Source: Proteobacteria bacterium UBA2383 (GTDB lineage: Bacteria > Pseudomonadota > Gammaproteobacteria > Competibacterales > Competibacteraceae). Taken from it: 64,000 nucleotides of DNA. The DNA lies in NCBI GenBank assembly GCA_002343485.1, contig DDST01000138.1, positions 53,082 through 117,081 on the forward strand, written 5' to 3'. Both the position numbers and the translations under genes were made by a program. The notes under the pieces were generated by a model, which made no database searches, was not told the origin of the DNA, and was given only the letters and a program-made list of their open reading frames with translations. Positions 1-64,000 of the stretch are shown here, piece after piece (positions within the stretch are counted from its first letter, which is position 1; every line of letters starts with the position of its first letter).

Positions 1-2
1 AG

Positions 3-2051
3 GTGCGAACGCTGATCGAGTTGGCTCGTAAGCTGGAAGGGCTCGCGCGCAATGTTGGCAAGCATGCGGGCGGCGTGGTGATTGCCCCAGTGAACCTGAC
101 TGATTATTCGCCGCTGTACTGTGAGCAGAACGATCCCAGCGTTGTCACCCAATTTGACAAGGACGATGTGGAGGCAGCAGGGCTGGTCAAGTTTGACTTC
201 CTGGGGCTGCGCACCCTGACAATTATTGATTGGACGTTGCAGACCATTAACGCGCAACGGCAAGCGCGTGGCGAACCGCCACTGGATATTTCCGCCATCC
301 CCCTGAACGATACGCAGACCTTTAGCCTGCTCAAGCGTTATGAAACCACGGCGGTGTTCCAGCTCGAATCCAGCGGCATGAAAGATCTGATCCGTCGCTT
401 GCAACCGGATTGTTTTGAAGACATTGTGGCGTTGGTGGCGCTGTTCCGGCCAGGTCCACTGCAATCGGGCATGGTGGATGATTTTATTGACCGCAAGCAT
501 GGCCGGGCGCGTATCGAGTATCCGCATCCGGCGCTGGAACCGATTCTTAAACCCACCTATGGCGTTATTCTCTACCAGGAACAGGTCATGCAGATTGCAC
601 AGGTGCTGGCCGGCTATAGCCTGGGTGGGGCGGATTTGCTGAGGAGGGCGATGGGAAAAAAGGATGCTGCAAAGATGGCCAAGGAACGGGATGGTTTTAT
701 CAATGGCGCGAAGGATCGGCAAGTTGACCCGGAAACCGCTTCATATATATTTGACTTAATAGATAAATTTGCTGGTTATGGTTTCAATAAATCACATTCT
801 GCCGCCTACGCTCTCGTCTCCTATCAAACGCTTTGGTTAAAGACGCACTATCCTGCCGCGTTCATAGCGGCAGTATTGTCCTCAGACATGGACAAGACTG
901 ACAAGGTGGTGGTGTTCATCGAAGAATGCCGGCGTATGGGTCTGAAACTGGCTCCACCAGATATCAATGTTTCCGAATATCGCTTTACGGCCGGCGAAGC
1001 GGGTGAAATTCGCTATGGTCTGGGCGCGATCAAGGGTGTCGGCGAAGGCGCTATCGAAGCGTTGGTCCAGGAGCGCCGCCAAGATGGGCCGTACTCGGAT
1101 TTATTCGACCTGTGCCAGCGGGTCGATCTGCGTAAGCTCAACCGCCGGGTGCTGGAGTCATTGATCCGTTCCGGAACCTTCGATGAACTGGGTGCTAACC
1201 GGGCGACGCTGGCGGCGCAACTGCCGGAGGCTTTGCAACTGGCCGAACAACACTCCCGCAATGATGCCGCCGGTCAGAATGATATGTTCGGACTGGCGGC
1301 TACCGAGAAAACCCCTACGCGCCCGCTGCATATTGCCAAGACCCCGGAATGGAGTCAGGAAGAACGGTTGCGCGGTGAGAAGGAAACCTTAGGTATTTAT
1401 CTGAGCGGCCATCCGCTGGAGCGAATCGCTGATGAGTTGACCGCCTTGGGCGTGGCCCGCTTAGGCAGCCTGGCCGGGGGCAACAGTGTTTTGCGCCGGA
1501 GCAATGACCGGTCGCTATTGATTGCCGGGCTGGTCGTCAGCGTCCGTACCCGCAACGCTAACCGGGGTGGGCGGATCGCTTTCGTAACCCTGGATGATGG
1601 GACAGGCCGGCTGGAAATCCGCATTTTCCCGGAAGTGTATGAGCAACACCGGTCCTTGATTATCGAGGATGCCATTCTGCTGACGCAAGGAATGCTGAGC
1701 TGGGATGAGTTTAATCAGAGCACCCGCCTGAACGTTGAACGGGTGCTGGACTGGGATACGGCGCGCGCTGAGTATGCTCGCCGTGTGCTGTTGCGATTGG
1801 ATGCGCAACAGTGCCAAGCGGGTGCGTTACGGCAACTAGCCAGCATTCTAGCCGAGTATCGCGCCGATGGCCGGTGCTCTGTCTGGATTGAATACACCGG
1901 CCCCCAGGCACGAGTAGAACTGGCTTTCGGTCAGAATTGGCGGGTCAAACCCAGCGAGGCATTGCTCAAACGGCTCCGGGAGTTAGCCGGTGCGGAGAAT
2001 GTCACATTGCTCTATGACCGCTCGTCGGTCATTGATCATACTGCATCGTGA
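3..2051 (+). CDS. dnaE: DNA polymerase III alpha subunit, C-terminal ~680 aa (5' end outside window)
   Basis: Open frame enters from the window edge. Typical DnaE stretches are present: GADLLRRAMGKK, FAGYGFNKSHSAAYALVSYQTLWLKTHYP, ETLGIYLSGHPL, and a C-terminal OB-fold region. Confidence 0.95.
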   Translation: MRTLIELARKLEGLARNVGKHAGGVVIAPVNLTDYSPLYCEQNDPSVVTQFDKDDVEAAGLVKFDFLGLRTLTIIDWTLQTINAQRQARGEPPLDISAIPLNDTQTFSLLKRYETTAVFQLESSGMKDLIRRLQPDCFEDIVALVALFRPGPLQSGMVDDFIDRKHGRARIEYPHPALEPILKPTYGVILYQEQVMQIAQVLAGYSLGGADLLRRAMGKKDAAKMAKERDGFINGAKDRQVDPETASYIFDLIDKFAGYGFNKSHSAAYALVSYQTLWLKTHYPAAFIAAVLSSDMDKTDKVVVFIEECRRMGLKLAPPDINVSEYRFTAGEAGEIRYGLGAIKGVGEGAIEALVQERRQDGPYSDLFDLCQRVDLRKLNRRVLESLIRSGTFDELGANRATLAAQLPEALQLAEQHSRNDAAGQNDMFGLAATEKTPTRPLHIAKTPEWSQEERLRGEKETLGIYLSGHPLERIADELTALGVARLGSLAGGNSVLRRSNDRSLLIAGLVVSVRTRNANRGGRIAFVTLDDGTGRLEIRIFPEVYEQHRSLIIEDAILLTQGMLSWDEFNQSTRLNVERVLDWDTARAEYARRVLLRLDAQQCQAGALRQLASILAEYRADGRCSVWIEYTGPQARVELAFGQNWRVKPSEALLKRLRELAGAENVTLLYDRSSVIDHTAS

Positions 2052-2114
2052 TAGGGGAGCAATCTTGAATCCAATCGGGTCGACGTTGTATCCGTTCCTC
2101 CCAGGAGTAAGGTG

Positions 2115-2345
2115 ATGGCAATATCCCACGAATTGCGCCGCCAGCAGCGTGAACTGCTGGACCAACTGGATGAACTGGAAGAGGCGGCCGCTGAATTGAC
2201 CGCTCTGTTGGAGAACACGGTTGAGGGTGATGATGAGGAATTCGACGACCGGCATGAACGGCTGGCCTGGCTGCATCGTCAGCATGCCGGGGTGCTGGTA
2301 GTGCTTGGCGAGACGGAACGGGCGCTACTGGCGTTTGACGAATAA
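2115..2345 (+). CDS. small acidic coiled-coil protein, function unknown
   Basis: 76-codon frame with ATG at 2115, 8 nt after AGGAG (2103-2107). Strongly acidic helical sequence with no motif I recognise. The antisense ORF 1983..2285 looks like a shadow. Confidence 0.4.
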   Translation: MAISHELRRQQRELLDQLDELEEAAAELTALLENTVEGDDEEFDDRHERLAWLHRQHAGVLVVLGETERALLAFDE

Positions 2346-2382
2346 CCGGCCTTTTTCCAGCAGGAGGACGGGAGTGAAGCTT

Positions 2383-4203
2383 TTAATCCAATCCCAATAG
2401 CCGCTCCTCTTCCCTTGCTGCCTGTTCCTGTTGCTGCAAGGCCCACATCTGCGCGTACATTCCGTTGTGTTGTAGCAGTTCACGGTGAGTGCCTTGTTCT
2501 CGAACCTGGCCATGCTCTAGCACCAGGATTTGATCAGCGTCGACGATGGTCGACAGCCGGTGAGCGATGACCAGCGTGGTATGATCCATGGCGACTGCGC
2601 GTAAGGCCTGTAAAATAGCCTGTTCGGATTTGCTATCCAACGCTGAGGTGGCTTCGTCGAAAATCAGAATGCGTGGCCGTTTAAGAATAGCCCGGGCAAT
2701 CGCCACTCGCTGCTTCTCACCGCCGGATAGTTTCAAACCGCGTTCACCGACGACTGTATCGTAACCAGCGGGCAGCGCAGCGATGAAATCATGCAATTGC
2801 GCCATATGGGCGGCGTCAGCGATTTCTTGATAGCTGGCTTCAGGCCGGGCATAGGCCAGGTTGTAATACAACGTATCGTTGAACAGCACTGTGTCCTGTG
2901 GGACGATGCCAATGGCGGCCCGCAAACTTTGCTGGGTCACAGCGCTGATGTCCTGGCCATCAATCAGGATGTGTCCATCGTTCACATCGTAAAACCGGAA
3001 CAGTAACCGCGCCAAGGTCGATTTCCCCGCCCCGCTGGCTCCAACCACGGCTAATTTGCAGCCAGGCGGCACGGTAAAGCTGACCCCGAACAGAATTTGC
3101 CGGTCCGGCTGGTAGCCGAAACTGACGTTTTCAAAATGCAACTCCCCTTGTGTTACCTGCAATTTATCCGCGGTTGGCGCGTCGCGGATCTCCGGAGTTC
3201 GTTCAAACAGGTGGATTAGATCGTCCATGTCGGCTAGCGCGTACTTGATTTGCCGGTAGACGATGCCGAGAAAATTTAACGGAATGAACAATTGCAGCAA
3301 CAGGGCGTTGACCAGCACCAGATCGCCCAGGGTTAATTGCCCGGCCGCGACTTGATTGGCAGCGACGAACAGGATCAGCGTCACGCCAACGGCAATGATC
3401 GCGCCTTGCCCGAAATTGAGCGCCGACATCGAGGTTTGGCTGCGTACCGCGCTGTTTTCCCAACCGGCCAGGGTGGTGTCGCAGCGGCGCAATTCCCAAT
3501 CCTCATTGCCGAAGTATTTGACTGTTTCGTAATTGATCAGGCTATCAAGGGCTTCATTATTGGCCTGCGATTCCAGCCGGTTCATTAAATGCCGGTGCTC
3601 CATTCGCCAATTGGTGATTGCCAGAGTGAAGGTGACGTAGGTAACGACGCTACCAAATACGATCAGAGTGAAGATGGGCGGATAACGGCCCAATAACAAC
3701 ACTGCCGCCAGCAGGAATTCCACCAGCACTGGCAAAATGCTGAAGGCTAGATAGTTGAGCAGGGTGCTCAGGCTGCGTGCGCCTCGCTCCAAATCGCGGC
3801 TGATGGCGCCCGTCTTGCGTTCCAAGTGGAAGCGCAGCGACAGATTATGCAGATGGGCCAGGGTGCGCACGGTCAATCGGCGCATGGCCCGGTAGCGAAC
3901 CCGGGCAAATAACACATCGCGCAACTCACTGAACAACGCATTGCCCAGTTTCAACGCCCCATAAGCCAGCAACAGTGTTGCCGGCAGGGCAATGACCGCC
4001 TGCTGGCGGGCATCCAGGTGGTCGACGATTTGCTTAAGCACGAGTGGCACCCCAATATTGGCGACCTTGGCCAGTACCAGGCAGCCAAGGGCGAGTAGCA
4101 CGCGGCCCCGGTACTCCCAGAGATAGGGTAATAATGCCCAGAGATTGGCCCAGTCGCGGCGTTCATGATGCGGGGTTTCGGTGTAGCGGAGATCGGGGCG
4201 CAT
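2383..4203 (-). CDS. ABC exporter half-transporter (fused permease + ATPase), ATM1/HMT1-like
   Basis: 606 aa. N-terminal multi-TM exporter domain. NBD with Walker A GASGAGKST, signature LSGGEKQRVAIARA and Walker B ILIFDEATSALD. Confidence 0.9.
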   Translation of the reverse strand: MRPDLRYTETPHHERRDWANLWALLPYLWEYRGRVLLALGCLVLAKVANIGVPLVLKQIVDHLDARQQAVIALPATLLLAYGALKLGNALFSELRDVLFARVRYRAMRRLTVRTLAHLHNLSLRFHLERKTGAISRDLERGARSLSTLLNYLAFSILPVLVEFLLAAVLLLGRYPPIFTLIVFGSVVTYVTFTLAITNWRMEHRHLMNRLESQANNEALDSLINYETVKYFGNEDWELRRCDTTLAGWENSAVRSQTSMSALNFGQGAIIAVGVTLILFVAANQVAAGQLTLGDLVLVNALLLQLFIPLNFLGIVYRQIKYALADMDDLIHLFERTPEIRDAPTADKLQVTQGELHFENVSFGYQPDRQILFGVSFTVPPGCKLAVVGASGAGKSTLARLLFRFYDVNDGHILIDGQDISAVTQQSLRAAIGIVPQDTVLFNDTLYYNLAYARPEASYQEIADAAHMAQLHDFIAALPAGYDTVVGERGLKLSGGEKQRVAIARAILKRPRILIFDEATSALDSKSEQAILQALRAVAMDHTTLVIAHRLSTIVDADQILVLEHGQVREQGTHRELLQHNGMYAQMWALQQQEQAAREEERLLGLD

Positions 4204-4229
4204 GGCAGAACTGCTCGTTTGAAATAAAG

Positions 4230-4256
4230 AAGGGCCACCCGTTAGGGATGGCCCTT
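4230..4256 (-). terminator. Rho-independent terminator candidate downstream of the cytochrome c gene
   Basis: 8-bp stem AAGGGCCA/TGGCCCTT with an 11-nt loop. On the minus strand it is followed by CTTTATTTC. Confidence 0.55.
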
Positions 4257-4285
4257 TTATTAGAAAATACCGGCAATTCGCAGGT

Positions 4286-4840
4286 TTATTTTGGCTCAGC
4301 TGGGGCCAGGCTGGCTTCTGCGGGTGCGGTAGCTTCTGCGGATGCTGGCGCAGAGGCCGCCGCTGGCGCTTCGACTTTGATACCCGATTCGCCCAGCATG
4401 TAAGCGATAGAATCGTGGATATTTGCTTCGGTCAGCGACGGATCGCCGCCCTTAGCCGGCATGGCGCGGATGCCATTGATCGCATGATTGACCAAAGTGT
4501 CCATGCCTTGTGCAAAACGGGGTTCCCAGGCCGCTTTATCCCCCGTTTTGGGTGCGCCTAGCGTGCCCGCAACATGACAAGCTGCACAGACCTTGTCATA
4601 GACTTGCTTGCCAGATAATTGCACCGCAACGGCTGGCTTGGGTGTTTCAAACGAAACCTGGCTGACCGGTTTGATACGTTCAAGGATGGCTGCCTGCTTC
4701 CGCGAACCATCATCGGGAGGGACATTATCAATGACGCCAATGAGCGAGGCGCCCATGAATAGAACGGCTGCTAGCAATACTAATGCCGAGATTAAAGTGA
4801 CGGTTGTGGTCACAACAGAGTTATCGACTTGCGAATTCAC
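4286..4840 (-). CDS. membrane-anchored mono-haem cytochrome c (c5-like)
   Basis: 184 aa. N-terminal TM helix, one CAACH haem motif, downstream MPAKGG, and an Ala/Pro-rich tail. GTG start with GAGG upstream. Confidence 0.8.
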   Translation of the reverse strand: MNSQVDNSVVTTTVTLISALVLLAAVLFMGASLIGVIDNVPPDDGSRKQAAILERIKPVSQVSFETPKPAVAVQLSGKQVYDKVCAACHVAGTLGAPKTGDKAAWEPRFAQGMDTLVNHAINGIRAMPAKGGDPSLTEANIHDSIAYMLGESGIKVEAPAAASAPASAEATAPAEASLAPAEPK

Positions 4841-5170
4841 ACTCTTACCTCACTGAACGCATTTTCAACCTGCACATCCCTGGATGCATCGCGGCAGACC
4901 CGATGTCGATGGCTCCCGTCGCCGGGTGCGAGTCTTTGCGTAGGCACTGTGGGTAGGAAGGTTTTGATTTGGGCTTGTTATCTTGTAGTTTGGGCAAGGC
5001 CAGACGCGCTAATAATAACGTTATTTGACTTTATCTGGAAATCCAGTATTTCGGCATGGGTTTACTGGAGTTTGACGATGCTAGCCTCGTTGAGGACGCT
5101 GGATAAATATTTATCAAAGCACTGGACGGGAACTTGTGATCGCAGGTATCCTAACCTTCTTATACCCAAC

Positions 5171-5247
5171 GCGCCCGTAGCTCAGTTGGATAGAGCGTCG
5201 GCCTCCGGAGCCGAAGGTCGTGAGTTCAAGTCTCGCCGGGCGTGCCA
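5171..5247 (+). tRNA. tRNA-Arg (anticodon CCG)
   Basis: 77-nt cloverleaf folded by hand. Acceptor GCGCCCG/CGGGCGT, D arm GCTC..GAGC, anticodon stem TCGGC/GCCGA with loop CTCCGGA (anticodon CCG). T arm GTGAG-TTCAAGT-CTCGC, discriminator G, encoded CCA. Confidence 0.9.
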
Positions 5248-5291
5248 AACTTCCCAATTTTACATCAGCCTATCATCATGAGGTTTTGCCA

Positions 5292-5570
5292 ATGAGAATG
5301 ATTGGACTCTTGGCTATCGGGTTGGTGGTCGCTATTTCGTTCGGTTGTGCGGCCAGTGACATGGCGGATGATCCAAAATCCATGGAACCCAATATGACCG
5401 CAGATCTGGGTCTGGGTGATTCTGCTGATTCCATTCTCTCGAAATATGGAAAGCCTCTTTATAAGAAAGGACGTATGGATACAGAAGGGAAGAAGATTGA
5501 AGATTGGTTTTATGCGAATGCGGTGCTGTCTTTCAAGGACGGCAATCTGAATTCTTTCAAACCAAAATAA
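5292..5570 (+). CDS. small lipoprotein, SmpA/OmlA (BamE)-like
   Basis: The listed ORF starts at a GTG inside the tRNA. The internal ATG at 5292 gives MRMIGLLAIGLVVAISFGC, a signal peptide plus lipobox. The C-terminal W.Y....L.F..G.L pattern resembles OmlA-type domains. Confidence 0.6.
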   Translation: MRMIGLLAIGLVVAISFGCAASDMADDPKSMEPNMTADLGLGDSADSILSKYGKPLYKKGRMDTEGKKIEDWFYANAVLSFKDGNLNSFKPK

Positions 5571-5600
5571 ACACACGCGCTCTCCTTCTCTGCACCGGCA

Positions 5601-6461
5601 TCAAGAGCCACACCGGTAACGGGTCTCGCCGGCATAGTATTCTGGAAAGCCGACGGCTGCTTTCAGCGCTTCGAAGTCCAGTACCTCAGGTGATTGACCC
5701 TCCTGCATTTGCGCTAGCGCGGTGCGCATGGCCTTGATTGACACGTTTAGCAAAGTCAGCGGATAGACAGCGATTTGATAGCCAATCGCTTGCAGTTGTT
5801 TGGGCGGTAACACCGGCGTCTTGCCAAACTCGATCAGGTTGGCCATTTTAGGGCCGGGAACTTCACTGCAATAGCGGCGCATTTCCACCTCACTTTCCGG
5901 GGCTTCCAGAAAAGTGATGTCGGCGCCTATCTCAGCAAAAGCACGGCATCGGGCAATGGCCTCATCCAGATCATTTGTGGCGCGAGCATCGGTGCGCGCC
6001 ATGATCAGGATATCGCTTCCTTCATTGCGAGTGTCTACCGCTGCTTGCAGGCGCATCAATGCCTCTTCGCGAGGAACCACGGCTTTACCTTGGGTGTGTC
6101 CGCAACGTTTGGGCATCACTTGGTCCTCAATCATCACGCAAGCAAAACCGGCGCGGGCATAGCCTTGCACCGTGCGCTTAACATTGAGCGGGTTGCCGAA
6201 GCCGGTATCACCATCGCCGATGATCGGGATGGAAACGGCGCTGCAGAGACTGCGGCCCTGATCAACCATTTCTCCATAGGAAATCAGGCCGGTATCAGGT
6301 AAGCCAAGCCGAGCGGCAGAGACTGCAAAACCGCTCATGAAAGCCAGTGGAAAACCTGCCTGTTCGATCAGCGTGGCTGATAGAGCATCGTGACAACCCG
6401 GCATTAGCAGCAAGCCGGGTTGGGCTAACAGAGTGCGTAATTGGTCAGCGGGAGTAGGCAT
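5601..6461 (-). CDS. isocitrate lyase/PEP mutase superfamily enzyme (2-methylisocitrate lyase / carboxyvinyl-carboxyphosphonate phosphorylmutase-like)
   Basis: 286 aa with superfamily hallmarks: IIGDGDTGFGN, VMIEDQVMPKRCGH, ILIMARTDA. Confidence 0.85.
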   Translation of the reverse strand: MPTPADQLRTLLAQPGLLLMPGCHDALSATLIEQAGFPLAFMSGFAVSAARLGLPDTGLISYGEMVDQGRSLCSAVSIPIIGDGDTGFGNPLNVKRTVQGYARAGFACVMIEDQVMPKRCGHTQGKAVVPREEALMRLQAAVDTRNEGSDILIMARTDARATNDLDEAIARCRAFAEIGADITFLEAPESEVEMRRYCSEVPGPKMANLIEFGKTPVLPPKQLQAIGYQIAVYPLTLLNVSIKAMRTALAQMQEGQSPEVLDFEALKAAVGFPEYYAGETRYRCGS

Positions 6462-6496
6462 TGAGTTCTCCTGAAGTTATAAGGGGATGTGCGTTG

Positions 6497-6527
6497 TAAA
6501 AAATCCCCTCTCTATGAAAGAGGGGAT
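6497..6527 (-). terminator. Rho-independent terminator candidate
   Basis: Perfect 9-bp stem ATCCCCTCT/AGAGGGGAT (6503-6511 / 6519-6527) with a 7-nt loop. On the minus strand it is followed directly by TTTTTT (A-run 6498-6503). Confidence 0.5.
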
Positions 6528-6676
6528 GGGGACTGCTTTTTTAATGATTTGAATGCCAAAAAGCTGTATAAAAACGCCTCTTAGGCGGTTTCCTGGCAGA
6601 ATTGTAGAAGATCACTGCGTTTGCAACAGCACTGGCGAGGCGACCTTAACGGCCAGCCGCTGTTCGACATATCGGG

Positions 6677-6990
6677 GTGCTTCATGGACTATGGAACAGA
6701 AACGTGCCTAACTCGAACGAGGAGGAGGCTTTGGGATTAAATCCCACTGACCGGGGACAGGGCGGCAGTAAGATCTCGCTCCATGCCGATGATCAAAACG
6801 GGAAACCTCTCGGCGTCACCTGTGCGCGTACAAAGGTCCATGACAGCCGAATGATGTCCTCCATCATGGCCGCCAATGTCCCTATCACCGTCTGAACCGG
6901 CTAGAGCAGCCGCAGTACCGATGCTTGAATAAAGGATATGACTACTCGCGTGTCGAAAAAGAATTCGAAGCTCAATTACATATCCCTATG
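6677..6990 (+). pseudogene. relic of an IS4/IS5-type DDE transposase
   Basis: The 72-aa ORF reads ..GLNPTDRGQGGSKISLHADDQNGKPLGVTCARTKVHDS.., matching the familiar NPTDRGK.G.K.H..D..G.PL......A..HDS core. After a stop and frame change the sequence continues ..QYRCLNKGYDYSRVEKE.. (the DKGYDY motif). No intact frame and no inverted repeats seen. Confidence 0.6.
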
Positions 6991-7069
6991 TTTGAAAAAG
7001 ACAAGGTATGTGTTGGATATCTTCTAAATAACCAGATAGCCTGATAGGTAATAAGCCACTCAGTCTTGT

Positions 7070-7453
7070 TCAGCCCTCGGCTAAGGCTTTCTCAATCCGA
7101 TTCATCCAGATCAATGCTTCATCCTGGGTCAATAGCAGAATTTGTACTTGGTTGCGGAAATCCTGCCATGATTTTTCAACGTACTCACCGAAATTGTCTA
7201 CAGAAACTACGATCCAGTTCACCGGTGAGCCGGTGAGCTGGGTATTCTGCATGGATTTTGTCCCTTGTTGCAGGAACAGTAAATACGTGTCCAGCGATCG
7301 ACGGACTGAGCCAATTGCAGCGATGTTTATCAACCCGTTAATACGCAAAGCACACTGCCAAGCCAGTAGATTCACCGCTTGTTGACGTTCGAGCATTCTA
7401 TCGGTATTCATCATCCAATCCTCACTGCGTTTTCTTGTTGTGCATCGCAACAT
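7070..7453 (-). CDS. hypothetical protein
   Basis: 127-aa ORF (alternative start MMNTD at about 7414). No recognisable motif. It lies next to the IS relic. Confidence 0.35.
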   Translation of the reverse strand: MLRCTTRKRSEDWMMNTDRMLERQQAVNLLAWQCALRINGLINIAAIGSVRRSLDTYLLFLQQGTKSMQNTQLTGSPVNWIVVSVDNFGEYVEKSWQDFRNQVQILLLTQDEALIWMNRIEKALAEG

Positions 7454-7560
7454 AATTTATCGAAACCGTCAAGCAACATCGGTTTGGGCGGCTGTGGTAA
7501 CGGGTAAAGGTCAGTGCTGCGATCCCTGATCGCTAGCTGTATCGCATGGCAGCTAGATGT

Positions 7561-8355
7561 TCAAACTGCTACAGGTGCTTTAATCGCTGGATGATGCTGG
7601 TAGCCAATGATAGCGAAATCCTCATACTGATAATCAAACAGCGAATCCGGCCGCCGGTGGATCATTAATTGCGGTGCCGGGTATGGCTCGCGACTGAGTT
7701 GCAAACGAACCTGCTCCAGATGATTCGAGTACAGATGACAATCGCCACCGGTCCAGATGAATTCACCAACCGTTAAATCTGTTTGCTGGGCAACTAGATG
7801 GGTTAGCAATGCATAACTGGCAATATTGAACGGTACTCCCAAAAACAGGTCAGCGCTGCGCTGGTAGAGCTGGCAGGATAACGCACCGTTGGTGACATGG
7901 AACTGGAATAACAGATGACAGGGCGGTAGCCGCATTTGTTCAAGCTCTCCGACGTTCCAAGCGGAGACAACGATCCGCCGTGAATCCGGGTCACGACGCA
8001 GTCGTTCGATTGCATCAGCCAATTGGTCAATGCAACGCCCATCAGCGGTTCGCCAAGCGCGCCACTGCTGGCCGTAAATAGGTCCGAGATTGCCGTTTTG
8101 ATCGGCCCACTCATCCCAGATCGTCACACCATGCTCGTGCAAGTAATCAATATTGCTATCGCCGCGCAAAAACCACAGCAGTTCATAAATGATCGAGCGC
8201 AGGTGCAGCTTTTTAGTCGTGACTAATGGAAAGCCAGTGCGAAGATCGAAACGGAGCTGAGCGCCAAACCAGCTCAGTGTTCCAACCCCGGTTCGATCTT
8301 GTTTACGGACCCCTTCATTTAGTACCTGCTGCAATAAGTCCAGATATCCTTTCAT
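7561..8355 (-). CDS. thyA: thymidylate synthase
   Basis: 264 aa, full-length ThyA pattern: DRTGVGT, WDEWAD, LPPCH..FQF, and an end resembling ..AIKAPVAV. Confidence 0.97.
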
Positions 8356-8484
8356 CGTCAGAGATCTCGATCATCTGCTTTCCTAGCAAGACAGTGGAAT
8401 TTTATGGTGCAATGCAATATAGTCATCTCTATCCCATGATCATGAATAATAAAGTGACCACATAAGCAGGCCACAGGGTAACGC

Positions 8485-8802
8485 ATGACTGTCAAAGCAA
8501 CGTCCTCAATTCAGGTAATTACCCGATTAACTCTCATCCTGGATGCTATGGCCGCGCATGATGAGCCTGTCAGTCTCAAAACGCTGTCTAAGGCTACAGG
8601 CCTGCATCCCTCAACCACCTTCCGGATTTTGGCTTCTCTGACTGAACATGGTTTCGTAGAACGCAGCACAACAAGCCGTTACCGTTTAGGCATTCGATTG
8701 TTGCAACTGGGTAACCGGGTGCATGGGCAGATGATCGATCAGCATTCGGGCATCCATTCATTCTCCGCCGCACTTGATGAATTGAATGAAGCGAACGGCT
8801 GA
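8485..8802 (+). pseudogene. truncated IclR-family regulator (HTH domain only)
   Basis: 105 aa containing the IclR winged-HTH (LSLKTLSKATGLHPSTTFRILASLTEHGFVE) and linker. It stops about 20 residues into where the effector domain begins. Only 19 nt separate it from the convergent kinase gene end. Confidence 0.7.
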
Positions 8803-8821
8803 GGCGCATCTGGCCGCGCCT

Positions 8822-11548
8822 TTACCCGGCGCCTGGCAATTCCACAATAAACGTAGCGCCCTGCCCAGGCTCGCTCTCTACCCAGATGCGTCCATTATGG
8901 TGTTCGACAATCTTTTGACTGATAGGTAACCCCAAGCCGGTACCTTTGGGTTTGCCAGCGAGTGCGTTGCTCACCTGATGAAATTTCTCAAAGATCAGCT
9001 TGTGTTGATCAGAGGTAATACCCGGACCATTGTCGAGGACCTCGATGCGCCAGCGATTCATTAAACTCGGTTGTAAACGAATAGTGACTTCACCACTCTG
9101 TTCCGGGCAGAATTTCACCGCGTTCGATAGCAGATTGATAATGACCTGGGTTAAGCGATCGTGGTCGCCATCGATGATTACGGGAACATCCCCCAGATCC
9201 TCATGCAGCGCCACCGCTTTGTCGCAAAACAATTGGCTGGTGGAATTGATGGCATCTTGAATCAATGTACGAAGATCGACTTCGTCGACATGCCAGTCGA
9301 TTCGGCCAGAATCAATCTTAGCCATATCCAGCACCTGATTGATCAATCGGGTGAGTCGCTCGCTTTCCTTGACAATAATACTCAGGAACTTGCTGCGTTG
9401 CTCAACTTCCATGTCAGGGTTAGCCAGGAGGATTTCTGAGAAAGCGCGGATTGAAGTCAGAGGAGTGCGTAGTTCATGGGTCACGGTGGAGATGAATTCG
9501 TCCTTAAGGCGGTCGAGTTCTCGCAAGCGGTTATTCGCTTCACGCAGTTCAGCAGAGGTGGCTTCCAGTTCATGGGACTTTTGTTCCAGCCGGCGGCTGT
9601 ATTCGAGGACCTGTGTGCTCTCATCAAGGATCGTCATGACCTCTTCAATGCTGAGCACTTCGCCCATGACAATCGACGAGATCATCACCCGTGCAGACGC
9701 GGCGCCAATCGCTCCAGCCAGCAATCGCTCGGTGTAATGAATCAGCCGGGAATCCGCTTGCAATGGATAACCACTATGGTCATGGGCATAACGGTCGAAG
9801 GCCTCAGTCGCGCGTTGAGGGCCAAGAAACCGGGCCAGCAGATCATACAGCTCGGCTGTTTCTACCACACCCCGCCATAGCAGCGAATCACCGTCGTGGC
9901 GTTCACGTTTGAAGATATCAACGAACTGGCTGCCCTGTACTTGTTCGAGGGGATCTGGCTGGCTCAGCATTGAACCGAACACCAACCCGCCAATGTTAAG
10001 CAGCATGCTCCAGAACACTGAATGCATGTAGGGATCGAGATTCTCAAGACCAAATAGGGCATAAGGTTTGAGCAGCTCTAGGCCAAATGGGCCAATGTTG
10101 ACGAAATCAGCGCCGATCCAACCGGAGCGGGCCATGGCCGGCAGAAGCAGGGTATAGGCCCAGACTAGAAATCCCGCGCTCAATCCAATCAGCGCTCCTC
10201 GCCGGTTAGCACGCTTCCAGTACAAGCCAATCAGGATGGGCGGTGCGAACTGGGCGGCGGCGGCGAAAGAAACCAGGCCGCTGGCGACCAGCGCATAGGA
10301 TTCGCCAACAAACCGGAAATACAAGTACCCCAGCAGGATCAAGATCACGATGCCGGCACGCCGGATGCCCAGAAGTAGACCGGACCAGTCAGATCGTCTT
10401 GCCAGCCATCGCGGGTTAGCGCGCAGCAAGATCGGCATGACCAGATCATTGCAAACCATGGTGGACAGCGTGACAGTTTCAAACATGATCATGCTGGCGG
10501 CCGCTGACAATCCGCCCAGAAACACCAGCAGTGCCAGCATTGGCATCTGCTCAGCCATCGGCAGCGCTAGTACGAAGGTGTCTGCATCCACGCTGCCATT
10601 GCTGAACACTAAGCGCCCGCCCAAGGCAATAGGTAACACAAACAGGTTAATGGCGAACAGATAGAGAGGAAATAACCAGATCGCCTTGCGGATATGTGTC
10701 TCGTTGACATTTTCCACTACCAGCACCTGGAATTGCCGAGGCAGAAACAGAAATGCCATCATTGACAGGAAGGTTAATGACAACCAGCCGCCATAACCGC
10801 CGGGTACCACTTCAAAGCGCAGCAACGGCGCTAGATCTGGGTGTGCCGCCGCCTGCTGGAACAGATCGCCAGGACCGTCGAACAGCAGGAAAGTTACTAC
10901 GACGCCCACCAGCATGAAGGCTAGCAGTTTAAAAAGGGATTCGAAGGCGACCGCTGCTACCATCCCTTCGTGGCGCTCAGTGTTGTCGATGTGGCGGGTG
11001 CCAAACAGAATAGTGAACACGCTCAGCACCAGGGCCACGTAGAACGTGGTATCCATCCAAACCGGATGTTGCGTGGACACCGCTAGCCGGCTCACCTCCG
11101 GATATTGGCGCAGCAGGCTGAAACTGGCGGCAATGGCTTTCAGTTGAATCGAGATATAGGGCAGGATGCCGAGCATCACAATCAGCGTCACCATCCCAGC
11201 CAGCAGACCGCTTTTCCCGTAGCGGGAACCGATGAAATCAGCGATGGAGGTGATGCGATGCGCTTTGGTAATGCGTACGATGCGCCGTAGCACGAACCAG
11301 AACAACACTGCCATTAGCGTTGGTCCCAGATAGACCGGCAGGAAATCCACCCCGCTGACCGCCGCCAATCCGACACTGCCGTAAAATGTCCAGGCAGTAC
11401 AATAGATTGCTAGCGAGAGTGTATAAATATAGGGATTGGCAATGATCGAGCGGCCAGTATCGGCACGTTGGTCGCCATAATAGGCGATACCGAATAGCAC
11501 GCCCATGTAAGCGAAGGCGCTGGCGAGGATGATACTGTCGCTCATCAT
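8822..11548 (-). CDS. sensor histidine kinase with N-terminal sodium:solute symporter (SLC5/SSS) domain and STAC-like linker (CbrA/CrbS architecture, no receiver)
   Basis: 908 aa. About 560 aa of multi-TM symporter-like sequence. A soluble segment (..LYDLLARFLGPQRATEAFDRY..) resembles STAC. Then a coiled coil, HisKA STVTHELRTPLTSI, and HATPase (NLLSNAVKF, DNGPGI, GTGLGLPISQKIV). Confidence 0.9.
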   Translation of the reverse strand: MMSDSIILASAFAYMGVLFGIAYYGDQRADTGRSIIANPYIYTLSLAIYCTAWTFYGSVGLAAVSGVDFLPVYLGPTLMAVLFWFVLRRIVRITKAHRITSIADFIGSRYGKSGLLAGMVTLIVMLGILPYISIQLKAIAASFSLLRQYPEVSRLAVSTQHPVWMDTTFYVALVLSVFTILFGTRHIDNTERHEGMVAAVAFESLFKLLAFMLVGVVVTFLLFDGPGDLFQQAAAHPDLAPLLRFEVVPGGYGGWLSLTFLSMMAFLFLPRQFQVLVVENVNETHIRKAIWLFPLYLFAINLFVLPIALGGRLVFSNGSVDADTFVLALPMAEQMPMLALLVFLGGLSAAASMIMFETVTLSTMVCNDLVMPILLRANPRWLARRSDWSGLLLGIRRAGIVILILLGYLYFRFVGESYALVASGLVSFAAAAQFAPPILIGLYWKRANRRGALIGLSAGFLVWAYTLLLPAMARSGWIGADFVNIGPFGLELLKPYALFGLENLDPYMHSVFWSMLLNIGGLVFGSMLSQPDPLEQVQGSQFVDIFKRERHDGDSLLWRGVVETAELYDLLARFLGPQRATEAFDRYAHDHSGYPLQADSRLIHYTERLLAGAIGAASARVMISSIVMGEVLSIEEVMTILDESTQVLEYSRRLEQKSHELEATSAELREANNRLRELDRLKDEFISTVTHELRTPLTSIRAFSEILLANPDMEVEQRSKFLSIIVKESERLTRLINQVLDMAKIDSGRIDWHVDEVDLRTLIQDAINSTSQLFCDKAVALHEDLGDVPVIIDGDHDRLTQVIINLLSNAVKFCPEQSGEVTIRLQPSLMNRWRIEVLDNGPGITSDQHKLIFEKFHQVSNALAGKPKGTGLGLPISQKIVEHHNGRIWVESEPGQGATFIVELPGAG

Positions 11549-11842
11549 TCAAGAAGACTCCGGCGGGTCCTGCGCATCAGAAGCGCCACCTGGTCGAGAG
11601 AAACCCTGAGTGCGGGTCGCGCCAGACTTGGTGGATTCGGTGGGTTCCCGGATTTCTGAGCGTTGTACTACCAGGATCAATAGCACAATCAGTACGAACC
11701 AAATCAGATAGAGATAAAAATACAGTAACGGAATACCGAATGGCGCCCATGACCGGTCGAACAAATCCAGCACTGGATAATTGATCGCCAGAGCACCGCA
11801 GATGAATAGAATCGTGATGTATTCCCGGGATTGCTGCCGCAT
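11549..11842 (-). CDS. small two-TM membrane protein (resembles the small partners found upstream of SSS transporters, DUF3311-like)
   Basis: 97 aa with two hydrophobic helices and a polar tail. Its stop codon directly abuts the kinase start codon (11549 / 11548). Confidence 0.55.
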   Translation of the reverse strand: MRQQSREYITILFICGALAINYPVLDLFDRSWAPFGIPLLYFYLYLIWFVLIVLLILVVQRSEIREPTESTKSGATRTQGFSRPGGASDAQDPPESS

Positions 11843-11874
11843 TGGACTAGGGATTAGTAGTGAGTGTTAAGGGG

Positions 11875-13971
11875 TTAGAAGTTTGCTTGGGTCTTGCGGA
11901 TCTCCACCATCTTATCAGAGGCCTCCAGCGCTTGGCCGAGAGTCTTGACGCCTTGTGCTTCCAATAAATCGAGCAGCTTGAGAAAAACCTGTGCGGTGAC
12001 TAGCGAGTCACCCAGGGCAGTATGGCGGTCATGCACGTCTACTCCCAGGCGATCGGCAATGGCATCCAGGTTATGGTCGTCGGTGTAGTCATGCAAGTAA
12101 CCGGATAACAACAAAGTATCCAGTACCGGATTGCCGAAATAAATGCCAGCTTTCCGCTCTTTCATCTTAAGGAACTTCATATCAAAGGCAGCGTTGTGGG
12201 CAACCAGTACCGTTTGGTCGTCACCAACGAATTTGCGGAATTGCGGCAATACCACATCGATACCCGCCTTATCCTTGATCATGTCATCGGTAATGCCGTG
12301 AAAACGAATCGAGGCTTTGGGAATCGGCCGGCCGGGGTTGACCAACTGATCGAAGCTCTCGCCGGCCAGCAGCCGGCGGTTGACAATGCGTACTCCGGCG
12401 ATCTGGATAATTTCATCCCCCTTGGAAGGTGCCAAACCAGTGGTTTCGGTATCGAATACCACGTAAGTGAGCGCACTCAGCGGGTAGTTGAGCAGCTCAC
12501 CCCATTCCTCGCGGTGTTGGGCTAGGGAGAAATCATAGAATTCAGGCCGTTCCGGCAAGTTTTCTGGCGGCTCTTTCCATTGGCGCGTCGAATTTGGCAG
12601 CGGCAAACGCAGCAAGGCATATCCAGGCCGGCGGTGGGACTGGCTCCAGATATCGCTGTTGTGCCGGCGCAGGATTTCGCCTACGGTCGTTGCGCCCACG
12701 AGATCCTGCACATGTTCACTGAGCCAGCCTTCTAAATGATCGGCAGACAGCGGCTCTCCCGGCCAGATGATGTCCAGGTAGACATGCCGGTTGCCCAATA
12801 AACATTCGATCTCAAAGGTTGAGCTGATCCCATGAGTGTGCAAGTGATTGAGAGTGTGTTCTAGCAACAGCATGATCGAGTGGTTGTCGACATTGAGCCA
12901 TAGGGGCATGCCTACCATCTTCACGTGGAGGTCCGTGCGCTTGCTCATATGGTGGATCACACTGCCAATTAAGTCTGCAGAATAGACATCGTTCATTGGC
13001 CAGCGGTTGGCGTATAGCGTACGCAGTTCGAGAGCCAGTTCCTGCAAACGTTGGCTGAGCTGTTCGCTTTCTTCAACGATCACTCGCTGGAAGGTTTCAC
13101 GCTGCGGCTGATCCATACCCGCGAAGTTCATGATCATTTCCGCTGCCGCTCGCAGATTGGCCAATGGCCGGCGCAAGTCCTCGGTGCGAGTCTTGAGCAG
13201 GAAGCGATCAACCTGTTGCGTGACATCACGGAAGGTGATGACGAAGGCCGATGTGCGGTCCATGGCGCTTGGCAACAGGCTCATCCGGCAGTGGAGCAGG
13301 GTCCCATCATCTACTGTTGCACAGACAAATTCGGCATCGCTGGCTGGTTTGCCTTCCCCATTGCTCTGTTGGCGGTAATGTAGCAGTTGCAGGGTGCTTT
13401 CGATGGGAGCGCGGGTCCACAGAGCATAGAGGGAGCGGCCTAAGCCTAGCATCTCGCGGTTGGGCAGCAGTTTCGCTGCCGCTGCGTTGTAGAGCAGGAT
13501 GCGCGCGTCGCCATCGCAAACCAGCACGCCTTCTGATAATTCGCGCAAGACAGTTTCCAAGCGGGCTTTCTGCTCTTCGATCTCTTGGGTGCCCGTCGCG
13601 GCGGCGGCAGCAGCTTCGCGACGAGCTTTATGCAGAGCCTCGCCCAGTTCCAGCAGCATGGTGGGGAATTCGCCCAGCCAATGTTGTTTGGGCAGTTCCA
13701 GCATGTAACCGGGATTGCTGCGAGTGATGATCCGTGCACCGCGCGCCAGGGCGCCTAAGGGAATGAAACAGTGCCAGTCGAGGAGCGACCAGACTACCGT
13801 GGTGCCGCTGATAATAGCGAACGCAGCCAGAACCACCCAAAGCAGCAGCAACTCACGCTCGTCAGTTTCCGGAATCGTCTGGAAAATCTGCCAACCGATC
13901 CAAAGTAGCGAGACCAGCGTCAGTACCGCTGGAATCAGCCACAACAGCCAGAGCCGGGTCCGGTAGCGCAT
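11875..13971 (-). CDS. membrane-anchored PAS protein with degenerate histidine-kinase core fused to a DEDDh (DnaQ-like) 3'-5' exonuclease domain
   Basis: 698 aa with two N-terminal TM helices, a HAMP-like linker and PAS ([25 protein letters not shown]). The DHp-like segment reads RTEDLRRPL where kinases have SHELRTPL. The CA-like region lacks clear G1/G2 boxes. C-terminal Exo [11 protein letters not shown], Exo [15 protein letters not shown], Exo [17 protein letters not shown]. Confidence 0.85.
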
Positions 13972-13977
13972 GATGGT

Positions 13978-14358
13978 TCAGTCCGTTTCAGCGAGCAACT
14001 CACGAACCCGCTCCACCACCTCCTGAGTCGAGAAAGGTTTTGTGATGTAGTCATCCGCACCCAATGCTAATCCCTTTTCTTTTTCGACCTCACGTCCTTT
14101 GGCAGTTAGCATGATAATGCGAACACCAGCCCAGTCTGGATTGGCGCGAATCGCCTGACAGACTTCATAGCCATTCTTGCGAGGCATCATCACATCAAGC
14201 AACACCAGATCTGGCGGGTCGGCAAAGATAGCAGCCAGTGCCGCTTCGCCATCTGAGGCAGTCCGCACTTGGAAGCCCGCTTGCTTCATCAAAAACTCCA
14301 AGGACAGAACGATATTCGGTTCATCGTCCACCACTAGAATTTTGTTAGCCATATCCAC
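13978..14358 (-). CDS. single-domain (CheY-like) response regulator
   Basis: 126 aa. ILVVDDEP, DLVLLDVMMP, IIMLTAK and ITKPF are all present. No output domain. Confidence 0.9.
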   Translation of the reverse strand: MDMANKILVVDDEPNIVLSLEFLMKQAGFQVRTASDGEAALAAIFADPPDLVLLDVMMPRKNGYEVCQAIRANPDWAGVRIIMLTAKGREVEKEKGLALGADDYITKPFSTQEVVERVRELLAETD

Positions 14359-14393
14359 TCTCCCGGTCAGCGGGTTTACTCGCTCGGGCGATA

Positions 14394-14732
14394 TTATGCG
14401 GGTTTATCAGTACTGCTGTGTACCGTGTCTTTCTCACGCGGTTCCTGCGAGGAGTCGGTTTTGCGGTCTGCCACATCTTTGGCTGCAGTTGCCATATTCC
14501 CGCCGCTGGCCTTGGCGACCGCCTCCCAGAATTTCTGCACCATTTCCATCGAATGAAATTGAGTGGGTAACAACGGCTTGAATAAGCTCAGTGCGTCGAA
14601 GTTGATCGCACCGCGCTGCACGTTGTCACGGATCGTCTGCAAAATATCGTCGTGCAGAGGCTGAATGTTTGGCAGACCCAGAAACTCGCGCATTTCGTGG
14701 GCAGTGGCTTCAACGCTGACATTGACTTTCAT
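14394..14732 (-). CDS. hypothetical protein, first gene of the operon
   Basis: 112 aa with AAGGA 9 nt upstream of the ATG. Helical N-terminal ~75 aa and a polar tail. No motif I can name. Confidence 0.55.
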   Translation of the reverse strand: MKVNVSVEATAHEMREFLGLPNIQPLHDDILQTIRDNVQRGAINFDALSLFKPLLPTQFHSMEMVQKFWEAVAKASGGNMATAAKDVADRKTDSSQEPREKDTVHSSTDKPA

Positions 14733-14911
14733 CGAAAAAATCCTTGTACTTCAGGACTACAGATTTGACCACTGGCGCTGAGGCCGGGCCGCGAAATTTA
14801 AGGAATCGCCTAACCAATCAAGAATAGCAGGAATGACGCAGGTCTTGTGCGTCAGGTCGTGCTGCATGTTTCAAGCGAGGTGAAACTAATAGAAATCACT
14901 ATTTCGGGCAA

Positions 14912-16804
14912 CTACTCGCCAGTATTCTGGCGAGATGAGCGGCGTTTGAGATGAATCAACAGCAGGGAAACTGCAGCAGGAGTTACTCCCGGAACGCGAC
15001 CGGCCTGGCCCAAGGTCTGGGGCCGATGGCGGTCTAGCTTCTCTCGCACTTCCCGCGATAGACCATGAACTGCGGTATAGTCCAAATCGGCCGGAAGCAC
15101 CAGCTCTTCATGACGGCGCTGCCGTTCGATCTCTTCGCGTTGCCGCTCGATGTAGCCGGCATACTTGGCTTGAATTTCCACCTGCTCGGCGACCTGGGGA
15201 TCGGCGACGCTGGGACCGATGCCGGGTAGGCGCATTAATCCCGCATAACTGACTTCGGGCCGGCGTAGTAGCTCCGCAGCGCGACTTTCCCTCGCCAGCG
15301 GGCCTTGTAAGACCTGTTGTATGTCATTTTCAGTAAGTTGGCCCGGACGCACCCATAATGCACGTAACCGCTGATTTTCTTGCTCAATCGCTTCACGTTT
15401 GGTTTCGAATGCCTGCCAGCGTTCATCATCGACCAGTCCCAGCCGGCGTCCTATTTCAGTCAGACGCAAGTCGGCATTGTCCTCACGCAACAACAAGCGG
15501 TGTTCGGCGCGACTGGTAAACATCCGGTAGGGTTCCGTAGCGCCCCGGGTGACGAGATCATCGATCAAGACGCCGAGATAAGCCTCATCGCGATTCGGCC
15601 ACCATGGCGCTTCAGCGCGGACATACCGTCCAGCATTAATCCCGGCTAGCAAGCCTTGCGCAGCGGCTTCCTCATAACCCGTGGTGCCATTAATCTGCCC
15701 GGCGAAGAACAAACCTTGAACGGAGCGGGTTTGCAAAGAGTAGTCGAGATCACGCGGATCGAAAAAATCATATTCAATCGCATAGCCAGGCCGGGTGATA
15801 TGGGCATTCTCTAAGCCTTTCATCGAACGCACCAGTTGATATTGAATGTCAAACGGCAGGCTGGTGGAGATGCCATTGGGATAAAATTCGTGAGTCTGCA
15901 AACCTTCCGGCTCTAGAAAAATCTGATGGGAGTTCTTGCTGGCAAAGCGGTGAATTTTGTCCTCAATCGATGGGCAATAGCGTGGGCCAATACCTTCAAT
16001 CACCCCGGTGTACATCGGCGAGCGATCCAGACCGCTGCGAATGATGTCATGGGTTCGTTCATTGGTATGAGTGATCCAGCAGGAGATCTGCTGCGGGTGT
16101 TCAGCAACCGAGCCAAGATAAGAAAACACGGGACAGGGTTCATCGCCGGGCTGTTCAGTCAATTGTGTGAAATCAATGCTGAGCCCATCTAGCCGGGGTG
16201 GAGTACCCGTTTTGAGCCGGCCTGCACGCAAGGGTAATTCCCGCAAGCGTGCTGCTAAAGCGTTAGAAGGAGGGTCGCCGGCCCGGCCACCTTCGTAATT
16301 TGTCAGCCCGACATGAATGCGCCCGGCCAGAAACGTGCCTGCGGTTAGCACTACTGCCCTTGCGGCGAAACGGATGCCTGTTTGGGTGATAACTCCGGTA
16401 ACCCGGCTGCCTTCGACGATCAGATCAGCGGCGGCCTGCTGAAATACCCGCAGATGAGGTTGGTTTTCAATCAGCATTCGTACGGCTGACCGGTAGAGCG
16501 CCCGATCGGCCTGGCAACGGGTAGCACGTACCGCAGGTCCTTTGCGGCTGTTCAGAATACGGAATTGAATGCCTGCCTGGTCGGCAGCCCGTGCCATAAC
16601 GCCGCCGAGCGCATCAACTTCCTTGACCAGATGACCTTTACCAATACCACCAATCGCTGGGTTACAACTCATGGCGCCTACAGTTTCGATTGTATGGGTT
16701 AGCAGCAGAGTGTTTAGACCCATGCGCGCCGTGGCCATGCACGCTTCCGTACCTGCGTGGCCACCACCAATCACGATTACATCAAAAGTTTCAGAATAGT
16801 GCAT
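14912..16804 (-). CDS. mnmG: tRNA uridine 5-carboxymethylaminomethyl modification enzyme
   Basis: 630 aa. [18 protein letters not shown] motif and full-length GidA/MnmG pattern. Confidence 0.97.
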
Positions 16805-16971
16805 GAGATGAATAATGTAGGAATGAGAGTAAAGATTAGGATGTTAAGTTTGTTAATGCCTAAAAGGAATAAATATATAGATATCTATTTCTTTTGGATT
16901 TATAAGTACCCTGCTAAATTCTACAGCTAAACAGTCAGACATTCCGGCTCTTATTTTTCCAACCTGCCATC

Positions 16972-17727
16972 ATGACAAGGAACCCTAAGATGAATCCGGC
17001 ACAGACGCAGACTCTTTATCAACAGCCCGTCGATCAGCCGTGGTTCGATCTGGAAGCGATGAACCGTGAATTGGAAGCGGTGTCTGCCGAGCAGCGTGTG
17101 GCATGGGCGTTGGAAAATTTTTCCAGCCGGATCGTAATGACCTCCAGCTTTGGCGCACAGTCAGCGGTCTGTTTGCATATGGTCACCCAGCAATGGCCGG
17201 AAATTCCCGTTTTACTGGTCGATACCGGTTATCTGTTCCCGGAGACCTACCATTTTATTGACGAGTTGACCGAACGGTTGTCCCTTAATCTCCATATTCA
17301 CCGCGCCCAATACAGCCCGGCTTGGCAAGAGGCTCGTTACGGCAAGCTCTGGGAGCAGGGGGTAGAGGGGATCAATCGCTACAACCAGTTGAACAAAGTT
17401 GAACCGATGCAACGAGCGCTTCGCGATCTTGGTGTGGGAGCTTGGATTTCCGGTTTGCGGCGGCAGCAAGCCAAGAGCCGTCAGCATCTCGATGTACTGT
17501 TATGGCGTAATGGCCGCTGCAAAATTCACCCGGTGATCGATTGGACTGATCGCGACATTTACCGCTACCTTAGCAAATACGAACTGCCTTATCACCCGCT
17601 CTGGGAGCAAGGTTATGTCTCTATCGGTGATGTACATACTAGCCATCGGTTAGTGGATGGCATGAGCCCGGAAGATACCCGTTTTTTTGGTCTCAAACGC
17701 GAGTGCGGTTTGCACGAGCACGTTTAA
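16972..17727 (+). CDS. cysH: phosphoadenosine phosphosulfate (PAPS) reductase
   Basis: 251 aa. [10 protein letters not shown]-loop-like motif, C-terminal ECGLHE, no Fe-S cysteine cluster (PAPS rather than APS type). Confidence 0.92.
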
Positions 17728-17739
17728 GGCTAGAAAGGG

Positions 17740-18426
17740 TTATTTATTATAGGCTGCATCGTATTCGAGAATCTTCCGGAAATCGGCAGCCATAATTTCC
17801 GGTTTGTCGTCGGTAAAGACCGCGCGCAATCGAATCTGCGGATCGATAAGCATCACAGTTGATGAATGATCAACCGTGTAATTCCCTTCTGGCGCATCAG
17901 GAATCTTGTAATAAACGCCGAACTGCCGGGCCAGCCCAGCCAATTGTTCCGGCGTCCCCGTAGCACCTTGAAACCGAGGGTTGAAATAAGCTGCATACTG
18001 TCCCAAACGTTCGGGTGTATCCCGGTCCGGGTCAACGGAAATCAACAGGTAAGCATTATTTTGATCCAGATTTTCTTGCGCCAGGATCTTCTGCGTTTTA
18101 TTCAGTTCCAGTAACGCTAAGGGACAGACATCCGGGCAAAATGTGTAACCAAAATATAGAAAAGTCCACTTTCCACGCCAGCGTTCCTTATTGAACTGTT
18201 GCCCATTCTGGTCGATCAGTGTGAAATCTTCGACCGGTTTGGGAGGCACCAAGAAGATACCGGCAATAGCCGGTGGTTCAATACGATTAGGGATGAATTC
18301 GAAGTTCAGCCATAAACCTAGGCCGAACGCTAGTATTCCTGCCGACAGCACCAGCAGCATTTTTCTGCGGGGCGTGAGGGGTCGGGTAGTAATGTCAAAA
18401 CGGCCTTTTGCGTTCAAGGGTTGCAT
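17740..18426 (-). CDS. SCO1/SenC family copper chaperone / thiol-disulfide oxidoreductase
   Basis: 228 aa. N-terminal TM, FGYTFCPDVCP (CxxxC) and a downstream DHS motif. Confidence 0.9.
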   Translation of the reverse strand: MQPLNAKGRFDITTRPLTPRRKMLLVLSAGILAFGLGLWLNFEFIPNRIEPPAIAGIFLVPPKPVEDFTLIDQNGQQFNKERWRGKWTFLYFGYTFCPDVCPLALLELNKTQKILAQENLDQNNAYLLISVDPDRDTPERLGQYAAYFNPRFQGATGTPEQLAGLARQFGVYYKIPDAPEGNYTVDHSSTVMLIDPQIRLRAVFTDDKPEIMAADFRKILEYDAAYNK

Positions 18427-18432
18427 TGTGCG

Positions 18433-18918
18433 CTAATCGGAGTGGTGGTGATGAGCATGGCCGCTGCCGGGAGCCGTTCCTGCATCCTTCCCGCGCACCA
18501 TAACTTGAACCAGGATTGTGCCAGCGTTCTCGAAACGCAAGGTCAGCGGAAAAGTTTGGCCTGCGGTCAAGGGTTGCTTCAGACCGATTAACATGATGTG
18601 AAACCCCCCCGGTTGCAGCATTGTGGATTGACCGGGAGCTACTTCAATCATTTCGACCTTACGCATTTTAGCGACGTGGTTCTCCATGAGATGGGTATGC
18701 AGCTCAATGGTTTCTGCCACCTCGCTTGAACCTTCCAACAAGCGGTCAGCCGCTGGCCCCGTATTGGTCAGCATCATGTACGCAGCACCATTGGTGACGG
18801 CCGGAGGACTTTCGCGCGCCCAAGGTCCGGTAATTTGGATGGTCCCTGGTTCAGCGGCTAGAACGGGCATTCCCAAGATGAGGCAAAAAATCAAGAATAA
18901 TCGAGTCATTATTTTCAT
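18433..18918 (-). CDS. periplasmic copper chaperone PCu(A)C
   Basis: The ORF begins at a TTG. The ATG at 18918 gives MKIMTRLFLIF.., a signal peptide. H..M...M copper motif region (ELHTHLMENHVAKM) and a His-rich tail GHAHHHHSD. Confidence 0.85.
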   Translation of the reverse strand: MKIMTRLFLIFCLILGMPVLAAEPGTIQITGPWARESPPAVTNGAAYMMLTNTGPAADRLLEGSSEVAETIELHTHLMENHVAKMRKVEMIEVAPGQSTMLQPGGFHIMLIGLKQPLTAGQTFPLTLRFENAGTILVQVMVRGKDAGTAPGSGHAHHHHSD

Positions 18919-19102
18919 TGAATTGCTGCTCAAGATAACGTTATCTGTAAGTTAGATTAAAATCATACCGGGTTTTCTGAAAAAAATCCGGATTCAAGGC
19001 ACCCTATGTCTGGCCGGCTTTCCGGTGCCGCTTCCGGAAAAGATTTAAAGATAATAATGGGTGTGTCAGACAATACGGCAATACGGGCTTGGGACAGAGA
19101 AA

Positions 19103-19465
19103 TCAGCTCAACAGAATCAGCAGCCAGACCACGGCAGCGTTTAGCAAGGCCATAAACACCGCTGCTGAGCCGATATCCTTGGCGCGACCAGACAGTTCAT
19201 GATGCTCTGGGCCGATACGATCGATGGCAGCTTCGATACCGGTGTTGAGTAATTCGACGATCACGATCAGCAACAGGCTGCCGATGAGCAGCGATCGCTC
19301 CACTGCATTATTGCCGAGCCATAGCGCTAATGGCGTCATAATCGCGCAAAGCAATCCTTCTTGGCGGAATGCTTCCTCATTGCGCCAGGCAGCTCTCAAT
19401 CCAGCCCAGGAGTAGCCGGTCGCATTGACCAGCCGGCGCCAGCCAGTGTGTTGTTGGAAAGCCAT
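19103..19465 (-). CDS. dgkA: diacylglycerol kinase
   Basis: 120 aa, three TM helices, typical DgkA N-terminus (..ATGYSWAGLRAAWRNEEAFRQE..). Confidence 0.9.
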   Translation of the reverse strand: MAFQQHTGWRRLVNATGYSWAGLRAAWRNEEAFRQEGLLCAIMTPLALWLGNNAVERSLLIGSLLLIVIVELLNTGIEAAIDRIGPEHHELSGRAKDIGSAAVFMALLNAAVVWLLILLS

Positions 19466-19471
19466 GACTGC

Positions 19472-20929
19472 TCAGGACTCGCTGGCTGGATGCCAAGCCA
19501 GATCCATGTCGCGGGCGGCCCGTACCTCATCCAAACGGCGCACCGGTCGATGATGCGGGGCGCCCTTGACCAGATCGGGGCTGGTTTCCGCTTCCTGTTG
19601 AATTTGCCGCATCGCGGCGATGAAGCCATCCAGTTCCTCTTTGCACTCGGTTTCGGTGGGTTCGATCAGCAAGCACTCTGGCACTAGCATTGGAAAATAT
19701 GTGGTTGGCGCGTGATAGCCGAGATCGAGCAATCGCTTAGCAAAGTCCATAGCGGTGATGCCCAGGGTCTTAGCCTGGCGCTTAAGGGTGATGATGAATT
19801 CATGGCTGGCTCGCCGTTGCGGGAAAGCAGGATCGAATCCAGCCTTCACCAGCTCTGCCATCAGGTAGTTGGCGTTCAAGGCCGAATAATCAGCAACCCG
19901 GCCCATGCCAGCCCGGCCTAGCATCCGGGCGTAAACATAGGCGCGTAAGATAACCCCGGCATTGCCCATAAACGCCGATAACGGGCCAATGCTCTGCTGG
20001 CAGTCAACCTCGCTGAGCCAGTGGTAATGCTCGCCTTTCTTAGCGGCCCGTGGTACCGGCAAGAAAGGTTCCAGCCGGGCGTTGGCCGCCACCGGTCCCG
20101 AGCCGGGACCGCCACCGCCGTGTGGGGTGGCAAAGGTTTTATGCAAATTCATGTGCATCACGTCAAAGCCCATGTCGCCGGGCCGGGCCTTGCCGAGAAT
20201 AGCGTTGAGGTTGGCGCCGTCGTAGTAGAGCAGGCCGCCGGCATTGTGAACGATGGCAGCGATCTCGGTGATATGGCGCTCGAATACGCCTAGCGTCGAG
20301 GGATTAGTCAGCATCAGCCCGGCGGTTTGTGGCCCGGCCACTTGGCGCAAGGTGGCGAGATCAACATTGCCATGCACATCGGTGGGAATTTCCCGGACGG
20401 TGAAACCACACATGATGGCAGTGGCAGGATTGGTGCCATGCGCCGCGTCGGGAATCAGGATTTCCCGGCGCGCGTGATCGTTATGCGCGACATGATAGGC
20501 ACGAATCATCGCTACCCCAGCAAACTCGCCCTGGGCGCCAGCCATGGGCGTCAGCGAGACCGCGTGCATCCCAGTCACTTCCCGCAGCATTTCCTGCAAC
20601 TCATACAGGCAGGCTAGAAAACCTTGGCTGATGCTCTCCGGCGCCAGCGGGTGACGGTTCAGAAAACCGGGCAGCGAGGCCAGCCGGTGGCAGGCTCGCG
20701 GGTTGTACTTCATAGTGCAGGAACCGAGCGGGTAGAAATGGGTATCGATGGAGAAATTCTTCTGTGACAGACGGGTATAGTGACGCACGGCCTGAAGTTC
20801 TGAAACTTCTGGCAGGGGGGCGGGCTTAGTGCGGCGCAGATTGATCGGCAGGCCGGACAAGGCTTCGCTGGGAGCAGTGGCGGGGATAACACCTTGCCGG
20901 CCAGGCCGGGATTGGTCGAAAATTAGCAT
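19472..20929 (-). CDS. gcvPB: glycine dehydrogenase (decarboxylating) subunit 2
   Basis: 485 aa. [11 protein letters not shown] start, [13 protein letters not shown], and the PLP-lysine region NLHKTF. Confidence 0.95.
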
Positions 20930-21139
20930 AGGGAGGTGTCCATTCAGGTTAGGAGAACATTTAATTCATTTGGCAAAGTTAGTAAAAAGTAATCGCTGTT
21001 CTCAATAGATATCAATCCATAATACCAAATCCCGATACGTAAAAACCCGCTTGCAGGCGATGATCAAGCAAAACCGCGGGCAAGCAGATTTTTTATCAAC
21101 TAATTGATTTAGTTGAATTATTTTACAAAACCTCTAATT

Positions 21140-21724
21140 CTATGCCAGATCGGTCAGCAGCGACAGCCGTAGACTCTCGGGTATTGCTGGAATTTCGGCG
21201 GCGTATTCTGGGTGACTGGCGCCGATACCCAAGGGCGCTCCCCCTTTTAACTGGCGCTGCATTTCCGGTGTGAGTTCGAAGCGCAGAAAATGCACAGCAC
21301 TGGTTTTTTCGTCATTTTCCCGCTCTAAATCTTCATCAGCGATTGCAAATATGCGCTCGCACCCTTCCACTTGGACCCAGATCGCATCCTCGATTCCTTT
21401 TAGGTGGGTGAGCATGTATCTCCGTTCTTCAAAGTCTGGATATTCGATGAGTAGCGTAGCCTTGAAATTACTGCCATCCGGCACCAGAGGGTTATACGCT
21501 TCCAGCTCACCTTCGATGCCGTCTTCTTCGAAAATTTTTTCGATCCGCAGCATTTCCTGAATCTGATAGCGAATGGTCAGTTCATCTTCGAAAAGCAGGG
21601 TCAGGTGCTTGCCCAGCGCCAGACTGCGATTCTGTTTGTGAGCGAGCACCCGCTTCCGGAATGTGGGACGTTCCCGAGCGTACTGTTCCAATGACATCAG
21701 GCTGTCACGAGTGATGGCTGGCAT
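21140..21724 (-). CDS. DUF3501-like protein
   Basis: 194 aa, last gene of the rubrerythrin / Fe-S protein trio. The family name is assigned from memory of this conserved trio. Confidence 0.6.
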   Translation of the reverse strand: MPAITRDSLMSLEQYARERPTFRKRVLAHKQNRSLALGKHLTLLFEDELTIRYQIQEMLRIEKIFEEDGIEGELEAYNPLVPDGSNFKATLLIEYPDFEERRYMLTHLKGIEDAIWVQVEGCERIFAIADEDLERENDEKTSAVHFLRFELTPEMQRQLKGGAPLGIGASHPEYAAEIPAIPESLRLSLLTDLA

Positions 21725-21740
21725 GGCGGGTCCTCCGCAG

Positions 21741-23069
21741 TCAAAGCCCGTAGGCGATCCGGATCAGGGAGATGGGATGTTGCTTCTGTGCCGGGGTTTC
21801 ACCCATGCCCTGACAGATATGGCGACCGGCGATCGCACAGTCCGAGCTGACGTAATCTGGATTCGCTTCGGCCATTTGCTTGAAGACGGGACGGCCAATC
21901 TTCATCGAGGTGTCAAAGTATTCACTCTTTACACCCCAGGTACCATCGTGGCCGGCACAGCGCTCCACGGTATGGATGGTCGTGTCCGGAATCAATTGCA
22001 GCAACTCGCGCGTTTTCTGCCCCAGGTTCTGAACCCGGAGATGGCAGGGGATGTGGTAAGAAACCGTGCCGAGCGGTTGCTTGAAGTCAGTCTTGAGTAG
22101 CCCATCCTTATTACGCAGCGCGAGGTATTCGAATGGATCGAACATAGCCTCGGCCACCGCCTGAACGTCAGCATCCTCCGGGTAGATCAGCGGCAATTCT
22201 TGCTTGAACATCAGAGTACAAGAGGGAATGGCGGTCAAAATCGCGTAGCCTTCACGCGCCCGCTTTGCCAGCACCGGAATGTTGGCTTCCTTCAGCCGAT
22301 TGACTGATTCCAGGTCGCCAAGTTCAAGCTTCGGCATTCCGCAGCAGGCTTCTTTTTCGACCAGGATGGCGGGAATCTCATTGTGGGCCAGAATCTTTAG
22401 CAGGTCGTGGCCAATCCCCGGTTCGTTGTAATTGATGTAGCAAGTGGAAAAAATCGCTGCCTTGCCGGGGGTGCGTTGGCCGTCGCGTACTGGAAAATGA
22501 GCTTCGGCTTGAGCATTGGCACGGAAAGGCTTTGGCGCGTAGTCAGGAAGCTGGCGGTCACGGTGGACTTTCAGCATTTTATCCATCATGCCGCGCATTG
22601 CTTTATTTTTGTTGGTGGCGTTGACCGTTTGCGCCACCACGGGAATCGCCAGCAATTTGCCCAAGGCATCGGTGCTGGTCAGCAGCTTGTCCCGGAAGGT
22701 AACTTCGCCTTTCTTGAACTTGACCGCCTTGGCCCGCAGCATCAGGTGCGGAAAATCCAGATTCCAGGGGTGAGGGGGTACATAGGGGCACTTGGTCATG
22801 AAGCACACGTCGCAGAGGTAGCATTGATCCACTACCTCCCCGTATCTGGCTTTCGGAATGCCGTCCACCTCGCCGGTCTCACCTTCATCGATTAGATCGA
22901 AAAGCTTAGGGAAAGCATTACACAGGCTGACACAACGCCGGCAGCCGTGGCAGATATCGAAGACCCGCTCCAATTCGGTGAACAGCGAGCCTTCGTGGTA
23001 GTAGTCGGGATTTTTCCAGTCAATGGGATGCCGTCTTGGCGGCTCCAGATTGCCTTCGCGGACGCTCAT
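21741..23069 (-). CDS. (Fe-S)-binding oxidoreductase, HdrD/GlpC-like with CCG domains
   Basis: 442 aa. Two ferredoxin-type motifs ([29 protein letters not shown]) and C-terminal cysteine-rich CCG-type repeats (CCGMP..., CAGHDG). Confidence 0.85.
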
Positions 23070-23132
23070 GTTAGCCTCTCCTCGGGGTGGCGCTGCGGGG
23101 TCAGGGCGGACGTTCGGCCCGCCCCTTTACCT

Positions 23133-23552
23133 TCAGTCGACCAGCGCGTCCAGGGCTTTCTGGAAGCGGTTGGCGTGTGAGCGCTCAGCTTTGGCCAGCG
23201 TCTCGAACCAGTCAGCGATCTCATCGAAGCCTTCATCCCGGGCGCTCTTTGCCATGCCCGGATACATGTCAGTGTATTCGTGGGTCTCACCCGCGACCGC
23301 TGATTTCAGATTGTCGCGTGAACTGCCAATCGGCAGGCCCGTGGCCGGATCGCCGACCTGAGCCAGGTAGTCCAGATGACCGTGGGCATGACCCGTTTCG
23401 CCTTCTGCCGTCGAGCGGAACAAGGCCGAGACATCATTCTGACCCTCGACATCGGCCTTATTGGCGAAATACAGGTAGCGGCGATTAGCCTGTGATTCAC
23501 CAGCGAAAGCGGCTTTTAGGTTTTCTTCGGTCTTGGAGCCTTTGAGTTGCAT
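23133..23552 (-). CDS. rubrerythrin-family diiron protein without rubredoxin domain (erythrin-like)
   Basis: 139 aa. Two E..H diiron motifs ([20 protein letters not shown] / AERSHANRF). No C-terminal CxxC pairs. Confidence 0.9.
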
Positions 23553-23793
23553 CGGTAAAGTCCTCTCATTAATGGTGGAAACTAAGGAAGACCTTGATCA
23601 TCTCAAGGTTAAATAAAGCGTAGTTCGTGTAGGGCCATCTGGCTAATTGACTTATGCAATGATGCCGATAGCCATTGCTTATCCTGCTGCTTAGTAGCGA
23701 TGGCGCAAGTCATCATATTGCCCGGCGGAGCTGCCGCGGACGGCGCTATCTATCGCGCCGCCGCTTAATTAGACCTGTTAGCTGTGATTTCGC

Positions 23794-25251
23794 TTAAATG
23801 GGAACATCGCTTAACGCAATACCCAAAGCATCGGCGATGCCTTTGCCGTAAGCAGGATCAGCCTTGAGGCAGTGACTGGTATGGCGAATCTGAATCTCGC
23901 GCGGTACACCCTCCATGGAACGTGCCGTGTTCTCGAATAGCACCTGTTGTTGCGCTGGCGTCATCAGGCGGAATAAGGTGCCTGGCTGAGAGTAATAATC
24001 TGTGTCTTCGCGGTGGTTCCAATGGTCAGCCGCGCCCTCCAGTTGCAGCGGTGGCCCGGTAAAATCCGGTTGCTCCTGCCATTCACCGTAACTGTTTGGT
24101 TCATAGCCCAGCGTGCTGCCGTGGTTGCCATCGACACGCATGGCGCCGTCACGGTGATAGCTGTGTACCGGGCAGCGCGGGGCATTGACCGGAATGAGAT
24201 GGTGATTCACCCCCAAACGGTAGCGCTGGGCATCGCCGTAGGAGAACAGACGCCCCTGCAACATCTTGTCAGGAGAGAAGCCGATACCGGGGACAATATT
24301 GGCGGGGTTAAAAGCGGATTGCTCCACTTCCGCGAAAAAGTTTTCTGGATTACGGTTCAGTTCCATCACGCCCACTTCGATCAGCGGATACTCTTTGTGT
24401 GGCCACACCTTCGTGAGGTCGAAGGGATGATAGGACACCTTCGCAGCGTCGGCTTCCGGCATGATCTGCACCTTAAGCGTCCATTTTGGGAAATCGCCCT
24501 TTTCGATGCGCTCATAGAGATCACGCTGATGGCTTTCGCGATCTTTGCCGATTATTGCTTCGGCTTCTCCATCCGTCAGATTCCGGATGCCTTGCTGCGA
24601 TTTGAAGTGAAACTTGACCCAGTAACGCTCCTTCTTCGCATTGATAAAGCTAAAGGTGTGGCTGCCAAAGCCGTGCATGTGACGGTAAGTCGCCGGGATA
24701 CCGCGGTCGCTCATGACGATGGTGATCTGGTGCAGTGCTTCCGGTAGCGAGGTCCAGAAATCCCAATTGTTCTTTGCACTGCGCATATTGGTGCGCGGGT
24801 CGCGTTTCACGGCATGGTTCAGGTCGGGGAATTTCAGCGGATCGCGCAGGAAGAAGACGGGCGTGTTATTACCGACCAGATCCCAATTGCCTTCCTCAGT
24901 ATAAAATTTCACTGCAAAACCGCGAATATCGCGTTCCGCATCGGCGGCTCCGCGCTCTCCAGCAACGGTGGTGAAGCGTGCAAATAACCCGGTTTGTTTG
25001 CCAACCTGGGAAAAAATCTTCGCCCGCGTGTACTGTGTAATGTCATTGGTGACGGTGAACGTACCGTACGCACCGGAACCTTTCGCATGCATACGTCGCT
25101 CGGGGATTACTTCACGGTCAAAATGGGCAAGTTTTTCTAGGAACCAGACATCTTGCAACAATTGCGGACCGCGCGGCCCTGCGGTCATCACATTTTGGTT
25201 ATGGACGACAGGACATCCGGCATTGGTGGTCAGTTTCTTTTGATCGCTCAT
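23794..25251 (-). CDS. katA: monofunctional haem catalase (small-subunit type)
   Basis: 485 aa. [20 protein letters not shown] distal-His region and [14 protein letters not shown] proximal-Tyr region. AAGGAG 7 nt upstream of the ATG. Confidence 0.97.
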
Positions 25252-25262
25252 GAATGTTCTCC

Positions 25263-25358
25263 TTAATTATTATTTATCAATAAGTTATTGTTAAAAATAG
25301 CATCGGTGATAGACACGGCACCGGCAACAACAGTAATGAGAATCTTTGTTTCGGACAT
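25263..25358 (-). CDS. candidate 31-aa upstream small ORF coupled to catalase
   Basis: Below the 60-aa cut-off, so not in the ORF track. AAGGAG, 8 nt, then ATG. Product [31 protein letters not shown]. Its TAA overlaps the catalase Shine-Dalgarno (AAT TAA GGAG). Confidence 0.35.
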
Positions 25359-25456
25359 ACGTTAGACTCCTTACGATGAGGCAAGTGATCTTGCCTATGA
25401 AATCTACTATTGCAGAAAATGTGGTTTATCAAAAATTGAATACAACAAATAAATCG

Positions 25457-25471
25457 ATAGTTTTTATCTAT
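25457..25471. promoter_or_regulatory. OxyR-type half-site candidate in the catalase / large-ORF divergent region
   Basis: ATAGTTTTTATCTAT fits ATAGnTnnnAnCTAT at every specified position. The segment 7 nt upstream (25435-25449, ATTGAATACAACAAA) fits only partially. Confidence 0.35.
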
Positions 25472-25490
25472 TAATGAACCGGTAAATGCC

Positions 25491-28400
25491 ATGTTGTTGC
25501 AGTTGACAGCACGCGCCTTTCGACGGCGCGTACTCCGGCCAGCGGAAGGCGTGTTTCTCTTTCATCCCCGCATGTTGCAACGCCTAGTCCGCCGTCACTT
25601 GGGCAATGCGCTGAATGTGGCTATCCCGCCGCTGAACTACTATCTGATGCCGCGCGAGATTTTGCTCATCGGTCTGGAGGACGAGAACCCCGATGTGTTA
25701 CTGATCATTGAGGGACTCAATCTGCCTGCTTGGGTGATTCTTTTGCCTATGCCGTCAGCTCAAGAGTTGGCCACCGGTGATCCTGAGCGCTGGCTACGGG
25801 ATTACTGGGGGCGCCGGTTCGAAGCGGAGGTGGCACGTGCCTGGCAAACAGCACGCCACGATAATCAGGACCATCATGTGTTTGGCGCCCAAGGATTGAT
25901 TCAGCGGATAAGCGGGCCGGCATTTCGCGAAGCGCGAACCTTGCTCGAACAGGACCGGCGGGTGGTGTTGGGTTTGAATGACGAAACACTCTGCCAGCAA
26001 TTTGTTGGTTTCGTCACATATCTTCGCTATTTCGTCCCCGGTGCGCGGGGATATTTCTTTCCAGCTATTCAGGATTGGGACGGGCTGGATCGTTGGTTAA
26101 AAGACAGTGGTCTGGATCTACCGCCACCCCGGCACGGCAGCCGCTGGCCACATCTTCTGATCCGGAGCCGGCCATCCGGTTTCAACGGCACTCCCGATTA
26201 CGAGCCGGAACTACCACTCGATCTGCCTTTTGGCCGGAACGATCCCGATTTGGCCGGTGGCGCTAATACTATTCTGCCCTTACTAGCAAAAGCGCCTTCT
26301 GCTTTCAATAGGCAAACGCTTGCCGGAATAAGGCGAAATCGGGTAGTGGCAGAGAACGGGCGGATTGTCTTGCACTTTGAAACATGTTGTCAGGAAGCTT
26401 TGCAGCAAGCCTCTAGCTTGACTCGGAAATCCAGTGGATTGGTGCCGTTCTGGCACAATCTGATTGGGTATCTGACGCTGGTCATCATGCCACTGATCCC
26501 TCTGTTCGACCGATGGCCAGTTGCGTTTAGTCTCAAGGCAGTGGCAGAGGGAGTGTCTGCTATCCGCCTTCAGGGGTTTCGCCATCGCGTCCAAGCCGCT
26601 TTCAAGGCAGAGATGGCGGGTCACTATGGCGCAGCACTCCAGCATTTGTGCATGGCTGCCCATCTGTACCGGCAAATTATCAGCCGTGTGCTTCCTTCTA
26701 ACAATCCCCGGTCGAACGGAGAAGAAGGAGATACCGTCACATGGACTTTGTGGGAGCGTCAGGAAGAAATCATTGAAGCGCTGGCTCACAATCTTGCCGC
26801 AACGTGGAGGCTAGATTCCCAGTCTACCCGTGTGCTGGAGCATTTGATCCAGCGTTTGCTGGATGAGCCTGCTACGGCGGATTCATCCAGCCCATACTCC
26901 CGCCTATTGCACGGCTTGGAGAAAATTTTCCTGGAAGGACGGATGGACTGCTACCGGTTGCAACCATTTGTCTGGTTGTGGAGCGGGGGCCGGCAACCAC
27001 TGCGGTTGGGGTTGCCGTTTCAAGGTCCGCTCAAGGCATTGCGCACACTGAATGCTGCGAAAATCCGTCTTGATCAGTTGCCGTGGTCCGGGGCTGAGGT
27101 GGCCTACTTTGGTGCGCCTTTGCGAATCTTGGGCGGTCACATCAACCAACGGCTCCGCCAGCAGCTACAGCCGCGCTTGCATCATTTACTTAACGCTGCT
27201 GGTTTTATTCCCAATGATCTTCATCAGCAAGTTGCACAGAATGTTCTCCAGGAAGAATTATTCGAGATGATCCTGCAGCGCTGGCATTTACGCTTTACCG
27301 ATCTGCGCGATGCCGTGGCCCGGAATGAATTACGCTTGCCGGACGCAAAGTGGCGTGAGTTGCTGCTAGGGGACCGGTTGGCGCATTTTGATCGTCAGGC
27401 CAGCGCCGCACTGCCGGGGGTTTATCAACCTGGCGAGTTCTACCTGAAAGGTTTGCAGCAGTTGAGCGCCCCTTTGTTTGGCACAGCGGCTGGCCGATGG
27501 ATCACCCGCTTTTTGCTGTTACCGTTCGGCATCGCCTTCATTGGTCTGGAGGCGCTGAGTTATCTGCTAAGTGTGATGCCAACAGTGGCAGGTCCAGTAC
27601 GGCTGGTCAATCCGGGATCGGTGCTGGGAGCCGGCATGGGATTGATTGTTGTGCTCTACACTGACCGGGGACAGAGGGCGATCGCCGCTGTTGGCAGTGG
27701 TTACCGGTGGTTGTTTGCCGGATTCCTGCCCCAATATTTGGCGCGGTGGCTGCCTTGGGATCGGGCGACCCGCTGGTTTCGCTATCCCTTGGTTCAGAAA
27801 GGTTCCCGTTATCTGCTGGAGCCGCTATTGATTGGCCTGATTATCGCGCTGCCATTGATCGGTATCTCTGTTCTTTTAAAATTGAATATCAATGAGCTGC
27901 CGGCTTTCTTGCTCGCGATTGGCTTCGTTCTGGGCAATATTCTCCGCAACAGCCCATCCGGGCGCCAGATATTGGATGGCATTATTACCCGGTTCGTTAC
28001 CTTCTGGCGGCAGGTTCATCACACGTTGCTCGCCGGTTTAATTCATTGGGTGATCGACCTATTCAGCGGGTGGATGCATCGCATCGAACAGAGCCTGCAC
28101 CGGGTTGATGAAGTGGTGAGCCATCATCGTGATGAAAAGCAGAGCGTCACTATGATCAAAGCTATTATCGGGCCGATGTGGCAGGCGCTCAGCTATCTGA
28201 TCCATTTCTATACGGCTGTGCTGGTCGAGCCACAGGTCAATCCGATCAAACATTTCCCGGTTGTGATGGTAGCCGATAAGTTGATGATGCCGTTTTTTCC
28301 TGCGATGACGGTCGCATTGCTGGCGTTGTTAGACCCGATACTGCCAGGGGTCATCCGTTTACCGCTGGCGACGGTGACCGTGTTGTTGTCACCCGGTTTG

Positions 28401-28982
28401 TTTGGATTTCTGGGCTGGGAATTGAAGGAAAATTGGAAGCTGTATCATGCTAATCATCCTGATGGCGTACAACCGGCACATTTCGGGCCGCATGGAGAGA
28501 CGTTGTACACTTTGTTGCAACCCGGGTTTCATTCAGGGGCACTACCGCAGGCGTTCGCCGGACTCAGACAGGTGATCAGGCTGGAAAGCGAATATCAACG
28601 TCCTTATCCTCAACGCTTACGCCGAGCCGAAGCGCGCCTGAGCGGGATTCTGGAATCTTTCTATGTATTCGTAACCCGTGAATTAGAGTTTGTGCTCCTG
28701 GAGCGATGCCGGAGAGCGGGCTATGAGCAAGCTGAGGTGGCAGTGGTGAAATGGGCGGTAGCCACTGCTGCGCTCAATCTCCAGGTGGCGCTGTATCTCT
28801 TCGGTCAGGAACAGGCAGCGGGTGAACCTATTGTGCTCAGTCTCGATGGTGCTCTGCGGAGCGACGGTCTTGAGGGTACGATGACCTTGACAGGACCTGT
28901 CGAGTTACTGGGTGATGAGGGGGACATCTGGCTGAAAGCGGAAGCTGCACGCTTTCTGGAGCGGGCAGCCTGCAAGCATTGA
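25491..28982 (+). CDS. large (1163 aa) multi-pass membrane protein of unknown function
   Basis: Uninterrupted 3.5-kb frame, monocistronic. About 650 aa soluble N-terminal region, at least 7 hydrophobic helices between about residues 650 and 990, and about 160 aa soluble C-terminus. No catalytic or binding motif recognised. Confidence 0.8.
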   Translation: MLLQLTARAFRRRVLRPAEGVFLFHPRMLQRLVRRHLGNALNVAIPPLNYYLMPREILLIGLEDENPDVLLIIEGLNLPAWVILLPMPSAQELATGDPERWLRDYWGRRFEAEVARAWQTARHDNQDHHVFGAQGLIQRISGPAFREARTLLEQDRRVVLGLNDETLCQQFVGFVTYLRYFVPGARGYFFPAIQDWDGLDRWLKDSGLDLPPPRHGSRWPHLLIRSRPSGFNGTPDYEPELPLDLPFGRNDPDLAGGANTILPLLAKAPSAFNRQTLAGIRRNRVVAENGRIVLHFETCCQEALQQASSLTRKSSGLVPFWHNLIGYLTLVIMPLIPLFDRWPVAFSLKAVAEGVSAIRLQGFRHRVQAAFKAEMAGHYGAALQHLCMAAHLYRQIISRVLPSNNPRSNGEEGDTVTWTLWERQEEIIEALAHNLAATWRLDSQSTRVLEHLIQRLLDEPATADSSSPYSRLLHGLEKIFLEGRMDCYRLQPFVWLWSGGRQPLRLGLPFQGPLKALRTLNAAKIRLDQLPWSGAEVAYFGAPLRILGGHINQRLRQQLQPRLHHLLNAAGFIPNDLHQQVAQNVLQEELFEMILQRWHLRFTDLRDAVARNELRLPDAKWRELLLGDRLAHFDRQASAALPGVYQPGEFYLKGLQQLSAPLFGTAAGRWITRFLLLPFGIAFIGLEALSYLLSVMPTVAGPVRLVNPGSVLGAGMGLIVVLYTDRGQRAIAAVGSGYRWLFAGFLPQYLARWLPWDRATRWFRYPLVQKGSRYLLEPLLIGLIIALPLIGISVLLKLNINELPAFLLAIGFVLGNILRNSPSGRQILDGIITRFVTFWRQVHHTLLAGLIHWVIDLFSGWMHRIEQSLHRVDEVVSHHRDEKQSVTMIKAIIGPMWQALSYLIHFYTAVLVEPQVNPIKHFPVVMVADKLMMPFFPAMTVALLALLDPILPGVIRLPLATVTVLLSPGLFGFLGWELKENWKLYHANHPDGVQPAHFGPHGETLYTLLQPGFHSGALPQAFAGLRQVIRLESEYQRPYPQRLRRAEARLSGILESFYVFVTRELEFVLLERCRRAGYEQAEVAVVKWAVATAALNLQVALYLFGQEQAAGEPIVLSLDGALRSDGLEGTMTLTGPVELLGDEGDIWLKAEAARFLERAACKH

Positions 28983-29032
28983 AGCCATCTAGGGGGTATT
29001 ATTGGATAACATATTAATTTATATATTAATAA

Positions 29033-31189
29033 TTAGTTTTTCGTAGTTTGTTGGTGGTGATGCAGCAACGCAGTAATTTGATCAACGGGCAAGGGCCGGC
29101 TCAAATAGTACCCTTGGATTTCATCACAATGTTTAGCCTTCAGAAAGCGCAATTGTGCCTCATTTTCCACGCCTTCCGCGATGACGCGCAGCCCCATGCT
29201 TCCGGCCATGGCGATCACCGCAGTGGTGATCGCGGCGTCATCGGGGCGGGTGTTGACCTCTTGCACAAATGCCTTATCAATCTTAAGGCGATCCAGCGGT
29301 AATTGTTTGAGCCGGCTTAGGCTGGAATAGCCGGTACCAAAATCATCAATGGCCAGTTGGACGCCCAGCATCTTGAGACTTTGCAGAGTACGGGTGGCGC
29401 CATCGGGGTCTTTCATCAGCAAGCTTTCAGTGATCTCAAGCTCCAGAGTATCCGCATCGAGACCGGTCTCTTCCAGGATCTGCGCGACCAGTTCCGGAAA
29501 ACCCGGCTGCATGAATTGCAGGACGGAGATATTGACCCCCATGCGTGACAAGCCACAGCCGGTATCCCGCCAGATACGGGCCTGCTGGCAGGCAGTGCGC
29601 AACACCCATTCACCGATCGGGATAATAAGCCCGGTTTCTTCAGCTAACGGAATGAAATCGGCGGGTGATATGGAACCCAGTAAGTGGCTTTGCCAGCGCA
29701 CCAGCGCCTCGACACCGCAAATCCGGCCGCTGAGCAAATCGAGTTGCGGCTGGTAGTGCAGGGACAGTTCGTGCCGTTCGATGGCCTTACGTAACTGGTT
29801 TTCCATCGCCAGGCGTTGGAGGGCGGTTTCGTTCAAAGAGATGTCGAAAAAATGATAAAGATTTCGTCCCTGTTGCTTGGCGGCATACATGGCCATGTCA
29901 GCGTTTTTGAGCAATGTTTCTGGATCGTTGCCATCATGGGGGAACACGGCAATGCCGATGCTGGGTGTAATGAAAACTTCATGAGTTTCGAGCACCACGG
30001 GCCGTGAAAGATCCATTTGGATGCGCTCGGCAACGATAGCGGCATCCTCGCAACGGCGAATTTCGGGGAGAAGCACCGTAAACTCGTCGCCCCCGAGCCG
30101 GGCGATATCGTACTCCATCTGCACGGTGTCATGTTCCAAGCTTGCAATGCTTTCGCGACCTACCGAATCGCTGGCGCGTAGGCTCTCTCTCAGGCGTTCT
30201 GCCGTTGCCTGAAGCAAGAGATCGCCAATGCGATGGCTGAGGGTGTCATTGATGCGCTTAAAGTGATCCAAATCGAGAAAGAGCAGGGCGAGTAAGCGCT
30301 CGTGCCGTTTCGCTAGCTTGATCGCTTCACCGAGGCGGTCCTTGAACAGCGCGCGATTGGGTAATTGGGTGAGACTGTCCGTGAAGGCCAGTTCACGGAT
30401 GCGTGCCTCTGCCTGACAAAGCTTAGTGATGTCCTGCAAAGTGCCATATAAGTGGAGAGGGCAATGATCGTTGCCAAACAGCGTCTCAACCTGCTGGCGA
30501 ACATGGCGCAAGACACCCCGGGCATCCAGAATCCGATAGTTGATTGCTTGAGAACTCCCGTGTTCACAAACGCGGGTAAACCACTGCCAGGCGTGAGATC
30601 GATCTTCCTCGTGAACGAAATTGAGAAGCACGGGCAAGGGGATATCAGGCGTTGCAGTGTCAAAACCCAGAACGGCGCACACTTCTGCTGAGAGATGGAG
30701 ATGTTCCTGTCCCCGGCTCCACCGCCAGTATCCTAGTCGCGCGATGCGTTGGGCATTGGCCAGTTGGCGCTCGCTCTCATGCAGACGAGACATCGCAGCA
30801 CTGGCCCGCAGCAGGTAACGCACCCGGTGTTTGAGCAAGGGGTAGCTGATCGGCTTAGTGATGAAGTCGGTGGCGCCGGCATTGAACGCCTGATCGATCG
30901 ACTCATGGTCATTTAGACCCGTCATCATCAGAATCGGCAGCAGTGCGCTATCTGGCCGCTGGCGTAGTTCAGCGCATGTGGCAAAGCCGTCCAATCCGGG
31001 CATCATCACATCCATGATGACCAGATCGGGAGCAGTGGCCTCGAAGACCGCTAGCGCCTGCCGGCCACTCTGTGCTTGTTCGACATGAAATCCAGCTTTT
31101 TCAAGTGCCATACTTACCAGAGAGCGAACCAAATCGTCGTCGTCGACCACCAGAATCTTGGTGAGCAAGGAAGAGGAAGCAGCATTCAT
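29033..31189 (-). CDS. response regulator with PAS-GGDEF-EAL output
   Basis: 718 aa. REC (ILVVDDDD, DLVIMDVMMP, ITKP), PAS, GGDEF intact (RLGGDEFTVLL), EAL intact (EALVRW, DDFGTGYSS). Confidence 0.9.
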   Translation of the reverse strand: MNAASSSLLTKILVVDDDDLVRSLVSMALEKAGFHVEQAQSGRQALAVFEATAPDLVIMDVMMPGLDGFATCAELRQRPDSALLPILMMTGLNDHESIDQAFNAGATDFITKPISYPLLKHRVRYLLRASAAMSRLHESERQLANAQRIARLGYWRWSRGQEHLHLSAEVCAVLGFDTATPDIPLPVLLNFVHEEDRSHAWQWFTRVCEHGSSQAINYRILDARGVLRHVRQQVETLFGNDHCPLHLYGTLQDITKLCQAEARIRELAFTDSLTQLPNRALFKDRLGEAIKLAKRHERLLALLFLDLDHFKRINDTLSHRIGDLLLQATAERLRESLRASDSVGRESIASLEHDTVQMEYDIARLGGDEFTVLLPEIRRCEDAAIVAERIQMDLSRPVVLETHEVFITPSIGIAVFPHDGNDPETLLKNADMAMYAAKQQGRNLYHFFDISLNETALQRLAMENQLRKAIERHELSLHYQPQLDLLSGRICGVEALVRWQSHLLGSISPADFIPLAEETGLIIPIGEWVLRTACQQARIWRDTGCGLSRMGVNISVLQFMQPGFPELVAQILEETGLDADTLELEITESLLMKDPDGATRTLQSLKMLGVQLAIDDFGTGYSSLSRLKQLPLDRLKIDKAFVQEVNTRPDDAAITTAVIAMAGSMGLRVIAEGVENEAQLRFLKAKHCDEIQGYYLSRPLPVDQITALLHHHQQTTKN

Positions 31190-31231
31190 GTGGGAGAGAG
31201 GACCTTGGCTACCTAGAGGCGTAATAGAATG

Positions 31232-34200
31232 TCATATTTGTTCAAAAGAAAGCTTGGGGGCTTCGGGCAAAGTATCTAATCGCGCGCGGAGTTGGGCAAA
31301 AGCCAGTTCTAAATCGGCAAAGGCGGTTATTGCATCTTCCAGGCGATTTTCCCGGCCCATAGTCTCCAGCTTATGGCATTTTGACGAAAAAATGGCCGCG
31401 CCCAAAGTGGTGCTTGCTGACTTTAGGGCGTGTGCTTTTGCCCGGATTTCTAGGGCATCTGCCGCTGCTATCGCTGTTCGCAGTGCCTCGATTTGATAAG
31501 GTGCGTTTTCCAGGTAAAGCTGGATCATCCGGGTCAGTGGATTGGGCAATCCTTCCCGGCCCAATGCGCGAATTTGCGCCAGTTGGGATTCGTCCAGAAT
31601 TACAGCTGCTTGGTCATGGCTAATCAATGATGCTGATGGGGAATCTAGCGCCGGTGGGAAATGGTCTACTGGGGTGTGCTGGGGTAACCAGCGCGCTAAC
31701 ACAGTATCTAGTTGCGCCATAGTAAGCGGCTTTCTGAGATAATCATCCATCCCGGCGGCTAAACACAGTTCACGGTCGCCGGCCAGCGCATTAGCAGTCA
31801 GGGCAATGACCGGGAGTCGAGGGCCGCCGGATGCCTGCTCCAGCGCCCGGAGTTGCCGGGTCGCTTCAAAGCCGTCGAGCACCGGCATTTGGCAATCCAT
31901 CAGGGCTAGAGCGTAGCGCCGCTGGGCGATCATCGCGAGCGCCTGCGCGCCATCCTCTGCTAATTCAACGTGCAGGCCTAGCTCTTGGAGCATCTCGCAG
32001 CCTAACTCCTGGTTTACCGGGTGATCTTCGACGAGCAGTACCCGCTGATCATGTCGCGCGGCGTGAGCGGCGGCGGACCGGCCTTTTTGATGTTGCTTGG
32101 GCGAGATGACGCCTGCAGCGTCACCTTGCACGATCGCCAGCAGGCAGTTATACAACTGGGATTCCCGGATGGGCTTGGTCAGATAGGCATGAATTTCCAG
32201 CGTCTGCATCCCAGTTTCTTCAGCCTTATTCCAGATTGAATGAAGTAAAATGACAGGCAGCGGCGCTATCACTGGATCGGCCCGCACCGCCCGGATCAAA
32301 TCGATACCATCCATGCCAGGCATCTCCCGGTCGAACAGGCCCAAGGTGAAAGGGTTGCTTGCCGCGTTCTCGCGGAGTTGCAACAAGGCAGTGCTGGCGC
32401 TATCGGCACTCGCGTGTGGAATGCCCCAAGCGGTCAATTGTTCTTCTAGGATGGTCCGGCTTGTCGCATTGTCATCCACGACCAAGACCCGCATGGTGCT
32501 CAATGTATCAGGAAACCGCAGCGAGCGATCGGCGCTCGCCAGTACTTTAGCCAGTCGCGCAGTGAACCAGAACCGGGAACCATGTCCAGGCTCGCTATCT
32601 ACTCCGATTTCGCCGCCCATCAGCCCAGCAAGACGCTTGCAGATCGCCAAACCTAGTCCGGTACCGCCATATTCGCGGGTGGTTGAGCTATCGGCTTGCG
32701 AAAAGGATTCAAACAACCGGGTCTGTGCTTCGGGGGAAATGCCGATACCGGTATCGCGCACTTCAAATTGCAGCAGGACTTCCGTATCCCTGTCTTCAAG
32801 CGCTTTCACCCACAACGCGACCTCGCCCGCTTGGGTAAACTTGCAGGCATTGCTCAGCAGATTGGTGACTATCTGTCGCAATCGTCCGGCATCGCCCCGC
32901 AGCTTTGGGTATACGCCAGGTGTGATTCCACAAGTCAGTTCCAGACCTTTACGCTGGGCGCGCTCAGCAAACAACTCAGTCACCTCATCGATCAGTTCAC
33001 GAAGATCAAAAGGCGAGTTGTCGAGCTCTAGTTTATCGGCCTCGATTTTTGAGAAATCCAGAATGTCGTTAATGATGGCTAGCAGCGACTCTGCAGAGCG
33101 GCGGATATTGCCGGTAAACCGGTGCTGACGCGCCGACAGTTCGGTATTGGCCAACAATTCGGCCATACCCATCACCCCGTTCATCGGCGTACGGATTTCA
33201 TGGCTCATCACAGCCAGAAATTGTGACTTGGCCTGGTTGGCTTCTTCTGCTGCTTCTTTGGCAGCTTGCATCTGGTGTTGTAATTCGACGCGTTCACTGA
33301 TGTCTTGGGCCACACAGACGATACTGTTTTTCATAACGCCATCATCAATCAATGAGGCAGATAGCGACACTAAAATGTGACGGTTATCCTTGCGCCGGTA
33401 AGCGCAATCGATGCCAGCAACCCGGCCAAAGCGGCGAATCTGGTTGAGCCAGCTGGCATACGATGAGTTAGGCTCCAGCGTAACCAGATGTGAAAACTCG
33501 ATCCCTAATAGCTCACCCTCATTATAACCAAGCCACCGTGCCATAGCCGGATTGACATCAGTGATGCATCCGGCCGGGTCGAGTACGGCAAGTGCGTCAT
33601 TCATACTGCCAAGGATATTTTCGACGGCATTCTTTGAGATAGTGGTCCTGCGCAATTCCGCGGCCATCCGGTTGAATGCGTTGACTAGTAAGCCAATTTC
33701 ATCGCGTGAATCGAAAAGTAATGTAATGGGTTCGCTGAGATCGCCCGTCTGCTGGATCCGATCCATCGTTTGGCGGATTTGCGTTAAGGGATTAACCACG
33801 CTGAGGATTACTTGATGACTAAAGCCGATGGTGAAGCAGAAGGCAATGCTTATTAGCAGACAGGCCGTCCAGGTGAGTTCACGGCTATTGTTCTGGATAG
33901 CAGCGATGGTGCTATGGAGAAAATCGGTTTGTTGCTTCACTAAGCCGTGGAGGAGAGGGGTTAGTTGGGCAATCACCGGCGCAGCGCGGGTTGCCATCCA
34001 GTGATTGGCGATGTTCCAGTCAGGGCGGCCTCGCAGCTCCAGCAGTTTGCCGGCAAGTAAAGAGAATTGTTGACGGGCGTTAAGGTACGTTTCAAAAATT
34101 TGCTGCTGTTCTTCGCTCATCAGAAAATCCAGTAGCAAGAGTTCTTGAGACCGGGTCTGATTACGCATCCACTCCTCACTCCAAGCTTGGTGATAGCGGT

Positions 34201-34834
34201 TCTCGCCGGTCAGCAAGTAGTCGCGCAGATTGGCCGCAGCGTTGTTAGCGCTGCCTTGAGCGTGAGCGAGGATAAATGGGAGTTCTCCATGTGATGCATT
34301 GGTTTCCCGATGCCGCTCCAGATCGATCAGATGGGTCAAACTGTTCGAGAGGATTGAGGAGAGCGGTGCCGCTTGCTCGGTTAGCAACTGCACAGCGGGA
34401 ATATTGTCTGGCGTCCAGGCAATGTCTTCGATCGCCTGCTGATGAGCCAGGGCATCGGTCAGAAGCTGTTCGATGCGGGCTAAATCCGCTGCTGGCGGAT
34501 TCAGTGGATTTGACGGGGTTGCTGTCTGGGTCTTGAGTTGAGCGAGGGCTGGCAGGATCTCTTGCTCAATGGCCGTGCGCCGTTCTGTGCGGAATTGAGG
34601 ATCGCCAAGCAGCATCCAACCGCGCAGTGCGGCTTGGGAATGTTCGAGTCCGCCCAATATGCGCAGACTCGCCAAGGCCATCGGTGTGACGTGGCGAGTG
34701 ACCTCTTCCGTCGCCCCAAGATTCTGCTTGACCATGATCAGGGTAAAGGTACCGGTCACGGTGATGGTGAGAAACATCAAAGCCAAGCCGATATTTAGCT
34801 TTGCTCGTAGGGACCAGCTTTTGAGAGGACGCAT
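31232..34834 (-). CDS. hybrid sensor histidine kinase (periplasmic/4-helix sensor, HAMP, PAS, HisKA-HATPase, two receivers, HPt)
   Basis: 1200 aa. [13 protein letters not shown]-box, [27 protein letters not shown]. Two REC domains (VLVVDDN.., [17 protein letters not shown]). C-terminal HPt ([13 protein letters not shown]). Confidence 0.9.
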
Positions 34835-35106
34835 TTACAGACTCCAAGATATTTAATCTATTGTTTTATATATTATTGTTTGGTATATCTCGTCAGCACC
34901 GCTGAATAAGCATCAAGAACAATGCGCTACTTATATTAAATTTAAATAAATGATACTGCGGGTCGATACGATTGATTTTGTGCTCAGAGCAAAATCCAGC
35001 GCTACATCAATAGGTTTGATTCCATCCAAGATGGATTGCCAGCGCGATCTGAATCACGTTGCGCAACGCTGGGTCCTGTAAGAATTACCGGGTCATGTAA
35101 GAATTA

Positions 35107-35931
35107 ATGAATCTCGATGCCCTGACCAATTTTGTTGAGCATTATCCACGTTTATTTGTGTTGACAGGCGCAGGGTGCAGTACGGACTCGGGCATTCCTG
35201 ATTACCGGGATCGTAATGGTAATTGGAAGCGTCAACAGCCAGTGTGTTATCAGGAATTCATTAGCAGTGAGCGGATCCGGCAACGCTATTGGGCGCGTAG
35301 CTTGCTGGGCTGGCCGATGTTTGCGGGCGCCCGGCCAAATGCTACCCATTCGGCGCTGGCACGGCTAGAAATGGCTGGATACATCTACCAGCTGGTAACC
35401 CAGAACGTGGATGGGCTGCACCAAAAGGCAGGCAGCCGGCGAGTGATCGACTTGCACGGCCGGCTTGATACCGTCACTTGTCTGGATTGCCGTTATCGAG
35501 AACCACGCGAAACATTTCAACGGGCACTGGCACACGGTAATCCTAAATTTGCTGCATTAGTGACAGCGATTGGACCGGACGGCGATGCAGACTTGGAGAA
35601 TGCAGACTTCAGCCAATTTCATACGCCGGGCTGTCCGCGATGTGGGGGAATGCTCAAACCAGCAGTGGTATTTTTCGGTGAAACCGTGCCGAAACCTCGC
35701 GTTGAACGGGCCTGCCAACGGCTGGCCGAAGCTGATGCCCTGTTGGTCATTGGGTCCTCATTGATGGTGTTTTCCGGCTATCGTTTTTGCAAACTGGCGG
35801 CGGCTCGTGGTCAGCCGATGGCTGCCATTAATCTCGGCCGCACTCGTGCTGATGGCGAATTGACTCTCAAGGTCGAACAGGCATGCGATGCTGTCTTGTT
35901 GGGATTGCTGAGACGGTTGTACGTTCCGTGA
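35107..35931 (+). CDS. NAD-dependent protein deacylase, Sir2 family (SIRT4-like class)
   Basis: 274 aa. [21 protein letters not shown], zinc ribbon CLDC...CPRCGG. Confidence 0.9.
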
Positions 35932-36060
35932 TGAACAGCGTAGATCCACAGCAAGATGGTGGTTAGCCCTGCTTTTGAGGAGCCTATGACGATGATTATT
36001 GCGTTGAGGGCTGGATAATTTCCGGTGGATTGTCAGACACATAACATCGTTTTTTAGAAT

Positions 36061-38199
36061 ATGTCTACGCTAAAAAGCCACAGCTCCTTTTTCTGTACCG
36101 GTTCATATCGATACCGGCGTCCCGGTTGCTGGTTAATACTGCTGGCTCTATTGGGCGGTCTCTTGTGGATAGTGGACCGCTGGTTTCCGCCACCTACTGA
36201 GCGTGCCCGGCAAATTTCCGTGCAGGTGCTGGATGCGCAGGATCGCATCTTGCGGATCTTCACCGCTCCTCCAGGGGTTTGGCGGTTACCTGTGCAGCCA
36301 ACGGACGTGGATCCGCTGTTCCTGACTATGCTCATGGCTTACGAAGACCGGCGTTTCCCCGAGCATCTAGGCATTGATCCCTTAGCGGTCATCCGGGCAT
36401 TGGGGCAATGGCTGGGTCATGGCCGGATCGTGTCGGGTGCTTCAACCCTGACCATGCAGACTGCCCGCTTGCTGGAACCGCATCAGCGCGATCTGATCGG
36501 CAAGATTGGCGAGATGCTGCGCGCGCTGCAATTGGAGCGGCGTTATACCAAGGATGAGATTCTCAGCTTTTACCTAACACTGGCTCCCTATGGAGGTAAC
36601 CTGGAAGGCGTGCGCGCTGCGGCACTGGCTTGGTTCGGCAAAGAGCCGGGGCGTTTGACCGCTGCGGAGGCCGCGCTGATGGTGGTATTGCCGCAAGCAC
36701 CGTCACGGTTGCGTCCGGATCGCTATCCTGAACGGGCGAAAGCTGCTCGCAATAAGGTATTGGCGCGCATGGAACAGCTAGCGGTGCTAACCCCGCGTCA
36801 AGTAAGTGAAGCCCGGGAGGAACCCGTGCCCGTCCGGCGTCATCCTTTGCCCTTTCTCGCCCCTCATCTCGCCGGGCGGTTGCGCGTAGCCCAGCCGGAG
36901 ATAACCCAGCACCATACTTTCATCAACCGCGACTGGCAGGGGACTTTGGAAACACTGGCTCGCCAGCAGCATAGCACCCTGGAGCCACACAGCAGCATCG
37001 CTCTGCTGGTCGTGGCGCATCGCGACCGGCGAGTGTTCGCTTATGTCGGGTCCAGCGGCTTTTTCGATACACGCCGGGCCGGACAAGTGGACATGGTCCG
37101 GGCAATCCGCTCGCCAGGTTCCACGCTCAAACCACTGGTCTATGGACTGGGTTTCGATGACCTGCTCATCCATCCTGAAACGCTGATTGAAGACGTGCCA
37201 ACTCGTTTCGGTGATTACACGCCTGCTAACTTCCGCAATACCTACGCGGGTCAGTTGACGGTGCGCGAAGCGCTACAACAATCGTTGAACATCCCGGCAG
37301 TGGCGGTGCTGGAACAGGTCGGACCAGCACGGGTAGCGGCGCGGCTGCGCGAGGTAGGATTGCCATTGTATTGGAATCGGGCCAATCCACAGCCGGGGCT
37401 GCCGCTGGTGCTGGGTGGGGTAGGCACGACGTTGGAAAAACTGGTTATGCTGTATGCAGGCTTTGCCAGTGGTGGCTCAGTCGCACCTCTGCGCTTTGGG
37501 CCAACCGACCCCGAACCGGTTGGTCAGCCGCTACTCTCGAATACCGCCTGCTGGTATCTGGGCGATATTTTGCGCGGTTCACCAGTTCCTCAAGATGCCG
37601 CTCCACCCGTCAGCGTAACGCGGCCTCGCTTCATCGCGCATAAAACGGGCACCTCCTATGGCTTTCGTGACGCTTGGGCGCTGGGTTTTGATGCTGATTA
37701 TGTGGTTGGAGTCTGGGTTGGGCGGCCGGATGGCTCCCCCAGTCCTGGCCATTATGGCCGCAATACGGCTGCACCACTGCTCTTTCGGGTCTTTGATCTG
37801 CTGCCGGAGCCGGTGAACCCATTCCCGTTGCCGCCCGATCATGCGTTGCGGGTTGTTAATCGCACGCAGCTGCCGGAGCGGTTGCGCTATTTTCGTACCC
37901 GGCCTGTATCGCAGTCTCTCGGTGCTCCACCGCTGAGTATTACCTTTCCCGTCACCGGAACGACTGTGGAGTTACCCGGTCAGGAGGGTGCCTGGGGCGA
38001 ACTGCCGTTAACGGCACAGGGAGGTGTCCGGCCGTTGCATTGGCTGGTGAATGGCCAACCGCTTCCGGTGGACCCGTGGCGCCGGGAGGCTTTTTGGGTG
38101 CCTGATGGCGAAGGGCAAGCGTGGATTACTGTATTGGATCAATCTGGTCAGGCCGCTAACGCCGAAGTGTGGATCAGCCGCATGCCTACCGGGCATTAG
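36061..38199 (+). CDS. pbpC: penicillin-binding protein 1C (bifunctional transglycosylase/transpeptidase)
   Basis: 712 aa. GT51 motifs EDRRFPEHLGIDP and GASTLTMQ. TPase motifs SPGSTLKP and KTGTS. C-terminal PbpC-type domain. Confidence 0.9.
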   Translation: MSTLKSHSSFFCTGSYRYRRPGCWLILLALLGGLLWIVDRWFPPPTERARQISVQVLDAQDRILRIFTAPPGVWRLPVQPTDVDPLFLTMLMAYEDRRFPEHLGIDPLAVIRALGQWLGHGRIVSGASTLTMQTARLLEPHQRDLIGKIGEMLRALQLERRYTKDEILSFYLTLAPYGGNLEGVRAAALAWFGKEPGRLTAAEAALMVVLPQAPSRLRPDRYPERAKAARNKVLARMEQLAVLTPRQVSEAREEPVPVRRHPLPFLAPHLAGRLRVAQPEITQHHTFINRDWQGTLETLARQQHSTLEPHSSIALLVVAHRDRRVFAYVGSSGFFDTRRAGQVDMVRAIRSPGSTLKPLVYGLGFDDLLIHPETLIEDVPTRFGDYTPANFRNTYAGQLTVREALQQSLNIPAVAVLEQVGPARVAARLREVGLPLYWNRANPQPGLPLVLGGVGTTLEKLVMLYAGFASGGSVAPLRFGPTDPEPVGQPLLSNTACWYLGDILRGSPVPQDAAPPVSVTRPRFIAHKTGTSYGFRDAWALGFDADYVVGVWVGRPDGSPSPGHYGRNTAAPLLFRVFDLLPEPVNPFPLPPDHALRVVNRTQLPERLRYFRTRPVSQSLGAPPLSITFPVTGTTVELPGQEGAWGELPLTAQGGVRPLHWLVNGQPLPVDPWRREAFWVPDGEGQAWITVLDQSGQAANAEVWISRMPTGH

Positions 38200-38473
38200 T
38201 CATTCTGGTTTCGTGCTGCTTTCAGCATGGAATTGGCCAGCGTCAATTCATTGACGACCCGGACCCCTATAAGCTGCTTGGAGTTAAAGTCAAAATATTG
38301 ACGACCATGCTCTATTTTAAGCTATTGTTTAATAAAAAATTAATAGTTGGCTTTTATTTTGCACCAACTGCCATGCGATTTCCAACTGACCAAGAGCTGG
38401 TTGGAAGCAATTGGTGAAGCCGGATTGATGGATCATGGGTTACAGCAGCGAATGACCGAAAAGGCTAAGAACG

Positions 38474-39340
38474 ATGGAAACGAAGTGGGCACGTTTTATT
38501 AAAGCATCGGTACAAGTATTCGCATTGATTAGCGTCTGGCACGGTGCGTCGGCAATGGTCGCCAATGGCACAATGACAGAACCATTATTGCTACGATTTA
38601 TTGATCCGCTTGCAATTCCTGCTACGTTATTAGCGGTTATCGGTTCTGTCGCTGCGACACAATTGCGGTTACGTGGGCGGCGGAAAGTGCGCAAGGTAGT
38701 CCATGAGGAACATATTGAGCCAGTGCAATCTATCGAAAAGTCCTTGTATATCGAACAGAATGAGTTGCTCATTACGGAACTGAAAAAGCAGGTCATCGAA
38801 TTGAGCAAGGATAAGGAGCATCTGATCTATCTGCTTCAGGAGAGGAGTGCCCGCCTTCGCGAAGATCCGCTCACTGGCATTCCCAACCGGCTAGCTTATG
38901 AGGAGCAATTTCAGCAAGAATTTCAGCGCTGGAAACGTTTCGGTAATCCTTTGACGTTTTTGATCTGGGATATCGATCACTTCAAAAAAATCAATGACTA
39001 TCATGGTCATGCTATTGGCGATGAGATTCTGCGGATGGTCGCGCAACAAATAAGCAGCCGTCTGCGCAGCACTGATTTTCTGGCACGCTACGGCGGCGAG
39101 GAATTTATCATGTTATTGCCAGGGGCTGATGTTAACGCAGCTCATCTGCTGGCGGACCAAATCCGGCTGCATATTGCTGAATGCGAATTCAGACAAGGCA
39201 ATATCCGCGTGTCCGTTACCATCTCTTGCGGTTTGTCGAGTTTCGAACCAGGGGATGGCTTACAGAGTGTGTTCAAGCGCGCTGACCAAGCGCTGTATCA
39301 GGCAAAGAGCGCAGGAAGGAATTGCTGCTGGATTTCCTAA
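38474..39340 (+). CDS. membrane-associated diguanylate cyclase (GGDEF)
   Basis: 288 aa. Hydrophobic N-terminus, coiled coil, GGDEF domain with RYGGEEFIMLL. Confidence 0.85.
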   Translation: METKWARFIKASVQVFALISVWHGASAMVANGTMTEPLLLRFIDPLAIPATLLAVIGSVAATQLRLRGRRKVRKVVHEEHIEPVQSIEKSLYIEQNELLITELKKQVIELSKDKEHLIYLLQERSARLREDPLTGIPNRLAYEEQFQQEFQRWKRFGNPLTFLIWDIDHFKKINDYHGHAIGDEILRMVAQQISSRLRSTDFLARYGGEEFIMLLPGADVNAAHLLADQIRLHIAECEFRQGNIRVSVTISCGLSSFEPGDGLQSVFKRADQALYQAKSAGRNCCWIS

Positions 39341-39526
39341 GAGTTGCTATTTCCATAGCAGCACGGTCTGGTCAGTAAAGTCTCCATAATGGTCCGATAG
39401 CCGTTGGATTGCCAAGAGGTGGCGATCCAACGGCTTATCATCGATGTGTTTTCCCTGTTTCCCGGTCTTTCTTTAAAAGCGAATTTTGTACCCTTGCTGA
39501 CGGTCTACAATGAAAAGTGATCTTTC

Positions 39527-40978
39527 ATGATCACGATGAGAACCAGCATGCGGGTATTCAAGATTCTGATTATAGTGCTGATGTGGACGGTGTTTGGCTG
39601 GGCCGCTTCAGCGCCGGTGGTATCTCCAAACATAGCGTTGCTGCTGGAAGTGCAGGGCGTCATCGGTCCGGCCAGCCGGGGTTTCATTCTGCGCGGCTTG
39701 GAACAGGCGCAGGAACGCAATGCGGCGGTTGTGATCCTGCAGATCGACACTCCTGGCGGGCTGGACAGTTCAATGCGCGATATTATTCAGGCCATCCTGG
39801 CTTCACCGGTGCCAGTCATTGGTTATGTCGCCCCGGAAGGCGCCCGCGCTGCCAGTGCAGGTACTTATATTCTTTACGCCTGCCATGTCGCTGCCATGTC
39901 GCCTGCCACTAACCTTGGCGCCGCTACGCCAGTGCAAATCGGCGGTCTACCGATACCGGTGCGGCCCTCTGGCCCAGATCAGCCTGGGGAGACCTCCAAA
40001 GAACCGTTAAAGGATCAACCCAGTACTCCTCAATCTGGGAAGCCTATTGAGAAGACCGCAGCGCCGGCTGGTTCTGACATGGAGCGCAAATTGATCAATG
40101 ACGCGCGTGCCTACCTGCGCTCGTTGGCTCAATTGCGTGGGCGCAATGCTGAGTGGGCCGGACAGGCCGTCACCGAAGCTGCCAGTCTCAGCGCCCAGGA
40201 AGCCTTGCAGAAAGATGTGATTGACTTGGTGGCCGCCGATATTTCCCAGTTATTGGTGCAAATCGATGGCCGGTCAGTCATGATCGCTGGCGAATTACGT
40301 CCACTGGCGACTCGGGAATTGAAGGTTGAAATCGTCACGCCCAATTGGCGTAACCGCTTGCTGGCGTTGATTGCCCATCCGACGGTTGCCTATGTGCTGA
40401 TGCTGATTGGGATTTATGGGTTGTTCTTCGAGTTTTCCAATCCAGGTGCAATGTTGCCAGGCGTCATTGGGGGAATTTGCCTGTTGCTGGCGCTGTTCGC
40501 GTTTCAGGTGCTCTCAGTCAACTATGCCGGTCTGGCGTTGTTGCTATTGGGGTTGGCATTTATGGCCGCTGAAGCGTTTGTGCCTAGTTTCGGGGTGCTG
40601 GGTTTGGGTGGAATCGCCGCGTTTGTCACCGGCTCGCTATTACTATGGGATGAAACCGGTCCCGGTTATGAGGTTCCGTTGGGCCTGATTGCCGGTTTCG
40701 CCCTGGCCAGTGCCCTGTTATTGACAGGGCTGGCGATGCTGATGCTCCGCCAGCGCCACCGTCCCGTTGTCAGTGGCCGGGAGGAATTACTCGGCGCGAT
40801 CGGTGTGGTTACTGATGAGCAGGCCGGTTGGGCCAGGATTCACAGTGAATCCTGGCGGATTCGCACTGGACAGCCTTTGCGCCGGGGTGAGCGGGTGCAA
40901 GTGGTCGGTCGCAATGGACTGACGCTGATCGTGCGGTCACTGGATTCTGCATCCGCAAAAGAGGAGCCATTATCATGA
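39527..40978 (+). CDS. NfeD-family membrane-bound ClpP-class serine protease
   Basis: 483 aa. Signal/TM, ClpP-like domain ([14 protein letters not shown]), TM block, C-terminal NfeD OB domain. Overlaps the stomatin gene by 4 nt. The start codon is uncertain (three in-frame ATGs). Confidence 0.9.
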
Positions 40979-41730
40979 TTTTTTTCAATCCCTTCGTCAT
41001 TGCATTTCTGGTATTGCTGTCGTTGGTCATTGCCTCGATCAAGATGCTTTATGAATATGAGCGCGCCGTAGTGTTCTTTTTAGGCCGCTTTCAGGCGGTC
41101 AAGGGGCCTGGACTCGTTATTGTCATTCCAGTTATCCAGCAAATGAGACGAGTTGATCTACGGACAGTGGTCATGGACGTGCCCAGCCAGGATGTCATCT
41201 CCCGTGATAACGTGTCGGTTAAGGTCAATGCCGTTATTTATTTCCGAGTCATTGAACCTGAACGGGCGGTTATTCAAGTTGAAGACTACTTCGCTGCTAC
41301 GAGTCAGCTGGCGCAAACGACGCTGCGTTCAGTGCTTGGTCAGCATGAATTGGATGAGATGCTGGCTGGACGTGAGAAGCTGAACCAGGATATTCAGACG
41401 ATTCTCGATTCCGAGACCGATGCTTGGGGTATCAAGGTGGCTAATGTGGAACTAAAGCATGTGGACATCGATGAAAGCATGATTCGTGCGATCGCCCGCC
41501 AGGCTGAGGCCGAACGCGAGCGGCGGGCCAAGATCATCAATGCCGAGGGGGAATTCCAAGCGGCCGACCGTATTCGCCAGGCTGCTGAAATCATCGCCTC
41601 CCAGCCACAGGCTCTGCAATTACGCTATTTGCAGACACTCAACGATATCGGTGTTCATAACAACACAACCGTCGTGTTTCCGGTGCCACTGGATTTGATC
41701 AAGCCATTGCTTGAGTCAAGACAGCCGTAA
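40975..41730 (+). CDS. SPFH/stomatin (slipin) family protein
   Basis: 251 aa. N-terminal TM plus the band-7 domain pattern ([13 protein letters not shown].., [12 protein letters not shown]). Confidence 0.93.
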
Positions 41731-41938
41731 ATTGTTAGGCTTGTAAGGGATGAGCATCTCTTGCCCGTATGGGCCTCTCAGTGAGGCTATTGGCACCTCG
41801 AATCGCAAGTAAGGCTTGGTTGTATCAGTAAATCCACAAAAACAGGTAAGATATCATAGATTGTGAAAAGAGGCTGCATTCAGATACATCTTAAACTGTT
41901 AATGAAAAATACAGTTTTATTTTTGAATATCATTCAGC

Positions 41939-42814
41939 ATGTTAACGAGTTTTAGAACAAACATCATGACTACTATTGACTTTAAATCTCATGCCAAGGT
42001 AGGTGTTTATGTAGACGCCTCCAATATTTCACGCAACGGTGGCCAGCGTATGCAATATGACATATTGCGTGAATTTGCCTGTCGTGATTACGCAGAACCC
42101 CTGCGATTGAATGTCTATCTATCCTACGATGAGGAACGCGCCGAAACCAACGTGGTCTATCGGGATAAGGCCCGGGCTTATCAGTCTGCTCTCCGTGAAT
42201 TAGGTTATAAGGTCATTGAAAAGCGGGTCAAATGGTTTCAGGATGAAGCGGGCAATCGTTATGGCAAAGCTAACGCTGATCTCGACATGGCGGTCGATGT
42301 CTTGTTGCAGTCGGAGAATTTGGACCGCGTGTTGCTGGCGACGGGCGATGGGGATTTTGTACAAGTAGTTCGTGCCTTGCAAAACAAGGGTTGCCGGGTA
42401 GAAACTCTGGCTTTCGATAATGTTTCGGAGGAATTACGAAGGGAATCTGACATGTTTGTCTCTGGTTACTTGGTGCCTGGATTGCTACCAACCCGGGGTG
42501 ATGATTATCTCTCGCCGATCTGGGGGGCAATGGGTTCCCGGGTTCGCGGCTATTGTTACCATCATGACGATAATAAAAGCTTTGGCTTCATGCGCTTTCT
42601 GGTCAAGCTATCTCCATATCTGTGGAAAACCGATTCGCGCGATTCCGAATCCCCTTACCGGACGGCGTTCTTCCACGACTCTAGCCTGCCCGATGGCTTT
42701 AATGTCATGAAACTGCCGTCTCGTAACCATATTTTTGAATTCACCCTCGCTGAACCGAACGGCAAACAACCCGTCGCCACTGACATTGTATTGGTTCATC
42801 CTGCCCCATTGTGA
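41939..42814 (+). CDS. NYN/LabA-like RNase domain fused to a C-terminal cold-shock-like OB domain
   Basis: 291 aa. NYN acidic motifs GVYVDASN, DLDMAVD, ATGDGDF. The C-terminus has GYCYHHDDNKSFGFMRF ... AFFHDSSL ... IFEFTL, resembling a CSD. The start could be the second ATG at 41966. Confidence 0.8.
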   Translation: MLTSFRTNIMTTIDFKSHAKVGVYVDASNISRNGGQRMQYDILREFACRDYAEPLRLNVYLSYDEERAETNVVYRDKARAYQSALRELGYKVIEKRVKWFQDEAGNRYGKANADLDMAVDVLLQSENLDRVLLATGDGDFVQVVRALQNKGCRVETLAFDNVSEELRRESDMFVSGYLVPGLLPTRGDDYLSPIWGAMGSRVRGYCYHHDDNKSFGFMRFLVKLSPYLWKTDSRDSESPYRTAFFHDSSLPDGFNVMKLPSRNHIFEFTLAEPNGKQPVATDIVLVHPAPL

Positions 42815-42860
42815 GCGTCCGAGGCGCAACGTTCGAGGCCTATCTCTGTCGAGAAACACT

Positions 42861-44984
42861 ATGCACCACCATTTCTTAAACCTGAAATTTCTGACCCTGC
42901 TCTTGTTGCCGCTGATCCTGACTTTGGGTGCAGCAGATATCTTCGCGAAACCGGAAGATGCAAATGCGACTCTCCAAATCAAGACCTTGGCGCCGACTGC
43001 GCGTCAGGATTCGCTGGATCGGACCATTGCCAACCTGCTATCGCAACATCATTACCGGCAAAGTCCGCTGGATGATGCATTATCGTCACTGATACTGAAT
43101 GCCTATCTCGATAACCTAGACTTCAGCCGTTCCTATTTTTTGGCCAGCGATATCGCTGATTTTGAATCCTATCGCACAACCCTGGACGATGCGGTGAAAG
43201 AGGGCAACCTGCAACCGGCCTTCATAATTTTTAACACCTACCTGCGCCGGTTGACCGAGCGGACTGCTCAAATCCAGGCTCTGCTCAAACAGGAATTCCG
43301 TTTCGATATCGATGAATCTCTGGAGGTAGACCGTAAAGATGCGCCTTGGGCCAGGATACCTGAGGAGCTGGATGATCTGTGGCGTAAGCGGCTAAAGCAT
43401 GAAACGTTGACGCTCATCATATCAGGTAAAGATCAGGCGGCTGCCCGCGAGTTGTTGAGTAAGCGTTATGACAACCGGTTGCGGCAAGCCTTGCAGTCCA
43501 CCAGCGATGACGTTTTCCAGTGGTATATGAATGCGGTGGCCCAGGCCTTTGACCCCCATACGGCTTTCTTTTCGCCGCGTAATACCGAAAATTTCAATAT
43601 TCAGATGCGCTTGTCGTTGGAGGGGATTGGCTGCGTATTGCGGATGGAGGATGAGCAGGTCTCAGTGGTGGAACTCGTGGCTGGCGGTCCTGCGGATCTT
43701 AGCCAGCAGATTCGACCCAGTGATAAGATCGTCGCCGTTGCGCAAGGCGATAAAGATCCTTGGGTCGATGTGGTGGGGTGGCGGCTCGATGATGTCGTCG
43801 AAAAAATTCGCGGCCCGCGTGGCACGGTGGTGCGCCTGAAAATCTTGCCAGGCAAGGCGGGTGTGGCAGCGGCTGAGAAAACTGTGCGATTGGTGCGCGA
43901 CACCATTAAGCTGGAAAAGCAGGCTGCCAAGAGTGAGATTAAAACCTTTAAGGATTCAAATCACCGCGAATTGCGGGTGGGCGTCATCACCATCCCAGCA
44001 TTTTACAGCGATTTTGAAGCGGCCCGGCGTGGGGTCAAGGATTATCGCAGCACTACGCGCGATGTTCGGCGGCTGCTGAAAGAACTGACCGGCCAAATCG
44101 ATGGCCTCGTGCTGGATCTGCGTGAAAACGGTGGCGGCTCCCTGCAGGAGGCAGTGGATTTAACGGGGCTGTTCATCGGCAACGGGCCAGTGGTTCAGGT
44201 TAGAAACTCCAGTGGCCGGGTAGAAGTTGAAGAGGACGATGATGAAAGCCAGGTGTATAACGGTCCGCTGGCAGTGCTGGTGGATCACGCGAGTGCTTCG
44301 GCCTCAGAAATTTTCGCAGGCGCTATTCAGGATTATGGGCGCGGCATTGTTATTGGTGATCCCACTTTCGGCAAGGGTACGGTGCAAACTCTGGTGGATC
44401 TGAGCCGGCTAACCCGGAATAGAGAACCACAAGGCCAATTGAAAATAACCATCGCGAAGTTTTATCGAGTCAGTGGCGGCAGCACGCAACATCGTGGGGT
44501 GCTGCCGGATATCGCGATTCCCTCAGCGTTAGACAGCGAGGATCTTGGCGAAAGCGCACAGAAGAACGCCCTGCCGTGGGATGAGATCCCAGCTACCCGT
44601 TATCAGGGTGACCGGCGTCTGGTAATGCTGGTGCCGGAACTGAACCGGCGGCATCAGGCACGGGTGAGTAATGATCCAGATTATCAGGCTTTCTTGCGTG
44701 ATCTCGAATTTACTCGGCAACAGCAGGATAAAACGACAGTTTCACTGCTGGAAAAACAGCGCCAGGCTGAACAGGCGCGTATTGAGGCGTGGCAACGAGA
44801 ACGTGAAAATCGTTACCGGGCAGTTAAGAAATTGCCACTGCTCAAGTCTGGTGATGAGATTCCAGAAGGAAAAGACAGCTTGATTCCCGACTTGGCACTC
44901 GAGGAAAGCGCCCGCGTTGTTGCTGATCTGATCCTATTGGACAGCCCGGACAAAGGCTCGAGCACTCTGGTGATGAGCCACTGA
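42861..44984 (+). CDS. prc: tail-specific (C-terminal processing) protease
   Basis: The internal ATG at 42861 gives the signal peptide MHHHFLNLKFLTLLLLPLILTLGAA. PDZ region and S41 peptidase core ASASEIFAGAIQDYGRGIVIGDPTFGKGTVQ. Confidence 0.93.
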   Translation: MHHHFLNLKFLTLLLLPLILTLGAADIFAKPEDANATLQIKTLAPTARQDSLDRTIANLLSQHHYRQSPLDDALSSLILNAYLDNLDFSRSYFLASDIADFESYRTTLDDAVKEGNLQPAFIIFNTYLRRLTERTAQIQALLKQEFRFDIDESLEVDRKDAPWARIPEELDDLWRKRLKHETLTLIISGKDQAAARELLSKRYDNRLRQALQSTSDDVFQWYMNAVAQAFDPHTAFFSPRNTENFNIQMRLSLEGIGCVLRMEDEQVSVVELVAGGPADLSQQIRPSDKIVAVAQGDKDPWVDVVGWRLDDVVEKIRGPRGTVVRLKILPGKAGVAAAEKTVRLVRDTIKLEKQAAKSEIKTFKDSNHRELRVGVITIPAFYSDFEAARRGVKDYRSTTRDVRRLLKELTGQIDGLVLDLRENGGGSLQEAVDLTGLFIGNGPVVQVRNSSGRVEVEEDDDESQVYNGPLAVLVDHASASASEIFAGAIQDYGRGIVIGDPTFGKGTVQTLVDLSRLTRNREPQGQLKITIAKFYRVSGGSTQHRGVLPDIAIPSALDSEDLGESAQKNALPWDEIPATRYQGDRRLVMLVPELNRRHQARVSNDPDYQAFLRDLEFTRQQQDKTTVSLLEKQRQAEQARIEAWQRERENRYRAVKKLPLLKSGDEIPEGKDSLIPDLALEESARVVADLILLDSPDKGSSTLVMSH

Positions 44985-44988
44985 CATT

Positions 44989-45867
44989 GTGGAATCGATC
45001 ACGTTGGTACTGGACGAGGCATTGGCCGAACGGCTAAATCGAGTCCTCACCCGCTGGGAAGCGCGATTGCCGGCAATGCTGGAAGCGCCAGACTGGGCAC
45101 AATACCGTGCGTTCCGTTGGCGGCAGTTCGGCCAGGATGGTTGTTTTCAGCCGGTGCGGCATCCGCACCGGTTGCGATTGGCTGACTTGCAGCGGATCGA
45201 CCGCCAGAAAGCTGCTTTGGATCTGAATATACGGCAATTTCTGGCCGGACGCCCCTGTAATCATGTGCTGCTATGGGGCGCTCGGGGTACGGGTAAATCT
45301 TCGCTGATCAAGGCCTTGCTCAATGAATATGCTCACCGGGGATTGCGGCTGATCGAAGTGGACCGGCATGATCTACTGAATTTACCCGACATCGTCGAAC
45401 CCCTGTTTGAGCGGCCCGAGCGGTTTCTTCTCTATTGCGACGATCTGTCGTTCGAAGCCAGCGATCCCAGCTACAAGGCGCTTAAAGCAATGCTGGATGG
45501 CTCGATCAACGCGGCTCCCGACAATGTGTTGTTGTGCGCTACCTCCAACCGCCGTCACCTGTTGCCTGAATATCTGCGGGAGAATCAGGATGCCCGGCTG
45601 GTCGAAGGTGAACTGCATCATGGCGAGGCGGTAGAGGAAAAAATCTCATTGTCGGAGCGCTTTGGGCTGTGGCTATCGTTTTACCCCTTCAGCCAGGACG
45701 ACTATCTTGCCATCGTTGCCCATTGGCTGAAATGCTTGGAATGGCCGGTGGGATTGGATGAAACCGCTCGCCAGGCAGCCTTGCAATGGGCATTGCAACG
45801 CGGGTCGCGCAGTGGCCGGGTGGCCTGGCAATTTGCTCGTGACTGGGTTGGCCGCCAAGGGCTTTAG
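44989..45867 (+). CDS. AAA-type ATPase, DUF815-like
   Basis: 292 aa, GTG start. Walker A GARGTGKSS, Walker B LLYCDDLSF. Confidence 0.8.
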   Translation: MESITLVLDEALAERLNRVLTRWEARLPAMLEAPDWAQYRAFRWRQFGQDGCFQPVRHPHRLRLADLQRIDRQKAALDLNIRQFLAGRPCNHVLLWGARGTGKSSLIKALLNEYAHRGLRLIEVDRHDLLNLPDIVEPLFERPERFLLYCDDLSFEASDPSYKALKAMLDGSINAAPDNVLLCATSNRRHLLPEYLRENQDARLVEGELHHGEAVEEKISLSERFGLWLSFYPFSQDDYLAIVAHWLKCLEWPVGLDETARQAALQWALQRGSRSGRVAWQFARDWVGRQGL

Positions 45868-46406
45868 TGGGCGCGATGCTGGGCAAAGGCAATCCGGTCG
45901 ATAAACGCCATCACCAGTGCCGATACCACAAAAGTCAGATGAATCACTACTAACCAGAATAAGTGGTTATTCCATAAAAGAATATCGCTATTTTGAGGTT
46001 GAGTGGTCATGAATGCCCTGAGCAAGTGAATGGAAGAAATGGCAACGATGGCGACCGCCAGTTTGATTTTGATGGTGGCCGCATCGATCTTGCCCAGCCA
46101 GGAGGGCTTTTCCTGATCCCCAGTAGTATCCAGCGCGGAAACAAAGGTTTCGTAGCTGCTGAGAATCACCATCACCAGCAGGTTGGCGACCAGCACCATG
46201 TCGATCATTGCCAGCACCGACAGAATTAGATCGGTTTCGCTCGCACTCAGAATAACTTGAAACAAGTGGATAGCCTCCTGCACCGCCTTGACGGTAAACA
46301 GGACCAGGACGGCAATGAGCGCCAGATACAGTGGTGCCAGCAGCCAGCGGCTGAGTAGGATAGTGCGTTCGAGAAGAGTTTCAATCAGTTTCATAACGAC
46401 GATCAC
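45864..46406 (-). CDS. UPF0114 (YqhA-like) membrane protein
   Basis: 180 aa. ..LSRWLLAPLYLAL.. N-terminus and the four-TM layout typical of YqhA. Confidence 0.8.
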   Translation of the reverse strand: MIVVMKLIETLLERTILLSRWLLAPLYLALIAVLVLFTVKAVQEAIHLFQVILSASETDLILSVLAMIDMVLVANLLVMVILSSYETFVSALDTTGDQEKPSWLGKIDAATIKIKLAVAIVAISSIHLLRAFMTTQPQNSDILLWNNHLFWLVVIHLTFVVSALVMAFIDRIAFAQHRAH

Positions 46407-46478
46407 GATGATTGGATTGGGCGGCAGGTTTTATGAGTGAAGCGTTCCTGTTGAATCAAACGGGCTTAGGATAGATGC

Positions 46479-47435
46479 TCAGGCGGCATATTTGCATTCA
46501 TAATGGATAACATCGGGGTTTTCATCGAAGGCTGCTTGTCCTAAGCAAATAATACCTTGGTCTTGAAGAATGATTTCTTCACGTCGCACGAAAAAACGTG
46601 ACCCGTTTTCTAGCATCAAGTATGTTCCGTTCGTGCTGTGGTCCGCCAGGATAAATTTACCCTGCCGGGACTCAATAATGGCATGGCTGCGAGACACCAG
46701 TTCCCGGTCGATGACCAAGTTGTTTCTGGTACCACGGCCTATGCTAAAAGGCTCGGCGGAAGGCGCCAATTCAATATTCTGGCCACGATAAACCAGAAGT
46801 AGCCGGGCATATAATTTATTACGCAGGATCTTTTGCGTTTCCACATCAGACATCTGGGTGAGGCTAGTCGATTCATACCAGATCACCTCGACGATTTCCA
46901 TTTCATCCTGTTTACCACGCACCCAGGACCGGCCAAGGCCTCGGGTCATTTGTTGAAGGTCCGGTGACAGGTAGCTTACCGTCTCCCGTGTCGTAATGAT
47001 TTGATCCGCTTTGGCCAGGGCCACCATCCGGGCTGCAACATTGACTGCGTCGCCAAAGACATCATTCTTTTCAACTAACACTGACCCATGGTGGAGGCCA
47101 ATCCGAATCGCAATATTCAAATCGACTAACACCGGATCATTTTTGATCCCCTCCTGCATGTCACACGCAGCCTGTACTCCCGATGTGGCGGCAGGAAAGC
47201 GGCTCATGATTTCATCGCCAATCGTTTTAATTACTGTGCCATGATGGGTAGCCGTCCGTGCTGCAAGCAAGTCCAATACACGGCTTTCAATTTGCCGTGC
47301 GCGCACATCTCCGTACTTTTCAAACAGGTGGGTACTACCACAAATATCAGCGAATAACAGAGTGGCCATCTCTTGCTGGCTTGATCCCGATGGAGTGCCT
47401 AGCATGGATGCTAGGTTGCTCAGTTTAAATTTCAT
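46479..47435 (-). CDS. class III adenylate/guanylate cyclase with C-terminal FHA domain
   Basis: 318 aa. Cyclase metal/catalytic motifs FADICGST, IGDEIM, GDAVNVAARM. FHA motifs FSIGRG..N.LVI....VSRSHA and HSTNGTY. Confidence 0.85.
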   Translation of the reverse strand: MKFKLSNLASMLGTPSGSSQQEMATLLFADICGSTHLFEKYGDVRARQIESRVLDLLAARTATHHGTVIKTIGDEIMSRFPAATSGVQAACDMQEGIKNDPVLVDLNIAIRIGLHHGSVLVEKNDVFGDAVNVAARMVALAKADQIITTRETVSYLSPDLQQMTRGLGRSWVRGKQDEMEIVEVIWYESTSLTQMSDVETQKILRNKLYARLLLVYRGQNIELAPSAEPFSIGRGTRNNLVIDRELVSRSHAIIESRQGKFILADHSTNGTYLMLENGSRFFVRREEIILQDQGIICLGQAAFDENPDVIHYECKYAA

Positions 47436-47461
47436 CTCCCTGATCCTCGGGGGTAGGATAA

Positions 47462-48166
47462 TCAGATGCAGTAATAACCACGTTTGTGTAGGCTCATGAT
47501 GAGCCGTTCAATGTTTTCGCGTGCTGTTTGCTCGTAGCGTCTCTGAAAGAAGCGGGTGAAAAAGAAGGTTGGACGCTCCTGCAGCGCCTGCAAGAACTTG
47601 ACATGGTTTGGGTAATACTCGTCATCGTTCATATTGGCACATTCGGCGCGAATCCGGCATCCGTCCCTTACGAACTCATCCCATGGCAGCCCGAAGCTGG
47701 ACAGATCGATGTCGACGATGAACTGTTCATCCTTCTGGCTGGGCTGTTCACGGTGGTTTGTAATCACAATCAAATTGTGAATCTGTTGTTGAAAAACAGC
47801 GTCTGTGCATCCACTGGCGTTTGAATAGTTTTGGAACAATTCAGCGCTACGCTGTTCGTTATCTTTTGCCCCAGGTTCATAAATAGCATCATGAAACCAT
47901 AGTGCTATCTCAATAGCGTTAGGGTTATCCATGAAAGTCACTACCCGGTCAAATTCTTGTAAGCAGTGCTGGATATGACCCAAGGTATGATAATGGCGAT
48001 GGGCTTCCCCGTAGAAATCAACCAGCCGGTTGTGAATCACTTCCGCAGCCGCCGGCTTGTTATTATTGATACAGCGTGTCCATAGTGCCACAAAGCGTGT
48101 TTTTAATGCATGATGTTCATCGAGCCGAATGATAGAACCGTCGGGTAAGTCAGATTGTTGGAACAT
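47462..48166 (-). CDS. HD-superfamily phosphohydrolase-like protein (COG4339-type)
   Basis: 234 aa. YHTLGHI ... ALWFHDAIY gives an H..HD-type pattern. GGAGG RBS upstream. Confidence 0.7.
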   Translation of the reverse strand: MFQQSDLPDGSIIRLDEHHALKTRFVALWTRCINNNKPAAAEVIHNRLVDFYGEAHRHYHTLGHIQHCLQEFDRVVTFMDNPNAIEIALWFHDAIYEPGAKDNEQRSAELFQNYSNASGCTDAVFQQQIHNLIVITNHREQPSQKDEQFIVDIDLSSFGLPWDEFVRDGCRIRAECANMNDDEYYPNHVKFLQALQERPTFFFTRFFQRRYEQTARENIERLIMSLHKRGYYCI

Positions 48167-48239
48167 CCCTCGCCTCCGGGGCTAGTCTTTGCGTGATAGC
48201 TTTCACCCTTGCATTCTCATTCTCCAGTGATAAGAGGAA

Positions 48240-49115
48240 TCAACGGTGATGCGCTAGGTAATCCTGGATCAATCGCCAAGCCATGCTCATGGGACTGGGT
48301 AAATCTGGCATTTCATTCGGGGCAAACCAGCGGGCATCTAGGATTTCCCGTCCATCGGCCTGTAATTCACCACCCGCGTAATCCGCAGTAAAGGCAATCA
48401 TTAATGAATGCGGGAACGGCCAGGATTGGCTGGCGAAGTAGCATAAATTATGCACCTGAATACCGGTTTCCTCTGCTACCTCGCGATGAATCGTCTGCTC
48501 CAGTGTCTCGCCCGCTTCCACAAATCCAGCTAATACACTGTATACTCCCGGCGCAAAACGCGGTGCCCGGGCCAGTAAAATCCGCTGATCCCGAATGACT
48601 CGCACCATAATGACCGGGGATAATCGTGGGTAAGCGGCTAACTGGCAAGCGGGACAGTAGCGGGCACGTTCCTCGGTGCGATGCTCAGTAGGTGTTCCGC
48701 ACTGGCCGCAGAACTGGTGACTACGATCCCATTCAATCAATTGCAGGGCATGTCCTGCAACGCCCAGCAAGGTATCATCTAGCCGCATCCATAACCCGCG
48801 CAGGTTCTCAAACGTCCATCCCGGTGGTGGTTGCGCGTTCACCACCTCAGCGGTATGGCAAGGCTGGCCTCCCAGTGTTCCCAGATACAGCCGCCGCTTT
48901 GGCGGCCATTTGGCGAAAGGCCAGACTGAGGCTAGCGGCAATTCCGATCTCTGATCAGTGGAGCGGACCAGCAATTGGCTGCCGGCAAACACAAACCACA
49001 ATGCGGGTTGTTCGATCTCTGTCGATGGCGGCAAGATGGCGGGCTGGAAAGCGTCTGGCAAGGTCAACATGGCCGAATCTTCCTGTTTGTAGTGAGCTGG
49101 ATCTTCAAACAGCAC
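48240..49115 (-). CDS. nudC: NAD-capped RNA hydrolase / NADH pyrophosphatase
   Basis: 291 aa. Zinc ribbon CGQCGTPT..CPAC and Nudix box GFVEAGETLEQTIHREVAEETGI. The true start may be the internal ATG (MLTLPDAF, about 49070). Confidence 0.9.
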   Translation of the reverse strand: MLFEDPAHYKQEDSAMLTLPDAFQPAILPPSTEIEQPALWFVFAGSQLLVRSTDQRSELPLASVWPFAKWPPKRRLYLGTLGGQPCHTAEVVNAQPPPGWTFENLRGLWMRLDDTLLGVAGHALQLIEWDRSHQFCGQCGTPTEHRTEERARYCPACQLAAYPRLSPVIMVRVIRDQRILLARAPRFAPGVYSVLAGFVEAGETLEQTIHREVAEETGIQVHNLCYFASQSWPFPHSLMIAFTADYAGGELQADGREILDARWFAPNEMPDLPSPMSMAWRLIQDYLAHHR

Positions 49116-49162
49116 TTATTTGCCCCGAACGGAGGTGAGAATTTGCGGCGCAAGGTACTGGC

Positions 49163-49288
49163 TTAAACGTAACCGTTCGCTTCCATTAGCGCCTGCAGCC
49201 AACGAGCGCCGGCAAGAATCTCAGTTTCTGTTGCCGCTTCCATTGCACGAGAGAAAGCCAGTTTATAGGTTATGGTATTTAGGATCAT
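49163..49288 (-). pseudogene. 41-codon relic of a paralogous hydrogenase-like (NuoD/HycE-type) large-subunit gene
   Basis: The minus-strand frame reads MILNTITYKLAFSRAMEAATETEILAGARWLQALMEANGYV*. The intact large subunit in this window reads ..TVAYALAFARAVEAATETEIPARAHWLRALM.. (about 58062-58154). 22 of 31 residues are identical by hand alignment. Confidence 0.6.
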
Positions 49289-49414
49289 TTTGAAATTTAA
49301 TGAAATTATGTATAGCGTAACATGCTGTTTGGCTATTTCGGAGACTGGAAATGCCTTCTGAAGAAGTGACTAGCTTATACTTTAATTTATGAGCCACTCA
49401 ATCAAGATTCTTCT

Positions 49415-51544
49415 ATGACAGCACCTTTTGTTGATCTACATTACGAGTGTGATCCTCCGGGGGTGATATTAATCCTGGAAGATGAGCCTTACATCCTGGC
49501 CGCCTTGTATCGCCAATTACCTCATGAATTCCATGTGGTTACGGCCACTACGGTTGATCAGGTGCTAGTCTTGCTGAATCAGCGGACCGTGGATGTGATC
49601 GTCATCGGCCAACGCATGGCTGGTGTCGGCATTGAGCTTCTCAGCGAGGTACGACAGCATGCTCCAAATACAGTTTGGATTTTGCTCGCCAATTGTCCGG
49701 CGCTAGATACGGCCATTCAGGCGAGCAACCTGGAGTGTATTGACGCTTACCTGGTGAGGCCTTTGGGCTCACTGGAGTTGTGTACTTTGCTGCATGAAGG
49801 CATCCAGGAAGCTCGTTTGCTGATCAAAAATCAGCAGTTGCTCAGCGAGCTGAGTCAAGTTAAGCAGCAACTGGAAATACAGATCAATCAACTAAAACAA
49901 GAGTTGCGCAACAGCCAGGAACAGTTTCAAAGCGTAGTGAGAAAGAATCAAGCCGGTATTCTGTTATTGGATGAGCAGGGCAAGATTCTATTCGCTAACC
50001 TGGCCGCAGAAACCCAGTTAGGCCGTAATGATCAAATGTTGATAGGCAGTGATTTTGGCATCCCCGTTTTACATGACAAAATGGAAATCACCATCCTGCT
50101 TCCTAACCGGACGCAGGGCATTGCTGAACTGATGGCCACCGAAACTCAGTGGCAGGGCCAGAACGCCTATCTGGTGATGCTGCATGATGTGACCCGGCAC
50201 AAAAAAGCGGAAGCCCAGGCCCGGCATCTGGCCAGCCACGATAGCTTGACGGCCTTACCTAATCGCGTCTTGTTTACTGATCGCCTTAACCAGGCGCTCC
50301 TGCGGGCGCAGCGTAGCAAAACCAAGGCCGCTGTGTTGTTTATAGATCTGAATCATTTTAAGGAAATCAACGATACGCTGGGTCATAAGGTCGGCGATCA
50401 CTTGCTTCAGCAATTCGCATCCCGGTTGGCCGAAGCAGTGCGTAAATCCGACACGGTGGCGCGGATGGGAGGCGATGAATTCACGGTGCTGCTGGAAGGG
50501 TTGAACGACCGCAAACAGGTCAGTGCCTTCGCCAAAAAACTGCAGAAACTTTTTAAACAGCCTTTCGCAATGGATAACGGTGAGTTGTTTGCTATTCCCA
50601 GCATCGGTATCAGCATCTACCCTGATGATGCTGGGAATACCGATGAGTTGCTGTGCCGGGCCGATAGCGCCATGTACTACGCCAAGCGCCATAAGGAAGT
50701 CGACTTCTGTTTTTATTCTAAAGAACTCGACACCCATAACCTCAACCGTCTGAGTCTGGAACATGACCTGCGCCGGGCATTGGAACGACAGGAATTTGTT
50801 CTGTATTACCAGATCCAGGTGCGTCTTTGTGATGAACGGCCTATCGGCACGGAGGCACTGGTACGCTGGCAGCATCCGAGCCGGGGGGTGGTTCTGCCTA
50901 ACGATTTTATCCCGTTGCTCGAAGACACTGGCCTGATTATACCCGTTGGCAACTGGATTCTAGCGGAAGTCTGCCGGCAGATTGCGGCGTGGCGCGCTAT
51001 GGATGTCGACCTTGTGCCGGTGGCAGTCAATATCTCTCCTAAGCAACTAGCAGATAAAAGTTTCATTGGAACGATGAGAGGCTTGCTGGAGCACAGTAAT
51101 ATGCAACCCCGCTTGCTGAGACTGGAATTAACCGAAAGCGCGGTGATGCAAGATCAGTCTTACATTTTTCAAACCCTGGATGCCCTGCGCGAACTAGGCA
51201 TTGAATTGCATATGGATGATTTTGGCGTAGGCTATTCGTCCCTCGGTCTGCTCAAGCAACTGCCCTTTGATATTGTGAAGGTGGACCAGAGTTTTATTGT
51301 CGACGTGTTGACTGATTCCAGCAGCGCCCTATTGACTCAATCGATCATCAACATAGCACATGGCCTTAAAAAACAGGTAATTGCCGAAGGTGTTGAAACT
51401 ACGGAACAAGCTGCGTATTTACTGCACATCGGTTGTGATCATGCGCAAGGCTGGCGGTATGGCCAACCTATTCCTGCAGCCAGCATGACAGACTACCTGC
51501 AAAATATGGAGTGCCTGAACGCTTCTGCCTCAGAGGAGGATTGA
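49415..51544 (+). CDS. pseudo-receiver-PAS-GGDEF-EAL protein
   Basis: 709 aa. REC-like N-terminus with Gly at the phospho-Asp position (DVIVIGQRMAG), coiled coil, PAS, GGDEF (RMGGDEFTVLL), EAL (EALVRW, DDFGVGYSS). Confidence 0.9.
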   Translation: MTAPFVDLHYECDPPGVILILEDEPYILAALYRQLPHEFHVVTATTVDQVLVLLNQRTVDVIVIGQRMAGVGIELLSEVRQHAPNTVWILLANCPALDTAIQASNLECIDAYLVRPLGSLELCTLLHEGIQEARLLIKNQQLLSELSQVKQQLEIQINQLKQELRNSQEQFQSVVRKNQAGILLLDEQGKILFANLAAETQLGRNDQMLIGSDFGIPVLHDKMEITILLPNRTQGIAELMATETQWQGQNAYLVMLHDVTRHKKAEAQARHLASHDSLTALPNRVLFTDRLNQALLRAQRSKTKAAVLFIDLNHFKEINDTLGHKVGDHLLQQFASRLAEAVRKSDTVARMGGDEFTVLLEGLNDRKQVSAFAKKLQKLFKQPFAMDNGELFAIPSIGISIYPDDAGNTDELLCRADSAMYYAKRHKEVDFCFYSKELDTHNLNRLSLEHDLRRALERQEFVLYYQIQVRLCDERPIGTEALVRWQHPSRGVVLPNDFIPLLEDTGLIIPVGNWILAEVCRQIAAWRAMDVDLVPVAVNISPKQLADKSFIGTMRGLLEHSNMQPRLLRLELTESAVMQDQSYIFQTLDALRELGIELHMDDFGVGYSSLGLLKQLPFDIVKVDQSFIVDVLTDSSSALLTQSIINIAHGLKKQVIAEGVETTEQAAYLLHIGCDHAQGWRYGQPIPAASMTDYLQNMECLNASASEED

Positions 51545-51690
51545 GGATTGATAAGCAATGTGACGCGAATTCTAGTAGTCCTTCACAAGCGCCATCCATG
51601 CCGCCCTCCCTCTGCATTACGCAATATGAAGCAGGATAGGGGTTATCAACAGTTTGCCGATGAATTGCTCAAGCCCGGCAGAGTTGGGTC

Positions 51691-53487
51691 ATGAGCGCGC
51701 TTTCCTTGCTGCATCATCGGGTTGGCCAGACGCTGATCGCCGGCATCGCTTTATTAAGTCTGCTGGTGATAATCAGCACGACTGCCATTCAGTTTTATTT
51801 CGACTACCGGACTGCTCGCGCTGGACTTATGGCTCCCTTTGACCCGGTTCGCCATCTTGCTGATACCCGCCTGAGTCAGGCTGTCTGGGCCGAAAACAAC
51901 ACTCAAATTCAGGCGTTTCTGGATGTCCTGGTCACGATGCCCGATCTCTACTATGCAGCGATTATAAAACAAGGCCAAGTTCAAGCGCAGGCCGGTCAGC
52001 CTTCAGTCACATATCCTGTTGAATGGGAAATTCCATTGCAATTTACTCTTGAAGGCCAGCCGCTTGAAATCGCGCGTCTGCGCCTGATAAGCGACGAAGA
52101 TGCCATTTGCGCCCAACTGATCCGCCGATCCCTGCAGCGGCTGGCCACCACCACTGTGGAAATACTGGCTCTGGCTCTGCTCATTGTGCTGTTCCTGTTC
52201 CACGGCCTGACCCGCCGCCTGCAGGCCGTTGCTCACTGTGCCGGCGCACTGGATTCTGCACACGGTCCAGGCAGCGTGTGCCTGAACCGCTTGACATCCG
52301 CATGTGGCGAGGACGAACTCGATATTGCGGTCACCAATGCTAGCCGGGTCCATTGTAAACTGGCGGGTCTTTATGCGGATGAACACGCTCGCTCCAAGAC
52401 AGCGCTTCTGCATCTTGATTACGCGCTGGCTAACATGACGGAAGGACTGGCCCTAATGGATGCCGAGGGTTTGGTGCTACTGGCCAATCCCCGGCTGAAT
52501 GAACTCTACGGCGCTGATCACACGCCGGTATGGGCCGAAGGACAGCCGCTGGCTGCGATCAATGCTGCTCTGACCGAGCAGGCCATGGTCACCGAGGAAA
52601 TCGTGATTGAAGCAGTCGCGGACATGCGCTTGCTGGAACGCCGGTTGCGGGACGGACGATGGGTACTGGTCCGTGATCGCACCCTACCCGGCGGACGCCA
52701 GTTGCAGCTGCATACTGAGATCACCCAGCTTAAGCAGCGTGAATTGGATTTGCAGCACAGCAACGCAGATCTTGAGCAATTCGCCTATGTCGCCTCCCAC
52801 GATCTGCAAGAACCTTTGCGCATGATTACCGGGTATCTGCAATTATTGGAGCGCCGCTACCGGAACAAATTAGATGATTCGGCCCACGAGTTTATCGCCA
52901 TCGCGGTGGACGGGGCCAAGCGCATGCAGCAACTGATTCTCGATTTGTTAGCGTTCTCGCGGATCAGTACGCGCAGCCAAACCTATGCGTCGACCGATAT
53001 GGCACAGGTATTATCCAGCGTTCTTGCCAATCTTGAAGCCGCCATCCGCGATCATGCGGCCCTCATCCATCATGATCCACTGCCTACCATCGTCGCTGAT
53101 TCAGGGCAAATGCACCTATTACTGCAAAACCTGCTGGCCAATGCCCTCCGTTTCCACAAACCGGATGAGCCGCCACACATCACGATTAGCGCCCAGCATC
53201 TCAAAAAAACCTACCATGCTCCCTTGGACGGACAGGTTTCCGGCTGGATCTTCGCGGTATGTGATAATGGCATTGGTATTGAGCCGTGTTTTTTTGAACG
53301 CATTTTCATTATCTTTCAGCGGCTGCATACTCGGGAGGAGTATCCGGGCACCGGAATTGGGCTGGCGGTTTGTAAAAAGATCGTTGAGCGTCATGGCGGG
53401 CGCATTTGGGTCGAATCTAAGCTGGATCAAGGAACATGCTTTCGCTTTTTCCTGCCCGATCATTCACTCACTATAGGTTCTGCTTGA
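51691..53487 (+). CDS. membrane sensor histidine kinase (TM-periplasmic-TM, PAS, HisKA-HATPase; H-box of the SHDLQEPLR type)
   Basis: 598 aa. FAYVASHDLQEPLRMI H-box, NLLANALRF, DNGIGI, GTGIGLAVCKKIVERHGG. Confidence 0.9.
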   Translation: MSALSLLHHRVGQTLIAGIALLSLLVIISTTAIQFYFDYRTARAGLMAPFDPVRHLADTRLSQAVWAENNTQIQAFLDVLVTMPDLYYAAIIKQGQVQAQAGQPSVTYPVEWEIPLQFTLEGQPLEIARLRLISDEDAICAQLIRRSLQRLATTTVEILALALLIVLFLFHGLTRRLQAVAHCAGALDSAHGPGSVCLNRLTSACGEDELDIAVTNASRVHCKLAGLYADEHARSKTALLHLDYALANMTEGLALMDAEGLVLLANPRLNELYGADHTPVWAEGQPLAAINAALTEQAMVTEEIVIEAVADMRLLERRLRDGRWVLVRDRTLPGGRQLQLHTEITQLKQRELDLQHSNADLEQFAYVASHDLQEPLRMITGYLQLLERRYRNKLDDSAHEFIAIAVDGAKRMQQLILDLLAFSRISTRSQTYASTDMAQVLSSVLANLEAAIRDHAALIHHDPLPTIVADSGQMHLLLQNLLANALRFHKPDEPPHITISAQHLKKTYHAPLDGQVSGWIFAVCDNGIGIEPCFFERIFIIFQRLHTREEYPGTGIGLAVCKKIVERHGGRIWVESKLDQGTCFRFFLPDHSLTIGSA

Positions 53488-53539
53488 TCCTGTATCCCTA
53501 CGTTAATCTTTGAATAGCATACCGGAATTGTGAACTGTC

Positions 53540-53995
53540 ATGGATAATACCCTTCATTCAACTCAGTTGATTAGCATTCTCCTGGTAGAGGACAGTCCGG
53601 CTGACGCGCGCTTGACCTGTGAAGCGCTGAAAGATGGCAAGGTTGCCAATCGTATTCATATTGTCGATGACGGGATAAAAGCCTTGGCGTTTCTACGCCG
53701 GCTGCCGCCTTATGAACATGCGCCCCCGGTTGACATCATCCTTCTTGATCTGAATATGCCACGCATGGACGGACGAACCGTGCTGGCTGAGATCAAAGCC
53801 GATCCAGTGCTAAAAGTGATACCTGTCGTGATTCTGACCACTTCTCAGGCGGATGAAGACGTCTTGCGCGCTTATGAATTACAAGCGAATTGCTACGTCA
53901 CCAAACCCGTGGACCTGGATCAACTGATCAAAGTGGTGACCAGTATTCAGGAATTCTGGTTTTCCATCGTGCGGCTTCCTGATCAGAGGAAATAG
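53540..53995 (+). CDS. single-domain response regulator (Rcp1-like)
   Basis: 151 aa. [35 protein letters not shown]. Confidence 0.9.
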
Positions 53996-54000
53996 ATGAC

Positions 54001-54876
54001 ATGGCTGATGTGCAAGCGCCTACTCGACCGCTGCGCCTGCTCTTGGTTGAAGACGATGCGGGCCATGCCCGGTTGACCAGGGAATGGCTCCAGGAAGCGG
54101 ATCCGTTTGGATTTGCTATCACGCACGTCGTCACTTTGACTGCCGCCCTAGCTGTGCTGAAAGAACAGGTTTTCGATTTGATGGCGCTGGATCTTGGGCT
54201 TCCGGATAGCCAGGGACTGGTTACCCTGCAAAAAATGCGCGCCATGATTTCCGATATCCCGATTGTGGTGTTGACCAACCAGTCAGATGAATCCATGGGC
54301 ATCGCTGCGGTCGAAGCAGGCGCTCAGGATTACCTGGTCAAAGGCCACTTTGAACCCGAATATCTGCTCTCGCGCACCTTTAAATACGCTGTCGAACGCC
54401 ATCAACTCCAGCAACGGGTGAATGCCGCCCGCGAGGAGGCGGAACAACAACGGGAACTGCTGGAGCTGACCAAAAGAATCAACGGCCATACTCCCGTGAC
54501 GTTGTCATTGTATAGCCAGAAAGCTTTGGCCGACTATAATGCGGTGCTGTTTCAGACGCTGGTCAACACGTATCGCGACTTGCTAGAGAAGGCGGTGGAG
54601 CAGCAGGCATTCAAAGTGGAGCATCCCGTCGATCGCGGGTTGACCGCACTGGCGCAACAACTGGGTTTTTTGAAAGCCGGACCGCGTGATGTCATTGACC
54701 TGCACTCCCGCGCGTTAGAAATCGCCTTGCAGAACCGGGGCAAATATGCCGCCAAATTCTATGCCGACGAAGGGCGGCTAATGGCGCTGGAATTGATGGG
54801 AGATCTGGTCAATTACTACCGGCATTTCTACCGGAATGCGCTGCATAGCACACAGACTGGAAAAGAACCCCTTTGA
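54001..54876 (+). CDS. receiver domain fused to a KaiA-like (or RsbU_N-like) helical C-terminal domain; candidate KaiA3-type protein
   Basis: 291 aa. Canonical REC ([28 protein letters not shown]). The C-terminal ~110 aa align by eye with the S. elongatus KaiA C-terminal domain (details in findings). It lies 13 nt upstream of kaiB. Confidence 0.6.
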
Positions 54877-54889
54877 TGGACTTCGCACC

Positions 54890-55177
54890 ATGAATAAATA
54901 CCTGCTCAAGCTCTACATTACCGGATGTACTCCGCAAAGCGAGCGCGCGATTAGTAACCTGTACCGGATTTGCGAGGCGGAAATGCAAGGTCAGTTCGAG
55001 GTGCAAATCATCGATGTCTTGCAATCACCTGAGCTTGCTGAGAAAGATCGCATTATTGCTACGCCGACTCTAATTAAGGATTTGCCGCAACCCTTGCGGC
55101 GTATCATTGGCGACCTGTCCGATGTCGAGCGTGTCCTGCGAGGACTGGATATTGAGCAAATCCACGGACAACCATAA
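54890..55177 (+). CDS. kaiB: circadian clock protein KaiB homologue
   Basis: The internal ATG at 54890 gives 95 aa. [62 protein letters not shown]. Confidence 0.9.
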
Positions 55178-55190
55178 GGAGCTACCCGCG

Positions 55191-56717
55191 ATGTCCTCTT
55201 ATCACTCTAATCGGATTAGCAAGCTGGCGACGGGGATTGCCGGTTTCGATGCGATCGCTAAAGGCGGACTACCCGAGGGGCGTACCACTCTGATTGCCGG
55301 TTCGGCCGGCAGCGCCAAGACCGTGTTCGCTGTCCAGTTTCTTGCTGAAGGCATCCGTCAGTTTGACCAGCACGGCGTATTTGTCACTTTCGAGGAAGCG
55401 CCCGCCGATATCCGCCGCAATATGGCGTCCCTGGGCTGGGATATCGCTGCTTGGGAAGCTGCAGGATGTTGGGCCTTTGTCGATGCTTCGCCGCTACCTG
55501 GTGAGGCCGAGGTCATCGCCGGTGCCTACGATCTTGGTGCGCTGCTGGCCCGTATCGAGGTTGCGGTTAACCGGGTCGGCGCGCGGCGATTGGCCATGGA
55601 TTCACTGGGGTCCTTGTTCAGTCATTTTGAGAATCATGCACTAATCCGCAACGAGCTGTTCCGCATCTCAGCCGCGCTGAAACTGATGAACATCACCGCG
55701 ATCATGACCGCCGAGCGTACCCAGGAGTACGGTGACATCAGCCGCTACGGTGTGGAAGAGTTTGTGGTCGATAATGTCATGATCCTGCGCAATGTGCTGG
55801 ATGGGGAGAAGCGGCGGCGGACCGTGGAGCTGCTCAAATTCCGCGGCACCGAACACCAGAAGGGTGAATATCCGCTGACGGTACTCCCCGGTCAGGGTAT
55901 CGTGGTCATCCCGCTGTCAGCCATCGAACTCAAGCAACGCTCGTCGAACACCCGCCTCACGTCCGGCAGCCGCGAATTAGACGCCATGTGTGGCGGCGGA
56001 TTCTTCCGTGATTCGATTATTCTGGTGTCCGGGGCCACCGGTTGCGGCAAAACACTCATCACCACCGAGTTTGCCGCCAGCGGTGCGTCCGGAGACGAGC
56101 GATGCCTATTTTTGGCTTTCGAGGAGAGCCGGGATCAGTTGACGCGGAATGCGACTGGCTGGGGCAAAAACTTTGAAGATTTGGAATCCCGGGGCTTGCT
56201 CAGGGTCATCGCAACTTATCCGGAAACAATGGGACTGGAAGACCATCTGATCGCCATCAAGATGGCCATTGACGAATTCCAGCCTAATCGCGTGGCGGTG
56301 GACAGCCTGTCCGCCCTAGAACGGGTCTCCACCGTCAAGGGTTACCGCGAATTCGTCATCGGCTTGACGTCGTTCATCAAGCACCGTGAAATCGCTGGCT
56401 TGTTCACCTCCACGACGCCACGGCTGATCGGCGGCGAATCGATCACTGAAGCGCATATTTCCACTATCACGGATTCCATTATTCTGCTGCGCTACGTGGA
56501 GATGTTTGGGGAGATCACTCGCGGCATCACGGTGCTGAAGATGCGCGGCTCAGCCCACGATAAGGAGATCCGCGAGTTTTCCATCGACGCCAACGGCATG
56601 CACATTGGTAAGGCCTTCCGCAACGTTACCGGTATCCTGTCGGGTCATCCGCGCCATGTGGAACCTCAGGAAATCGGGCGGTTGAACGCCTTGTTTGTTA
56701 ATCATAACGAGGCGTGA
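55191..56717 (+). CDS. kaiC: KaiC homologue (double RecA-type ATPase)
   Basis: ATG at 55191 follows AAGGA. 508 aa. CI P-loop GSAGSAKT with TFEE. CII P-loop GATGCGKT with AFEE. The phosphosite region ITEAHISTITDSIILLRYVE conserves the T..S-T triad. Confidence 0.95.
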   Translation: MSSYHSNRISKLATGIAGFDAIAKGGLPEGRTTLIAGSAGSAKTVFAVQFLAEGIRQFDQHGVFVTFEEAPADIRRNMASLGWDIAAWEAAGCWAFVDASPLPGEAEVIAGAYDLGALLARIEVAVNRVGARRLAMDSLGSLFSHFENHALIRNELFRISAALKLMNITAIMTAERTQEYGDISRYGVEEFVVDNVMILRNVLDGEKRRRTVELLKFRGTEHQKGEYPLTVLPGQGIVVIPLSAIELKQRSSNTRLTSGSRELDAMCGGGFFRDSIILVSGATGCGKTLITTEFAASGASGDERCLFLAFEESRDQLTRNATGWGKNFEDLESRGLLRVIATYPETMGLEDHLIAIKMAIDEFQPNRVAVDSLSALERVSTVKGYREFVIGLTSFIKHREIAGLFTSTTPRLIGGESITEAHISTITDSIILLRYVEMFGEITRGITVLKMRGSAHDKEIREFSIDANGMHIGKAFRNVTGILSGHPRHVEPQEIGRLNALFVNHNEA

Positions 56718-56726
56718 AAGTTCGCT

Positions 56727-56741
56727 ATCCTGCTCCAGGAT
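56727..56741. terminator. weak hairpin between the convergent kaiC and NuoB-like genes
   Basis: ATCCTG-CTC-CAGGAT, a 6-bp stem followed by TCCCCTTTC. It sits in a 31-nt convergent gap. Confidence 0.3.
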
Positions 56742-56748
56742 TCCCCTT

Positions 56749-57261
56749 TCAATTCACTTGTAGCAAGGCTAGCAACCCCTCCAGCAATTGCATCGGAGCC
56801 GGCGGGCAACCAGGAATATGCAAATCAACTGGAATTACCTCGGCCACTCCACCCGCACAAGCATAGCTCTTGGCGAACACGCCGCCATCTCGCCCGCAAT
56901 CGCCGATTGCCACCACCCATTTAGGATCGGGTGCCGCCGCGTAGGTGCGCTCCAGCGCCTCGCGCATATTCGTGGTCACCGGGCCGGTGACCAGCAATAC
57001 ATCCGCATGGCGCGGCGAAGCGACGAAATGAAAACCGAAGCGTTCCAGATCATAAAAGGCGTTATTCAGCGCATGAATTTCCAGTTCGCAACCGTTGCAG
57101 GAACCTGCATCCACCTCACGGATCGCTAGACTGCGCCCTAGCCGCTGCCGGGCTGCCTGATCGACCTTCGCGCCTAATTCAGCCAGCGCTTGTCCGGATG
57201 GGGCCGGGGCCGGGATGGTGAGTGGCAGCCGCCAGAGATTTTGCAACAATAATTTGCGCAT
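56749..57261 (-). CDS. NuoB/HyfI-like small subunit with [4Fe-4S] ligands
   Basis: 170 aa. GSCNGCE, GDCG and GCPP supply four Cys, as for the N2/proximal cluster. Confidence 0.9.
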   Translation of the reverse strand: MRKLLLQNLWRLPLTIPAPAPSGQALAELGAKVDQAARQRLGRSLAIREVDAGSCNGCELEIHALNNAFYDLERFGFHFVASPRHADVLLVTGPVTTNMREALERTYAAAPDPKWVVAIGDCGRDGGVFAKSYACAGGVAEVIPVDLHIPGCPPAPMQLLEGLLALLQVN

Positions 57262-57272
57262 GGCGGGACCGC

Positions 57273-58793
57273 CTACAAGTCGTGGCCCGAATACGAGCCG
57301 TTAAACGATTTATTGCACAGCGGGAAATCCGCTACGATGTTGCCCTCGATGGCTGCTTCCAGCAGGGGCCACTGAAACCAGGACGGATCGCGGGGATGGC
57401 AGCGTGCTACCGTCCCGTCGCTGTTCAATCGCAGCCAGACTAGAATATCGCCGCGAAAGCCCTCGATCAGCGCCATACCTTCACACGGCCGGCCAAGCGC
57501 GTTCAGCGCCACGCCCACCGGCCCGGATGGCAGCTTCTGCAAAATCTGTTCGATCAACGCCAGGCTTTGCTCCACCTCGCAGATGCGCAGCCACACGCGA
57601 CCGTTGACGTCACTATCAGTCCGCAGGGGCACCTCGAATTTCAATTCATCGTAAGGCGGATAACCCAGTGCACGGCGTGCGTCAAAAGCGCGGCCTCCGG
57701 CCCGGCCGACATAGCCGCCACAGCCAAATTGGCGGATCAGCGCCGGTTTGACAAAGCCGGTTTTAACTGTGCGGTCTTGCAGCGAAGCGGTGTTGTCGTA
57801 CAACGTGACCAGCGGTGGAAATTGGCGGCGGATACCGGTTACCAAGGATTGCAAAATATCCGGCCCATCTGCGGGCAGATCAGTGGCCACCCCGCCTGGA
57901 ATGACACTATCCATTAGCAGACGATGGCCGAAACAGGCCGCACTGGCCCGCAGAATCTGCTCGCGCAGCACGGCGCAATGGGCCAGCATCAAGGCAAAAG
58001 CGGCATCGTTGCAAATCGCGCCGATGTCACCGCAATGATGGGCCAGCCGCTCCAATTCTGCCATCAGCGCCCGTAGCCAATGGGCACGGGCAGGAATTTC
58101 AGTTTCCGTGGCGGCTTCTACCGCACGAGCGAAAGCCAGCGCGTAAGCAACGGTGCTATCCCCAGATATCCGTCCGGCTAGCTGCGCTGCTTGCTCCAGC
58201 GATGCGCCTTTCAGCAGGCCCTCGATGCCTTTATGGACATAGCCCAACCGTTGCTCCAGCCGTGCTACGGCTTCGCCGTTGGCGGTAAAGCGGAAATGGC
58301 CAGGTTCAATGATCCCGGCGTGAACCGGTCCCACTGGAATCTGGTGCAGGCTTTCGCCTTCTACCGGCAAAAATGGGTATGGCGGCACCGGTGAGGCCGG
58401 CGCAGTGGCAGCACCCAGCGGATGGCGCACTGGCCAGCGGCCATGATCCAGCCACGGACGAACATCGGGCGCGCCGACCGGGTGTAAACCCATCAAATCG
58501 GCGATCGTGCGTTCCAGACGTTGCGCCGGTGGATGCCGGCGGCCCACTGAGGGAAAGCATCCATCCGGGCAGGGCAGGCTGGCGACGCTCAGCATCCCGC
58601 TTGCCTCCTCACGCACGGCCAAATGCACAACTCCCGTCTCACCCCATAATCCCAGCAGCGTCCAAACATTACCCGCCAAGCCTTCAATCAGGGTATTCCA
58701 GATTTCGGGCGTCACGACGACCCGGGGCCAGGGGCGATGGTCCGCCACCGGGTGGCCGGCATCGAGAACTGCTTGCAAGGATTGTGTATTCAT
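57273..58793 (-). CDS. fused NuoC-NuoD / HycE-like large subunit lacking the N-terminal NiFe cysteines (Ehr-type)
   Basis: Start taken at MNTQSL (ATG 58793, 11 nt after the upstream stop); the listed longer ORF overlaps the upstream gene. GPVHAGIIEPGHFRF and RLGYVHKGIE are conserved. It reads GRISGDSTVAY where NiFe enzymes have R-[IV]-C-G-[IV]-C. The C-terminus reads DFPLCNKSFNGSYSGHDL instead of DPCxxCxxR/H. Confidence 0.85.
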   Translation of the reverse strand: MNTQSLQAVLDAGHPVADHRPWPRVVVTPEIWNTLIEGLAGNVWTLLGLWGETGVVHLAVREEASGMLSVASLPCPDGCFPSVGRRHPPAQRLERTIADLMGLHPVGAPDVRPWLDHGRWPVRHPLGAATAPASPVPPYPFLPVEGESLHQIPVGPVHAGIIEPGHFRFTANGEAVARLEQRLGYVHKGIEGLLKGASLEQAAQLAGRISGDSTVAYALAFARAVEAATETEIPARAHWLRALMAELERLAHHCGDIGAICNDAAFALMLAHCAVLREQILRASAACFGHRLLMDSVIPGGVATDLPADGPDILQSLVTGIRRQFPPLVTLYDNTASLQDRTVKTGFVKPALIRQFGCGGYVGRAGGRAFDARRALGYPPYDELKFEVPLRTDSDVNGRVWLRICEVEQSLALIEQILQKLPSGPVGVALNALGRPCEGMALIEGFRGDILVWLRLNSDGTVARCHPRDPSWFQWPLLEAAIEGNIVADFPLCNKSFNGSYSGHDL

Positions 58794-58804
58794 TGCTCTG
58801 TCTC

Positions 58805-60262
58805 TTAGCCTAACAATGCCGCGACACTTTGAAACCAGGCCACCAGTGGCCCCGGTAACCAGAATCCGGCGGCCAGCACCAATATGAGATGCGTCATCAT
58901 AGGCAGTGCGGTGACGGGCGCAGGTCCCGGCATATTCGCGCCCTGCGATTCGCCAAATGCTATGCCATGTAATCGCCATAACAAGGTGCCGAACCCTAGC
59001 AGCAACCCGATGACCAGCGGCAGTGCCAGCCACGGTTCGCGAGCAAACGTAGAACTGACCACCAGAAACTCACTCATGAACACGCCGAATGGCGGCATGC
59101 CGGCAATGGCCATCACCCCGGCCACGAATCCCCAGCCCAGCAGCGGATGGGTCGCGGTCAGTCCGTGAATCGTGGAAATCCGCTGCGTACCCTTGACCTG
59201 CGAGATATAACCGACAGCAAAGAAAATCGCTGACTTGGTGAGACTGTGCATCGTCATATGCAGCAGACCGGCAAAATTGGCCAAGGGCCCGCCCATGCCG
59301 AAGGCAAAGGTCATGATGCCCATGTGTTCAATCGACGAGTAGGCGAACAGCCGTTTGATGTCGCCGCGCCGGTAGAACATGAACCCAGCGAACAGCAATG
59401 ATAACAGCCCTAATCCGGCCATCAACGGCCCTGGTGCCAAAGCGGATGGGTTCGCGTTCATCAGTATCTTGAAGCGCAGCACCGCATACAGCGCCACATT
59501 CAGCAGCAGGCCCGACAGCACCGCCGAGATCGGCGTCGGGCCTTCGGCATGGGCATCCGGCAGCCAGGCATGCAACGGAACCAGACCGGCCTTGGTGCCG
59601 TAACCGAGCAGCAGGAAGATGAACGCCAGATTCAGCAACGCTGGATCAAAGGCGTGCGCGTGCGTCAATAACTGATCCCAGGCCATCGCGGGCAAGCCTT
59701 GGCCCATGACCGGTTGCGCCGCTAGATACACCAGGATGGTGCCAAACAATGCTAAAGCAATGCCGAGACTGCCGAGGATGAAATACTTCCAGGCGGCTTC
59801 CAGCGCTTCACGGGTCCGGTAAATACCAACCATCAGCACCGTCACCAGCGTCGCCAGTTCGATCGCTACCCACAGCAGGCCAATGTTGTTGGCCAGCAGT
59901 GCCAAGTTCATGGCAAACACCAGCGCCTGATACATCGCGTGATAAAAGCGCAAATGCTTCGGTGTAAGCCGCCCGGTCTCCAGTTCATGGGTAATGTAGC
60001 TGGCGCTGAATGCACTGGTGGTGAAACTGACCAGATTGTTGAGTATGATCAGATAGGTGTTGAAATCATCCACCCGCAGGTAGACATTAGCGCCGGGCCG
60101 CACCCCAAACAGGATCATTGACGCCAACAGGCTGATCAGCGCCGCACCGGCATTCAGCCCGGCACCCAGCCGGTAACTAGGCAATCCCGCCAGCAGCAGT
60201 GCAGCGCCGGCGGGAATCGCCAGCAGCGCGGTCATCGCCATCCAGCCTAAATCGCCATTCAT
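58805..60262 (-). CDS. NuoN/M-HyfF-like antiporter-type membrane subunit
   Basis: 485 aa, about 14 TM, Mrp/NuoN-type pattern (..GYGTKAGLVPLHAWLPDAHAEGP..). Confidence 0.9.
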   Translation of the reverse strand: MNGDLGWMAMTALLAIPAGAALLLAGLPSYRLGAGLNAGAALISLLASMILFGVRPGANVYLRVDDFNTYLIILNNLVSFTTSAFSASYITHELETGRLTPKHLRFYHAMYQALVFAMNLALLANNIGLLWVAIELATLVTVLMVGIYRTREALEAAWKYFILGSLGIALALFGTILVYLAAQPVMGQGLPAMAWDQLLTHAHAFDPALLNLAFIFLLLGYGTKAGLVPLHAWLPDAHAEGPTPISAVLSGLLLNVALYAVLRFKILMNANPSALAPGPLMAGLGLLSLLFAGFMFYRRGDIKRLFAYSSIEHMGIMTFAFGMGGPLANFAGLLHMTMHSLTKSAIFFAVGYISQVKGTQRISTIHGLTATHPLLGWGFVAGVMAIAGMPPFGVFMSEFLVVSSTFAREPWLALPLVIGLLLGFGTLLWRLHGIAFGESQGANMPGPAPVTALPMMTHLILVLAAGFWLPGPLVAWFQSVAALLG

Positions 60263-60927
60263 CGCCGCCGCTCTCCACGAAATGCATCCATTGCCTGCAT
60301 ATCGACGCTATCGAAGCGCTCACGAATGCGAAACAGGAAAATACCGATCACGATCAAAGCGATCAGTACCGAGAATGCGACGCTGATCTCCACGGCCAGC
60401 GGCATTCCCCGCGCCCCGGCGGCGGCCAGCACCAGCCCGTTTTCCAATGACATAAAACCGATGACCAGGCTGACCGCATTGTGGCGGTTGACCATCAACA
60501 ACAGCCCCAGCAGCACCACTGCCAGGGCGAACGCCAAGTCCTCCCGCGCCACCGCATCGGTTCCTGCCGTTACCGGCAGCATCACCAGGATCGCAAGAGC
60601 CACCAGGGCTGCACCGGCTAGCATATCGCGGCCCACGCCTCCTACCACATCCAAAGTGCGATGGATGCCCAATCGCCGGACAATCCGATACAGTGCGGCC
60701 GGAATGACGATCGCTTTGAATATCAATGCGATCCCGGCAGTGACATATAAATGATGGGCTTCCTGGATGTATGCTTGCCAGCCGACCGCCAGCGCCAGGG
60801 TCAGCGAGTGCAAAGCGAAGACCTTGAGCAGCGCATATAGGCGATGCTGATACAGCAACAGCAGGCTGATGACCACCATGCCGCCTGCTAGAAAATGGGC
60901 GATATCGAACTCAAGACTGTGCATCAC
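60259..60927 (-). CDS. HyfE-like membrane subunit
   Basis: 222 aa, multi-TM. 4-nt overlaps with both neighbours. Confidence 0.8.
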   Translation of the reverse strand: MMHSLEFDIAHFLAGGMVVISLLLLYQHRLYALLKVFALHSLTLALAVGWQAYIQEAHHLYVTAGIALIFKAIVIPAALYRIVRRLGIHRTLDVVGGVGRDMLAGAALVALAILVMLPVTAGTDAVAREDLAFALAVVLLGLLLMVNRHNAVSLVIGFMSLENGLVLAAAGARGMPLAVEISVAFSVLIALIVIGIFLFRIRERFDSVDMQAMDAFRGERRR

Positions 60928-61880
60928 AGGCTCCGTGACACGAACAGCAGCAGCGCGCCGAGCAAACCGAGCATCAGCGCCATGCCCAAAAATTGATCGA
61001 CGCGGAACACGCGCATTTTGGCAATGCGGGTCTCAAACAGCGCCAGCAGAAACCCGCCTAGCCCCAATTTGGCCAGATAGGCTGCCACGCCAGTTAGGTA
61101 GGCGGTTAAATCTTCGCCTGCGGTGGTCATACCCCAGGGGGCAAAGATGCAGCCGAGCAGCGAAAGATACAATAACAGCTTGAGCGAGGCAGCCAGTTCG
61201 ATTAGCGCCAGATGGCGGCCGGAGTATTCCAGCACCATGGCTTCATGCACCATGGTCAGCTCCAGATGGGTAGCTGGATTGTCCACCGGAACGCGGGCGT
61301 TTTCGGCGATCGCCACCATGACCAGCGCTAACAGCGCTAGCGCCAGCGATACCCGCAAACCGACATCGGCATTCAGCATGAATCGGGCGACCGCCGACAG
61401 CTCAGTGGTGCCGGCCAGTAACGATAAAGTGAACACTATCATCAGCATGGCCGGTTCTGCCAAGGACGCGATCATCATTTCGCGGCTGGCGCCGATGCCG
61501 CCAAAGCTGGTGCCAGTGTCGAGACCCGCCAACGCCAGGAAAAAACGGGCTGTCCCCAGCAAGGCGACGATGGCGATCAGATCGGCGGCCCAATTGAACG
61601 GCAAGCCGCTGGCAAAGGTCGGCACCAGCGCCGCCGCCACCCAGATGGCGGCAAAGATCAGGTAGGGCGCTACCCGAAACAGCCAGGATGCCGAGTCGGC
61701 CAGCACCACGTCCTTACGCAGCAGCTTGAGCAGATCGCGGTAGGGTTGTAGCGGCGATGGACCGCGCCGGCGCAGCAATTGGGCCTTGAGGGTGCGGATC
61801 CAGCCGGTGAGCAGCGGCGCCAGCAGCAAGATCAGCAGCATTTGCCCGCCCTGGACCAGATAATCCGTGATTAGCGCCAT
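60924..61880 (-). CDS. NuoH/HyfC-like membrane subunit
   Basis: Start taken at MALITDYLV (ATG 61880). The listed 608-aa ORF is an upstream extension running through the preceding gene. 318 aa, NuoH-like TM pattern. Confidence 0.9.
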   Translation of the reverse strand: MALITDYLVQGGQMLLILLLAPLLTGWIRTLKAQLLRRRGPSPLQPYRDLLKLLRKDVVLADSASWLFRVAPYLIFAAIWVAAALVPTFASGLPFNWAADLIAIVALLGTARFFLALAGLDTGTSFGGIGASREMMIASLAEPAMLMIVFTLSLLAGTTELSAVARFMLNADVGLRVSLALALLALVMVAIAENARVPVDNPATHLELTMVHEAMVLEYSGRHLALIELAASLKLLLYLSLLGCIFAPWGMTTAGEDLTAYLTGVAAYLAKLGLGGFLLALFETRIAKMRVFRVDQFLGMALMLGLLGALLLFVSRSL

Positions 61881-63901
61881 AGCACTATCCCGAGCAGCAG
61901 CAATACCAGCGCGCCGAACACCAGACTTAAATAACGGCGAATCGTTAGGTATTGCAAGTTGTTGAAACGCTTTGAAAGAGCGATAACTGCCTGGGTAATC
62001 GGCGCATAGCCGTAGTCCCAGACCGGGTCGCGCATTTTGACTTCGAAGCGTGCTGCTCGCCCATCGCCGGGCGGCGGCATGGTGACTTGTTCGCGGGCCT
62101 GGAATACTACGCTGCCGAAGACGCGGCGGATGGGTTGGGCGAAACTGCCAGCGGTGTACTGGGCGGCGGGGCTGGCATCGGGGAAACCGCAGTCCCAGGC
62201 TGGGCTGCGCCGGACCCGATTGGAGGCGAACCCGTGAATCAGCACGGCGGCGAGTATCCCGGATAACGCCATGAACAACAGCACCAGCAGACCGTTGTAA
62301 GTGCTTTTCATATCGGCCACCGGTACCAAGGTCAACCACGGCTGATGCTGTTGCGCTGGCAACTGGGCGCCGCCGTTGAGCAGACCCACTGCTGGCGACA
62401 ATCCATCTATCACCAGCCCTGGTAAAGTTCCAGCCAGCAGGCACAATGCCGCCAGAGTGAACAGCGCGGCCAATGAGTAGCGATCGGTCTCTTGCGCTTT
62501 TGCAGCCGCCGGCGAACGGGGGCGGCCGAGGAAGGTAATGCCAAAGGCTTTGACGAAACAGGCGGCAGCTAAGGCAGCAGACAACGCCAACAGCGCCCCG
62601 GCTGCCGGGGCCAGGAATTTGAGCAGCCATTGCGGTAATTCCGGCGTCAGCAAAATCGCCTGGAAGGTCAGCCATTCGGAGACAAAACCGTTCAATGGCG
62701 GTAGCGCCGAAATCGCCGCCGCGCCGGTCAGGAAGGCCAGCGCGGTCCACGGCATCGGGTGAATCAATCCGCCCAGCCGCTCCATATCGCGTTCGCCGGT
62801 TGCGGTCAAGACCGCGCCAGTCCCCATAAATAACAGGCTTTTGAACAGCGAATGATTCAGCACATGAAATAGCGCCGCGGTCAGCGCCAGCGCCGCGCTG
62901 GCGTACATTTGATTGCTCTGGAAGGCCAGTGCTAGACCCAAGCCGATGAAAATAATGCCGATATTCTCCACAGTGTGATAGGCCAGCAACCGTTTCAGAT
63001 CATGCTGCATCAGCGCATACAGCACCCCGAGCACCGCCGTGATTCCACCCAGCGCCAGCACGAGCCCGCCCCACCACCATGCGACCGGTTCCCCCAATAG
63101 ATCGAAGACAATGCGGATGAAGCCGTACACGGCGACCTTGGTCATGACGCCGCTCATCAGCGCCGATACGTGGCTGGGCGCGGCGGGGTGCGCCAGCGGC
63201 AACCAGACATGCAAGGGGACCAGCCCGGCTTTGGAACCGGTCCCCATCAACACCAGAATGAGCGCCAGCGCCGCCAGTCCTGGCGTCATTTCCACGGTTC
63301 GGATTGTGGCGAAGTCATAACCACCATTGGCACCAGCCAGCAGGCCGAAGGCCAATAACAGCGCCAGCGTGCCAAGGCAGGCCATGACCAGATACAGATA
63401 ACCGGCGCGGGCATTGGCTGGTTCCCGGTGATGGGCCATGACCAGCGCCCAGGAACTCAGCGACATGAATTCCCAGGCGAACAGGAAAGTGAAGGCATCG
63501 TCAGCCAGCAGCACCAGGTTCATGCCCGCTAGAAACGCGGGGTAGAACGGCAACACCCGCCCCGGCGCTGGTTCATGCTGGCCATAACCCAGCGCAAATA
63601 GGCTGGCGACCGCGCCGCCCAAATTAACCACAATCAGGAAGAAAGCGGATAGTGCGTCCAGGCGGAAATGCGCGCCCAGCCAGGGCAGGCCCAAAGGTAA
63701 GGTGAGCGTGACTGGTGCGGCGGCGTTCAGCAGATGCGTCAGCGCCATCCCCAGCAGGATGACGCAAATCACTAAGCTGACCCCGTAGACCTGAAGACTG
63801 CAACTCGCTCGGCGTGAAGCGAGGATGGCATAGAGGCCAATAGCAAGCAGGATCATGGACAAACTTAACAGCAGCGGCAGTGGCATGGTGGTGAAATTCA
63901 C
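61871..63901 (-). CDS. NuoL-HyfB-like antiporter-type membrane subunit
   Basis: 676 aa. ..GTGSKAGLVPLHVWLPLAHPAAPSHVSALMSG.., typical of the NuoL/HyfB family. Confidence 0.9.
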   Translation of the reverse strand: MNFTTMPLPLLLSLSMILLAIGLYAILASRRASCSLQVYGVSLVICVILLGMALTHLLNAAAPVTLTLPLGLPWLGAHFRLDALSAFFLIVVNLGGAVASLFALGYGQHEPAPGRVLPFYPAFLAGMNLVLLADDAFTFLFAWEFMSLSSWALVMAHHREPANARAGYLYLVMACLGTLALLLAFGLLAGANGGYDFATIRTVEMTPGLAALALILVLMGTGSKAGLVPLHVWLPLAHPAAPSHVSALMSGVMTKVAVYGFIRIVFDLLGEPVAWWWGGLVLALGGITAVLGVLYALMQHDLKRLLAYHTVENIGIIFIGLGLALAFQSNQMYASAALALTAALFHVLNHSLFKSLLFMGTGAVLTATGERDMERLGGLIHPMPWTALAFLTGAAAISALPPLNGFVSEWLTFQAILLTPELPQWLLKFLAPAAGALLALSAALAAACFVKAFGITFLGRPRSPAAAKAQETDRYSLAALFTLAALCLLAGTLPGLVIDGLSPAVGLLNGGAQLPAQQHQPWLTLVPVADMKSTYNGLLVLLFMALSGILAAVLIHGFASNRVRRSPAWDCGFPDASPAAQYTAGSFAQPIRRVFGSVVFQAREQVTMPPPGDGRAARFEVKMRDPVWDYGYAPITQAVIALSKRFNNLQYLTIRRYLSLVFGALVLLLLGIVLWR

Positions 63902-63930
63902 TCGTTAAGCGCCTTGAATATTAAGAAGTT

Positions 63931-63956
63931 GCTGATCTTGCTGATCTTGCTGATCC
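63931..63956. repeat. short tandem repeat GCTGATCTT x2.9
   Basis: GCTGATCTT GCTGATCTT GCTGATCC read directly, just upstream of the complex's first gene. Confidence 0.6.
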
Positions 63957-64000
63957 GGCGTGAGCATCATCCAGCAGTTCTCTTTTCAAGTGATGACATC

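Follow-up and report, generated by a model that had tools for sequence, protein, structure and literature searches.

The locus lies in a 64,000-nucleotide stretch of DNA, referred to here as the window, and comprises five open reading frames on the minus strand encoding proteins of 112, 126, 698, 97 and 908 amino acids in that order, separated by gaps of 35, 6, 32 and 0 nt (Table 1). Checking of the reading frames confirmed this layout, which a previous sequence-only reading had described as a five-gene signalling operon. Four of the genes form a conserved core cassette: a 2-TM mini-protein, an SLC5-STAC histidine kinase (HK), a stand-alone receiver (RR) and a TM-PAS-pseudokinase-DEDDh exonuclease (EXO). 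The fifth gene, encoding the 112-aa protein, is lineage-specific and lies outside the conserved cassette. Only 171 homologues of its product were found, all from Competibacteraceae-type sources (Competibacteraceae and close relatives); of 160 related loci, L001-L007 and L101 have the gene and the others lack it, and its DUF6489 match (E 0.001) falls under the cut-off.

Table 1. Genes and domains of the locus, in order of transcription (positions refer to the window)
Feature	Position	Strand	Basis or remark
112-aa hypothetical protein	14394..14732	-	lineage-specific upstream gene; DUF6489 match sub-threshold
126-aa receiver without output domain, PhoB/OmpR-like type	13978..14358	-	PF00072 E 2e-30
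698-aa reading frame	11875..13971	-	
698-aa residues 1-144: two TM helices, minimal outside loop, HAMP-like/signalling-helix segment	13540..13971	-	AF2, Foldseek
698-aa residues 145-255: cytoplasmic PAS domain	13207..13539	-	PAS_4 E 1.4e-7
698-aa residues 256-460: pseudokinase core, DHp hairpin and CA-like domain	12592..13206	-	BLASTP, AF2, Foldseek
698-aa residues 461-486: low-confidence linker, motif RPEFYDF(D/S)L	12514..12591	-	AF2, conservation
698-aa residues 487-698 and stop: DEDDh (DnaQ/epsilon-type) 3'-5' exonuclease	11875..12513	-	RNase_T E 3e-36
97-aa two-TM mini-protein	11549..11842	-	stop codon abuts start codon of kinase, 0-nt gap
908-aa reading frame	8822..11548	-	
908-aa residues 1-626: SLC5 (sodium:solute symporter-like) sensor and STAC	9671..11548	-	PF00474, CbrA alignment
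908-aa residues 675-908 and stop: intact HisKA/HATPase_c transmitter	8822..9526	-	HisKA, HATPase_c matches

The PF00072 match covers residues 7-119 of the 126-aa protein, which comprises a receiver domain alone, and NCBIfam matches it best to the receiver halves of YycF and PhoB. Its 46 orthologues have a median identity of 63% across phyla and conserve D11, D12, D55 and K107 at 95% or more; by homology and conservation, the protein is a receiver that can be phosphorylated and lacks an output domain.

The AF2 model of the 698-aa protein (pLDDT 82.9) runs in the order TM1, TM2, HAMP-like helices, PAS, DHp hairpin, CA-like alpha/beta domain, disordered linker and exonuclease, with N-terminal helices at residues 3-32, 36-84 and 102-144; its best Foldseek match is the full-length WalK model 9a5d (463 columns). 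It is this modelled helical segment only that suggests the HAMP domain proposed previously, as Pfam HAMP was matched in one of 35 family members and the window protein is not that one. The PAS domain spans residues 137-254 by domain search and was found in 29 of 35 relatives, with N162 invariant and C152 near-invariant in the family. Residues 189-450 align with the DHp/CA core of the 908-aa kinase (BLASTP, E 1e-10) and the window protein has a Glu where the phospho-acceptor His would sit, which together with the AF2 fold bears out the degenerate kinase. This position is occupied by E, D, Q, N or R in 35 diverse members and by H in none; the G1 and G2 ATP-binding boxes of the CA-like domain are degenerate family-wide, with HATPase_c matched in 0 and HisKA in 4 of the 35. 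The linker that follows, with pLDDT below 50 at residues 465-480, has nearly invariant R475 and P476 residues, and its RPEFYDF(D/S)L motif is retained in long, short and minimal variants throughout the family.

The RNase_T/DEDDh match lies at residues 504-663, and the TIGR00573 score of 111 bits exceeds the cut-off of 71.5. PolC provides the closest solved relatives of this domain (2p1j, E 8e-30; 9qrn, rmsd 1.5 Å and 34% identity by Foldseek). The fold and complete DEDDh catalytic set are shared with PolC, DnaQ (epsilon), DinG-N and Cas2-DEDDh, whereas the 698-aa enzyme has no polymerase, helicase or Cas2 attached and is always membrane-tethered with the RPEFYDF motif ahead of it; structural likeness to DNA-proofreading exonucleases does not identify its substrate. 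The possibility of an inactive exonuclease, raised in the sequence-only reading, does not apply at the sequence level, as D507, E509, D597, H650 and D655 do not vary among 35 diverse members, and this invariance shows that nuclease activity itself is under selection. By homology and conservation, the 698-aa protein is a membrane-anchored sensor-kinase scaffold, lacking the His and ATP boxes, with a catalytically intact 3'-5' exonuclease.

The 908-aa kinase matches CbrA chain 10ed_A by phmmer (E 3.5e-69), and residues 6-626 of its family profile align to residues 9-588 of this cryo-EM chain (SLC5 and STAC; E 2e-97). Its transmitter has HisKA (E 2e-19) and HATPase_c (E 2e-31) matches; 12 orthologues share H691, N805/N809, D839-G841-G843 and G869-G871-G873 without exception, such that the H, N, G1 and G2 boxes are all kept, and the protein has neither a PAS nor a receiver domain. 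By homology and conservation, it is a transporter-like sensor kinase whose catalytic core is intact, translationally coupled to the 2-TM mini-subunit. Pfam/NCBIfam, BLASTP, AF2 and the CbrA alignment upheld the original domain calls on the receiver, the fusion and the SLC5-STAC kinase. Homologues of the 97-aa protein lie upstream of the kinase in 52 loci (modal gap 0-4 nt) and share the conserved motifs NYPLL, GIP and W, with no solid match in Pfam or the PDB.

This arrangement resembles CbrA/CbrX-CbrB of Pseudomonas, which has the same SLC5, STAC and HisKA/HATPase architecture and a small hydrophobic ORF immediately upstream that is translationally coupled (PMC6591292, PMC13488458). CbrX, a functional analogue of the 97-aa protein, binds the CbrA SLC5 domain (PMC13488458), and by analogy the 97-aa protein probably acts with the SLC5 sensor domain as a small membrane subunit, although this two-TM ORF has no detectable similarity to any entry of the PDB, where CbrX should be represented. 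CbrA differs in that the 908-aa kinase has no PAS between STAC and transmitter; CbrB is an NtrC-type activator whereas the partner here is a bare receiver of 126 aa; and the ligand of CbrA is histidine whereas that of the cassette kinase, judged from its context, is probably a carboxylate. RpuS/R is a third characterised SLC5/STAC system, beside CbrA and CrbS (PMC9100948).

The family of the 698-aa protein contains 980 representatives at E<1e-30, with >150 full-length 50%-cluster representatives, and is distributed over at least eight phyla; the cassette extends over about eight phyla, from Proteobacteria to Nitrospirota, Acidobacteriota, Actinomycetota and Chloroflexi. The same four genes are found in two orders, RR-EXO-small-HK and small-HK-RR-EXO. 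Among 80 genome loci, RR is directly upstream of the exonuclease gene in 67 of 78, and the SLC5-STAC kinase is present in 43 of the 53 whose flanks both reach 4.5 kb or more. Independent PGAP annotation of Paracoccus denitrificans PD1222 gives an operon of DUF294-small-HK-RR-EXO with overlaps of 4-11 nt, in which HK, RR and EXO are PDEN_RS25405, PDEN_RS25410 and PDEN_RS25415. Gene-neighbourhood analysis, proposed as a check on the operon, thus strongly supports co-occurrence, and the four-gene association is far beyond chance, recurring in two gene orders across about eight phyla. As noted previously, the cassette encodes no DNA-binding RR, and one is nearby only rarely in related loci.

The nearest solved nuclease relatives (PolC, epsilon, DinG-N and ExoX) would be in keeping with a generic DNA repair or proofreading exonuclease in an incidental neighbourhood, with no signalling role. 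We regard this explanation as extremely improbable, and the comparative data all but refute it: the four genes occur together, with reading frames that overlap, in two arrangements across about eight phyla; in every case the nuclease has a membrane anchor and sensor modules fused to it; and identities of 25-60% argue against a single recently transferred island.

RR and EXO are the tightest pair, with a modal gap of -4 to +9 nt and genes that often overlap, and are kept without HK in L013, L021, L028, L029, L036, L037 and Marivivens. The module can be split, however, which counts against the proposed relay: the pseudokinase region is still kept in the 10 of 53 well-flanked loci with no HK within reach and in the 11 of 78 loci without RR. 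Short variants cleanly lacking the DHp/CA module have RR/HK nearby in 0 of 3 independent loci versus 31 of 40 for the long form, a comparison of small sample size made without phylogenetic correction; minimal TM-Exo variants likewise have no RR or HK. The RR-EXO overlap, and the absence of RR without the pseudokinase module (n=3 loci), lend indirect support to the idea that phospho-RR may control the pseudokinase-nuclease.

The fusion could instead act upstream, as a co-sensor or scaffold on the SLC5-STAC kinase, with its TM/PAS/DHp module binding or heterodimerising with the kinase and altering how the latter phosphorylates or dephosphorylates the receiver; the receiver target would then be elsewhere (DUF294, a transporter or a distant protein) and the exonuclease would not be phospho-regulated. 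The TM helices are joined by hardly any periplasmic loop, a feature typical of membrane-partner-dependent sensors, the pseudokinase DHp is homologous to that of the kinase, and L020 has a second receiver paralogue directly upstream of DUF294. Several receiver partners are also suggested because the receiver (median identity 63%) is far more conserved than the N-terminal part of the pseudokinase (25-45%). However, RR-EXO adjacency outlasts kinase loss in several loci and in Marivivens, which is unexpected for a co-sensor of that kinase, RR is lost along with the pseudokinase module in short variants, and the invariant DEDDh residues indicate selection on nuclease activity; we consider a co-sensor role unlikely, if still a serious candidate.

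A DUF294 nucleotidyltransferase, overlooked in the sequence-only reading, is the most frequent extra neighbour (52 of 80 related loci). The same survey found an SSF transporter in 33 loci and acs in 18, with DUF4212/SSF transporters among the neighbours, and across related loci the cassette usually adjoins acetate-uptake genes. The previously noted association of DnaQ-like exonucleases with acs/acetate-permease loci was thereby verified in related loci and has a Pseudomonas precedent (PMC9927547). DUF294, DUF4212/SSF transporter and acs genes are all absent from the window and from the vicinity of the cassette in most close relatives, so an acetate link for the organism of the window would be by extension only.

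The precedent is the CrbS/CrbR (MxtR/ErdR) acetate switch, in which an SLC5/STAC kinase is linked to acs and acetate/pyruvate transporters, and to a DUF294 nucleotidyltransferase and DEDDh exonuclease (PMC9927547; PMC5715377; bioRxiv 10.64898/2026.09.07.749794). CrbS/R controls the operon PP_0354 (cNMP-CBS-DUF294)-PP_0353 (RNase_T exonuclease) (PMC9927547; bioRxiv 10.64898/2026.09.07.749794), and deletion of the stand-alone exonuclease of P. putida gave mild phenotypes only (PMC9927547), a point against the proposed relay; this nuclease shares the domain type of the 698-aa protein and would be at most a candidate orthologue. The CrbS/R link is transcriptional, via LuxR-type CrbR, and CrbS itself is a hybrid kinase that includes a receiver domain, whereas the cassette has no DNA-binding regulator, a non-hybrid kinase, and an exonuclease fused to a sensor pseudokinase and joined to a bare receiver gene. 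We found no published description of the four-gene cassette, the PP_0354-PP_0353 operon being the nearest.

DUF294 also lies beside minimal TM-Exo and short PAS-Exo variants without RR or HK, and Exo-DUF294 fusions are known (L030 and P0182). Together with the frequency of DUF294 and the transcriptional control of the Pseudomonas pair (PMC9927547), this would suit a functional pair that removes and adds nucleotides on one shared substrate without involvement of the two-component genes; kinase and receiver would be merely co-located in a carboxylate-assimilation neighbourhood, the receiver serving as a phosphate sink or a connector to an unlinked regulator. We judge this improbable given that the four-gene cassette occurs in the window and other Competibacteraceae loci with no DUF294 within reach, that RR tracks the pseudokinase module, and that co-location alone poorly explains the RR-EXO start/stop overlaps and the retained His-less DHp.

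The conserved kinase, receiver and pseudokinase-exonuclease cassette points to a pathway ending in a nuclease and not a transcription factor. The relay from kinase through RR to pseudokinase-nuclease, as originally proposed, is a hypothesis that fits all the comparative evidence, and the intact, HK853-like kinase and PhoB-type receiver look like a cognate pair. With about even confidence, we favour a conserved and previously undescribed branch of two-component signalling of the SLC5/STAC type, in which this relay tunes carboxylate assimilation post-transcriptionally. In this relay the SLC5 domain would sense either the supply or the flux of a short-chain carboxylate, acetate being the likeliest, and the 908-aa kinase would transfer phosphate to receiver D55. 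The phospho-receiver would then dock at the His-less DHp bundle in the dimeric pseudokinase, switching exonuclease activity or access via the conserved RPEFYDF linker, with the PAS domain as a second, cytoplasmic input. The membrane-located nuclease may work on a 3'-end-bearing substrate common to the DUF294 nucleotidyltransferase, and the net effect would be post-transcriptional tuning with no DNA-binding regulator.

Receiver docking is proposed by analogy with Caulobacter, where DivK~P is bound by DivL, a PAS-DHp-CA scaffold without the phospho-acceptor His that is likewise paired with a stand-alone receiver; the DivL kinase core (4q20) is among the solved relatives of the 908-aa kinase family. 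DivL has a Tyr at the His position whereas the 698-aa family has mostly Glu/Asp, and DivL keeps a recognisable CA domain and signals to the kinase CckA, whereas the 698-aa scaffold has a degenerate CA and its own enzymatic domain. HK853 of Thermotoga maritima has no SLC5/STAC sensor and no known pseudokinase-nuclease partner, but among solved transmitter cores its own is closest to that of the 908-aa kinase (E 7e-43; profile 9e-61) and its partner, RR468, is also a stand-alone receiver.

The operon was recovered on the minus strand exactly as the sequence-only reading had described it, with five co-directional genes separated by gaps of 35, 6, 32 and 0 nt. It is flanked upstream by mnmG and downstream by thyA and a short ORF with an IclR-type helix–turn–helix (HTH), and a locus (L001) from a scan that took a single genome for each species is 99% identical to it. 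No Rfam match at E ≤ 1 was obtained for window positions 7000–17000, and a promoter and terminator scan gave counts close to the shuffled expectation, with a single weak -35/-10 match that ends just past the stop codon of the 112-aa gene and on which we place no weight. The downstream HTH ORF (8485–8802, plus strand) is convergent with the kinase gene, 19 nt separating its end from the kinase stop codon; its 105 amino acids contain the HTH alone (PF09339, E 3e-15) without an effector-binding domain, a truncated IclR regulator and a small HTH protein being both possible readings. Past thyA, ~2.4 kb from the 3′ end of the kinase gene, lies a gene for a PEP-mutase/isocitrate-lyase-family protein (5601–6461, minus strand; PF13714, E 3.5e-43).

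Genes of the operon (positions in the window) and predicted regions of the 698-aa protein (residue numbers)
Feature	Position	Strand	Assignment	Basis
112-aa ORF	14732-14394	minus	DUF6489 match, sub-threshold	
126-aa ORF	14358-13978	minus	receiver domain, nothing else	Pfam/NCBIfam
698-aa ORF	13971-11875	minus	PAS + RNase_T/DEDDh exonuclease	Pfam/NCBIfam
97-aa ORF	11842-11549	minus	matches no family	Pfam/NCBIfam
908-aa ORF	11548-8822	minus	SSF + HisKA + HATPase_c	Pfam/NCBIfam
698-aa TM region	N-terminal		two TM helices, minimal outside loop	AlphaFold2 model
698-aa helical segment after TM			HAMP-like/signalling-helix	AlphaFold2 model
698-aa PAS	residues 148-255			AlphaFold2 model
698-aa DHp hairpin	residues 260-323		helices 260-282 and 288-323	AlphaFold2 model
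698-aa CA-like domain	residues 327-460		alpha/beta	AlphaFold2 model
698-aa linker	residues 465-480		disordered	AlphaFold2 model
698-aa exonuclease	residues 487-697			AlphaFold2 model

The pseudokinase–exonuclease fusion encoded by the 698-aa ORF is one of a large family: 980 representatives were obtained at E < 1e-30, and the full-length sequences make up more than 150 clusters at 50% identity. The genome scan returned 80 loci, which come from Proteobacteria (Competibacteraceae, Rhodospirillales, Magnetococcales, Burkholderiales, Pseudomonas and Rhodocyclales, the last with Azonexus, Zoogloea, Dechloromonas and Accumulibacter) and from Nitrospirota, Desulfobulbales, Acidobacteriota, Actinomycetota and Chloroflexi. 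Mapping the window proteins onto these loci gave two gene orders, receiver–fusion–small protein–kinase and small protein–kinase–receiver–fusion. The receiver gene is directly upstream of the fusion gene in 67 of 78 loci, with gaps clustering at -4 to +9 nt, and the kinase was found in 43 of the 53 loci flanked on each side by 4.5 kb or more; the 112-aa gene is limited to Competibacteraceae and their closest relatives. Independent PGAP annotation agrees. On plasmid 1 of the model denitrifier Paracoccus denitrificans PD1222 (PDEN_RS25395-25415) DUF294 and a small ORF are followed by genes annotated as 'ATP-binding protein' (the SLC5 kinase), response regulator and exonuclease domain-containing protein (the fusion), neighbouring genes overlapping by 4–11 nt; the Marivivens locus reads acs-DUF4212-SSF-DUF294-hyp-receiver-exonuclease. 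The PD1222 plasmid also has another match to the fusion protein. The neighbourhood analysis called for by the sequence-only reading thus bore out the co-occurrence of these genes: the genetic coupling among the four genes of the cassette (small protein, kinase, receiver and fusion) is tight and ancient, they very probably form one functional system, and a merely incidental neighbourhood is scarcely credible.

The 908-aa protein had been read as an SLC5(SSS)-STAC histidine kinase, and by architecture it is a member of that family. Its SLC5 domain matches PF00474 and residues 6–473 match the CbrA cryo-EM chain 10ed_A (phmmer, E 3.5e-69), while a profile of the kinase family (6–626) aligns continuously with residues 9–588 of this chain over SLC5 and STAC (E 2e-97); the STAC domain was assigned through 10ed_A residues 505–588, which follow SLC5 in the profile alignment, and has no dedicated Pfam match. 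The transmitter (HisKA, E 2e-19; HATPase_c, E 2e-31) is closest to that of HK853 and has intact H, N, G1 and G2 boxes, with H691, N805/N809, D839/G841/G843 and G869/G871/G873 invariant. Neither a PAS nor a receiver domain was found in this kinase with Pfam, HATPase_c ending at residue 905. It is therefore not a hybrid kinase, in contrast to CrbS/MxtR with its C-terminal receiver. Characterized SLC5/STAC kinases (CbrA–CbrB, NtrC-type; CrbS–CrbR, LuxR-type; RpuS–RpuR) have a DNA-binding partner, which is absent from the window cassette: as the sequence-only reading had stated, the cassette has no regulator besides the bare receiver, and LuxR-type regulators occur in only a handful of 160 related loci, although a partner encoded at a distance is conceivable.

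The 97-aa protein has two TM helices and conserved NYPLL, GIP and W motifs, and its homologues lie directly before the kinase gene with modal gaps of 0–4 nt (52 loci). No Pfam or NCBIfam family matched it, matches of the small TM protein to DUF3311 being weak and confined to two of 17 members, and a search of the PDB gave nothing at E ≤ 10, hence no match to CbrX. It resembles CbrX functionally; translation of CbrX is coupled to that of CbrA, and CbrX binds the CbrA SLC5 domain in a stable complex (PMC6591292, PMC13488458). The 126-aa protein is a stand-alone CheY-like response regulator without an output domain, as first proposed, with PF00072 spanning residues 7–119. Its D11, D12, D55 and K107, the acidic pocket, phospho-acceptor Asp and conserved Lys of a receiver, are each at least 95% conserved among 46 orthologues, and conservation overall is unusually high (median 63% identity across phyla).

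Residues 189–450 of the 698-aa protein align by BLASTP to the DHp/CA core of the 908-aa kinase encoded beside it (E 1e-10), with a Glu at the position of the phospho-acceptor His. With 35 diverse relatives as input, AlphaFold2 gave a model with a mean pLDDT of 82.9, and Foldseek related its N-terminal 460 residues to full-length sensor kinases (WalK model, VicK, YF1 and ThkA) and its C-terminal domain to the PolC exonuclease (rmsd 1.5 Å, 34% identity), DinG-N, epsilon and ExoX. Across 35 diverse family members of 31–56% identity the His position is E, D, Q, N or R and never His, and the ATP-binding boxes are degenerate, with D..W.G in place of G1 and G2 lost; the DHp and CA fold of HisKA-type kinases is present, while the phospho-acceptor His and an intact set of ATP-binding boxes (N, G1, G2) are missing. 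Pfam detected HATPase_c in none of the 35 and HisKA in four. By comparison, D507, E509, D597, H650 and D655, the DEDDh residues of the ExoI–III motifs, are invariant in the same set, and the domain scores 125.8 bits with RNase_T (cut-off 24) and 111.2 with TIGR00573 (cut-off 71.5). The invariable lack of His, the degenerate G1 and G2 boxes and the invariant DEDDh residues together point to a conserved pseudokinase with a nuclease selected for catalysis. Judged on its sequence, the protein is a pseudokinase without the catalytic hallmarks of a histidine kinase, and by sequence and fold its nuclease is a bona fide DEDDh member. Both the degenerate kinase and the DEDDh exonuclease anticipated for this protein were thereby upheld; the anticipated HAMP domain fared less well, a helical HAMP-like segment being present in the model but Pfam HAMP being detected in just one of the 35 members.

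A dedicated phosphatase role for the pseudokinase was judged unlikely, since position H+4 is never T or N in the 35 members and the canonical HisKA phosphatase motif is thus absent. We also considered an anti-phage defence system and rejected it, as PADLOC matches were merely generic (DEDDh, receiver) and the context is metabolic.

These parts suggest a pathway in which a carboxylate, probably acetate-like, would be the signal, the kinase would pass phosphate to the receiver, and the phosphorylated receiver would dock on the pseudokinase DHp and so gate the nuclease, by analogy with DivK~P and DivL; the PAS domain may add a second input. The intact SLC5-STAC kinase with its coupled mini-subunit, the phosphorylatable bare receiver and the sensor scaffold with neither His nor ATP boxes but with an intact DEDDh nuclease are established by homology and conservation, and we give the full chain from carboxylate signal to pseudokinase-gated nuclease an even chance of being correct.

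The modularity of the family bears on the docking step. Three architectures share the two TM helices, an RPEFYDF linker and the nuclease: the long form of 700 aa, a short form of ~490 aa (TM-HAMP-PAS-Exo) from which DHp/CA is cleanly deleted, and a minimal form of ~300 aa. In a metagenome scan, 31 of 40 long-form loci had a receiver gene, whereas short-form loci with enough upstream sequence (L082, L083 = L085 and L092) had neither receiver nor kinase (Fisher p ~0.005 with the duplicate locus and, by hand, ~0.007 without it, neither value being corrected for phylogeny). As the short forms without DHp/CA are also without a receiver, the receiver tracks the pseudokinase module, which is what would be expected if it docks there; the adjacency and overlap of receiver and fusion genes lend docking further indirect support. 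The pseudokinase might instead be an upstream co-sensor, the receiver's target lying elsewhere. Pseudokinase and real kinase both have a generic HisKA pattern at the DHp specificity positions, with Ala where HK853 has A271, and comparison of DHp conservation between receiver-linked and receiver-less loci is confounded because fusion proteins from receiver-less loci have diverged further throughout, nuclease included. Given the tracking of receiver and pseudokinase, we regard the co-sensor role as unlikely and retain receiver docking as the preferred reading.

Clustering of all neighbouring ORFs identified the recurrent partners of the loci. A CBS-DUF294 nucleotidyltransferase gene is present at 52 of the 80 loci, a DUF4212 + SSF transporter at 33 and acetyl-CoA synthetase at 18, with DUF485 as a further neighbour; DUF294 is also present in P. 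denitrificans, Marivivens and Thalassospiraceae. The transporter and acs counts bear out the statement in the sequence-only reading that DnaQ-like exonuclease genes recur near acetate-permease/acs loci. DUF294, DUF4212/SSF, acs and DUF485 are all absent from the 64-kb window, so that a DUF294 gene beside an exonuclease gene is true of the family but not of the window locus. The two domains are also found fused, in a 715-aa Exo-CBS-DUF294 protein (L030, 4775–6922), in which Exo motif III is SAPGD and not H..GD, and in a 1154-aa PAS...Exo-CBS-DUF294 protein (P0182). Minimal forms lie near DUF294 and SSF genes with receiver and kinase again absent, and DUF294 and the exonuclease might accordingly be an autonomous pair with which the two-component genes are merely co-located. 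We consider this quite improbable. In a Thiodiazotropha MAG (L020) a second receiver copy, 61% identical to that of the window, is directly upstream of DUF294 (13172–13546), the first lying before the small ORF and kinase.

Rhodocyclales loci (L045, 15061–15714; L050, L054, L061, L065, L071 and L073) also encode a protein of ~217 aa between DUF294 and the SSF transporter. It has no Pfam or NCBIfam match, and the idea that it is a degenerate exonuclease was dropped, its similarity to the exonuclease domain not being significant.

The DUF294, DUF4212/SSF and acs neighbours and the Exo-DUF294 fusions connect the cassette with published work on CrbS/R (MxtR/ErdR). The most strongly CrbS/R-dependent targets include the operon of PP_0354 (cNMP-CBS-DUF294) and PP_0353 (RNase_T exonuclease), to which no function has been assigned and whose phenotypes, on propionate and pyruvate, are only mild (PMC9927547; PMC5715377; bioRxiv 10.64898/2026.09.07.749794). 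On orthology of the nuclease domain to PP_0353/PA3232, a search with a minimal variant returned Rhodospirillales-type proteins alone, and the window nuclease scores 84 bits against NF006601 (PRK09145), for which the cut-off is 189. We found neither a description of the fused cassette nor a functional study of DUF294 in the literature.

The known end points of two-component pathways are transcription factors, cyclic-di-GMP enzymes, methylesterases and protein partners. We found no described example with a proofreading-type exonuclease as dedicated effector, read via a pseudokinase, and classify the cassette as a candidate two-component pathway whose output, read by a pseudokinase, would be non-transcriptional and in this case nucleolytic. 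The nuclease may share a substrate with DUF294. More tentatively, and with a low probability in our estimation, the DEDDh domain and DUF294 would be a membrane-localized eraser and writer of nucleotides on a 3′-OH-type acceptor, with the SLC5-STAC kinase and its bare receiver gating the eraser via the pseudokinase. Candidates for the acceptor are the 3′ terminus of a regulatory RNA or DNA, a short signalling oligonucleotide, and a protein or metabolite that has been nucleotidylated. Carboxylate assimilation would then be under two-component control through regulated nucleotide trimming and not transcription.

The proposed output is unexpected and the cassette is widespread, its hosts including the acetate-storing bacteria by which phosphorus and carbon are removed from wastewater (Competibacter, Accumulibacter, Dechloromonas and Zoogloea) and the genetic models P. 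denitrificans and Cupriavidus necator. It bears on the conserved DUF294–exonuclease pair of Pseudomonas acetate regulons, for which the receiver-coupled fused version offers defined handles at D55 of the receiver, at the DHp lacking its His and at the DEDDh residues.

Elsewhere in the window, a 1163-aa ORF (25491–28982, plus strand) has no Pfam match at E ≤ 1e-5. Signalling clusters without DNA-binding output lie at 29033–34834 (minus strand), where a REC-PAS-GGDEF-EAL protein is encoded beside a HAMP-PAS-HisKA-HATPase-REC-Hpt hybrid kinase, and at 51691–54876 (plus strand), where a CHASE5-PAS kinase is followed by two receiver proteins.

Follow-up and report, generated by a model that had tools for sequence, protein, structure and literature searches.

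One of the closest described systems to the protein presented here is DivL of Caulobacter crescentus (PDB 4q20), in which a non-phosphorylating core of the HisKA-type DHp-CA architecture is preceded by PAS and works with the single-domain receiver DivK, itself phosphorylated by a separate true kinase. In DivL the core now serves to sense whether the receiver is phosphorylated (PMC4211667). DivL carries Tyr at the position of the phospho-accepting His, and its output, within the cell cycle, is the kinase CckA, which is reached via the PAS domains. NifL (PDB 9qq6) and PsmA of Streptomyces similarly use PAS together with a kinase-like core for protein-protein regulation and not for phosphotransfer. 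NifL has kept ADP binding and acts on the activator NifA, while PsmA is a hybrid kinase-like polarisome component that is without the His as well as the D/E-x-x-T/N phosphatase motif (PMC12963549).

A further comparison is found in Pseudomonas. There the SSF-kinase system MxtR/ErdR (CrbS/R) has its strongest target in the DUF294/exonuclease operon PP_0354-PP_0353, and mutants in the analogous nuclease are only mildly affected (PMC9927547; bioRxiv 10.64898/2026.09.07.749794). This arrangement places a DEDDh (RNase_T family) exonuclease and a cNMP-CBS-DUF294 protein under an SSF-type kinase, beside actP/acs; the nuclease is a free protein and its control is transcriptional, via the DNA-binding regulator CrbR/ErdR. 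PA3233-PA3232 is a further DUF294/exonuclease operon of the CrbS/R (MxtR/ErdR) acetate regulon. In general, the output of a two-component system is almost always a transcription factor, a cyclic-di-GMP enzyme or the flagellar motor.

We have analysed a gene for a 698-aa protein on the minus strand of the window, i.e. the whole stretch of 64,000 nucleotides under study. From its N-terminus the product consists of two membrane helices, a HAMP-like coiled coil, a PAS domain, a DHp-like hairpin, a CA-like domain, an RPEFYDF linker and a DEDDh exonuclease. A literature search for a pseudokinase-exonuclease fusion found no description of one, and on the DUF294/exonuclease pair it gave the Pseudomonas MxtR/ErdR papers as the sole useful source; the family is uncharacterised. 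The features of the gene and its neighbours are given below.

8822-11548, minus strand: sodium:solute-symporter-like sensor histidine kinase (SSF-kinase), 908 aa; Pfam SSF, HisKA (2.4e-19) and HATPase_c (1.6e-31)
11549-11842, minus strand: small membrane protein, 97 aa, coding region abutting the start of the SSF-kinase gene
11875-13971, minus strand: whole gene for the membrane-anchored PAS / pseudo-histidine-kinase / DEDDh exonuclease protein, 698 aa, from open reading frame and domain searches
13978-14358, minus strand: single-domain response regulator, 126 aa; Pfam Response_reg (2.4e-30)
13783-13953, minus strand: two hydrophobic helices forming a membrane hairpin, aa 7-63, read from the sequence
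13567-13782, minus strand: HAMP-like helix-connector-helix and coiled coil leading into the PAS domain, aa 64-135, from the AlphaFold model
13210-13566, minus strand: PAS domain, aa 136-254; Pfam PAS_4 (1.4e-7, above cut-off)
13006-13209, minus strand: DHp-like helical hairpin, aa 255-322, aligned to HELRTPL of WalK and of the neighbouring kinase
13180-13182, minus strand: codon GAG, Glu264, at the phospho-accepting His position
12577-13005, minus strand: CA-like alpha/beta domain without N, G1 and G2 boxes, aa 323-465, from structure models, Foldseek and box-by-box alignment
12748-12774, minus strand: remnant of the G1 box, DIIWPGEPL, aa 400-408, aligned to D-x-G-x-G
12529-12549, minus strand: linker motif R-P-E-F-Y-D-F at the pseudokinase-nuclease junction, aa 475-481
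11878-12480, minus strand: DEDDh (DnaQ/PolC-type) 3'-5' exonuclease domain with C-terminal helix, aa 498-698; Pfam RNase_T (3e-36)

Read from the sequence, the loop between the two membrane helices is about 10 residues long and there is no outside sensor domain. In the AlphaFold model the N-terminal helices span residues 2-32 and 36-84, and the HAMP-like region is made up of helices 36-84 and 102-144 with a connector at 85-101. Pfam gave no HAMP match in aa 64-135, hence 'HAMP-like' is used as an inferred term. Two PAS residues, C152 and N162, are invariant or nearly so among 92 diverse relatives.

The relationship of the middle region to kinases is barely visible to Pfam, as the HisKA match is marginal (E 0.01, below cut-off) and no HATPase_c match was found in the 698-aa protein. 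A family profile of aa 250-482 searched against the PDB, on the other hand, matched WalK (5c93) with E 1.6e-9 along with VicK, HK853, ZraS and DivL, the last with E 4e-4. The region can also be aligned over its full length with the functional kinase whose gene is the second one downstream, and BLASTP against the core of this SSF-kinase gave E 2e-11 across DHp and CA. Structure prediction of the DHp/CA-like region led to the same result. A model of the core alone (pLDDT 82.5) has the hairpin of a DHp four-helix bundle followed by the alpha/beta fold of a CA domain, and all 50 of its top Foldseek matches were DHp-CA kinase cores with E about 1e-11, DivL being matched with E 3e-9. The top matches of the full AlphaFold model were likewise all DHp-CA kinase cores (E 2e-19), and NifL was among the fold matches. 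The kinase resemblance is thus true homology and not chance.

The residues needed for catalysis are a different matter. The H-box of the DHp-like hairpin (peptide aa 260-270, 13162-13194) is without His and reads T-E-D-L-R-R-P-L, with Glu264 aligned to the His of WalK and to His691 of the neighbouring SSF-kinase. A preliminary description of this DNA had placed Glu (codon at 13180-13182) at the His position, and GAG indeed encodes it there. The same description pointed to the question of its conservation, and here the answer is divided: His is absent from the column in all 80 genomes, while Glu itself is found in 56 of them, the remaining residues being D (7), T (5), Q (4), R (3), K (3), G (1) and F (1). 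Among 150 cluster representatives a single one has His at the 264 column, and even there G1 is replaced by WxG, so that none of these orthologues retains both the His and the G-boxes. The phosphatase motif that follows the His (E/D-x-x-T/N) is missing as well, as the +4 position is R, A, G or S. R267 is kept in 139 of 151 representatives, and R267, L270, A271, N272, L273 and R274 form an exposed H-box-like motif that is conserved across phyla.

The CA-like domain shows a similar pattern. The preliminary description found no convincing G1 or G2 box, citing DIIWPGEPL (aa 400-408) and a peptide at aa 424-434 (12670-12702), and our alignment agrees. The DxGxG of G1 has become WxGxP (W-P-G-E-P), with Trp403 on the position of the adenine-binding Asp; at the G2 position GATTVG is followed by a deletion of five residues and the G2 glycines are lost; and the Asn of the N-box is replaced by His372, in a column that varies across the family. 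Of 151 representatives, 136 have Trp403 and 135 have G405; Trp403 also occurs in 77 of 80 genomes. W403 and G405, together with H437, have newly become invariant where the ATP pocket used to be, which indicates selection on the altered domain. Judged from these alignments, the loss of the kinase residues is ancient, family-wide and under selection. The CA-like domain is predicted to be unable to bind ATP in the usual way, and assays of autophosphorylation and ATP binding are predicted to be negative. With the fold kept, the catalytic residues gone and the loss conserved among orthologues, the region has the properties of a histidine pseudokinase.

The exonuclease shows the reverse. The preliminary description considered all its motifs intact, and the catalytic residues D507 and E509 (D-x-E; Exo I stretch aa 504-513), D597 (in HNAAFD, aa 592-597) and H650 and D655 (H-x4-D; in HTALGDS, aa 650-656) are all present. 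These five DEDDh residues are invariant in the 92 diverse relatives and are found in 79-80 of the 80 genomes. For aa 498-680 the closest PDB sequence is the PolC exonuclease 2p1j (E 8e-30). Foldseek superimposed the domain on PolC 9qpc with an rmsd of 1.5 A over 189 columns at 34% identity, and on epsilon with a TM score (target) of 0.84, as expected of an RNase H-like fold. From the complete DEDDh site and the model we predict an active nuclease. It shares the DEDDh catalytic set with the PolC/DnaQ proofreading domains (2p1j, 9qpc, 1j53), but unlike these it has no polymerase partner domain, is tethered to the membrane and stands in a signalling context. Profile, fold and motif evidence thus uphold the original reading of a pseudo-histidine-kinase with an intact DEDDh exonuclease fused to it, and taken as a description alone we consider it very probably correct.

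The junction between the two parts is itself conserved. The RPEFYDF linker adjoins a stretch of low model confidence (469-478), and its residues R475, D480 and F481 are found in 79, 80 and 79 of the 80 genomes, respectively. It is not present in the stand-alone pseudokinases or in the stand-alone nuclease described below.

The gene belongs to a compact string. The stop codon of the response regulator lies 6 nt ahead of the start of the pseudokinase-nuclease gene, and the Pfam search found no output domain in this regulator. The SSF-kinase is encoded in the same string with intact HisKA (His691) and HATPase_c. The 97-aa membrane protein matched nothing in domain-family searches; weakly conserved homologues of it precede the SSF-kinase in many loci. 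Housekeeping genes, among them mnmG and thyA, are also neighbours in the window. A search with Rfam and a tRNA scan for an RNA substrate gene near the cluster found only a tRNA-Arg (5171-5247).

The family consists of about 200 clusters at 50% identity (E below 1e-30) in at least eight phylum- or class-level lineages, with loci in Gamma-, Beta- and Alphaproteobacteria, Nitrospirota, Desulfobacterales, Acidobacteriota, Chloroflexi and Actinobacteria. Gene order is conserved, and the database names are generic only. Carriers in culture include Tepidicella xavieri DSM 19605, Ramlibacter aurantiacus AW1, Xanthobacter sp. AM11/AM33, Frigidibacter albus SP32, Plastorhodobacter daqingensis and Marinibacterium profundimaris. 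Immediately upstream there is a receiver gene in 68 of 76 evaluable loci from genomes and in 64 of 64 from metagenomes. The SSF-kinase is present in 57 of 80 genome loci and 46 of 80 metagenome loci, many of these loci being cut by contig ends. In seven loci (L014, L043, L063, L067, L075, L079 and L080) the receiver adjacency holds without an SSF-kinase in the fetched flank. Eight family members from genomes are without an upstream receiver, one of them (L009) having a receiver just downstream instead. Two loci, L160 and L081, encode pseudokinases of 346-358 aa without the nuclease, placed between the receiver and the SSF-kinase.

The partners known from the Pseudomonas operons, namely DUF294, an SSF-kinase and actP/acs, surround the pseudokinase-exonuclease family too. 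A cNMP-CBS-DUF294 nucleotidyltransferase is encoded in 60 of 80 genome loci, and ActP-like and Acs genes are found in 24 and 22 of 80 loci by strict tblastn criteria (44 and 20 loci by looser clustering). Natural fusions of the type exo-CBS-DUF294 (L013) and PAS-pseudokinase-exo-CBS-DUF294 (P0150) also occur. In L160 a separate DUF294-exonuclease operon adjoins the pseudokinase locus, and its stand-alone exonuclease is 31% identical to the exonuclease domain studied here (E 2e-25). Within the 64-kb window tblastn found neither DUF294 nor ActP nor Acs, hence what is said below on writing and erasing is extrapolated from relatives. In contrast to Pseudomonas, the nuclease is here fused to the pseudokinase and the receiver has no DNA-binding domain, therefore control would be post-translational; PP_0353 is likened to our nuclease by description only.

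We suggest that the product acts as effector in a conserved signalling module, to which four genes of the window belong, and for the whole chain up to receiver docking we find this somewhat more probable than its opposite. The SSF-kinase would sense a small carboxylate such as acetate and phosphorylate the single-domain receiver, which would dock on the DHp hairpin of the pseudokinase in the manner of DivK~P on DivL. A conformational change induced by docking, together with input from the PAS domain, would pass through the linker and turn the nuclease on or off at the membrane. Docking has been shown for DivL, and for the present protein we infer it. Compared with DivL, our protein usually has Glu in place of Tyr, its ATP boxes have turned into WxGxP, its output is a covalently fused exonuclease and its context is carbon metabolism instead of the cell cycle. 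NifL and PsmA differ from it in having neither an enzyme output domain nor a link to an SSF-kinase. Further, we speculate that the nuclease may be the counterpart of the DUF294 nucleotidyltransferase, removing what DUF294 adds, be it the 3' tail of an RNA, a protein-bound nucleotidyl group or a short signalling oligonucleotide. Such a pair would tune the assimilation of acetate and short-chain acids after transcription. The writer/eraser part we consider less probable than not. We are equally doubtful about the complete three-step output, in which the SSF-kinase acts on the receiver and the receiver on the dead core to switch the exonuclease, forming with the cNMP/CBS-regulated DUF294 enzyme a reversible switch that adds and removes nucleotides on a protein, an RNA 3' end or a small oligonucleotide. 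Such a switch would control acetate and short-chain-acid assimilation post-transcriptionally in many phyla, glycogen- and polyphosphate-accumulating wastewater organisms among them.

The preliminary description had seen the kinase scaffold as a docking or regulatory module, and as far as gene context goes this agrees with our data, as the receiver lies upstream in some 90-100% of evaluable loci and the stand-alone pseudokinases keep both the receiver and the SSF-kinase as neighbours; docking as such is a prediction from synteny and analogy. Instead of the receiver, the pseudokinase could act on the SSF-kinase by DHp pairing or PAS/HAMP contact, tuning its kinase/phosphatase balance as DivL tunes CckA, in which case only PAS, if anything, would regulate the nuclease. 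Both are membrane proteins that are encoded together, their DHp hairpins are recognisably similar, helix 2 included (17-residue stretch versus QRSKFLSIIVKESERLT), and the stand-alone pseudokinases sit directly between receiver and SSF-kinase. Stable kinase heterodimers are, however, rare, the receiver is more tightly adjacent to the pseudokinase than the SSF-kinase is and remains so where the flank holds no SSF-kinase, and a single-domain receiver needs a protein target, of which the cluster encodes no other; we consider this interaction unlikely. About as improbable, in our view, is that the DHp/CA-like region is a leftover scaffold for structural dimerisation, that the real input is a ligand or redox signal at the PAS domain and that the receiver belongs to the SSF-kinase, as a phosphate sink or with another target. 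In the PAS domain, residues such as C152 and N162 equal the best-conserved positions of the whole protein. No strict function attaches to the residue at the His position, since E, D, T, Q, R and K all occur, and because the DHp motifs are unchanged in the eight receiver-less members, the hairpin may have a different role, e.g. dimerisation. Pure scaffolds, though, seldom keep an exposed H-box-like motif or new invariant pocket residues across phyla, and about 90-100% of loci have the receiver upstream, whichever the gene order. The comparison of DHp motifs, which are alike in members with and without a receiver, speaks neither for nor against docking. Docking of the receiver on the pseudokinase, which would thereby gate the nuclease, seems the most likely arrangement from synteny and from the analogy to DivL.

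Names in the source databases include 'histidine kinase' and 'DNA polymerase-3 subunit epsilon', and the nuclease domain exceeds the cut-off of the general dnaQ model TIGR00573 (111 versus 71.5 bits). The protein would then be an ordinary sensor kinase, or the proofreading subunit of Pol III, with an appended domain. The epsilon-specific models are nevertheless far from their cut-offs (TIGR01406 113.2 versus 222.7 bits; PRK05711 115.6 versus 196 bits), the protein is membrane-anchored and lies among signalling and acetate genes and not replication genes, and none of the His, N, G1 and G2 boxes is left in this protein or in relatives, with no HATPase_c match. By curated cut-offs and motif loss we reject both labels as far as sequence can tell, and they have hardly any probability left. 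A nuclease of anti-phage defence or of a CRISPR-associated system is just as far-fetched. The PADLOC models DEDDh (CRISPR-associated) and PDC-S48 do match the nuclease domain, but the matches span the generic DEDDh domain only, on which ground the defence reading was rejected; the cluster contains no other defence component, its neighbours are mnmG and thyA and, in relatives, acs, actP and DUF294, and it is syntenic across phyla and not patchy as defence islands are.

Should the proposed chain hold, two-component systems would gain a new type of output in the form of a nuclease controlled via a pseudokinase adaptor, and after DivL the protein would provide a second clear example of a kinase core that is read 'backwards'. 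It also gives a handle on a question from Pseudomonas and Vibrio, namely the role of the DUF294/exonuclease pair that is the strongest target of the acetate-sensing CrbS/R system. The host lineage, Competibacteraceae, and many relatives (Accumulibacter, Dechloromonas, Propionivibrio, Zoogloea) depend on taking up acetate rapidly in wastewater treatment, and a post-translational, acetate-responsive switch would, if real, be of physiological relevance there.

Among 56 triplets used for covariation, helix 1 of the receiver (EPNIVLSLEFLMK) and the H-box of the true kinase were almost invariant; as receiver helix 1 and the true-kinase DHp vary so little, covariation could not discriminate between partners. 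No natural fusion of a receiver and a pseudokinase was seen among the family matches. The membrane anchor, the PAS domain, the large multi-phylum family and the link to DUF294 and acetate genes are features that go beyond the preliminary description. A 99% identical copy of the 698-aa protein is encoded in the metagenome-assembled genome JACKNF010000003.1 (L001).

The fusion gene was called as a single ORF with the same coordinates as in the preliminary description, which had read it as a pseudo-histidine-kinase joined to an intact DEDDh exonuclease. All peptides quoted there were located at their given places in the 698 aa product, and the position of the phospho-accepting His is Glu264, encoded by GAG (13180-13182). 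The fusion gene lies second in a string of four closely spaced genes on the minus strand:

13978-14358, minus strand: single-domain receiver, 126 aa, with its stop 6 nt ahead of the fusion gene start
11875-13971, minus strand: fusion gene, 698 aa
13210-13566, minus strand: PAS domain of the fusion, aa 136-254 (Pfam/NCBIfam)
within the fusion gene, minus strand: HisKA match, aa 264-312, E 0.01, sub-threshold (Pfam/NCBIfam)
within the fusion gene, minus strand: RNase_T/DnaQ-type exonuclease, aa 504-663, E 3e-36, a strong match (Pfam/NCBIfam)
11549-11842, minus strand: membrane protein, 97 aa, third in the string
8822-11548, minus strand: sodium:solute-symporter-like sensor histidine kinase (SSF-kinase), 908 aa, HisKA and HATPase_c intact, fourth in the string

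Neither Pfam nor NCBIfam gave a HATPase_c match in the fusion protein. Its N-terminus has two hydrophobic helices with a loop of about 10 residues between them, hence it is membrane-anchored without an outside sensor domain. The AlphaFold model (79 relatives as input, mean pLDDT 79.8) runs from a membrane helical hairpin through a helix-connector-helix and the PAS domain to a DHp-like two-helix hairpin (aa 257-322) and an alpha/beta domain (aa 327-465), followed by a low-confidence linker and the exonuclease. In the PAS core Asn162 is family-invariant and Cys152 nearly so; the motif carrying them, EGV-x-VCD...RILLYN, differs from the LOV motif.

The middle of the protein is a kinase core, as found by three independent comparisons. 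A profile of aa 250-482, built from 25 diverse relatives, matched, from sequence with no structural input, the solved kinase cores WalK (5c93, E 1.6e-9), VicK, HK853 and ZraS, and also DivL (E 4e-4). By BLASTP the core of the working SSF-kinase two genes downstream aligned over the whole DHp and CA length (E 2e-11). Foldseek with the full model returned WalK, VicK, YF1, ThkA and HK853 as top matches (E down to 2e-19), and with a separate core-only model (pLDDT 82.5) all 50 best matches were DHp-CA kinase cores.

The residue-level alignments were mutually consistent, and substantiate the G1 and G2 boxes as missing. T-E264-D-L-R-R-P-L falls on the H-box S-H-E-L-R-T-P-L, the G1 box D-x-G-x-G is aligned with W403-P-G-E-P, and the G2 box with G-A-T-T-V-G followed by a 5-residue deletion. 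A non-conserved residue occupies the N-box Asn position, and the protein likewise lacks the E/D-x-x-T/N phosphatase motif that follows the His in HisKA kinases. The CA domain keeps its structural parts, such as H437-N-S-D-I-W-S-Q-S against H-N-G-R-I-W-V-E-S of the neighbouring kinase. As shown by sequence and modelled structure together, one membrane-anchored chain combines a dead kinase core with a complete nuclease active site, and the description as a pseudokinase plus active-looking nuclease is very probably correct.

Of the 2040 matches at E < 1e-3 in a search of aa 101-491 against 1.84 billion cluster representatives, 201 had E < 1e-30, and proteins of about 700 aa with the same architecture make up most of the best 150. 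Among these 150 the His column holds E 87, D 13, R 12, A 8, T 6, Q 5 and H 1, and in 80 species genomes E 56, D 7, T 5, Q 4, R 3, K 3, G 1 and F 1. The loss of His thus extends to the orthologues, with His in none of the 80 genomes and in one of the 150 representatives; in that one, and in two others with His beside the column, G1 is still replaced by WxG. Nearly invariant were R267 (139/151 representatives, 77/80 genomes), W403 (136/151, 77/80), G405 (135/151, 72/80) and H437 (128/151, 76/80). The exonuclease motifs proved as intact as first described, the five DEDDh residues being invariant in 92 aligned relatives and kept in 79-80 of the 80 genomes. As the His is lost family-wide while these other residues are nearly invariant or invariant, the fusions are, judged from the alignments, an old family under purifying selection and no decaying gene.

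In the linker R-P-E-F-Y-D-F (aa 475-481; 12529-12549, minus strand) conservation equals that of the DEDDh residues, with R in 79, D in 80 and F in 79 of the 80 genomes. It adjoins the only low-confidence stretch of the model. Neither the stand-alone pseudokinases nor the stand-alone exonuclease has this motif, which may serve for coupling.

The acidic pocket of the receiver is of the usual kind, with Asp55, Thr85 and Lys107 as read from its sequence, and the protein lacks an output domain. Genes flanking the four-gene cluster have housekeeping functions (mnmG, thyA and one of the PEP-mutase/isocitrate-lyase family), and no genes for a cNMP-CBS-DUF294 nucleotidyltransferase (DUF294), ActP or Acs occur in the 64-kb window. 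Surroundings were counted by strict tblastn criteria in 80 species-genome and 80 metagenome loci, many of which end at contig ends.

Neighbours of the fusion in genome loci and in metagenome loci
Receiver directly upstream (evaluable loci): 68/76; 64/64
SSF-kinase: 57/80; 46/80
DUF294: 60/80; 24/80
ActP-like transporter: 24/80; 1/80
Acetyl-CoA synthetase: 22/80; not found in the 80 loci

Looser clustering of the 80 genome loci placed ActP in 44 and Acs in 20. The order is receiver, fusion, small protein, SSF-kinase in Competibacter, Alphaproteobacteria and Nitrospirota, and SSF-kinase, receiver, fusion, DUF294 in Betaproteobacteria; the receiver-fusion pair is intact under both, and the metagenome loci have the arrangement of the genome loci. 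Carriers belong to Gamma-, Beta- and Alphaproteobacteria, Nitrospirota, Desulfobacterales, Acidobacteriota, Chloroflexi and Actinobacteria, with Tepidicella xavieri, Ramlibacter aurantiacus, Xanthobacter, Frigidibacter albus and Marinibacterium profundimaris among the cultured ones. Competibacter-type genomes have a second paralogue, 34-41% identical and without an upstream receiver (L058:6926-9094 of Ca. Competibacter phosphatis, and loci L051 and L010). It adjoins an ActP-like transporter, in L010 also DUF294, and its H-box-like motif is that of the receiver-linked members.

The two halves also occur apart. A stand-alone subfamily of 331-367 aa has PAS and pseudokinase only, without membrane anchor, linker or nuclease, and Glu or Asp in the His column of 8 of 10 aligned members (the remaining two have Arg and Gly). 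Two metagenome contigs (L160:3909-10288 and L081:174-3066) carry soluble pseudokinases of 346-358 aa. In L160 this gene has the receiver on one side and the small protein/SSF-kinase pair on the other, and an adjacent, convergent operon carries DUF294 and then a 234-aa exonuclease, 31% identical to our nuclease domain over its full length (E 2e-25); L081 is similar, with receiver, soluble pseudokinase, small membrane protein and SSF-kinase. Elsewhere an exonuclease-CBS-DUF294-DUF294_C fusion stands beside a family member (L013:4775-6922), and one relative of 1154 aa (P0150) is a PAS-pseudokinase-exonuclease-CBS-DUF294 chain; in the latter Ile replaces the Exo III His, and the match to the nuclease profile covers just two thirds of it. 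By these variants, the functional partners of the pseudokinase are the receiver and SSF-kinase, and that of the nuclease is DUF294; the fusion joins the two.

From the conserved context and the precedent of DivL, where a receiver docks on a kinase-like core (PMC4211667; described in PMC12963549), we suggest that the SSF-kinase would phosphorylate the stand-alone receiver, which would dock on the His-less DHp hairpin, and that this signal, with whatever the PAS domain senses, would reach the nuclease through the RPEFYDF linker. We give this receiver docking an even chance or slightly better. It is improbable that the pseudokinase instead modulates the true kinase; the receiver-fusion pair is also intact in loci without an SSF-kinase in the flank. 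Equally improbable is a DHp/CA region serving as dimerisation scaffold only, with the PAS domain as the real input. Covariation did not discriminate among these three models, because receiver helix 1 and the kinase H-box hardly vary, and neither did members without a receiver, whose hairpin is the same as in receiver-linked ones. Motifs and curated cut-offs led us to reject the readings as Pol III epsilon or as a normal kinase; that as a defence nuclease was rejected because the PADLOC matches concern a generic domain only.

In Pseudomonas, MxtR/ErdR (CrbS/R) controls the DUF294/exonuclease operon PP_0354-PP_0353 transcriptionally, and mutants of this operon are mildly affected on pyruvate and propionate (PMC9927547; bioRxiv 10.64898/2026.09.07.749794). 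The SSF-kinase system there is related to that of the present family, which looks like an MxtR/ErdR-type pathway wired post-translationally. Further, we speculate, with considerable doubt, that the nuclease might undo the nucleotidyltransferase product, be it a protein-NMP adduct, an RNA 3' tail or a short oligonucleotide; the idea comes from the fusions, DEDDh chemistry and analogy to GlnD-type writers and erasers. DEDDh enzymes release 5'-NMP from a phosphodiester, and GlnD-type systems are writer/eraser pairs.

Histidine pseudokinases (DivL, NifL, PsmA) and DEDDh exonucleases are both established types. The searchable literature yielded no account of a fusion of the two, of its conservation across the family or of its position as likely output of an SSF-kinase/receiver pair; database names for the family are generic only, and no curated NCBIfam model claims it.

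Some other features of the window should be noted. A 105-aa ORF (8485-8802, plus strand) has only an IclR-type helix-turn-helix (Pfam 2.8e-15), without effector-binding domain; the product is a small HTH protein or else a regulator that has been truncated. The ORF is convergent with the SSF-kinase gene, whose stop lies at a distance of 19 nt, and is retained in the MAG locus with a 99% identical copy (L001) and in the 81%-related L002 (72% over 83 aa). Upstream of the receiver, a 112-aa ORF (14394-14732, minus strand) with a weak DUF6489 match below cut-off (E 0.001) was found only in these two Competibacteraceae loci and therefore lies outside the conserved module. With the cluster's receiver and kinase as queries, tblastn detected more receiver- and kinase-like segments at 29033-34834 (minus strand) and 51691-53995 (plus strand), comprising large ORFs that resemble hybrid kinases (718 and 1200 aa) and a further kinase/receiver pair, apparently without relation to the cluster. 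The sole Rfam or ARAGORN match in the window is tRNA-Arg(CCG) (5171-5247, plus strand), and the window starts inside dnaE (Pol III alpha; 3-2051, plus strand).

Follow-up and report, generated by a model that had tools for sequence, protein, structure and literature searches.

Can a non-phototrophic gammaproteobacterium carry a Kai timing system with a KaiA-type activator and, in the same transcription unit, the means of bringing a signal to it? The question is raised by a locus in the 64-kb window (the whole stretch of DNA analysed here) that was predicted to encode a sensor histidine kinase (HK), a single receiver (REC1), a receiver fused to a KaiA-like domain, KaiB and KaiC. Our answer, to which we give a probability of about 0.6, is that the locus encodes a post-translational timing module of the KaiA3-KaiB3-KaiC3 kind, with a probable signal-input two-component pair ahead of it in the same apparent operon. 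The host is a Competibacteraceae-like wastewater bacterium recovered from a metagenome.

Organization of the locus

The five genes occupy positions 51691-56717 of the forward strand (Table 1), and their ORF coordinates agree exactly with the original prediction of five co-directional genes separated, in gene order, by 52, 5, 13 and 13 nt. There is no terminator-like site inside the run and, judged by their spacing, the genes form one apparent operon. The domain assignments proposed for the five products also all hold, with profile matches far beyond chance. KaiA1B1C1 is absent within the 64-kb window, and the cluster itself encodes no SasA, CikA or RpaA and no DNA-binding output regulator.

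A further gene, for a REC-PAS-GGDEF-EAL protein, lies on the same strand 146 nt 5' of the HK gene and is kept at that position in close relatives (loci L001-L005); PAS-GGDEF/EAL genes also recur next to kai clusters elsewhere, other phyla included. Its membership of the unit is uncertain; the product might act as an output through c-di-GMP or be another target receiver.

Table 1. Predicted genes, domains and motifs of the kai locus (nucleotide positions are those of the window)
Feature	Position	Strand	Length	Evidence or remark
REC-PAS-GGDEF-EAL protein	49415..51544	+	709 aa	Pfam; possible sixth member
Sensor histidine kinase (HK)	51691..53487	+	598 aa	Pfam, hydropathy, motif positions
HK TM1	about residues 10-37			hydropathy
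HK periplasmic CHASE5	residues 38-143			Pfam 3.3e-8
HK TM2	about residues 150-177			hydropathy
HK PAS_7	residues 246-351			Pfam 1.8e-9
HK HisKA	residues 361-426			Pfam 3.8e-13; H-box SHDLQEPLR, His370 at nt 52798
HK HATPase_c	residues 470-590			Pfam 2.1e-23
Rcp1/RcpA-type single-domain response regulator (REC1)	53540..53995	+	151 aa	Pfam, PDB matches
Predicted KaiA3 orthologue	54001..54876	+	291 aa	alignment to Cyanothece KaiA3, AF2, Foldseek, HMMs
KaiB, predicted KaiB3 type	54890..55177	+	95 aa	start, ATG at 54890; PF07689
KaiC, predicted KaiC3 type	55191..56717	+	508 aa	start, ATG at 55191; NCBIfam, Pfam, NJ tree, motifs
KaiC CI Walker A GSAGSAKT	KaiC residues 37-44			motif table
KaiC CI EE (TFEE)	KaiC residues 70-71			motif table
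KaiC CII Walker A GATGCGKT	KaiC residues 281-288			motif table
KaiC CII EE (AFEE)	KaiC residues 313-314			motif table
KaiC phosphosite triad T419/S424/T425	nt 56445-56465			KaiC motif SITEAHISTITD
KaiC A-loop-like C-terminal tail	from KaiC residue 481			GILSGHPRHVEPQEIGRLNALF

KaiC and KaiB are of the KaiC3 and KaiB3 types

KaiC scores 711 bits against NF006799 (cut-off 408) and 624 bits against TIGR02655 (cut-off 546), both in excess of the equivalog cut-offs, and is 69% identical to Cyanothece KaiC3 and 54.5% identical to T. elongatus KaiC (KaiC1). In the NJ tree it groups with KaiA3-linked KaiCs, cyanobacterial KaiC3 among them, and comparison with the PDB gave about 570 bits for KaiC1 versus 322 bits for Rhodobacter KaiC (8dba). 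By its sequence it is a genuine double-domain, phosphosite-bearing KaiC of the KaiC3 clade, and we rejected its identification as a non-timing RadA-like ATPase.

With its intact catalytic glutamates and T..ST phosphosites, the protein is predicted to be an ATPase and autokinase. The original prediction that KaiC is catalytically complete stands for both EE pairs and for the phosphosites, but has to be corrected for the CI P-loop, where Ala replaces the Walker A consensus Gly before Lys (GSAGSAKT); this form is usual for the CI Walker A of KaiC3-clade proteins and does not mark the gene in the window as defective. The tail of KaiC is short and KaiC1-like in length: the 508-aa protein could be aligned to residue 497, whereas the 568-residue Rhodobacter KaiC (8dba) was aligned only to residue 488.

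KaiB matches Pfam PF07689 (4.5e-29) and NF006798 (110.1 bits, cut-off 110), scores 107.8 against TIGR02654, under its cut-off of 145.3, and is 64% identical to Cyanothece KaiB3; we assign it as a predicted KaiB3-type protein. The starts chosen for KaiB and KaiC agree with the N-termini of their homologues, and kaiC is preceded by a strong ribosome-binding site (AAGGAG).

The activator candidate aligns with KaiA3 over its full length

The 291-aa product of the third gene aligns end-to-end with Cyanothece 51142 KaiA3 (36% identity over 279 aa, E 8e-52). It consists of a receiver (about residues 11-121) in which all catalytic residues are conserved (E17-D18, Asp64 at nt 54190, Thr92 and Lys114), a long linker helix (121-162), and a KaiA-like helical domain (about 176-285) that contains two family motifs of conserved columns (residues 221-231 and 257-267). 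Both receivers encoded in the run, this one and REC1, match Pfam at about 1e-19 to 1e-21; for the 291-aa protein the Pfam scan returned the receiver only, with no KaiA match for the C-terminus. AF2 gave a full-length model with pLDDT 86 and a model of the C-domain with pLDDT 84.5 and pTM 0.70, and when the latter was compared with the PDB using Foldseek, the top six matches were KaiA C-domains (probability 0.92-0.98, E 0.085-0.23). Profile comparisons gave weak matches to the same family: KaiA chains made up four of the seven PDB matches of the C-domain profile, in the same region, Pfam KaiA was the commonest weak match among family members, and hhalign of the C-domain with KaiA returned E 2.3e-4 at a probability of 44%. 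Because direct similarity to canonical KaiA is weak, the assignment of the C-domain rests mainly on orthology to KaiA3. The full-length alignment and the lead of KaiA C-domains among the fold matches bear out the receiver-KaiA fusion that had been proposed, and we predict that the protein is a KaiA3 orthologue with a phosphorylatable receiver.

In other lineages the KaiA-like domain is fused instead to REC-PAS, PAS-PAS, MEDS-GAF-PAS or MEDS-PAS. These N-terminal fusions are interchangeable sensor modules, and such replacements point to an input role for the N-terminal part of KaiA3.

HK and REC1 belong to a generic cassette that recurs upstream of kaiA3

The CHASE5 domain of HK is bracketed by two hydrophobic segments, and its kinase core is nearest in the PDB to bacteriophytochrome-type kinases (8f71, 1.6e-47; 8sgk, 5e-36) and 42-55% identical to those of HKs found upstream of kaiA3 in other phyla. 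REC1 (Pfam Response_reg, 4.4e-21) matches Rcp1 (1i3c, 3.9e-40) and RcpA (1k68, 5.4e-40), and has the acidic pair E17-D18, the phospho-acceptor Asp70 (nt 53747), Thr100 and Lys122. Its nearer homologues (61-71% identity) sit in non-kai contexts, and the kai-linked REC1s form no cluster of their own. A cassette of sensor HK, Rcp1-like response regulator and a gene beginning with REC was present in all seven non-kai contexts sampled, and the REC and linker of KaiA3 are 37-44% identical to the REC of the cassette's third gene (E down to 4e-35). REC1 and the HK core are members of a very large Rcp1/phytochrome-type cassette family that is usually without kai neighbours and is not clock-specific. 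Of the claim that the locus bundles a dedicated two-component pair, the shared apparent operon survives but the dedication does not. Since the two genes belong to this generic sensor HK-Rcp1-REC-effector cassette, HK becomes a testable candidate for the cognate kinase of KaiA3.

Relatives keep the core gene order: an uninterrupted run of the KaiA-like gene, kaiB and kaiC is seen in 76 of 80 related loci. In about 17 of the 80 this run is preceded by HK and REC, giving the full five-gene order (Nitrospirota, Planctomycetota, Verrucomicrobiota, Chloroflexota, Tectomicrobia and others), and in about 10 further loci by HK alone. Of 75 loci not belonging to the clade of the window, 24 have an HK with a core of the type found in the window immediately upstream. 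The cyanobacterial kaiA3 loci inspected had no upstream HK-REC pair. The Roseiflexus operon (HK-kaiA3-kaiB-kaiC) is without REC1 and leaves KaiA3 as the only receiver present, which argues for a link from HK to KaiA3; counting against that link, the cognate partner of HK could be REC1 alone.

Proposed mechanism and alternatives

By homology to the Synechocystis and Cyanothece systems, a KaiA3 dimer would bind the C-terminal tail of KaiC and promote its autophosphorylation; phosphorylated KaiC would be bound by KaiB, and KaiA3 would be sequestered, so that dephosphorylation follows and a phosphorylation cycle results. The gene architecture suggests that HK may phosphorylate Asp64 of KaiA3 and also Asp70 of REC1, which would then serve as a competing sink or as a modulator, and that KaiA3 activity would in this way be gated or entrained by a signal from outside the cell or from the cytoplasm.

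The idea of a self-sustained oscillator at this locus is reasonable, although not new. Arguing solely from homology, we give somewhat less than even odds to a module that would free-run at a period of roughly 24 h rather than act as a signal-driven timer. In the nearest systems with experimental data, those of Synechocystis and Cyanothece, KaiC3 oscillates in vitro when combined with KaiB and KaiA3 of the same organism (PMC12081879; PMC11372060), and a KaiA-type activator together with KaiB marks self-sustained oscillators as opposed to hourglass systems (Köbler et al. 2024, PMC11372060). Both observations, and a KaiC tail without the long Rhodobacter C-terminal extension, speak against the same parts forming a driven hourglass or stress switch, in which the signal from the kinase alone would determine KaiA3 activity, and KaiC phosphorylation would follow either this signal or the ATP/ADP ratio, in the manner of the Rhodobacter, Rhodopseudomonas and Legionella KaiBC systems. 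We regard such a switch as less likely, if still a serious competitor: it is not obvious why a non-phototrophic Competibacteraceae-like host would need a clock that free-runs at 24 h, the genuine receiver of KaiA3 suggests external control, and Rhodospirillum rubrum KaiC, of the same group III, is described as not oscillating in the combinations tested, which included S. elongatus KaiA (PMC12081879). The ATPase of Synechocystis KaiC3 is moreover temperature dependent and not temperature compensated (PMC6989803), so members of the KaiC3 clade cannot be assumed to be temperature compensated.

It is improbable that HK and REC1 instead form an output, by a logic analogous to SasA-RpaA, through which the kinase, and in turn REC1, the REC-PAS-GGDEF-EAL protein and c-di-GMP turnover, would respond to the state of the clock (KaiC, KaiB or KaiA3). 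The conserved GGDEF-EAL gene immediately 5', the recurrence of c-di-GMP enzymes beside kai clusters of other phyla and a cluster without a DNA-binding output regulator would suit this arrangement; however, HK lacks a KaiB-like/thioredoxin-like N-terminal domain such as SasA uses to bind KaiC, its periplasmic CHASE5 and its PAS are typical of input sensing, the complete KaiA3 receiver is most simply an acceptor, and the PAS, GAF or MEDS variants that replace this receiver suggest an input role there. Least credible of all is that HK-REC1 is an unrelated neighbour, with the KaiA3 receiver unphosphorylated or served by a kinase encoded elsewhere, since the generic and mostly kai-free family of the pair and its absence from cyanobacterial kaiA3 operons are outweighed by a REC1-kaiA3 gap of only 5 nt, the recurrence of HK-REC-kaiA3 across several phyla, the Roseiflexus arrangement, and a KaiA3 that fills the REC-effector slot of the generic cassette with a homologous receiver.

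Comparison with known systems

A timing module with a signal-input pair, our preferred reading, is in part familiar. The locus had been thought to go beyond known proteobacterial KaiBC systems in having a KaiA-type activator; the activator gene is there, but the KaiA3B3C3 module has already been described, with Rhodospirillum and Bradyrhizobium among its hosts (Köbler et al. 2024, PMC11372060). The loci of R. rubrum (Rru_A3293 and neighbours) and Bradyrhizobium are, like ours, proteobacterial and without canonical KaiA, although these hosts are Alphaproteobacteria.

The KaiA3-KaiB3-KaiC3 systems of Synechocystis sp. PCC 6803 and Cyanothece (Crocosphaera) ATCC 51142 (Köbler et al. 2024, PMC11372060; Mukaiyama et al. 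2025, PMC12081879) have the same three proteins in the order kaiA3-kaiB-kaiC. Their KaiA3s are of like architecture (receiver with phospho-acceptor Asp, linker, KaiA-like C-domain) and 294-299 aa long, and their KaiC3s also have a non-Gly residue before Lys in the CI Walker A. The window differs in its non-phototrophic gammaproteobacterial host and in the 5' extension of the operon by a CHASE5-PAS HK and an Rcp1-type receiver.

With canonical KaiABC (Synechococcus elongatus PCC 7942, Thermosynechococcus) the window shares the KaiC phosphosites, EE pairs and tail length and the fold family of KaiB, and the canonical KaiA C-domain is the best structural match of the KaiA3 C-domain. Canonical KaiA, however, has a pseudo-receiver, whereas the predicted KaiA3 has a true receiver and no Pfam KaiA match; in the KaiA3/KaiC3 pair, the residues through which KaiA and KaiC make contact show poor conservation (PMC6989803; PMC11372060). 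The KaiB2C2 hourglass of Rhodobacter sphaeroides (PDB 8dba) is likewise a proteobacterial KaiBC timing system, but its KaiC continues for about 80 residues past the aligned region, its A-loops are constitutively exposed and KaiA is not needed (Köbler et al. 2024, PMC11372060), whereas the KaiC of the window ends shortly after that region and has a KaiA3 partner.

Finally, the gene order HK, single REC and REC-first gene is shared with Cph1-Rcp1-type modules and with the generic cassette ending in REC-HisKA-HATPase. The HK sensor here is CHASE5 plus PAS rather than a phytochrome, and the kinase core of the third gene is replaced by the KaiA-like domain, followed by kaiB and kaiC. What the locus has beyond the cyanobacterial KaiA3B3C3 systems is the upstream HK and small response regulator in one apparent operon, and these are good candidates for the input to a KaiA3B3C3-type clock.

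Architecture of the five-gene cluster

ORF calls returned the five co-directional genes of the original prediction with identical gaps of 52, 5, 13 and 13 nt, and profile searches of all five products recovered the proposed components: a CHASE5-PAS histidine kinase (HK), a single receiver (REC1), a 291-aa receiver protein, KaiB and a double-domain KaiC. A strong AAGGAG ribosome-binding site precedes kaiC. When the cluster was scanned for promoters and terminators, fewer sites were found than in shuffled sequences, and the sole terminator-like site lies within the end of kaiC; it is plausible that the five genes form a single transcription unit. Rfam and tRNA scans of the cluster region gave no match.

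Positions of the cluster genes and of other features in the window (L001-L005 are related kaiA3-type loci retained from the genome scan)
Feature	Position	Strand	Description
HK, gene 1	51691-53487	+	598 aa; CHASE5, PAS_7, HisKA and HATPase_c in profile searches
REC1, gene 2	53540-53995	+	151 aa; lone receiver in profile search
291-aa protein, gene 3	54001-54876	+	receiver as sole Pfam match; C-terminal 150 residues without Pfam match
KaiB, gene 4	54890-55177	+	95 aa; chosen ATG matches homologue N-termini
KaiC, gene 5	55191-56717	+	508 aa; double-domain KaiC
CI Walker A of KaiC	55299-55322		GSAGSAKT, residues 37-44; Ala/Ser precedes Lys
REC-PAS-GGDEF-EAL gene	49415-51544	+	146 nt upstream of HK; position kept in L001-L005
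SSF-transporter-like kinase	8822-11548
ORF	25491-28982	+	1,163 aa; no Pfam family at E 1e-5
Second REC-PAS-GGDEF-EAL protein and adjoining hybrid kinase	29033-34834	-	kinase is large, HAMP-PAS-HisKA-HATPase-REC-REC-Hpt
Adenylate/guanylate cyclase-FHA protein	46479-47435
Group-4 [NiFe]-hydrogenase or formate-hydrogenlyase/Ech-like membrane complex	56749-62750	-	convergent with kaiC

Two-component and c-di-GMP signalling genes are unusually abundant in the window. The REC-PAS-GGDEF-EAL protein encoded directly upstream of the cluster may be a further phosphorylation target or a c-di-GMP output. PAS-GGDEF/EAL genes also lie beside kaiA3-kaiB-kaiC in other phyla (L006, L020, L021, L024, L078 and L081:1685-3670) and near the Cyanothece kai cluster, and these recurring neighbours hint at a link between c-di-GMP and the KaiA3-type clock. 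On the other side of the cluster, the stop codons of kaiC and of the hydrogenase complex are 31 nt apart. The subunits of the complex are Oxidored_q6 (small), a fused Complex1_30kDa/49kDa protein (NiFe large), Proton_antipo_M and a NuoH-like protein. Rhythmic uptake-hydrogenase activity in R. rubrum, a KaiA3B3C3 host, is among the reports cited by Köbler et al. (2024; PMC11372060); in the window, the relationship of the complex to kaiC is one of adjacency only.

Identity of the 291-aa protein

Köbler et al. (2024; PMC11372060) defined KaiA3 (Sll0485, 299 aa) as a protein whose NarL-type receiver bears phospho-acceptor D65 and whose C-domain is KaiA-like; its gene precedes kaiB3 and kaiC3. The 291-aa protein aligns with KaiA3 of Cyanothece/Crocosphaera ATCC 51142 through both domains (36% identity over 279 of 291 residues, E 8e-52); the experimentally studied KaiA3 used in this comparison is the Cyanothece 51142 protein, not Synechocystis Sll0485. 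The Cyanothece locus has the order kaiA3-kaiB-kaiC, as in the window. The receiver (Pfam Response_reg, 2.6e-19) carries Asp64, which is invariant across 66 family members, and the acidic pair E17-D18, Thr92 and Lys114 are also conserved. Orthology to KaiA3 is the decisive evidence for the identity of the 291-aa protein. A canonical KaiA was rejected: the protein has no match to Pfam KaiA (PF07688), even at E 0.01, and its N-terminal domain is a true receiver with Asp64, not a pseudo-receiver.

Sequence comparisons of the C-terminal domain with KaiA gave weak matches, and its modelled structure is clearer. In a phmmer search of the PDB the C-terminus gave no match, whereas a C-domain profile built from 33 sequences gave seven, four of which were KaiA C-domain chains aligned over the same region, at E-values of 0.6-3.3. 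Pfam KaiA was the commonest weak match among family members (3 of 33, best E 0.0085), and hhalign of the C-domain against a single KaiA C-domain sequence gave E 2.3e-4 at a probability of 44%. In the full-length AF2 model (pLDDT 86), a linker helix of 40 residues joins a receiver to a helical bundle. Foldseek searches with this model were dominated by receiver domains, and the C-domain was therefore modelled separately (pLDDT 84.5, pTM 0.70). The top six PDB matches of that model were all KaiA C-domains, with probabilities of 0.92-0.98 and TM up to 0.67, although their E-values were just 0.085-0.23. The C-terminal helical domain is thus predicted, from its model, to have the KaiA C-domain fold. 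Together with the end-to-end KaiA3 alignment, these fold matches bear out the earlier description of a receiver joined to a KaiA-like helical domain.

KaiC and KaiB

The window KaiC scores above the cut-offs of two KaiC equivalog models (NF006799, 710.7 bits against 408; TIGR02655, 623.9 bits against 546.25), and Pfam KaiC matches it in two stretches; the equivalog scores and the double-domain match rule out RadA or an archaeal single-domain KaiC-like ATPase. Both EE pairs (TFEE, AFEE) and the phosphosite triad are all present as originally claimed, the T..ST triad corresponding to T419, S424 and T425 within the motif SITEAHISTITD, and both Walker B motifs are conserved. The claim of two P-loops stands for CII, where Walker A is GATGCGKT, but requires amendment for CI, where Ala replaces the consensus Gly. 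In most of the KaiC3 clade, cyanobacterial members included, Ala or Ser stands before Lys, Ala being the residue of the majority and Ser that of Cyanothece KaiC3, so the substitution counts as a KaiC3 signature and is compatible with function. A low ATPase rate is reported for Synechocystis KaiC3, and the non-Gly CI Walker A may be connected with it. The ATPase of Synechocystis KaiC3 is temperature dependent (PMC6989803).

Cyanobacterial kaiA3-linked KaiCs, Cyanothece KaiC3 among them, are 69% identical to the window KaiC; the figure is 54.5% for T. elongatus KaiC1 and 35.6% for a KaiC2-like paralogue. The match to Rhodobacter KaiC scores 322 bits, and the best PDB match is the reconstructed ancestor KaiC-beta (691 bits). 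The phylogenetic placement called for in the original prediction was obtained from a neighbour-joining distance tree of 77 sequences, without bootstrap values, in which the window KaiC falls in a clade of kaiA3-linked KaiCs that holds the cyanobacterial KaiC3s. KaiC1 lies outside this clade, as does a second clade, more divergent and linked to kaiA3-like genes. The protein is accordingly assigned, by sequence, to the KaiC3 subtype, which corresponds to group III in Mukaiyama et al. Its C-terminal tail is of KaiC1-like length and conserved within the clade, unlike Rhodobacter KaiC (568 aa), which has a long C-terminal extension beyond the end of the alignment at residue 488.

KaiB matches PF07689 (4.5e-29), reaches the cut-off of NF006798 (110.1 against 110) and is 64% identical to Cyanothece KaiB3. 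Its TIGR02654 score of 107.8 lies below the cut-off of 145.3, consistent with a non-KaiB1 type.

Related loci and the spread of the KaiA-like domain

At 100% identity, the 291-aa protein and REC1 match proteins whose labels read 'Gammaproteobacteria bacterium' and 'Candidatus Competibacteraceae bacterium', and the window shares 93-95.6% nucleotide identity with a contig of MAG HK-STAS-PROT-137; the next relatives are Competibacter and Competibacteraceae MAGs. These matches make the host a gammaproteobacterium of the Competibacteraceae type and not a cyanobacterium. Bacteria of that type are glycogen-accumulating wastewater organisms. More distant loci were sought with a single conserved C-domain peptide in one genome per species, which yielded at least 162 genomes; the best 80 of 162 loci were analysed. 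Their labels include Competibacteraceae, Cyanobacteria, Chloroflexota, magnetotactic Nitrospirota, Acidobacteriota, Planctomycetota, Verrucomicrobiota, Desulfobacterota, Tectomicrobia and Leptospirales, among others; Roseiflexus, a member of the Chloroflexota present in the scan, is a published KaiA3 host.

Conservation of gene order had been proposed as a test of the cluster, and for the core genes it holds. Of these best 80 of 162 loci, 76 have an uninterrupted run of the KaiA-like gene, kaiB and kaiC on a single strand, and contig ends account for two of the four exceptions. The full order HK-REC-kaiA3-kaiB-kaiC is found in about 17 of the 80 (L001-L004, L008, L009, L012, L013, L023, L026, L032, L035, L049, L055, L056, L058 and L064). 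In about 10 more of the same 80, Roseiflexus being a notable case, the single receiver is missing and the order is HK-kaiA3-kaiB-kaiC.

When the C-domain profile was run against 1.84 billion cluster representatives (clusters at 50% identity), 1,823 clusters matched at E up to 1e-3, 1,556 of them at E up to 1e-10, with lengths of 160 to 850 aa. Pfam scans of the longer members placed the KaiA-like C-domain behind REC-PAS, PAS-PAS, MEDS-GAF-PAS and MEDS-PAS. Because the same C-domain occurs behind such varied sensor domains, the receiver slot appears to be an interchangeable sensory input module. With 1,823 clusters and diverse N-terminal sensors, the KaiA-like domain is far wider spread than the five published non-cyanobacterial genera.

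Several individual loci merit comment. KaiA-like ORFs of 410-705 aa in L006, L017, L028, L046 and L068 have REC-PAS, PAS-PAS-PAS, MEDS-GAF-PAS or MEDS-PAS in place of the lone receiver, MEDS being a sensory domain related to KaiC/RecA. Two kaiA3-like/kaiB/kaiC clusters lie in tandem or nearby in L010, L012, L018 and L064 (e.g. L010:3986-10316); the second KaiC belongs to a separate clade (54-57% identity) and is accompanied by KaiA3-like and KaiB genes of its own, which are more divergent, and this second cluster may be an undescribed subtype. L064 (JAHPZH010000004.1) carries a Helarchaeota archaeon label, and its HK-REC-kaiA3-kaiB-kaiC-kaiB-kaiC array, on a 605-kb contig, is bacterial-looking. 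L005 (JAAUTD010000270.1), labelled as a Synechococcaceae cyanobacterium, is a 5.3-kb contig at coverage 2.35. Its genes, with the GGDEF-EAL neighbour among them, share 59-81% identity with those of the window, and it is probably a mis-binned Competibacteraceae-like contig.

The histidine kinase and REC1

Two hydrophobic segments bracket the CHASE5 domain of HK, which would thus be a membrane sensor with a periplasmic domain. Outside the window clade, histidine kinases encoded directly upstream of kaiA3 have a median kinase-core identity to HK of 42%, against 27% for those encoded elsewhere in the loci; for single receivers compared with REC1 the corresponding medians are 53% and 32%. The N-terminal sensors of the upstream kinases vary, with CHASE5 in the window, MASE3 in Magnetobacterium and cytoplasmic PAS elsewhere.

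The original prediction had described the two proteins as a dedicated input or output pair; as families they are not dedicated to the clock. The homologues of REC1 number more than 7,900, many of them 61-71% identical to it, and kai genes were found beside none of the seven sampled. An orthologous family of HK and REC1 dedicated to the clock was rejected on these grounds: homologues are mostly unlinked to kai and do not form a kai-specific cluster, kai-linked REC1s being no nearer one another than they are to unlinked ones. REC1 is instead an Rcp1/RcpA-type regulator (PDB Rcp1, 3.9e-40), and the HK core is closest, among PDB entries, to bacteriophytochrome kinases. The two thus resemble a transmitter-receiver pair of the Rcp1/phytochrome family, but HK is not a phytochrome, as GAF and PHY domains were absent in Pfam searches. 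Nor is it a SasA-type kinase: it resembles the SasA model NF006800 in the kinase core only, and the N-terminal half is TM-CHASE5-TM-PAS, with no KaiB-like domain.

The sampled contexts that lack kai genes share an arrangement with the window. In all seven, the Rcp1-like gene is followed by a gene that starts with a receiver (REC-HisKA-HATPase in six, REC-GAF in one), and in five it is preceded by a sensor HK, one of which is 47.5% identical to the window HK core. The receiver and linker of the window KaiA3 are 37-44% identical to the receiver of the third gene, with E down to 4e-35. From the shared contexts and the receiver homology, the cluster resembles a 'sensor HK - Rcp1-like RR - REC-effector' cassette; by sequence it looks like a generic cassette with a KaiA-like domain as effector, followed by kaiBC.

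Discussion

The locus has every feature of a KaiA3B3C3 system that can be sought in sequence. By homology to the Synechocystis and Cyanothece systems, KaiA3 would promote KaiC autophosphorylation through the KaiC tail, and KaiB would bind phospho-KaiC and sequester KaiA3, giving a cycle. The architecture of the cluster suggests that the CHASE5-PAS kinase could phosphorylate Asp64 of KaiA3 and Asp70 of REC1, that REC1 might act as a phosphate sink or modulator, and that an external or cytoplasmic signal could gate or entrain the Kai module through HK.

These elements can be joined in a single reading, which we consider unlikely as a whole, with a probability of about one in four. HK and its Rcp1-type partner, the latter as sink or modulator, would represent the cognate class of KaiA3 input kinase; a wastewater bacterium that accumulates glycogen and is not phototrophic would run a self-sustained KaiA3B3C3 oscillator, entrained by phosphorylation of the KaiA3 receiver; and KaiA3 would derive from the third gene, REC-HK, of the generic HK-Rcp1-REC-HK cassette, its kinase core having given way to a KaiA-like domain. 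If so, circadian clocks with two-component entrainment would be widespread, since related loci occur in at least 162 species-level genomes under about 12 phylum-level labels.

The analysis is most useful in putting forward HK itself as a specific candidate, open to experimental test, for the input kinase of KaiA3. Such a kinase is implied by the receiver domain of KaiA3, cyanobacterial kaiA3 loci give no clue to it, and reviews up to July 2026 still name it as unidentified (PMC13421787). A specific kinase core lies directly upstream of kaiA3 in the window and in about 27 of the best 80 of 162 loci, in other phyla, and these neighbours are concrete protein pairs for phosphotransfer tests. In open-access papers and preprints we found no description of a recurrent operonic HK(-Rcp1) upstream of kaiA3, nor of the homology between the KaiA3 receiver and the third gene of the generic cassette.

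The original interpretation of the cluster is supported, and a possible self-sustained oscillator is a reasonable suggestion, but its novelty was overstated: systems of the KaiA3B3C3 kind were already known, and the idea that they might explain non-cyanobacterial rhythms is already in print. Mukaiyama et al. (2025; PMC12081879) report that R. rubrum KaiC, of the same group III, did not oscillate when paired with S. elongatus KaiA, and that Cyanothece KaiC, given KaiB and KaiA3 from the same organism, does so in vitro. KaiA3B3C3 is the sole Kai system beyond the canonical one with demonstrated oscillation, and the locus in the window offers five genes in a compact cassette with which to ask if bacteria that are not phototrophic have free-running Kai clocks.

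Follow-up and report, generated by a model that had tools for sequence, protein, structure and literature searches.

A putative KaiA3-type clock protein encoded directly upstream of kaiB and kaiC in an uncultured gammaproteobacterium

KaiA is the component that makes a self-sustained oscillator out of the KaiBC hourglass. It had long been regarded as restricted to cyanobacteria, a picture that was changed by KaiA3. The stretch of DNA analysed here (64 kb, hereafter the window) belongs to an uncultured gammaproteobacterium and carries an open reading frame immediately ahead of kaiB and kaiC. This raises the question whether its product is a KaiA3-type regulator of the neighbouring KaiC and, if so, from where it may receive its signal. 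An earlier note on this DNA had read the product as KaiA3-like, and this reading was supported here by homology to Sll0485 of Synechocystis, by the gene order kaiA3-kaiB-kaiC and by a Foldseek ranking in which KaiA came first.

The open reading frame was found to be real, and its features are listed in Table 1 together with those of the surrounding genes. Spacers between the sensor kinase, the single receiver, the kaiA3-like gene, kaiB and kaiC measured 52, 5, 13 and 13 nt, respectively, the stop codon of the single receiver lying 5 nt ahead of the kaiA3-like ATG. The position directly upstream of kaiB-kaiC, already claimed in the earlier note, was borne out by the 13-nt gaps and by the public annotation of this contig (GCA_002343225.1, Gammaproteobacteria MAG), in which the coordinates of kaiB and kaiC are identical. 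The spacing of the five genes, from the kinase through kaiC, suggests an operon. No terminator-like site was detected within the region that they cover, which is weak evidence, as the promoter/terminator scan returned fewer sites than shuffled sequences did and was usable solely for the absence of terminators between these genes. Kinase, single receiver, kaiA3, kaiB and kaiC are probably co-transcribed.

Table 1. Features of the kaiA3-like locus (positions refer to the window)
Feature	Coordinates	Strand	Size and evidence
REC-PAS-GGDEF-EAL protein	49415..51544	+	Pfam
Membrane sensor histidine kinase	51691..53487	+	CHASE5 (periplasmic)-PAS-HisKA-HATPase_c
Single receiver, Rcp1/RcpA type	53540..53995	+	151 aa; Pfam Response_reg 4.4e-21
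KaiA3-type protein	54001..54876	+	291 aa; ORF and BLASTP homology
Receiver (REC) domain of KaiA3-type protein	54028..54363	+	residues ~10-121; phospho-acceptor D64; Pfam Response_reg 14-121
Linker helix of KaiA3-type protein	54361..54486	+	residues 121-162; AF2 full-length model
KaiA-like C-terminal helical bundle of KaiA3-type protein	54526..54858	+	residues ~176-286; AF2, Foldseek, hhalign, family motifs
kaiB	54890..55177	+	95 aa; Pfam KaiB 7.6e-29; PDB 4kso KaiB E 6e-29
kaiC	55191..56717	+	508 aa, double-domain; NCBIfam KaiC 711 bits

The KaiA3 protein of Synechocystis sp. PCC 6803 (Sll0485) and orthologous proteins were described by Köbler et al. (2024, Nat Commun 15:7674, PMC11372060), and the Sll0485 sequence used here was taken from Supplementary Dataset 1 of that paper. 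In BLASTP, the KaiA3-type protein displayed 34 % identity to Sll0485 over 274 of its 291 residues (E 1e-47), colinear across both domains. The alignment extended to residue 277 and included the C-terminal motifs; the KaiA-like motif region of Sll0485 spans residues ~141-299 (PMC11372060). Two C-terminal motifs were common to both proteins, LGF[LM]KA[GS]PRD.I..H and EGRL..LELMG.L..[FY]YR, their versions in Sll0485 being LGFMKASPRDIIEIH and EGRLIVLELMGYLASFYRKYY. The KaiA3-type protein was 43 % identical to cluster P0028, which corresponds to the Roseiflexus castenholzii protein listed as a KaiA3 orthologue (PMC11372060). Proteins from Rhodospirillum and Bradyrhizobium are also listed as orthologues, at 25-31 % identity (PMC11372060), and Sll0485 is closer to the present protein than to these two. 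Its lineage is Gammaproteobacteria, with a relationship to Competibacteraceae at 71 % identity. Judged by its sequence, the product is well supported as a member of the KaiA3 family.

The resemblance to Sll0485 also covers the general organization. Both proteins consist of a receiver with a phospho-acceptor Asp, a linker and a KaiA-like C-domain (291 vs 299 aa), both genes stand in the order kaiA3-kaiB-kaiC, and both partner KaiCs display adjacent Ser/Thr phosphosites (S424/T425 here, S423/T424 in Synechocystis) and no extended C-terminus. The hosts differ, the present one being an uncultured gammaproteobacterium with no photosynthesis genes in the 64-kb window. Sll0485 has been characterised biochemically: KaiA3, in work on the Synechocystis and Cyanothece proteins, binds KaiC3, promotes phosphorylation of S423/T424, joins KaiB3 and KaiC3 in a ternary complex that depends on KaiB and drives an in-vitro oscillation (PMC11372060, PMC12081879). 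Canonical KaiA is no substitute for KaiA3 in the Synechocystis system (PMC11372060).

The N-terminal half of the KaiA3-type protein was matched by Response_reg at residues 14-121 (Pfam, E 2.6e-19) and displayed the complete set of residues for phospho-chemistry (E17, D18, D64, T92, Y111 and K114), so that the canonical receiver with every phosphorylation residue described earlier was found again by both approaches. Among 42 aligned homologues D64 was invariant and E17, D18 and K114 were at least 90 % conserved; in the BLASTP alignment D64 pairs with D65 of Sll0485. The AF2 full-length model predicted a beta-alpha fold for this domain (pLDDT >90), and a low-confidence stretch followed the linker helix (residues 159-168, pLDDT <50). 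Foldseek with the full-length model returned receiver-domain proteins only (down to E 1e-7) and nothing on the C-domain. This receiver also marks a difference from canonical KaiA, which carries a pseudo-receiver without the Asp. The two share a receiver-like N-terminus, a helical linker and a helical C-domain, a position upstream of kaiB-kaiC, and a similar length; the 284 aa given for S. elongatus KaiA in the earlier note proved correct (PDB 5n8y_M).

The reported range of KaiA3 comprises 15 cyanobacterial species and five other genera (PMC11372060), and the present protein is therefore not the first from outside cyanobacteria. The earlier note had rightly recognized KaiA3 as a known type, and needed correction in that orthologues beyond cyanobacteria had already been published for these five genera. 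The lineage of the present protein, a gammaproteobacterial one related to Competibacteraceae, is absent from the list of the original paper. Searches with a profile of the C-domain yielded 1800 clusters at E ≤ 1e-3 (representatives at 50 % identity), a figure that fell to 720 when the threshold was set to E ≤ 1e-30; on these profile matches, the KaiA3-type C-domain is much more widely spread than the published species and genera. All five non-cyanobacterial genera of the original list are, to our knowledge, phototrophs; the magnetotactic Nitrospirae and the Competibacteraceae bearing the domain are taken here to be non-phototrophs. The domain was always located at the C-terminus, in host proteins of ~160-850 aa, and its N-terminal partners among 134 representatives were REC (74), PAS (~59), GAF (~10) and MEDS (3). 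When genome contigs were scanned with the full-length alignment, most matches reflected no more than GAQDYLVKG, a pattern generic to receivers, and only L001-L003 remained as true full-length relatives. One cyanobacterial candidate (L077) was rejected, being a REC-histidine kinase and not a KaiA3.

Gene order was compared in 89 loci and the window after local HMM annotation, the 94 domain genes being reduced to 77 clusters at 90 % identity. kaiB was located directly downstream in 53 of the 55 clusters with enough sequence, and was followed by kaiC in all 42 clusters that could be tested. The same order was displayed by eight out of eight loci inspected by hand (Chloroflexi, Nitrospirae, Gammaproteobacteria and others).

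The gene string of the window differs from the Synechocystis system in that it includes a sensor kinase and an Rcp1-type receiver; the histidine kinase cognate to Synechocystis KaiA3 "has not yet been identified" (PMC11372060). Pfam matches of the window kinase were CHASE5 (3.3e-08), PAS_7 (1.8e-09), HisKA (3.8e-13) and HATPase_c (2.1e-23), and the single receiver found its PDB counterparts in Rcp1 (1i3c, E 3.9e-40) and RcpA (1k68, E 5.4e-40). The order cph1-rcp1 is kinase then receiver, and the window pair conforms to it. It departs from Cph1/Rcp1 in that a periplasmic CHASE5 and a PAS domain stand in place of the phytochrome photosensory module and in that kaiA3-kaiB-kaiC follow.

A co-directional histidine kinase ending at most 1.3 kb upstream was found in 16 of the 35 clusters with enough upstream sequence (~46 %), and in 12 out of 26 when only REC-type genes were considered. 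A single receiver stood between kinase and KaiA3-like gene in six of these 12 clusters, like in the window, while in six the kinase abutted the KaiA3-like gene (including L002, L085, L115 and L126). As about half of the loci lacked an adjacent kinase, the link is not obligatory. The catalytic core of the window kinase nevertheless scored 118-558 bits against the other kinases upstream of REC-type KaiA3-like genes (Chloroflexi, Nitrospirae, Acidobacteria and Gammaproteobacteria), in contrast to only 19-108 bits against the kinases that follow kaiC in these loci. Sensor domains varied, from CHASE5-PAS in the window to GAF-GAF in L083, HAMP in L085 and PAS in the Roseiflexus locus L002. One kinase-core subfamily thus accompanies the cassette across phyla, combined with changing sensor modules. 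The upstream kinase, with its conserved Cph1-type core, is thus a candidate for the cognate kinase of KaiA3, adjacency being no proof of phosphotransfer.

The same data bear on an alternative in which a genuine KaiA3 stands beside an independent pair formed by the kinase and the single receiver, the phosphoryl group of KaiA3 coming from elsewhere or not at all. Such a pair would already be complete and canonical, like Cph1/Rcp1, and the limited frequency of kinase adjacency points in the same direction, as does Synechocystis KaiA3, which works with no known cognate kinase (PMC11372060). Against it stand the single core subfamily shared across phyla despite differing sensors, the six clusters in which no receiver separates the kinase from the KaiA3-like gene, and the operon-like spacing in the window. 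An independent pair is considered unlikely, though well worth keeping in mind; it touches the input step only and is thereby compatible with a KaiA3-type protein acting on KaiC.

The C-domain was less easily assigned. The C-terminal 170 residues had no Pfam match at E ≤ 1, neither Pfam KaiA (PF07688) nor RsbU_N (PF08673) matched the protein at this threshold, and NCBIfam returned no family for the C-terminal half. The AF2 model of residues 150-291 displayed four long helices (pLDDT 85.7, pTM 0.80), and its three first Foldseek matches in the PDB were KaiA C-domains (5jwr_F, 1q6a_A and 1v2z), with probabilities of 0.98-0.99 and target-normalised TM values of 0.47-0.61 but weak E-values (0.04-0.17). 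At the sequence level the individual protein scored 0.7 bits with a canonical KaiA-C HMM, which is not significant, and shared 13 identities in 90 columns (~14 %) with KaiA. These included Y191/R192, H235, R259/L260 and Y273/R274, which pair with Y198/R199, H237, R262/L263 and Y276/R277 of KaiA, and the most conserved residues of the family (Y191, R192, H235, R259, Y273 and R274) all fall on identical KaiA residues. The histidine of KaiA that is reported to be critical, H270 in T. elongatus and H271 in S. elongatus, is replaced: the position of H271 is D268 in the present protein and Tyr in most KaiA3 proteins.

Relationship to canonical KaiA became significant only at the level of the family. 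In hhalign, the family and an alignment of 121 canonical KaiA C-domains shared 90 colinear columns (P 0.0023). The canonical KaiA-C HMM matched 88 of 262 family members (controls: 6 reversed, 3 shuffled); conversely, the family HMM scored a median of 10.2 bits on 121 canonical KaiAs and reached at least 8 bits in 95 of them, against 4 reversed and no shuffled sequences. The best PDB match of the family profile was again KaiA (1q6a/1v2z, E 0.16, 75 columns, HMMER), and weak Pfam KaiA matches were seen in 2 of 34 and 4 of 134 family members. The alignment to KaiA drawn by eye earlier agreed in register, in all three of its blocks, with both HMMER on PDB KaiA and hhalign on the 121 sequences. As far as sequence goes, the link to canonical KaiA is significant solely at family level and via KaiA3, and it is the homology to KaiA3, together with the gene context, that carries the functional assignment, rather than any direct resemblance to KaiA.

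RsbU_N (PF08673; PDB 1w53, 2j6y) and KaiA_C are members of one helical-bundle superfamily and have a common fold, as is also pointed out in PMC11372060, and the C-domain might instead be a partner-binding module of that type, forming an adaptor or output protein that does not stimulate KaiC and that could, for instance, read out the state of the clock depending on phosphorylation. Pfam lends itself to this view: 11 of 134 family members displayed weak RsbU_N matches, compared with four for KaiA, and the canonical KaiAs P0275 and P0366 carry matches to both models. The family motif P-x-[ED]-[IV]-I-x-[IL]-H also resembles 'PPEEIISIH' of RsbU. RsbU_N, however, is N-terminal, fused to a PP2C phosphatase, and binds RsbT; the KaiA-like domain is C-terminal and its locus includes neither a PP2C phosphatase nor an RsbT-like partner. 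No RsbU_N structure appeared within the top 50 of the Foldseek search. hhalign aligned only 21 columns with RsbU_N (P 0.042), which was not a fair test given that the local RsbU_N profile was shallow, a homologue search with B. subtilis RsbU_N having yielded seven near-identical sequences. Linkage of KaiA3-type genes to kaiBC is near-obligate, and the characterised homologue KaiA3 stimulates phosphorylation of KaiC3 (PMC11372060). An RsbU_N-type module is on these grounds quite improbable. The earlier note had named RsbU_N as the competitor of KaiA: structure came out on the side of KaiA, whereas by sequence Pfam models do not separate KaiA_C from RsbU_N in this family. Profiles and model together suggest that the C-domain forms a family of its own within the KaiA/RsbU_N fold class, leaning towards KaiA in predicted structure and towards neither in sequence.

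A third reading, an ordinary DNA-binding response regulator of the OmpR or NarL type controlling kaiBC transcription, echoes the names of JGI homologues ('DNA-binding response OmpR family regulator', 'NarL/FixJ family') and NCBIfam matches to OmpR, CreB, PhoB and similar regulators (43-69 bits), but was rejected as extremely improbable because a DNA-binding domain is absent, the matches covering mostly receiver and linker far under curated cut-offs (e.g. 68 vs 331 bits), Trans_reg_C, GerE and other HTH models giving no Pfam match at E ≤ 1, and the C-terminal model being a helical bundle that matches KaiA rather than a winged helix or HTH.

The partner KaiC is consistent with a KaiA3-type activator. 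Its phosphosites S424/T425 lie in the motif HIS424T425ITD and are the counterpart of S423/T424 in KaiC3. PDB comparisons yielded 691 bits with 8zn5 (ancestral KaiC-beta), 568 bits with S. elongatus KaiC and 322 bits with Rhodobacter KaiC, which places the window protein far nearer to cyanobacterial and ancestral KaiC than to the extended KaiC of Rhodobacter. Its C-terminal tail is short (GILSGHPRHVEPQEIGRLNALF). A tail of the form GILSGxP......E[IV]xR[LM]xxLF is conserved across KaiA3-linked KaiCs and lies where S. elongatus KaiC has its KaiA-binding A-loop and tail.

Taken as a phosphorylatable KaiA3 that acts on the adjacent KaiC, is countered by KaiB and takes its input from the upstream kinase, the protein finds an explanation that is considered quite likely as a whole. 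It builds on the homology and the domain anatomy, on the fold predicted for the C-domain, and on a gene order and a module that are conserved. By homology with Synechocystis KaiA3, the protein would oligomerise, and its C-domain would engage KaiC, most plausibly at the conserved C-terminal tail, and promote autophosphorylation at S424/T425. KaiB would counteract this step and recruit the KaiA3-type protein into a KaiCBA-type complex, and the system would then run either as a phosphorylation cycle or as an hourglass. Regulatory input would enter through the receiver domain: the CHASE5-PAS kinase may set phosphorylation of D64, either directly or with the Rcp1-type receiver acting as competitor or relay, and the state of D64 may in turn tune the strength of KaiC activation, possibly buffered by that receiver.

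A more far-reaching and tentative proposal, somewhat more doubtful than probable, is that the five genes form one signalling unit in which a periplasmic or environmental signal, rather than light or photosynthetic redox, sets phosphorylation of the KaiA3 receiver and thereby gates or entrains KaiC in an apparently non-phototrophic gammaproteobacterium, the Cph1-type core being the input kinase of KaiA3B3C3.

The present locus leaves the concept of KaiA3 unchanged, and the protein itself was to be expected. Useful leads come from the conservation of its kinase and receiver neighbours and from how broad the family is. Kinase, a possibly competing or relaying receiver, KaiA3, KaiB and KaiC are all defined within one compact locus, which makes a path from kinase to KaiA3 to KaiC directly testable in vitro. 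If the five genes do act as a single signalling unit, the Cph1-type core would be the cognate kinase long sought for the input of KaiA3B3C3 systems.

The 134 sampled proteins carrying the KaiA3-type C-terminal domain were joined to a variety of N-terminal modules: a receiver in 74, PAS in ~59, GAF in ~10 and MEDS in three. PAS in the place of the receiver (PAS_9 E-value about 1e-16) constituted the second major architecture, of which REC-PAS-PAS combinations represented longer forms. Such PAS-type or longer proteins were encountered in related loci L116, L129, L132, L145, L161, L166 and others from metagenomes, and also in L091. Genes of these PAS-containing types were likewise followed by kaiB-kaiC.

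The CI domain of the window KaiC displayed the P-loop GSAGSAKT (GxxGxAKT), in contrast to the canonical GxxGxGKT, while its CII P-loop was canonical (GATGCGKT). The alanine form of the CI motif was found in 28 out of 32 KaiA3-linked KaiCs with a readable motif (loci L001-L166) and may have a bearing on the CI ATPase rate.

In many related loci (L001, L003, L082, L083, L084, L096, L127/L130 and L163), a REC-(PAS)-histidine kinase gene was located directly 3' of kaiC, and its product is a possible output kinase. No such gene followed the window kaiC, which was instead convergent with a cluster resembling group 4 membrane-bound [NiFe] hydrogenases or complex I. Among the members of this cluster were a small subunit (Oxidored_q6), a large subunit (Complex1_49kDa/NiFeSe), two subunits of the Proton_antipo_M type and one of the NADHdh type. 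In Rhodospirillum rubrum, which also possesses a KaiA3 orthologue, hydrogenase activity was reported to be rhythmic (PMC10931921). Some genomes displayed two adjoining tandem kaiA3-like/kaiB/kaiC cassettes (L082, positions 3163-8683; L132; L134).

Selected features of the window
Feature	Position	Strand	Remark
Sodium:solute-symporter-fused kinase	8822-11548		
1163-aa ORF	25491-28982	+	
REC-PAS-GGDEF-EAL protein and hybrid HAMP-PAS-HisKA-HATPase-REC-Hpt kinase	29033-34834	-	further signalling pair
Adenylate cyclase-FHA protein	46479-47435		
REC-PAS-GGDEF-EAL protein	49415-51544	+	just 5' of the CHASE5-PAS-HisKA-HATPase_c kinase gene
CI P-loop of KaiC	55299-55322		residues 37-44
Hydrogenase- or complex-I-like cluster	56749-63901	-	

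Two-component and c-di-GMP genes were unusually abundant in the window (see table), which also contained the 1163-aa ORF with zero Pfam matches at E<=1e-5. The REC-PAS-GGDEF-EAL gene preceding the CHASE5-PAS kinase, the candidate input of the module, had a counterpart of the same domain composition in a Competibacteraceae genome (L081), where it was also located 5' of the kinase with one extra gene in between; at the matching position, locus L087 displayed a large receiver-containing ORF. Through this upstream protein, a link between c-di-GMP and the kinase-kaiA3-kaiBC module is possible.
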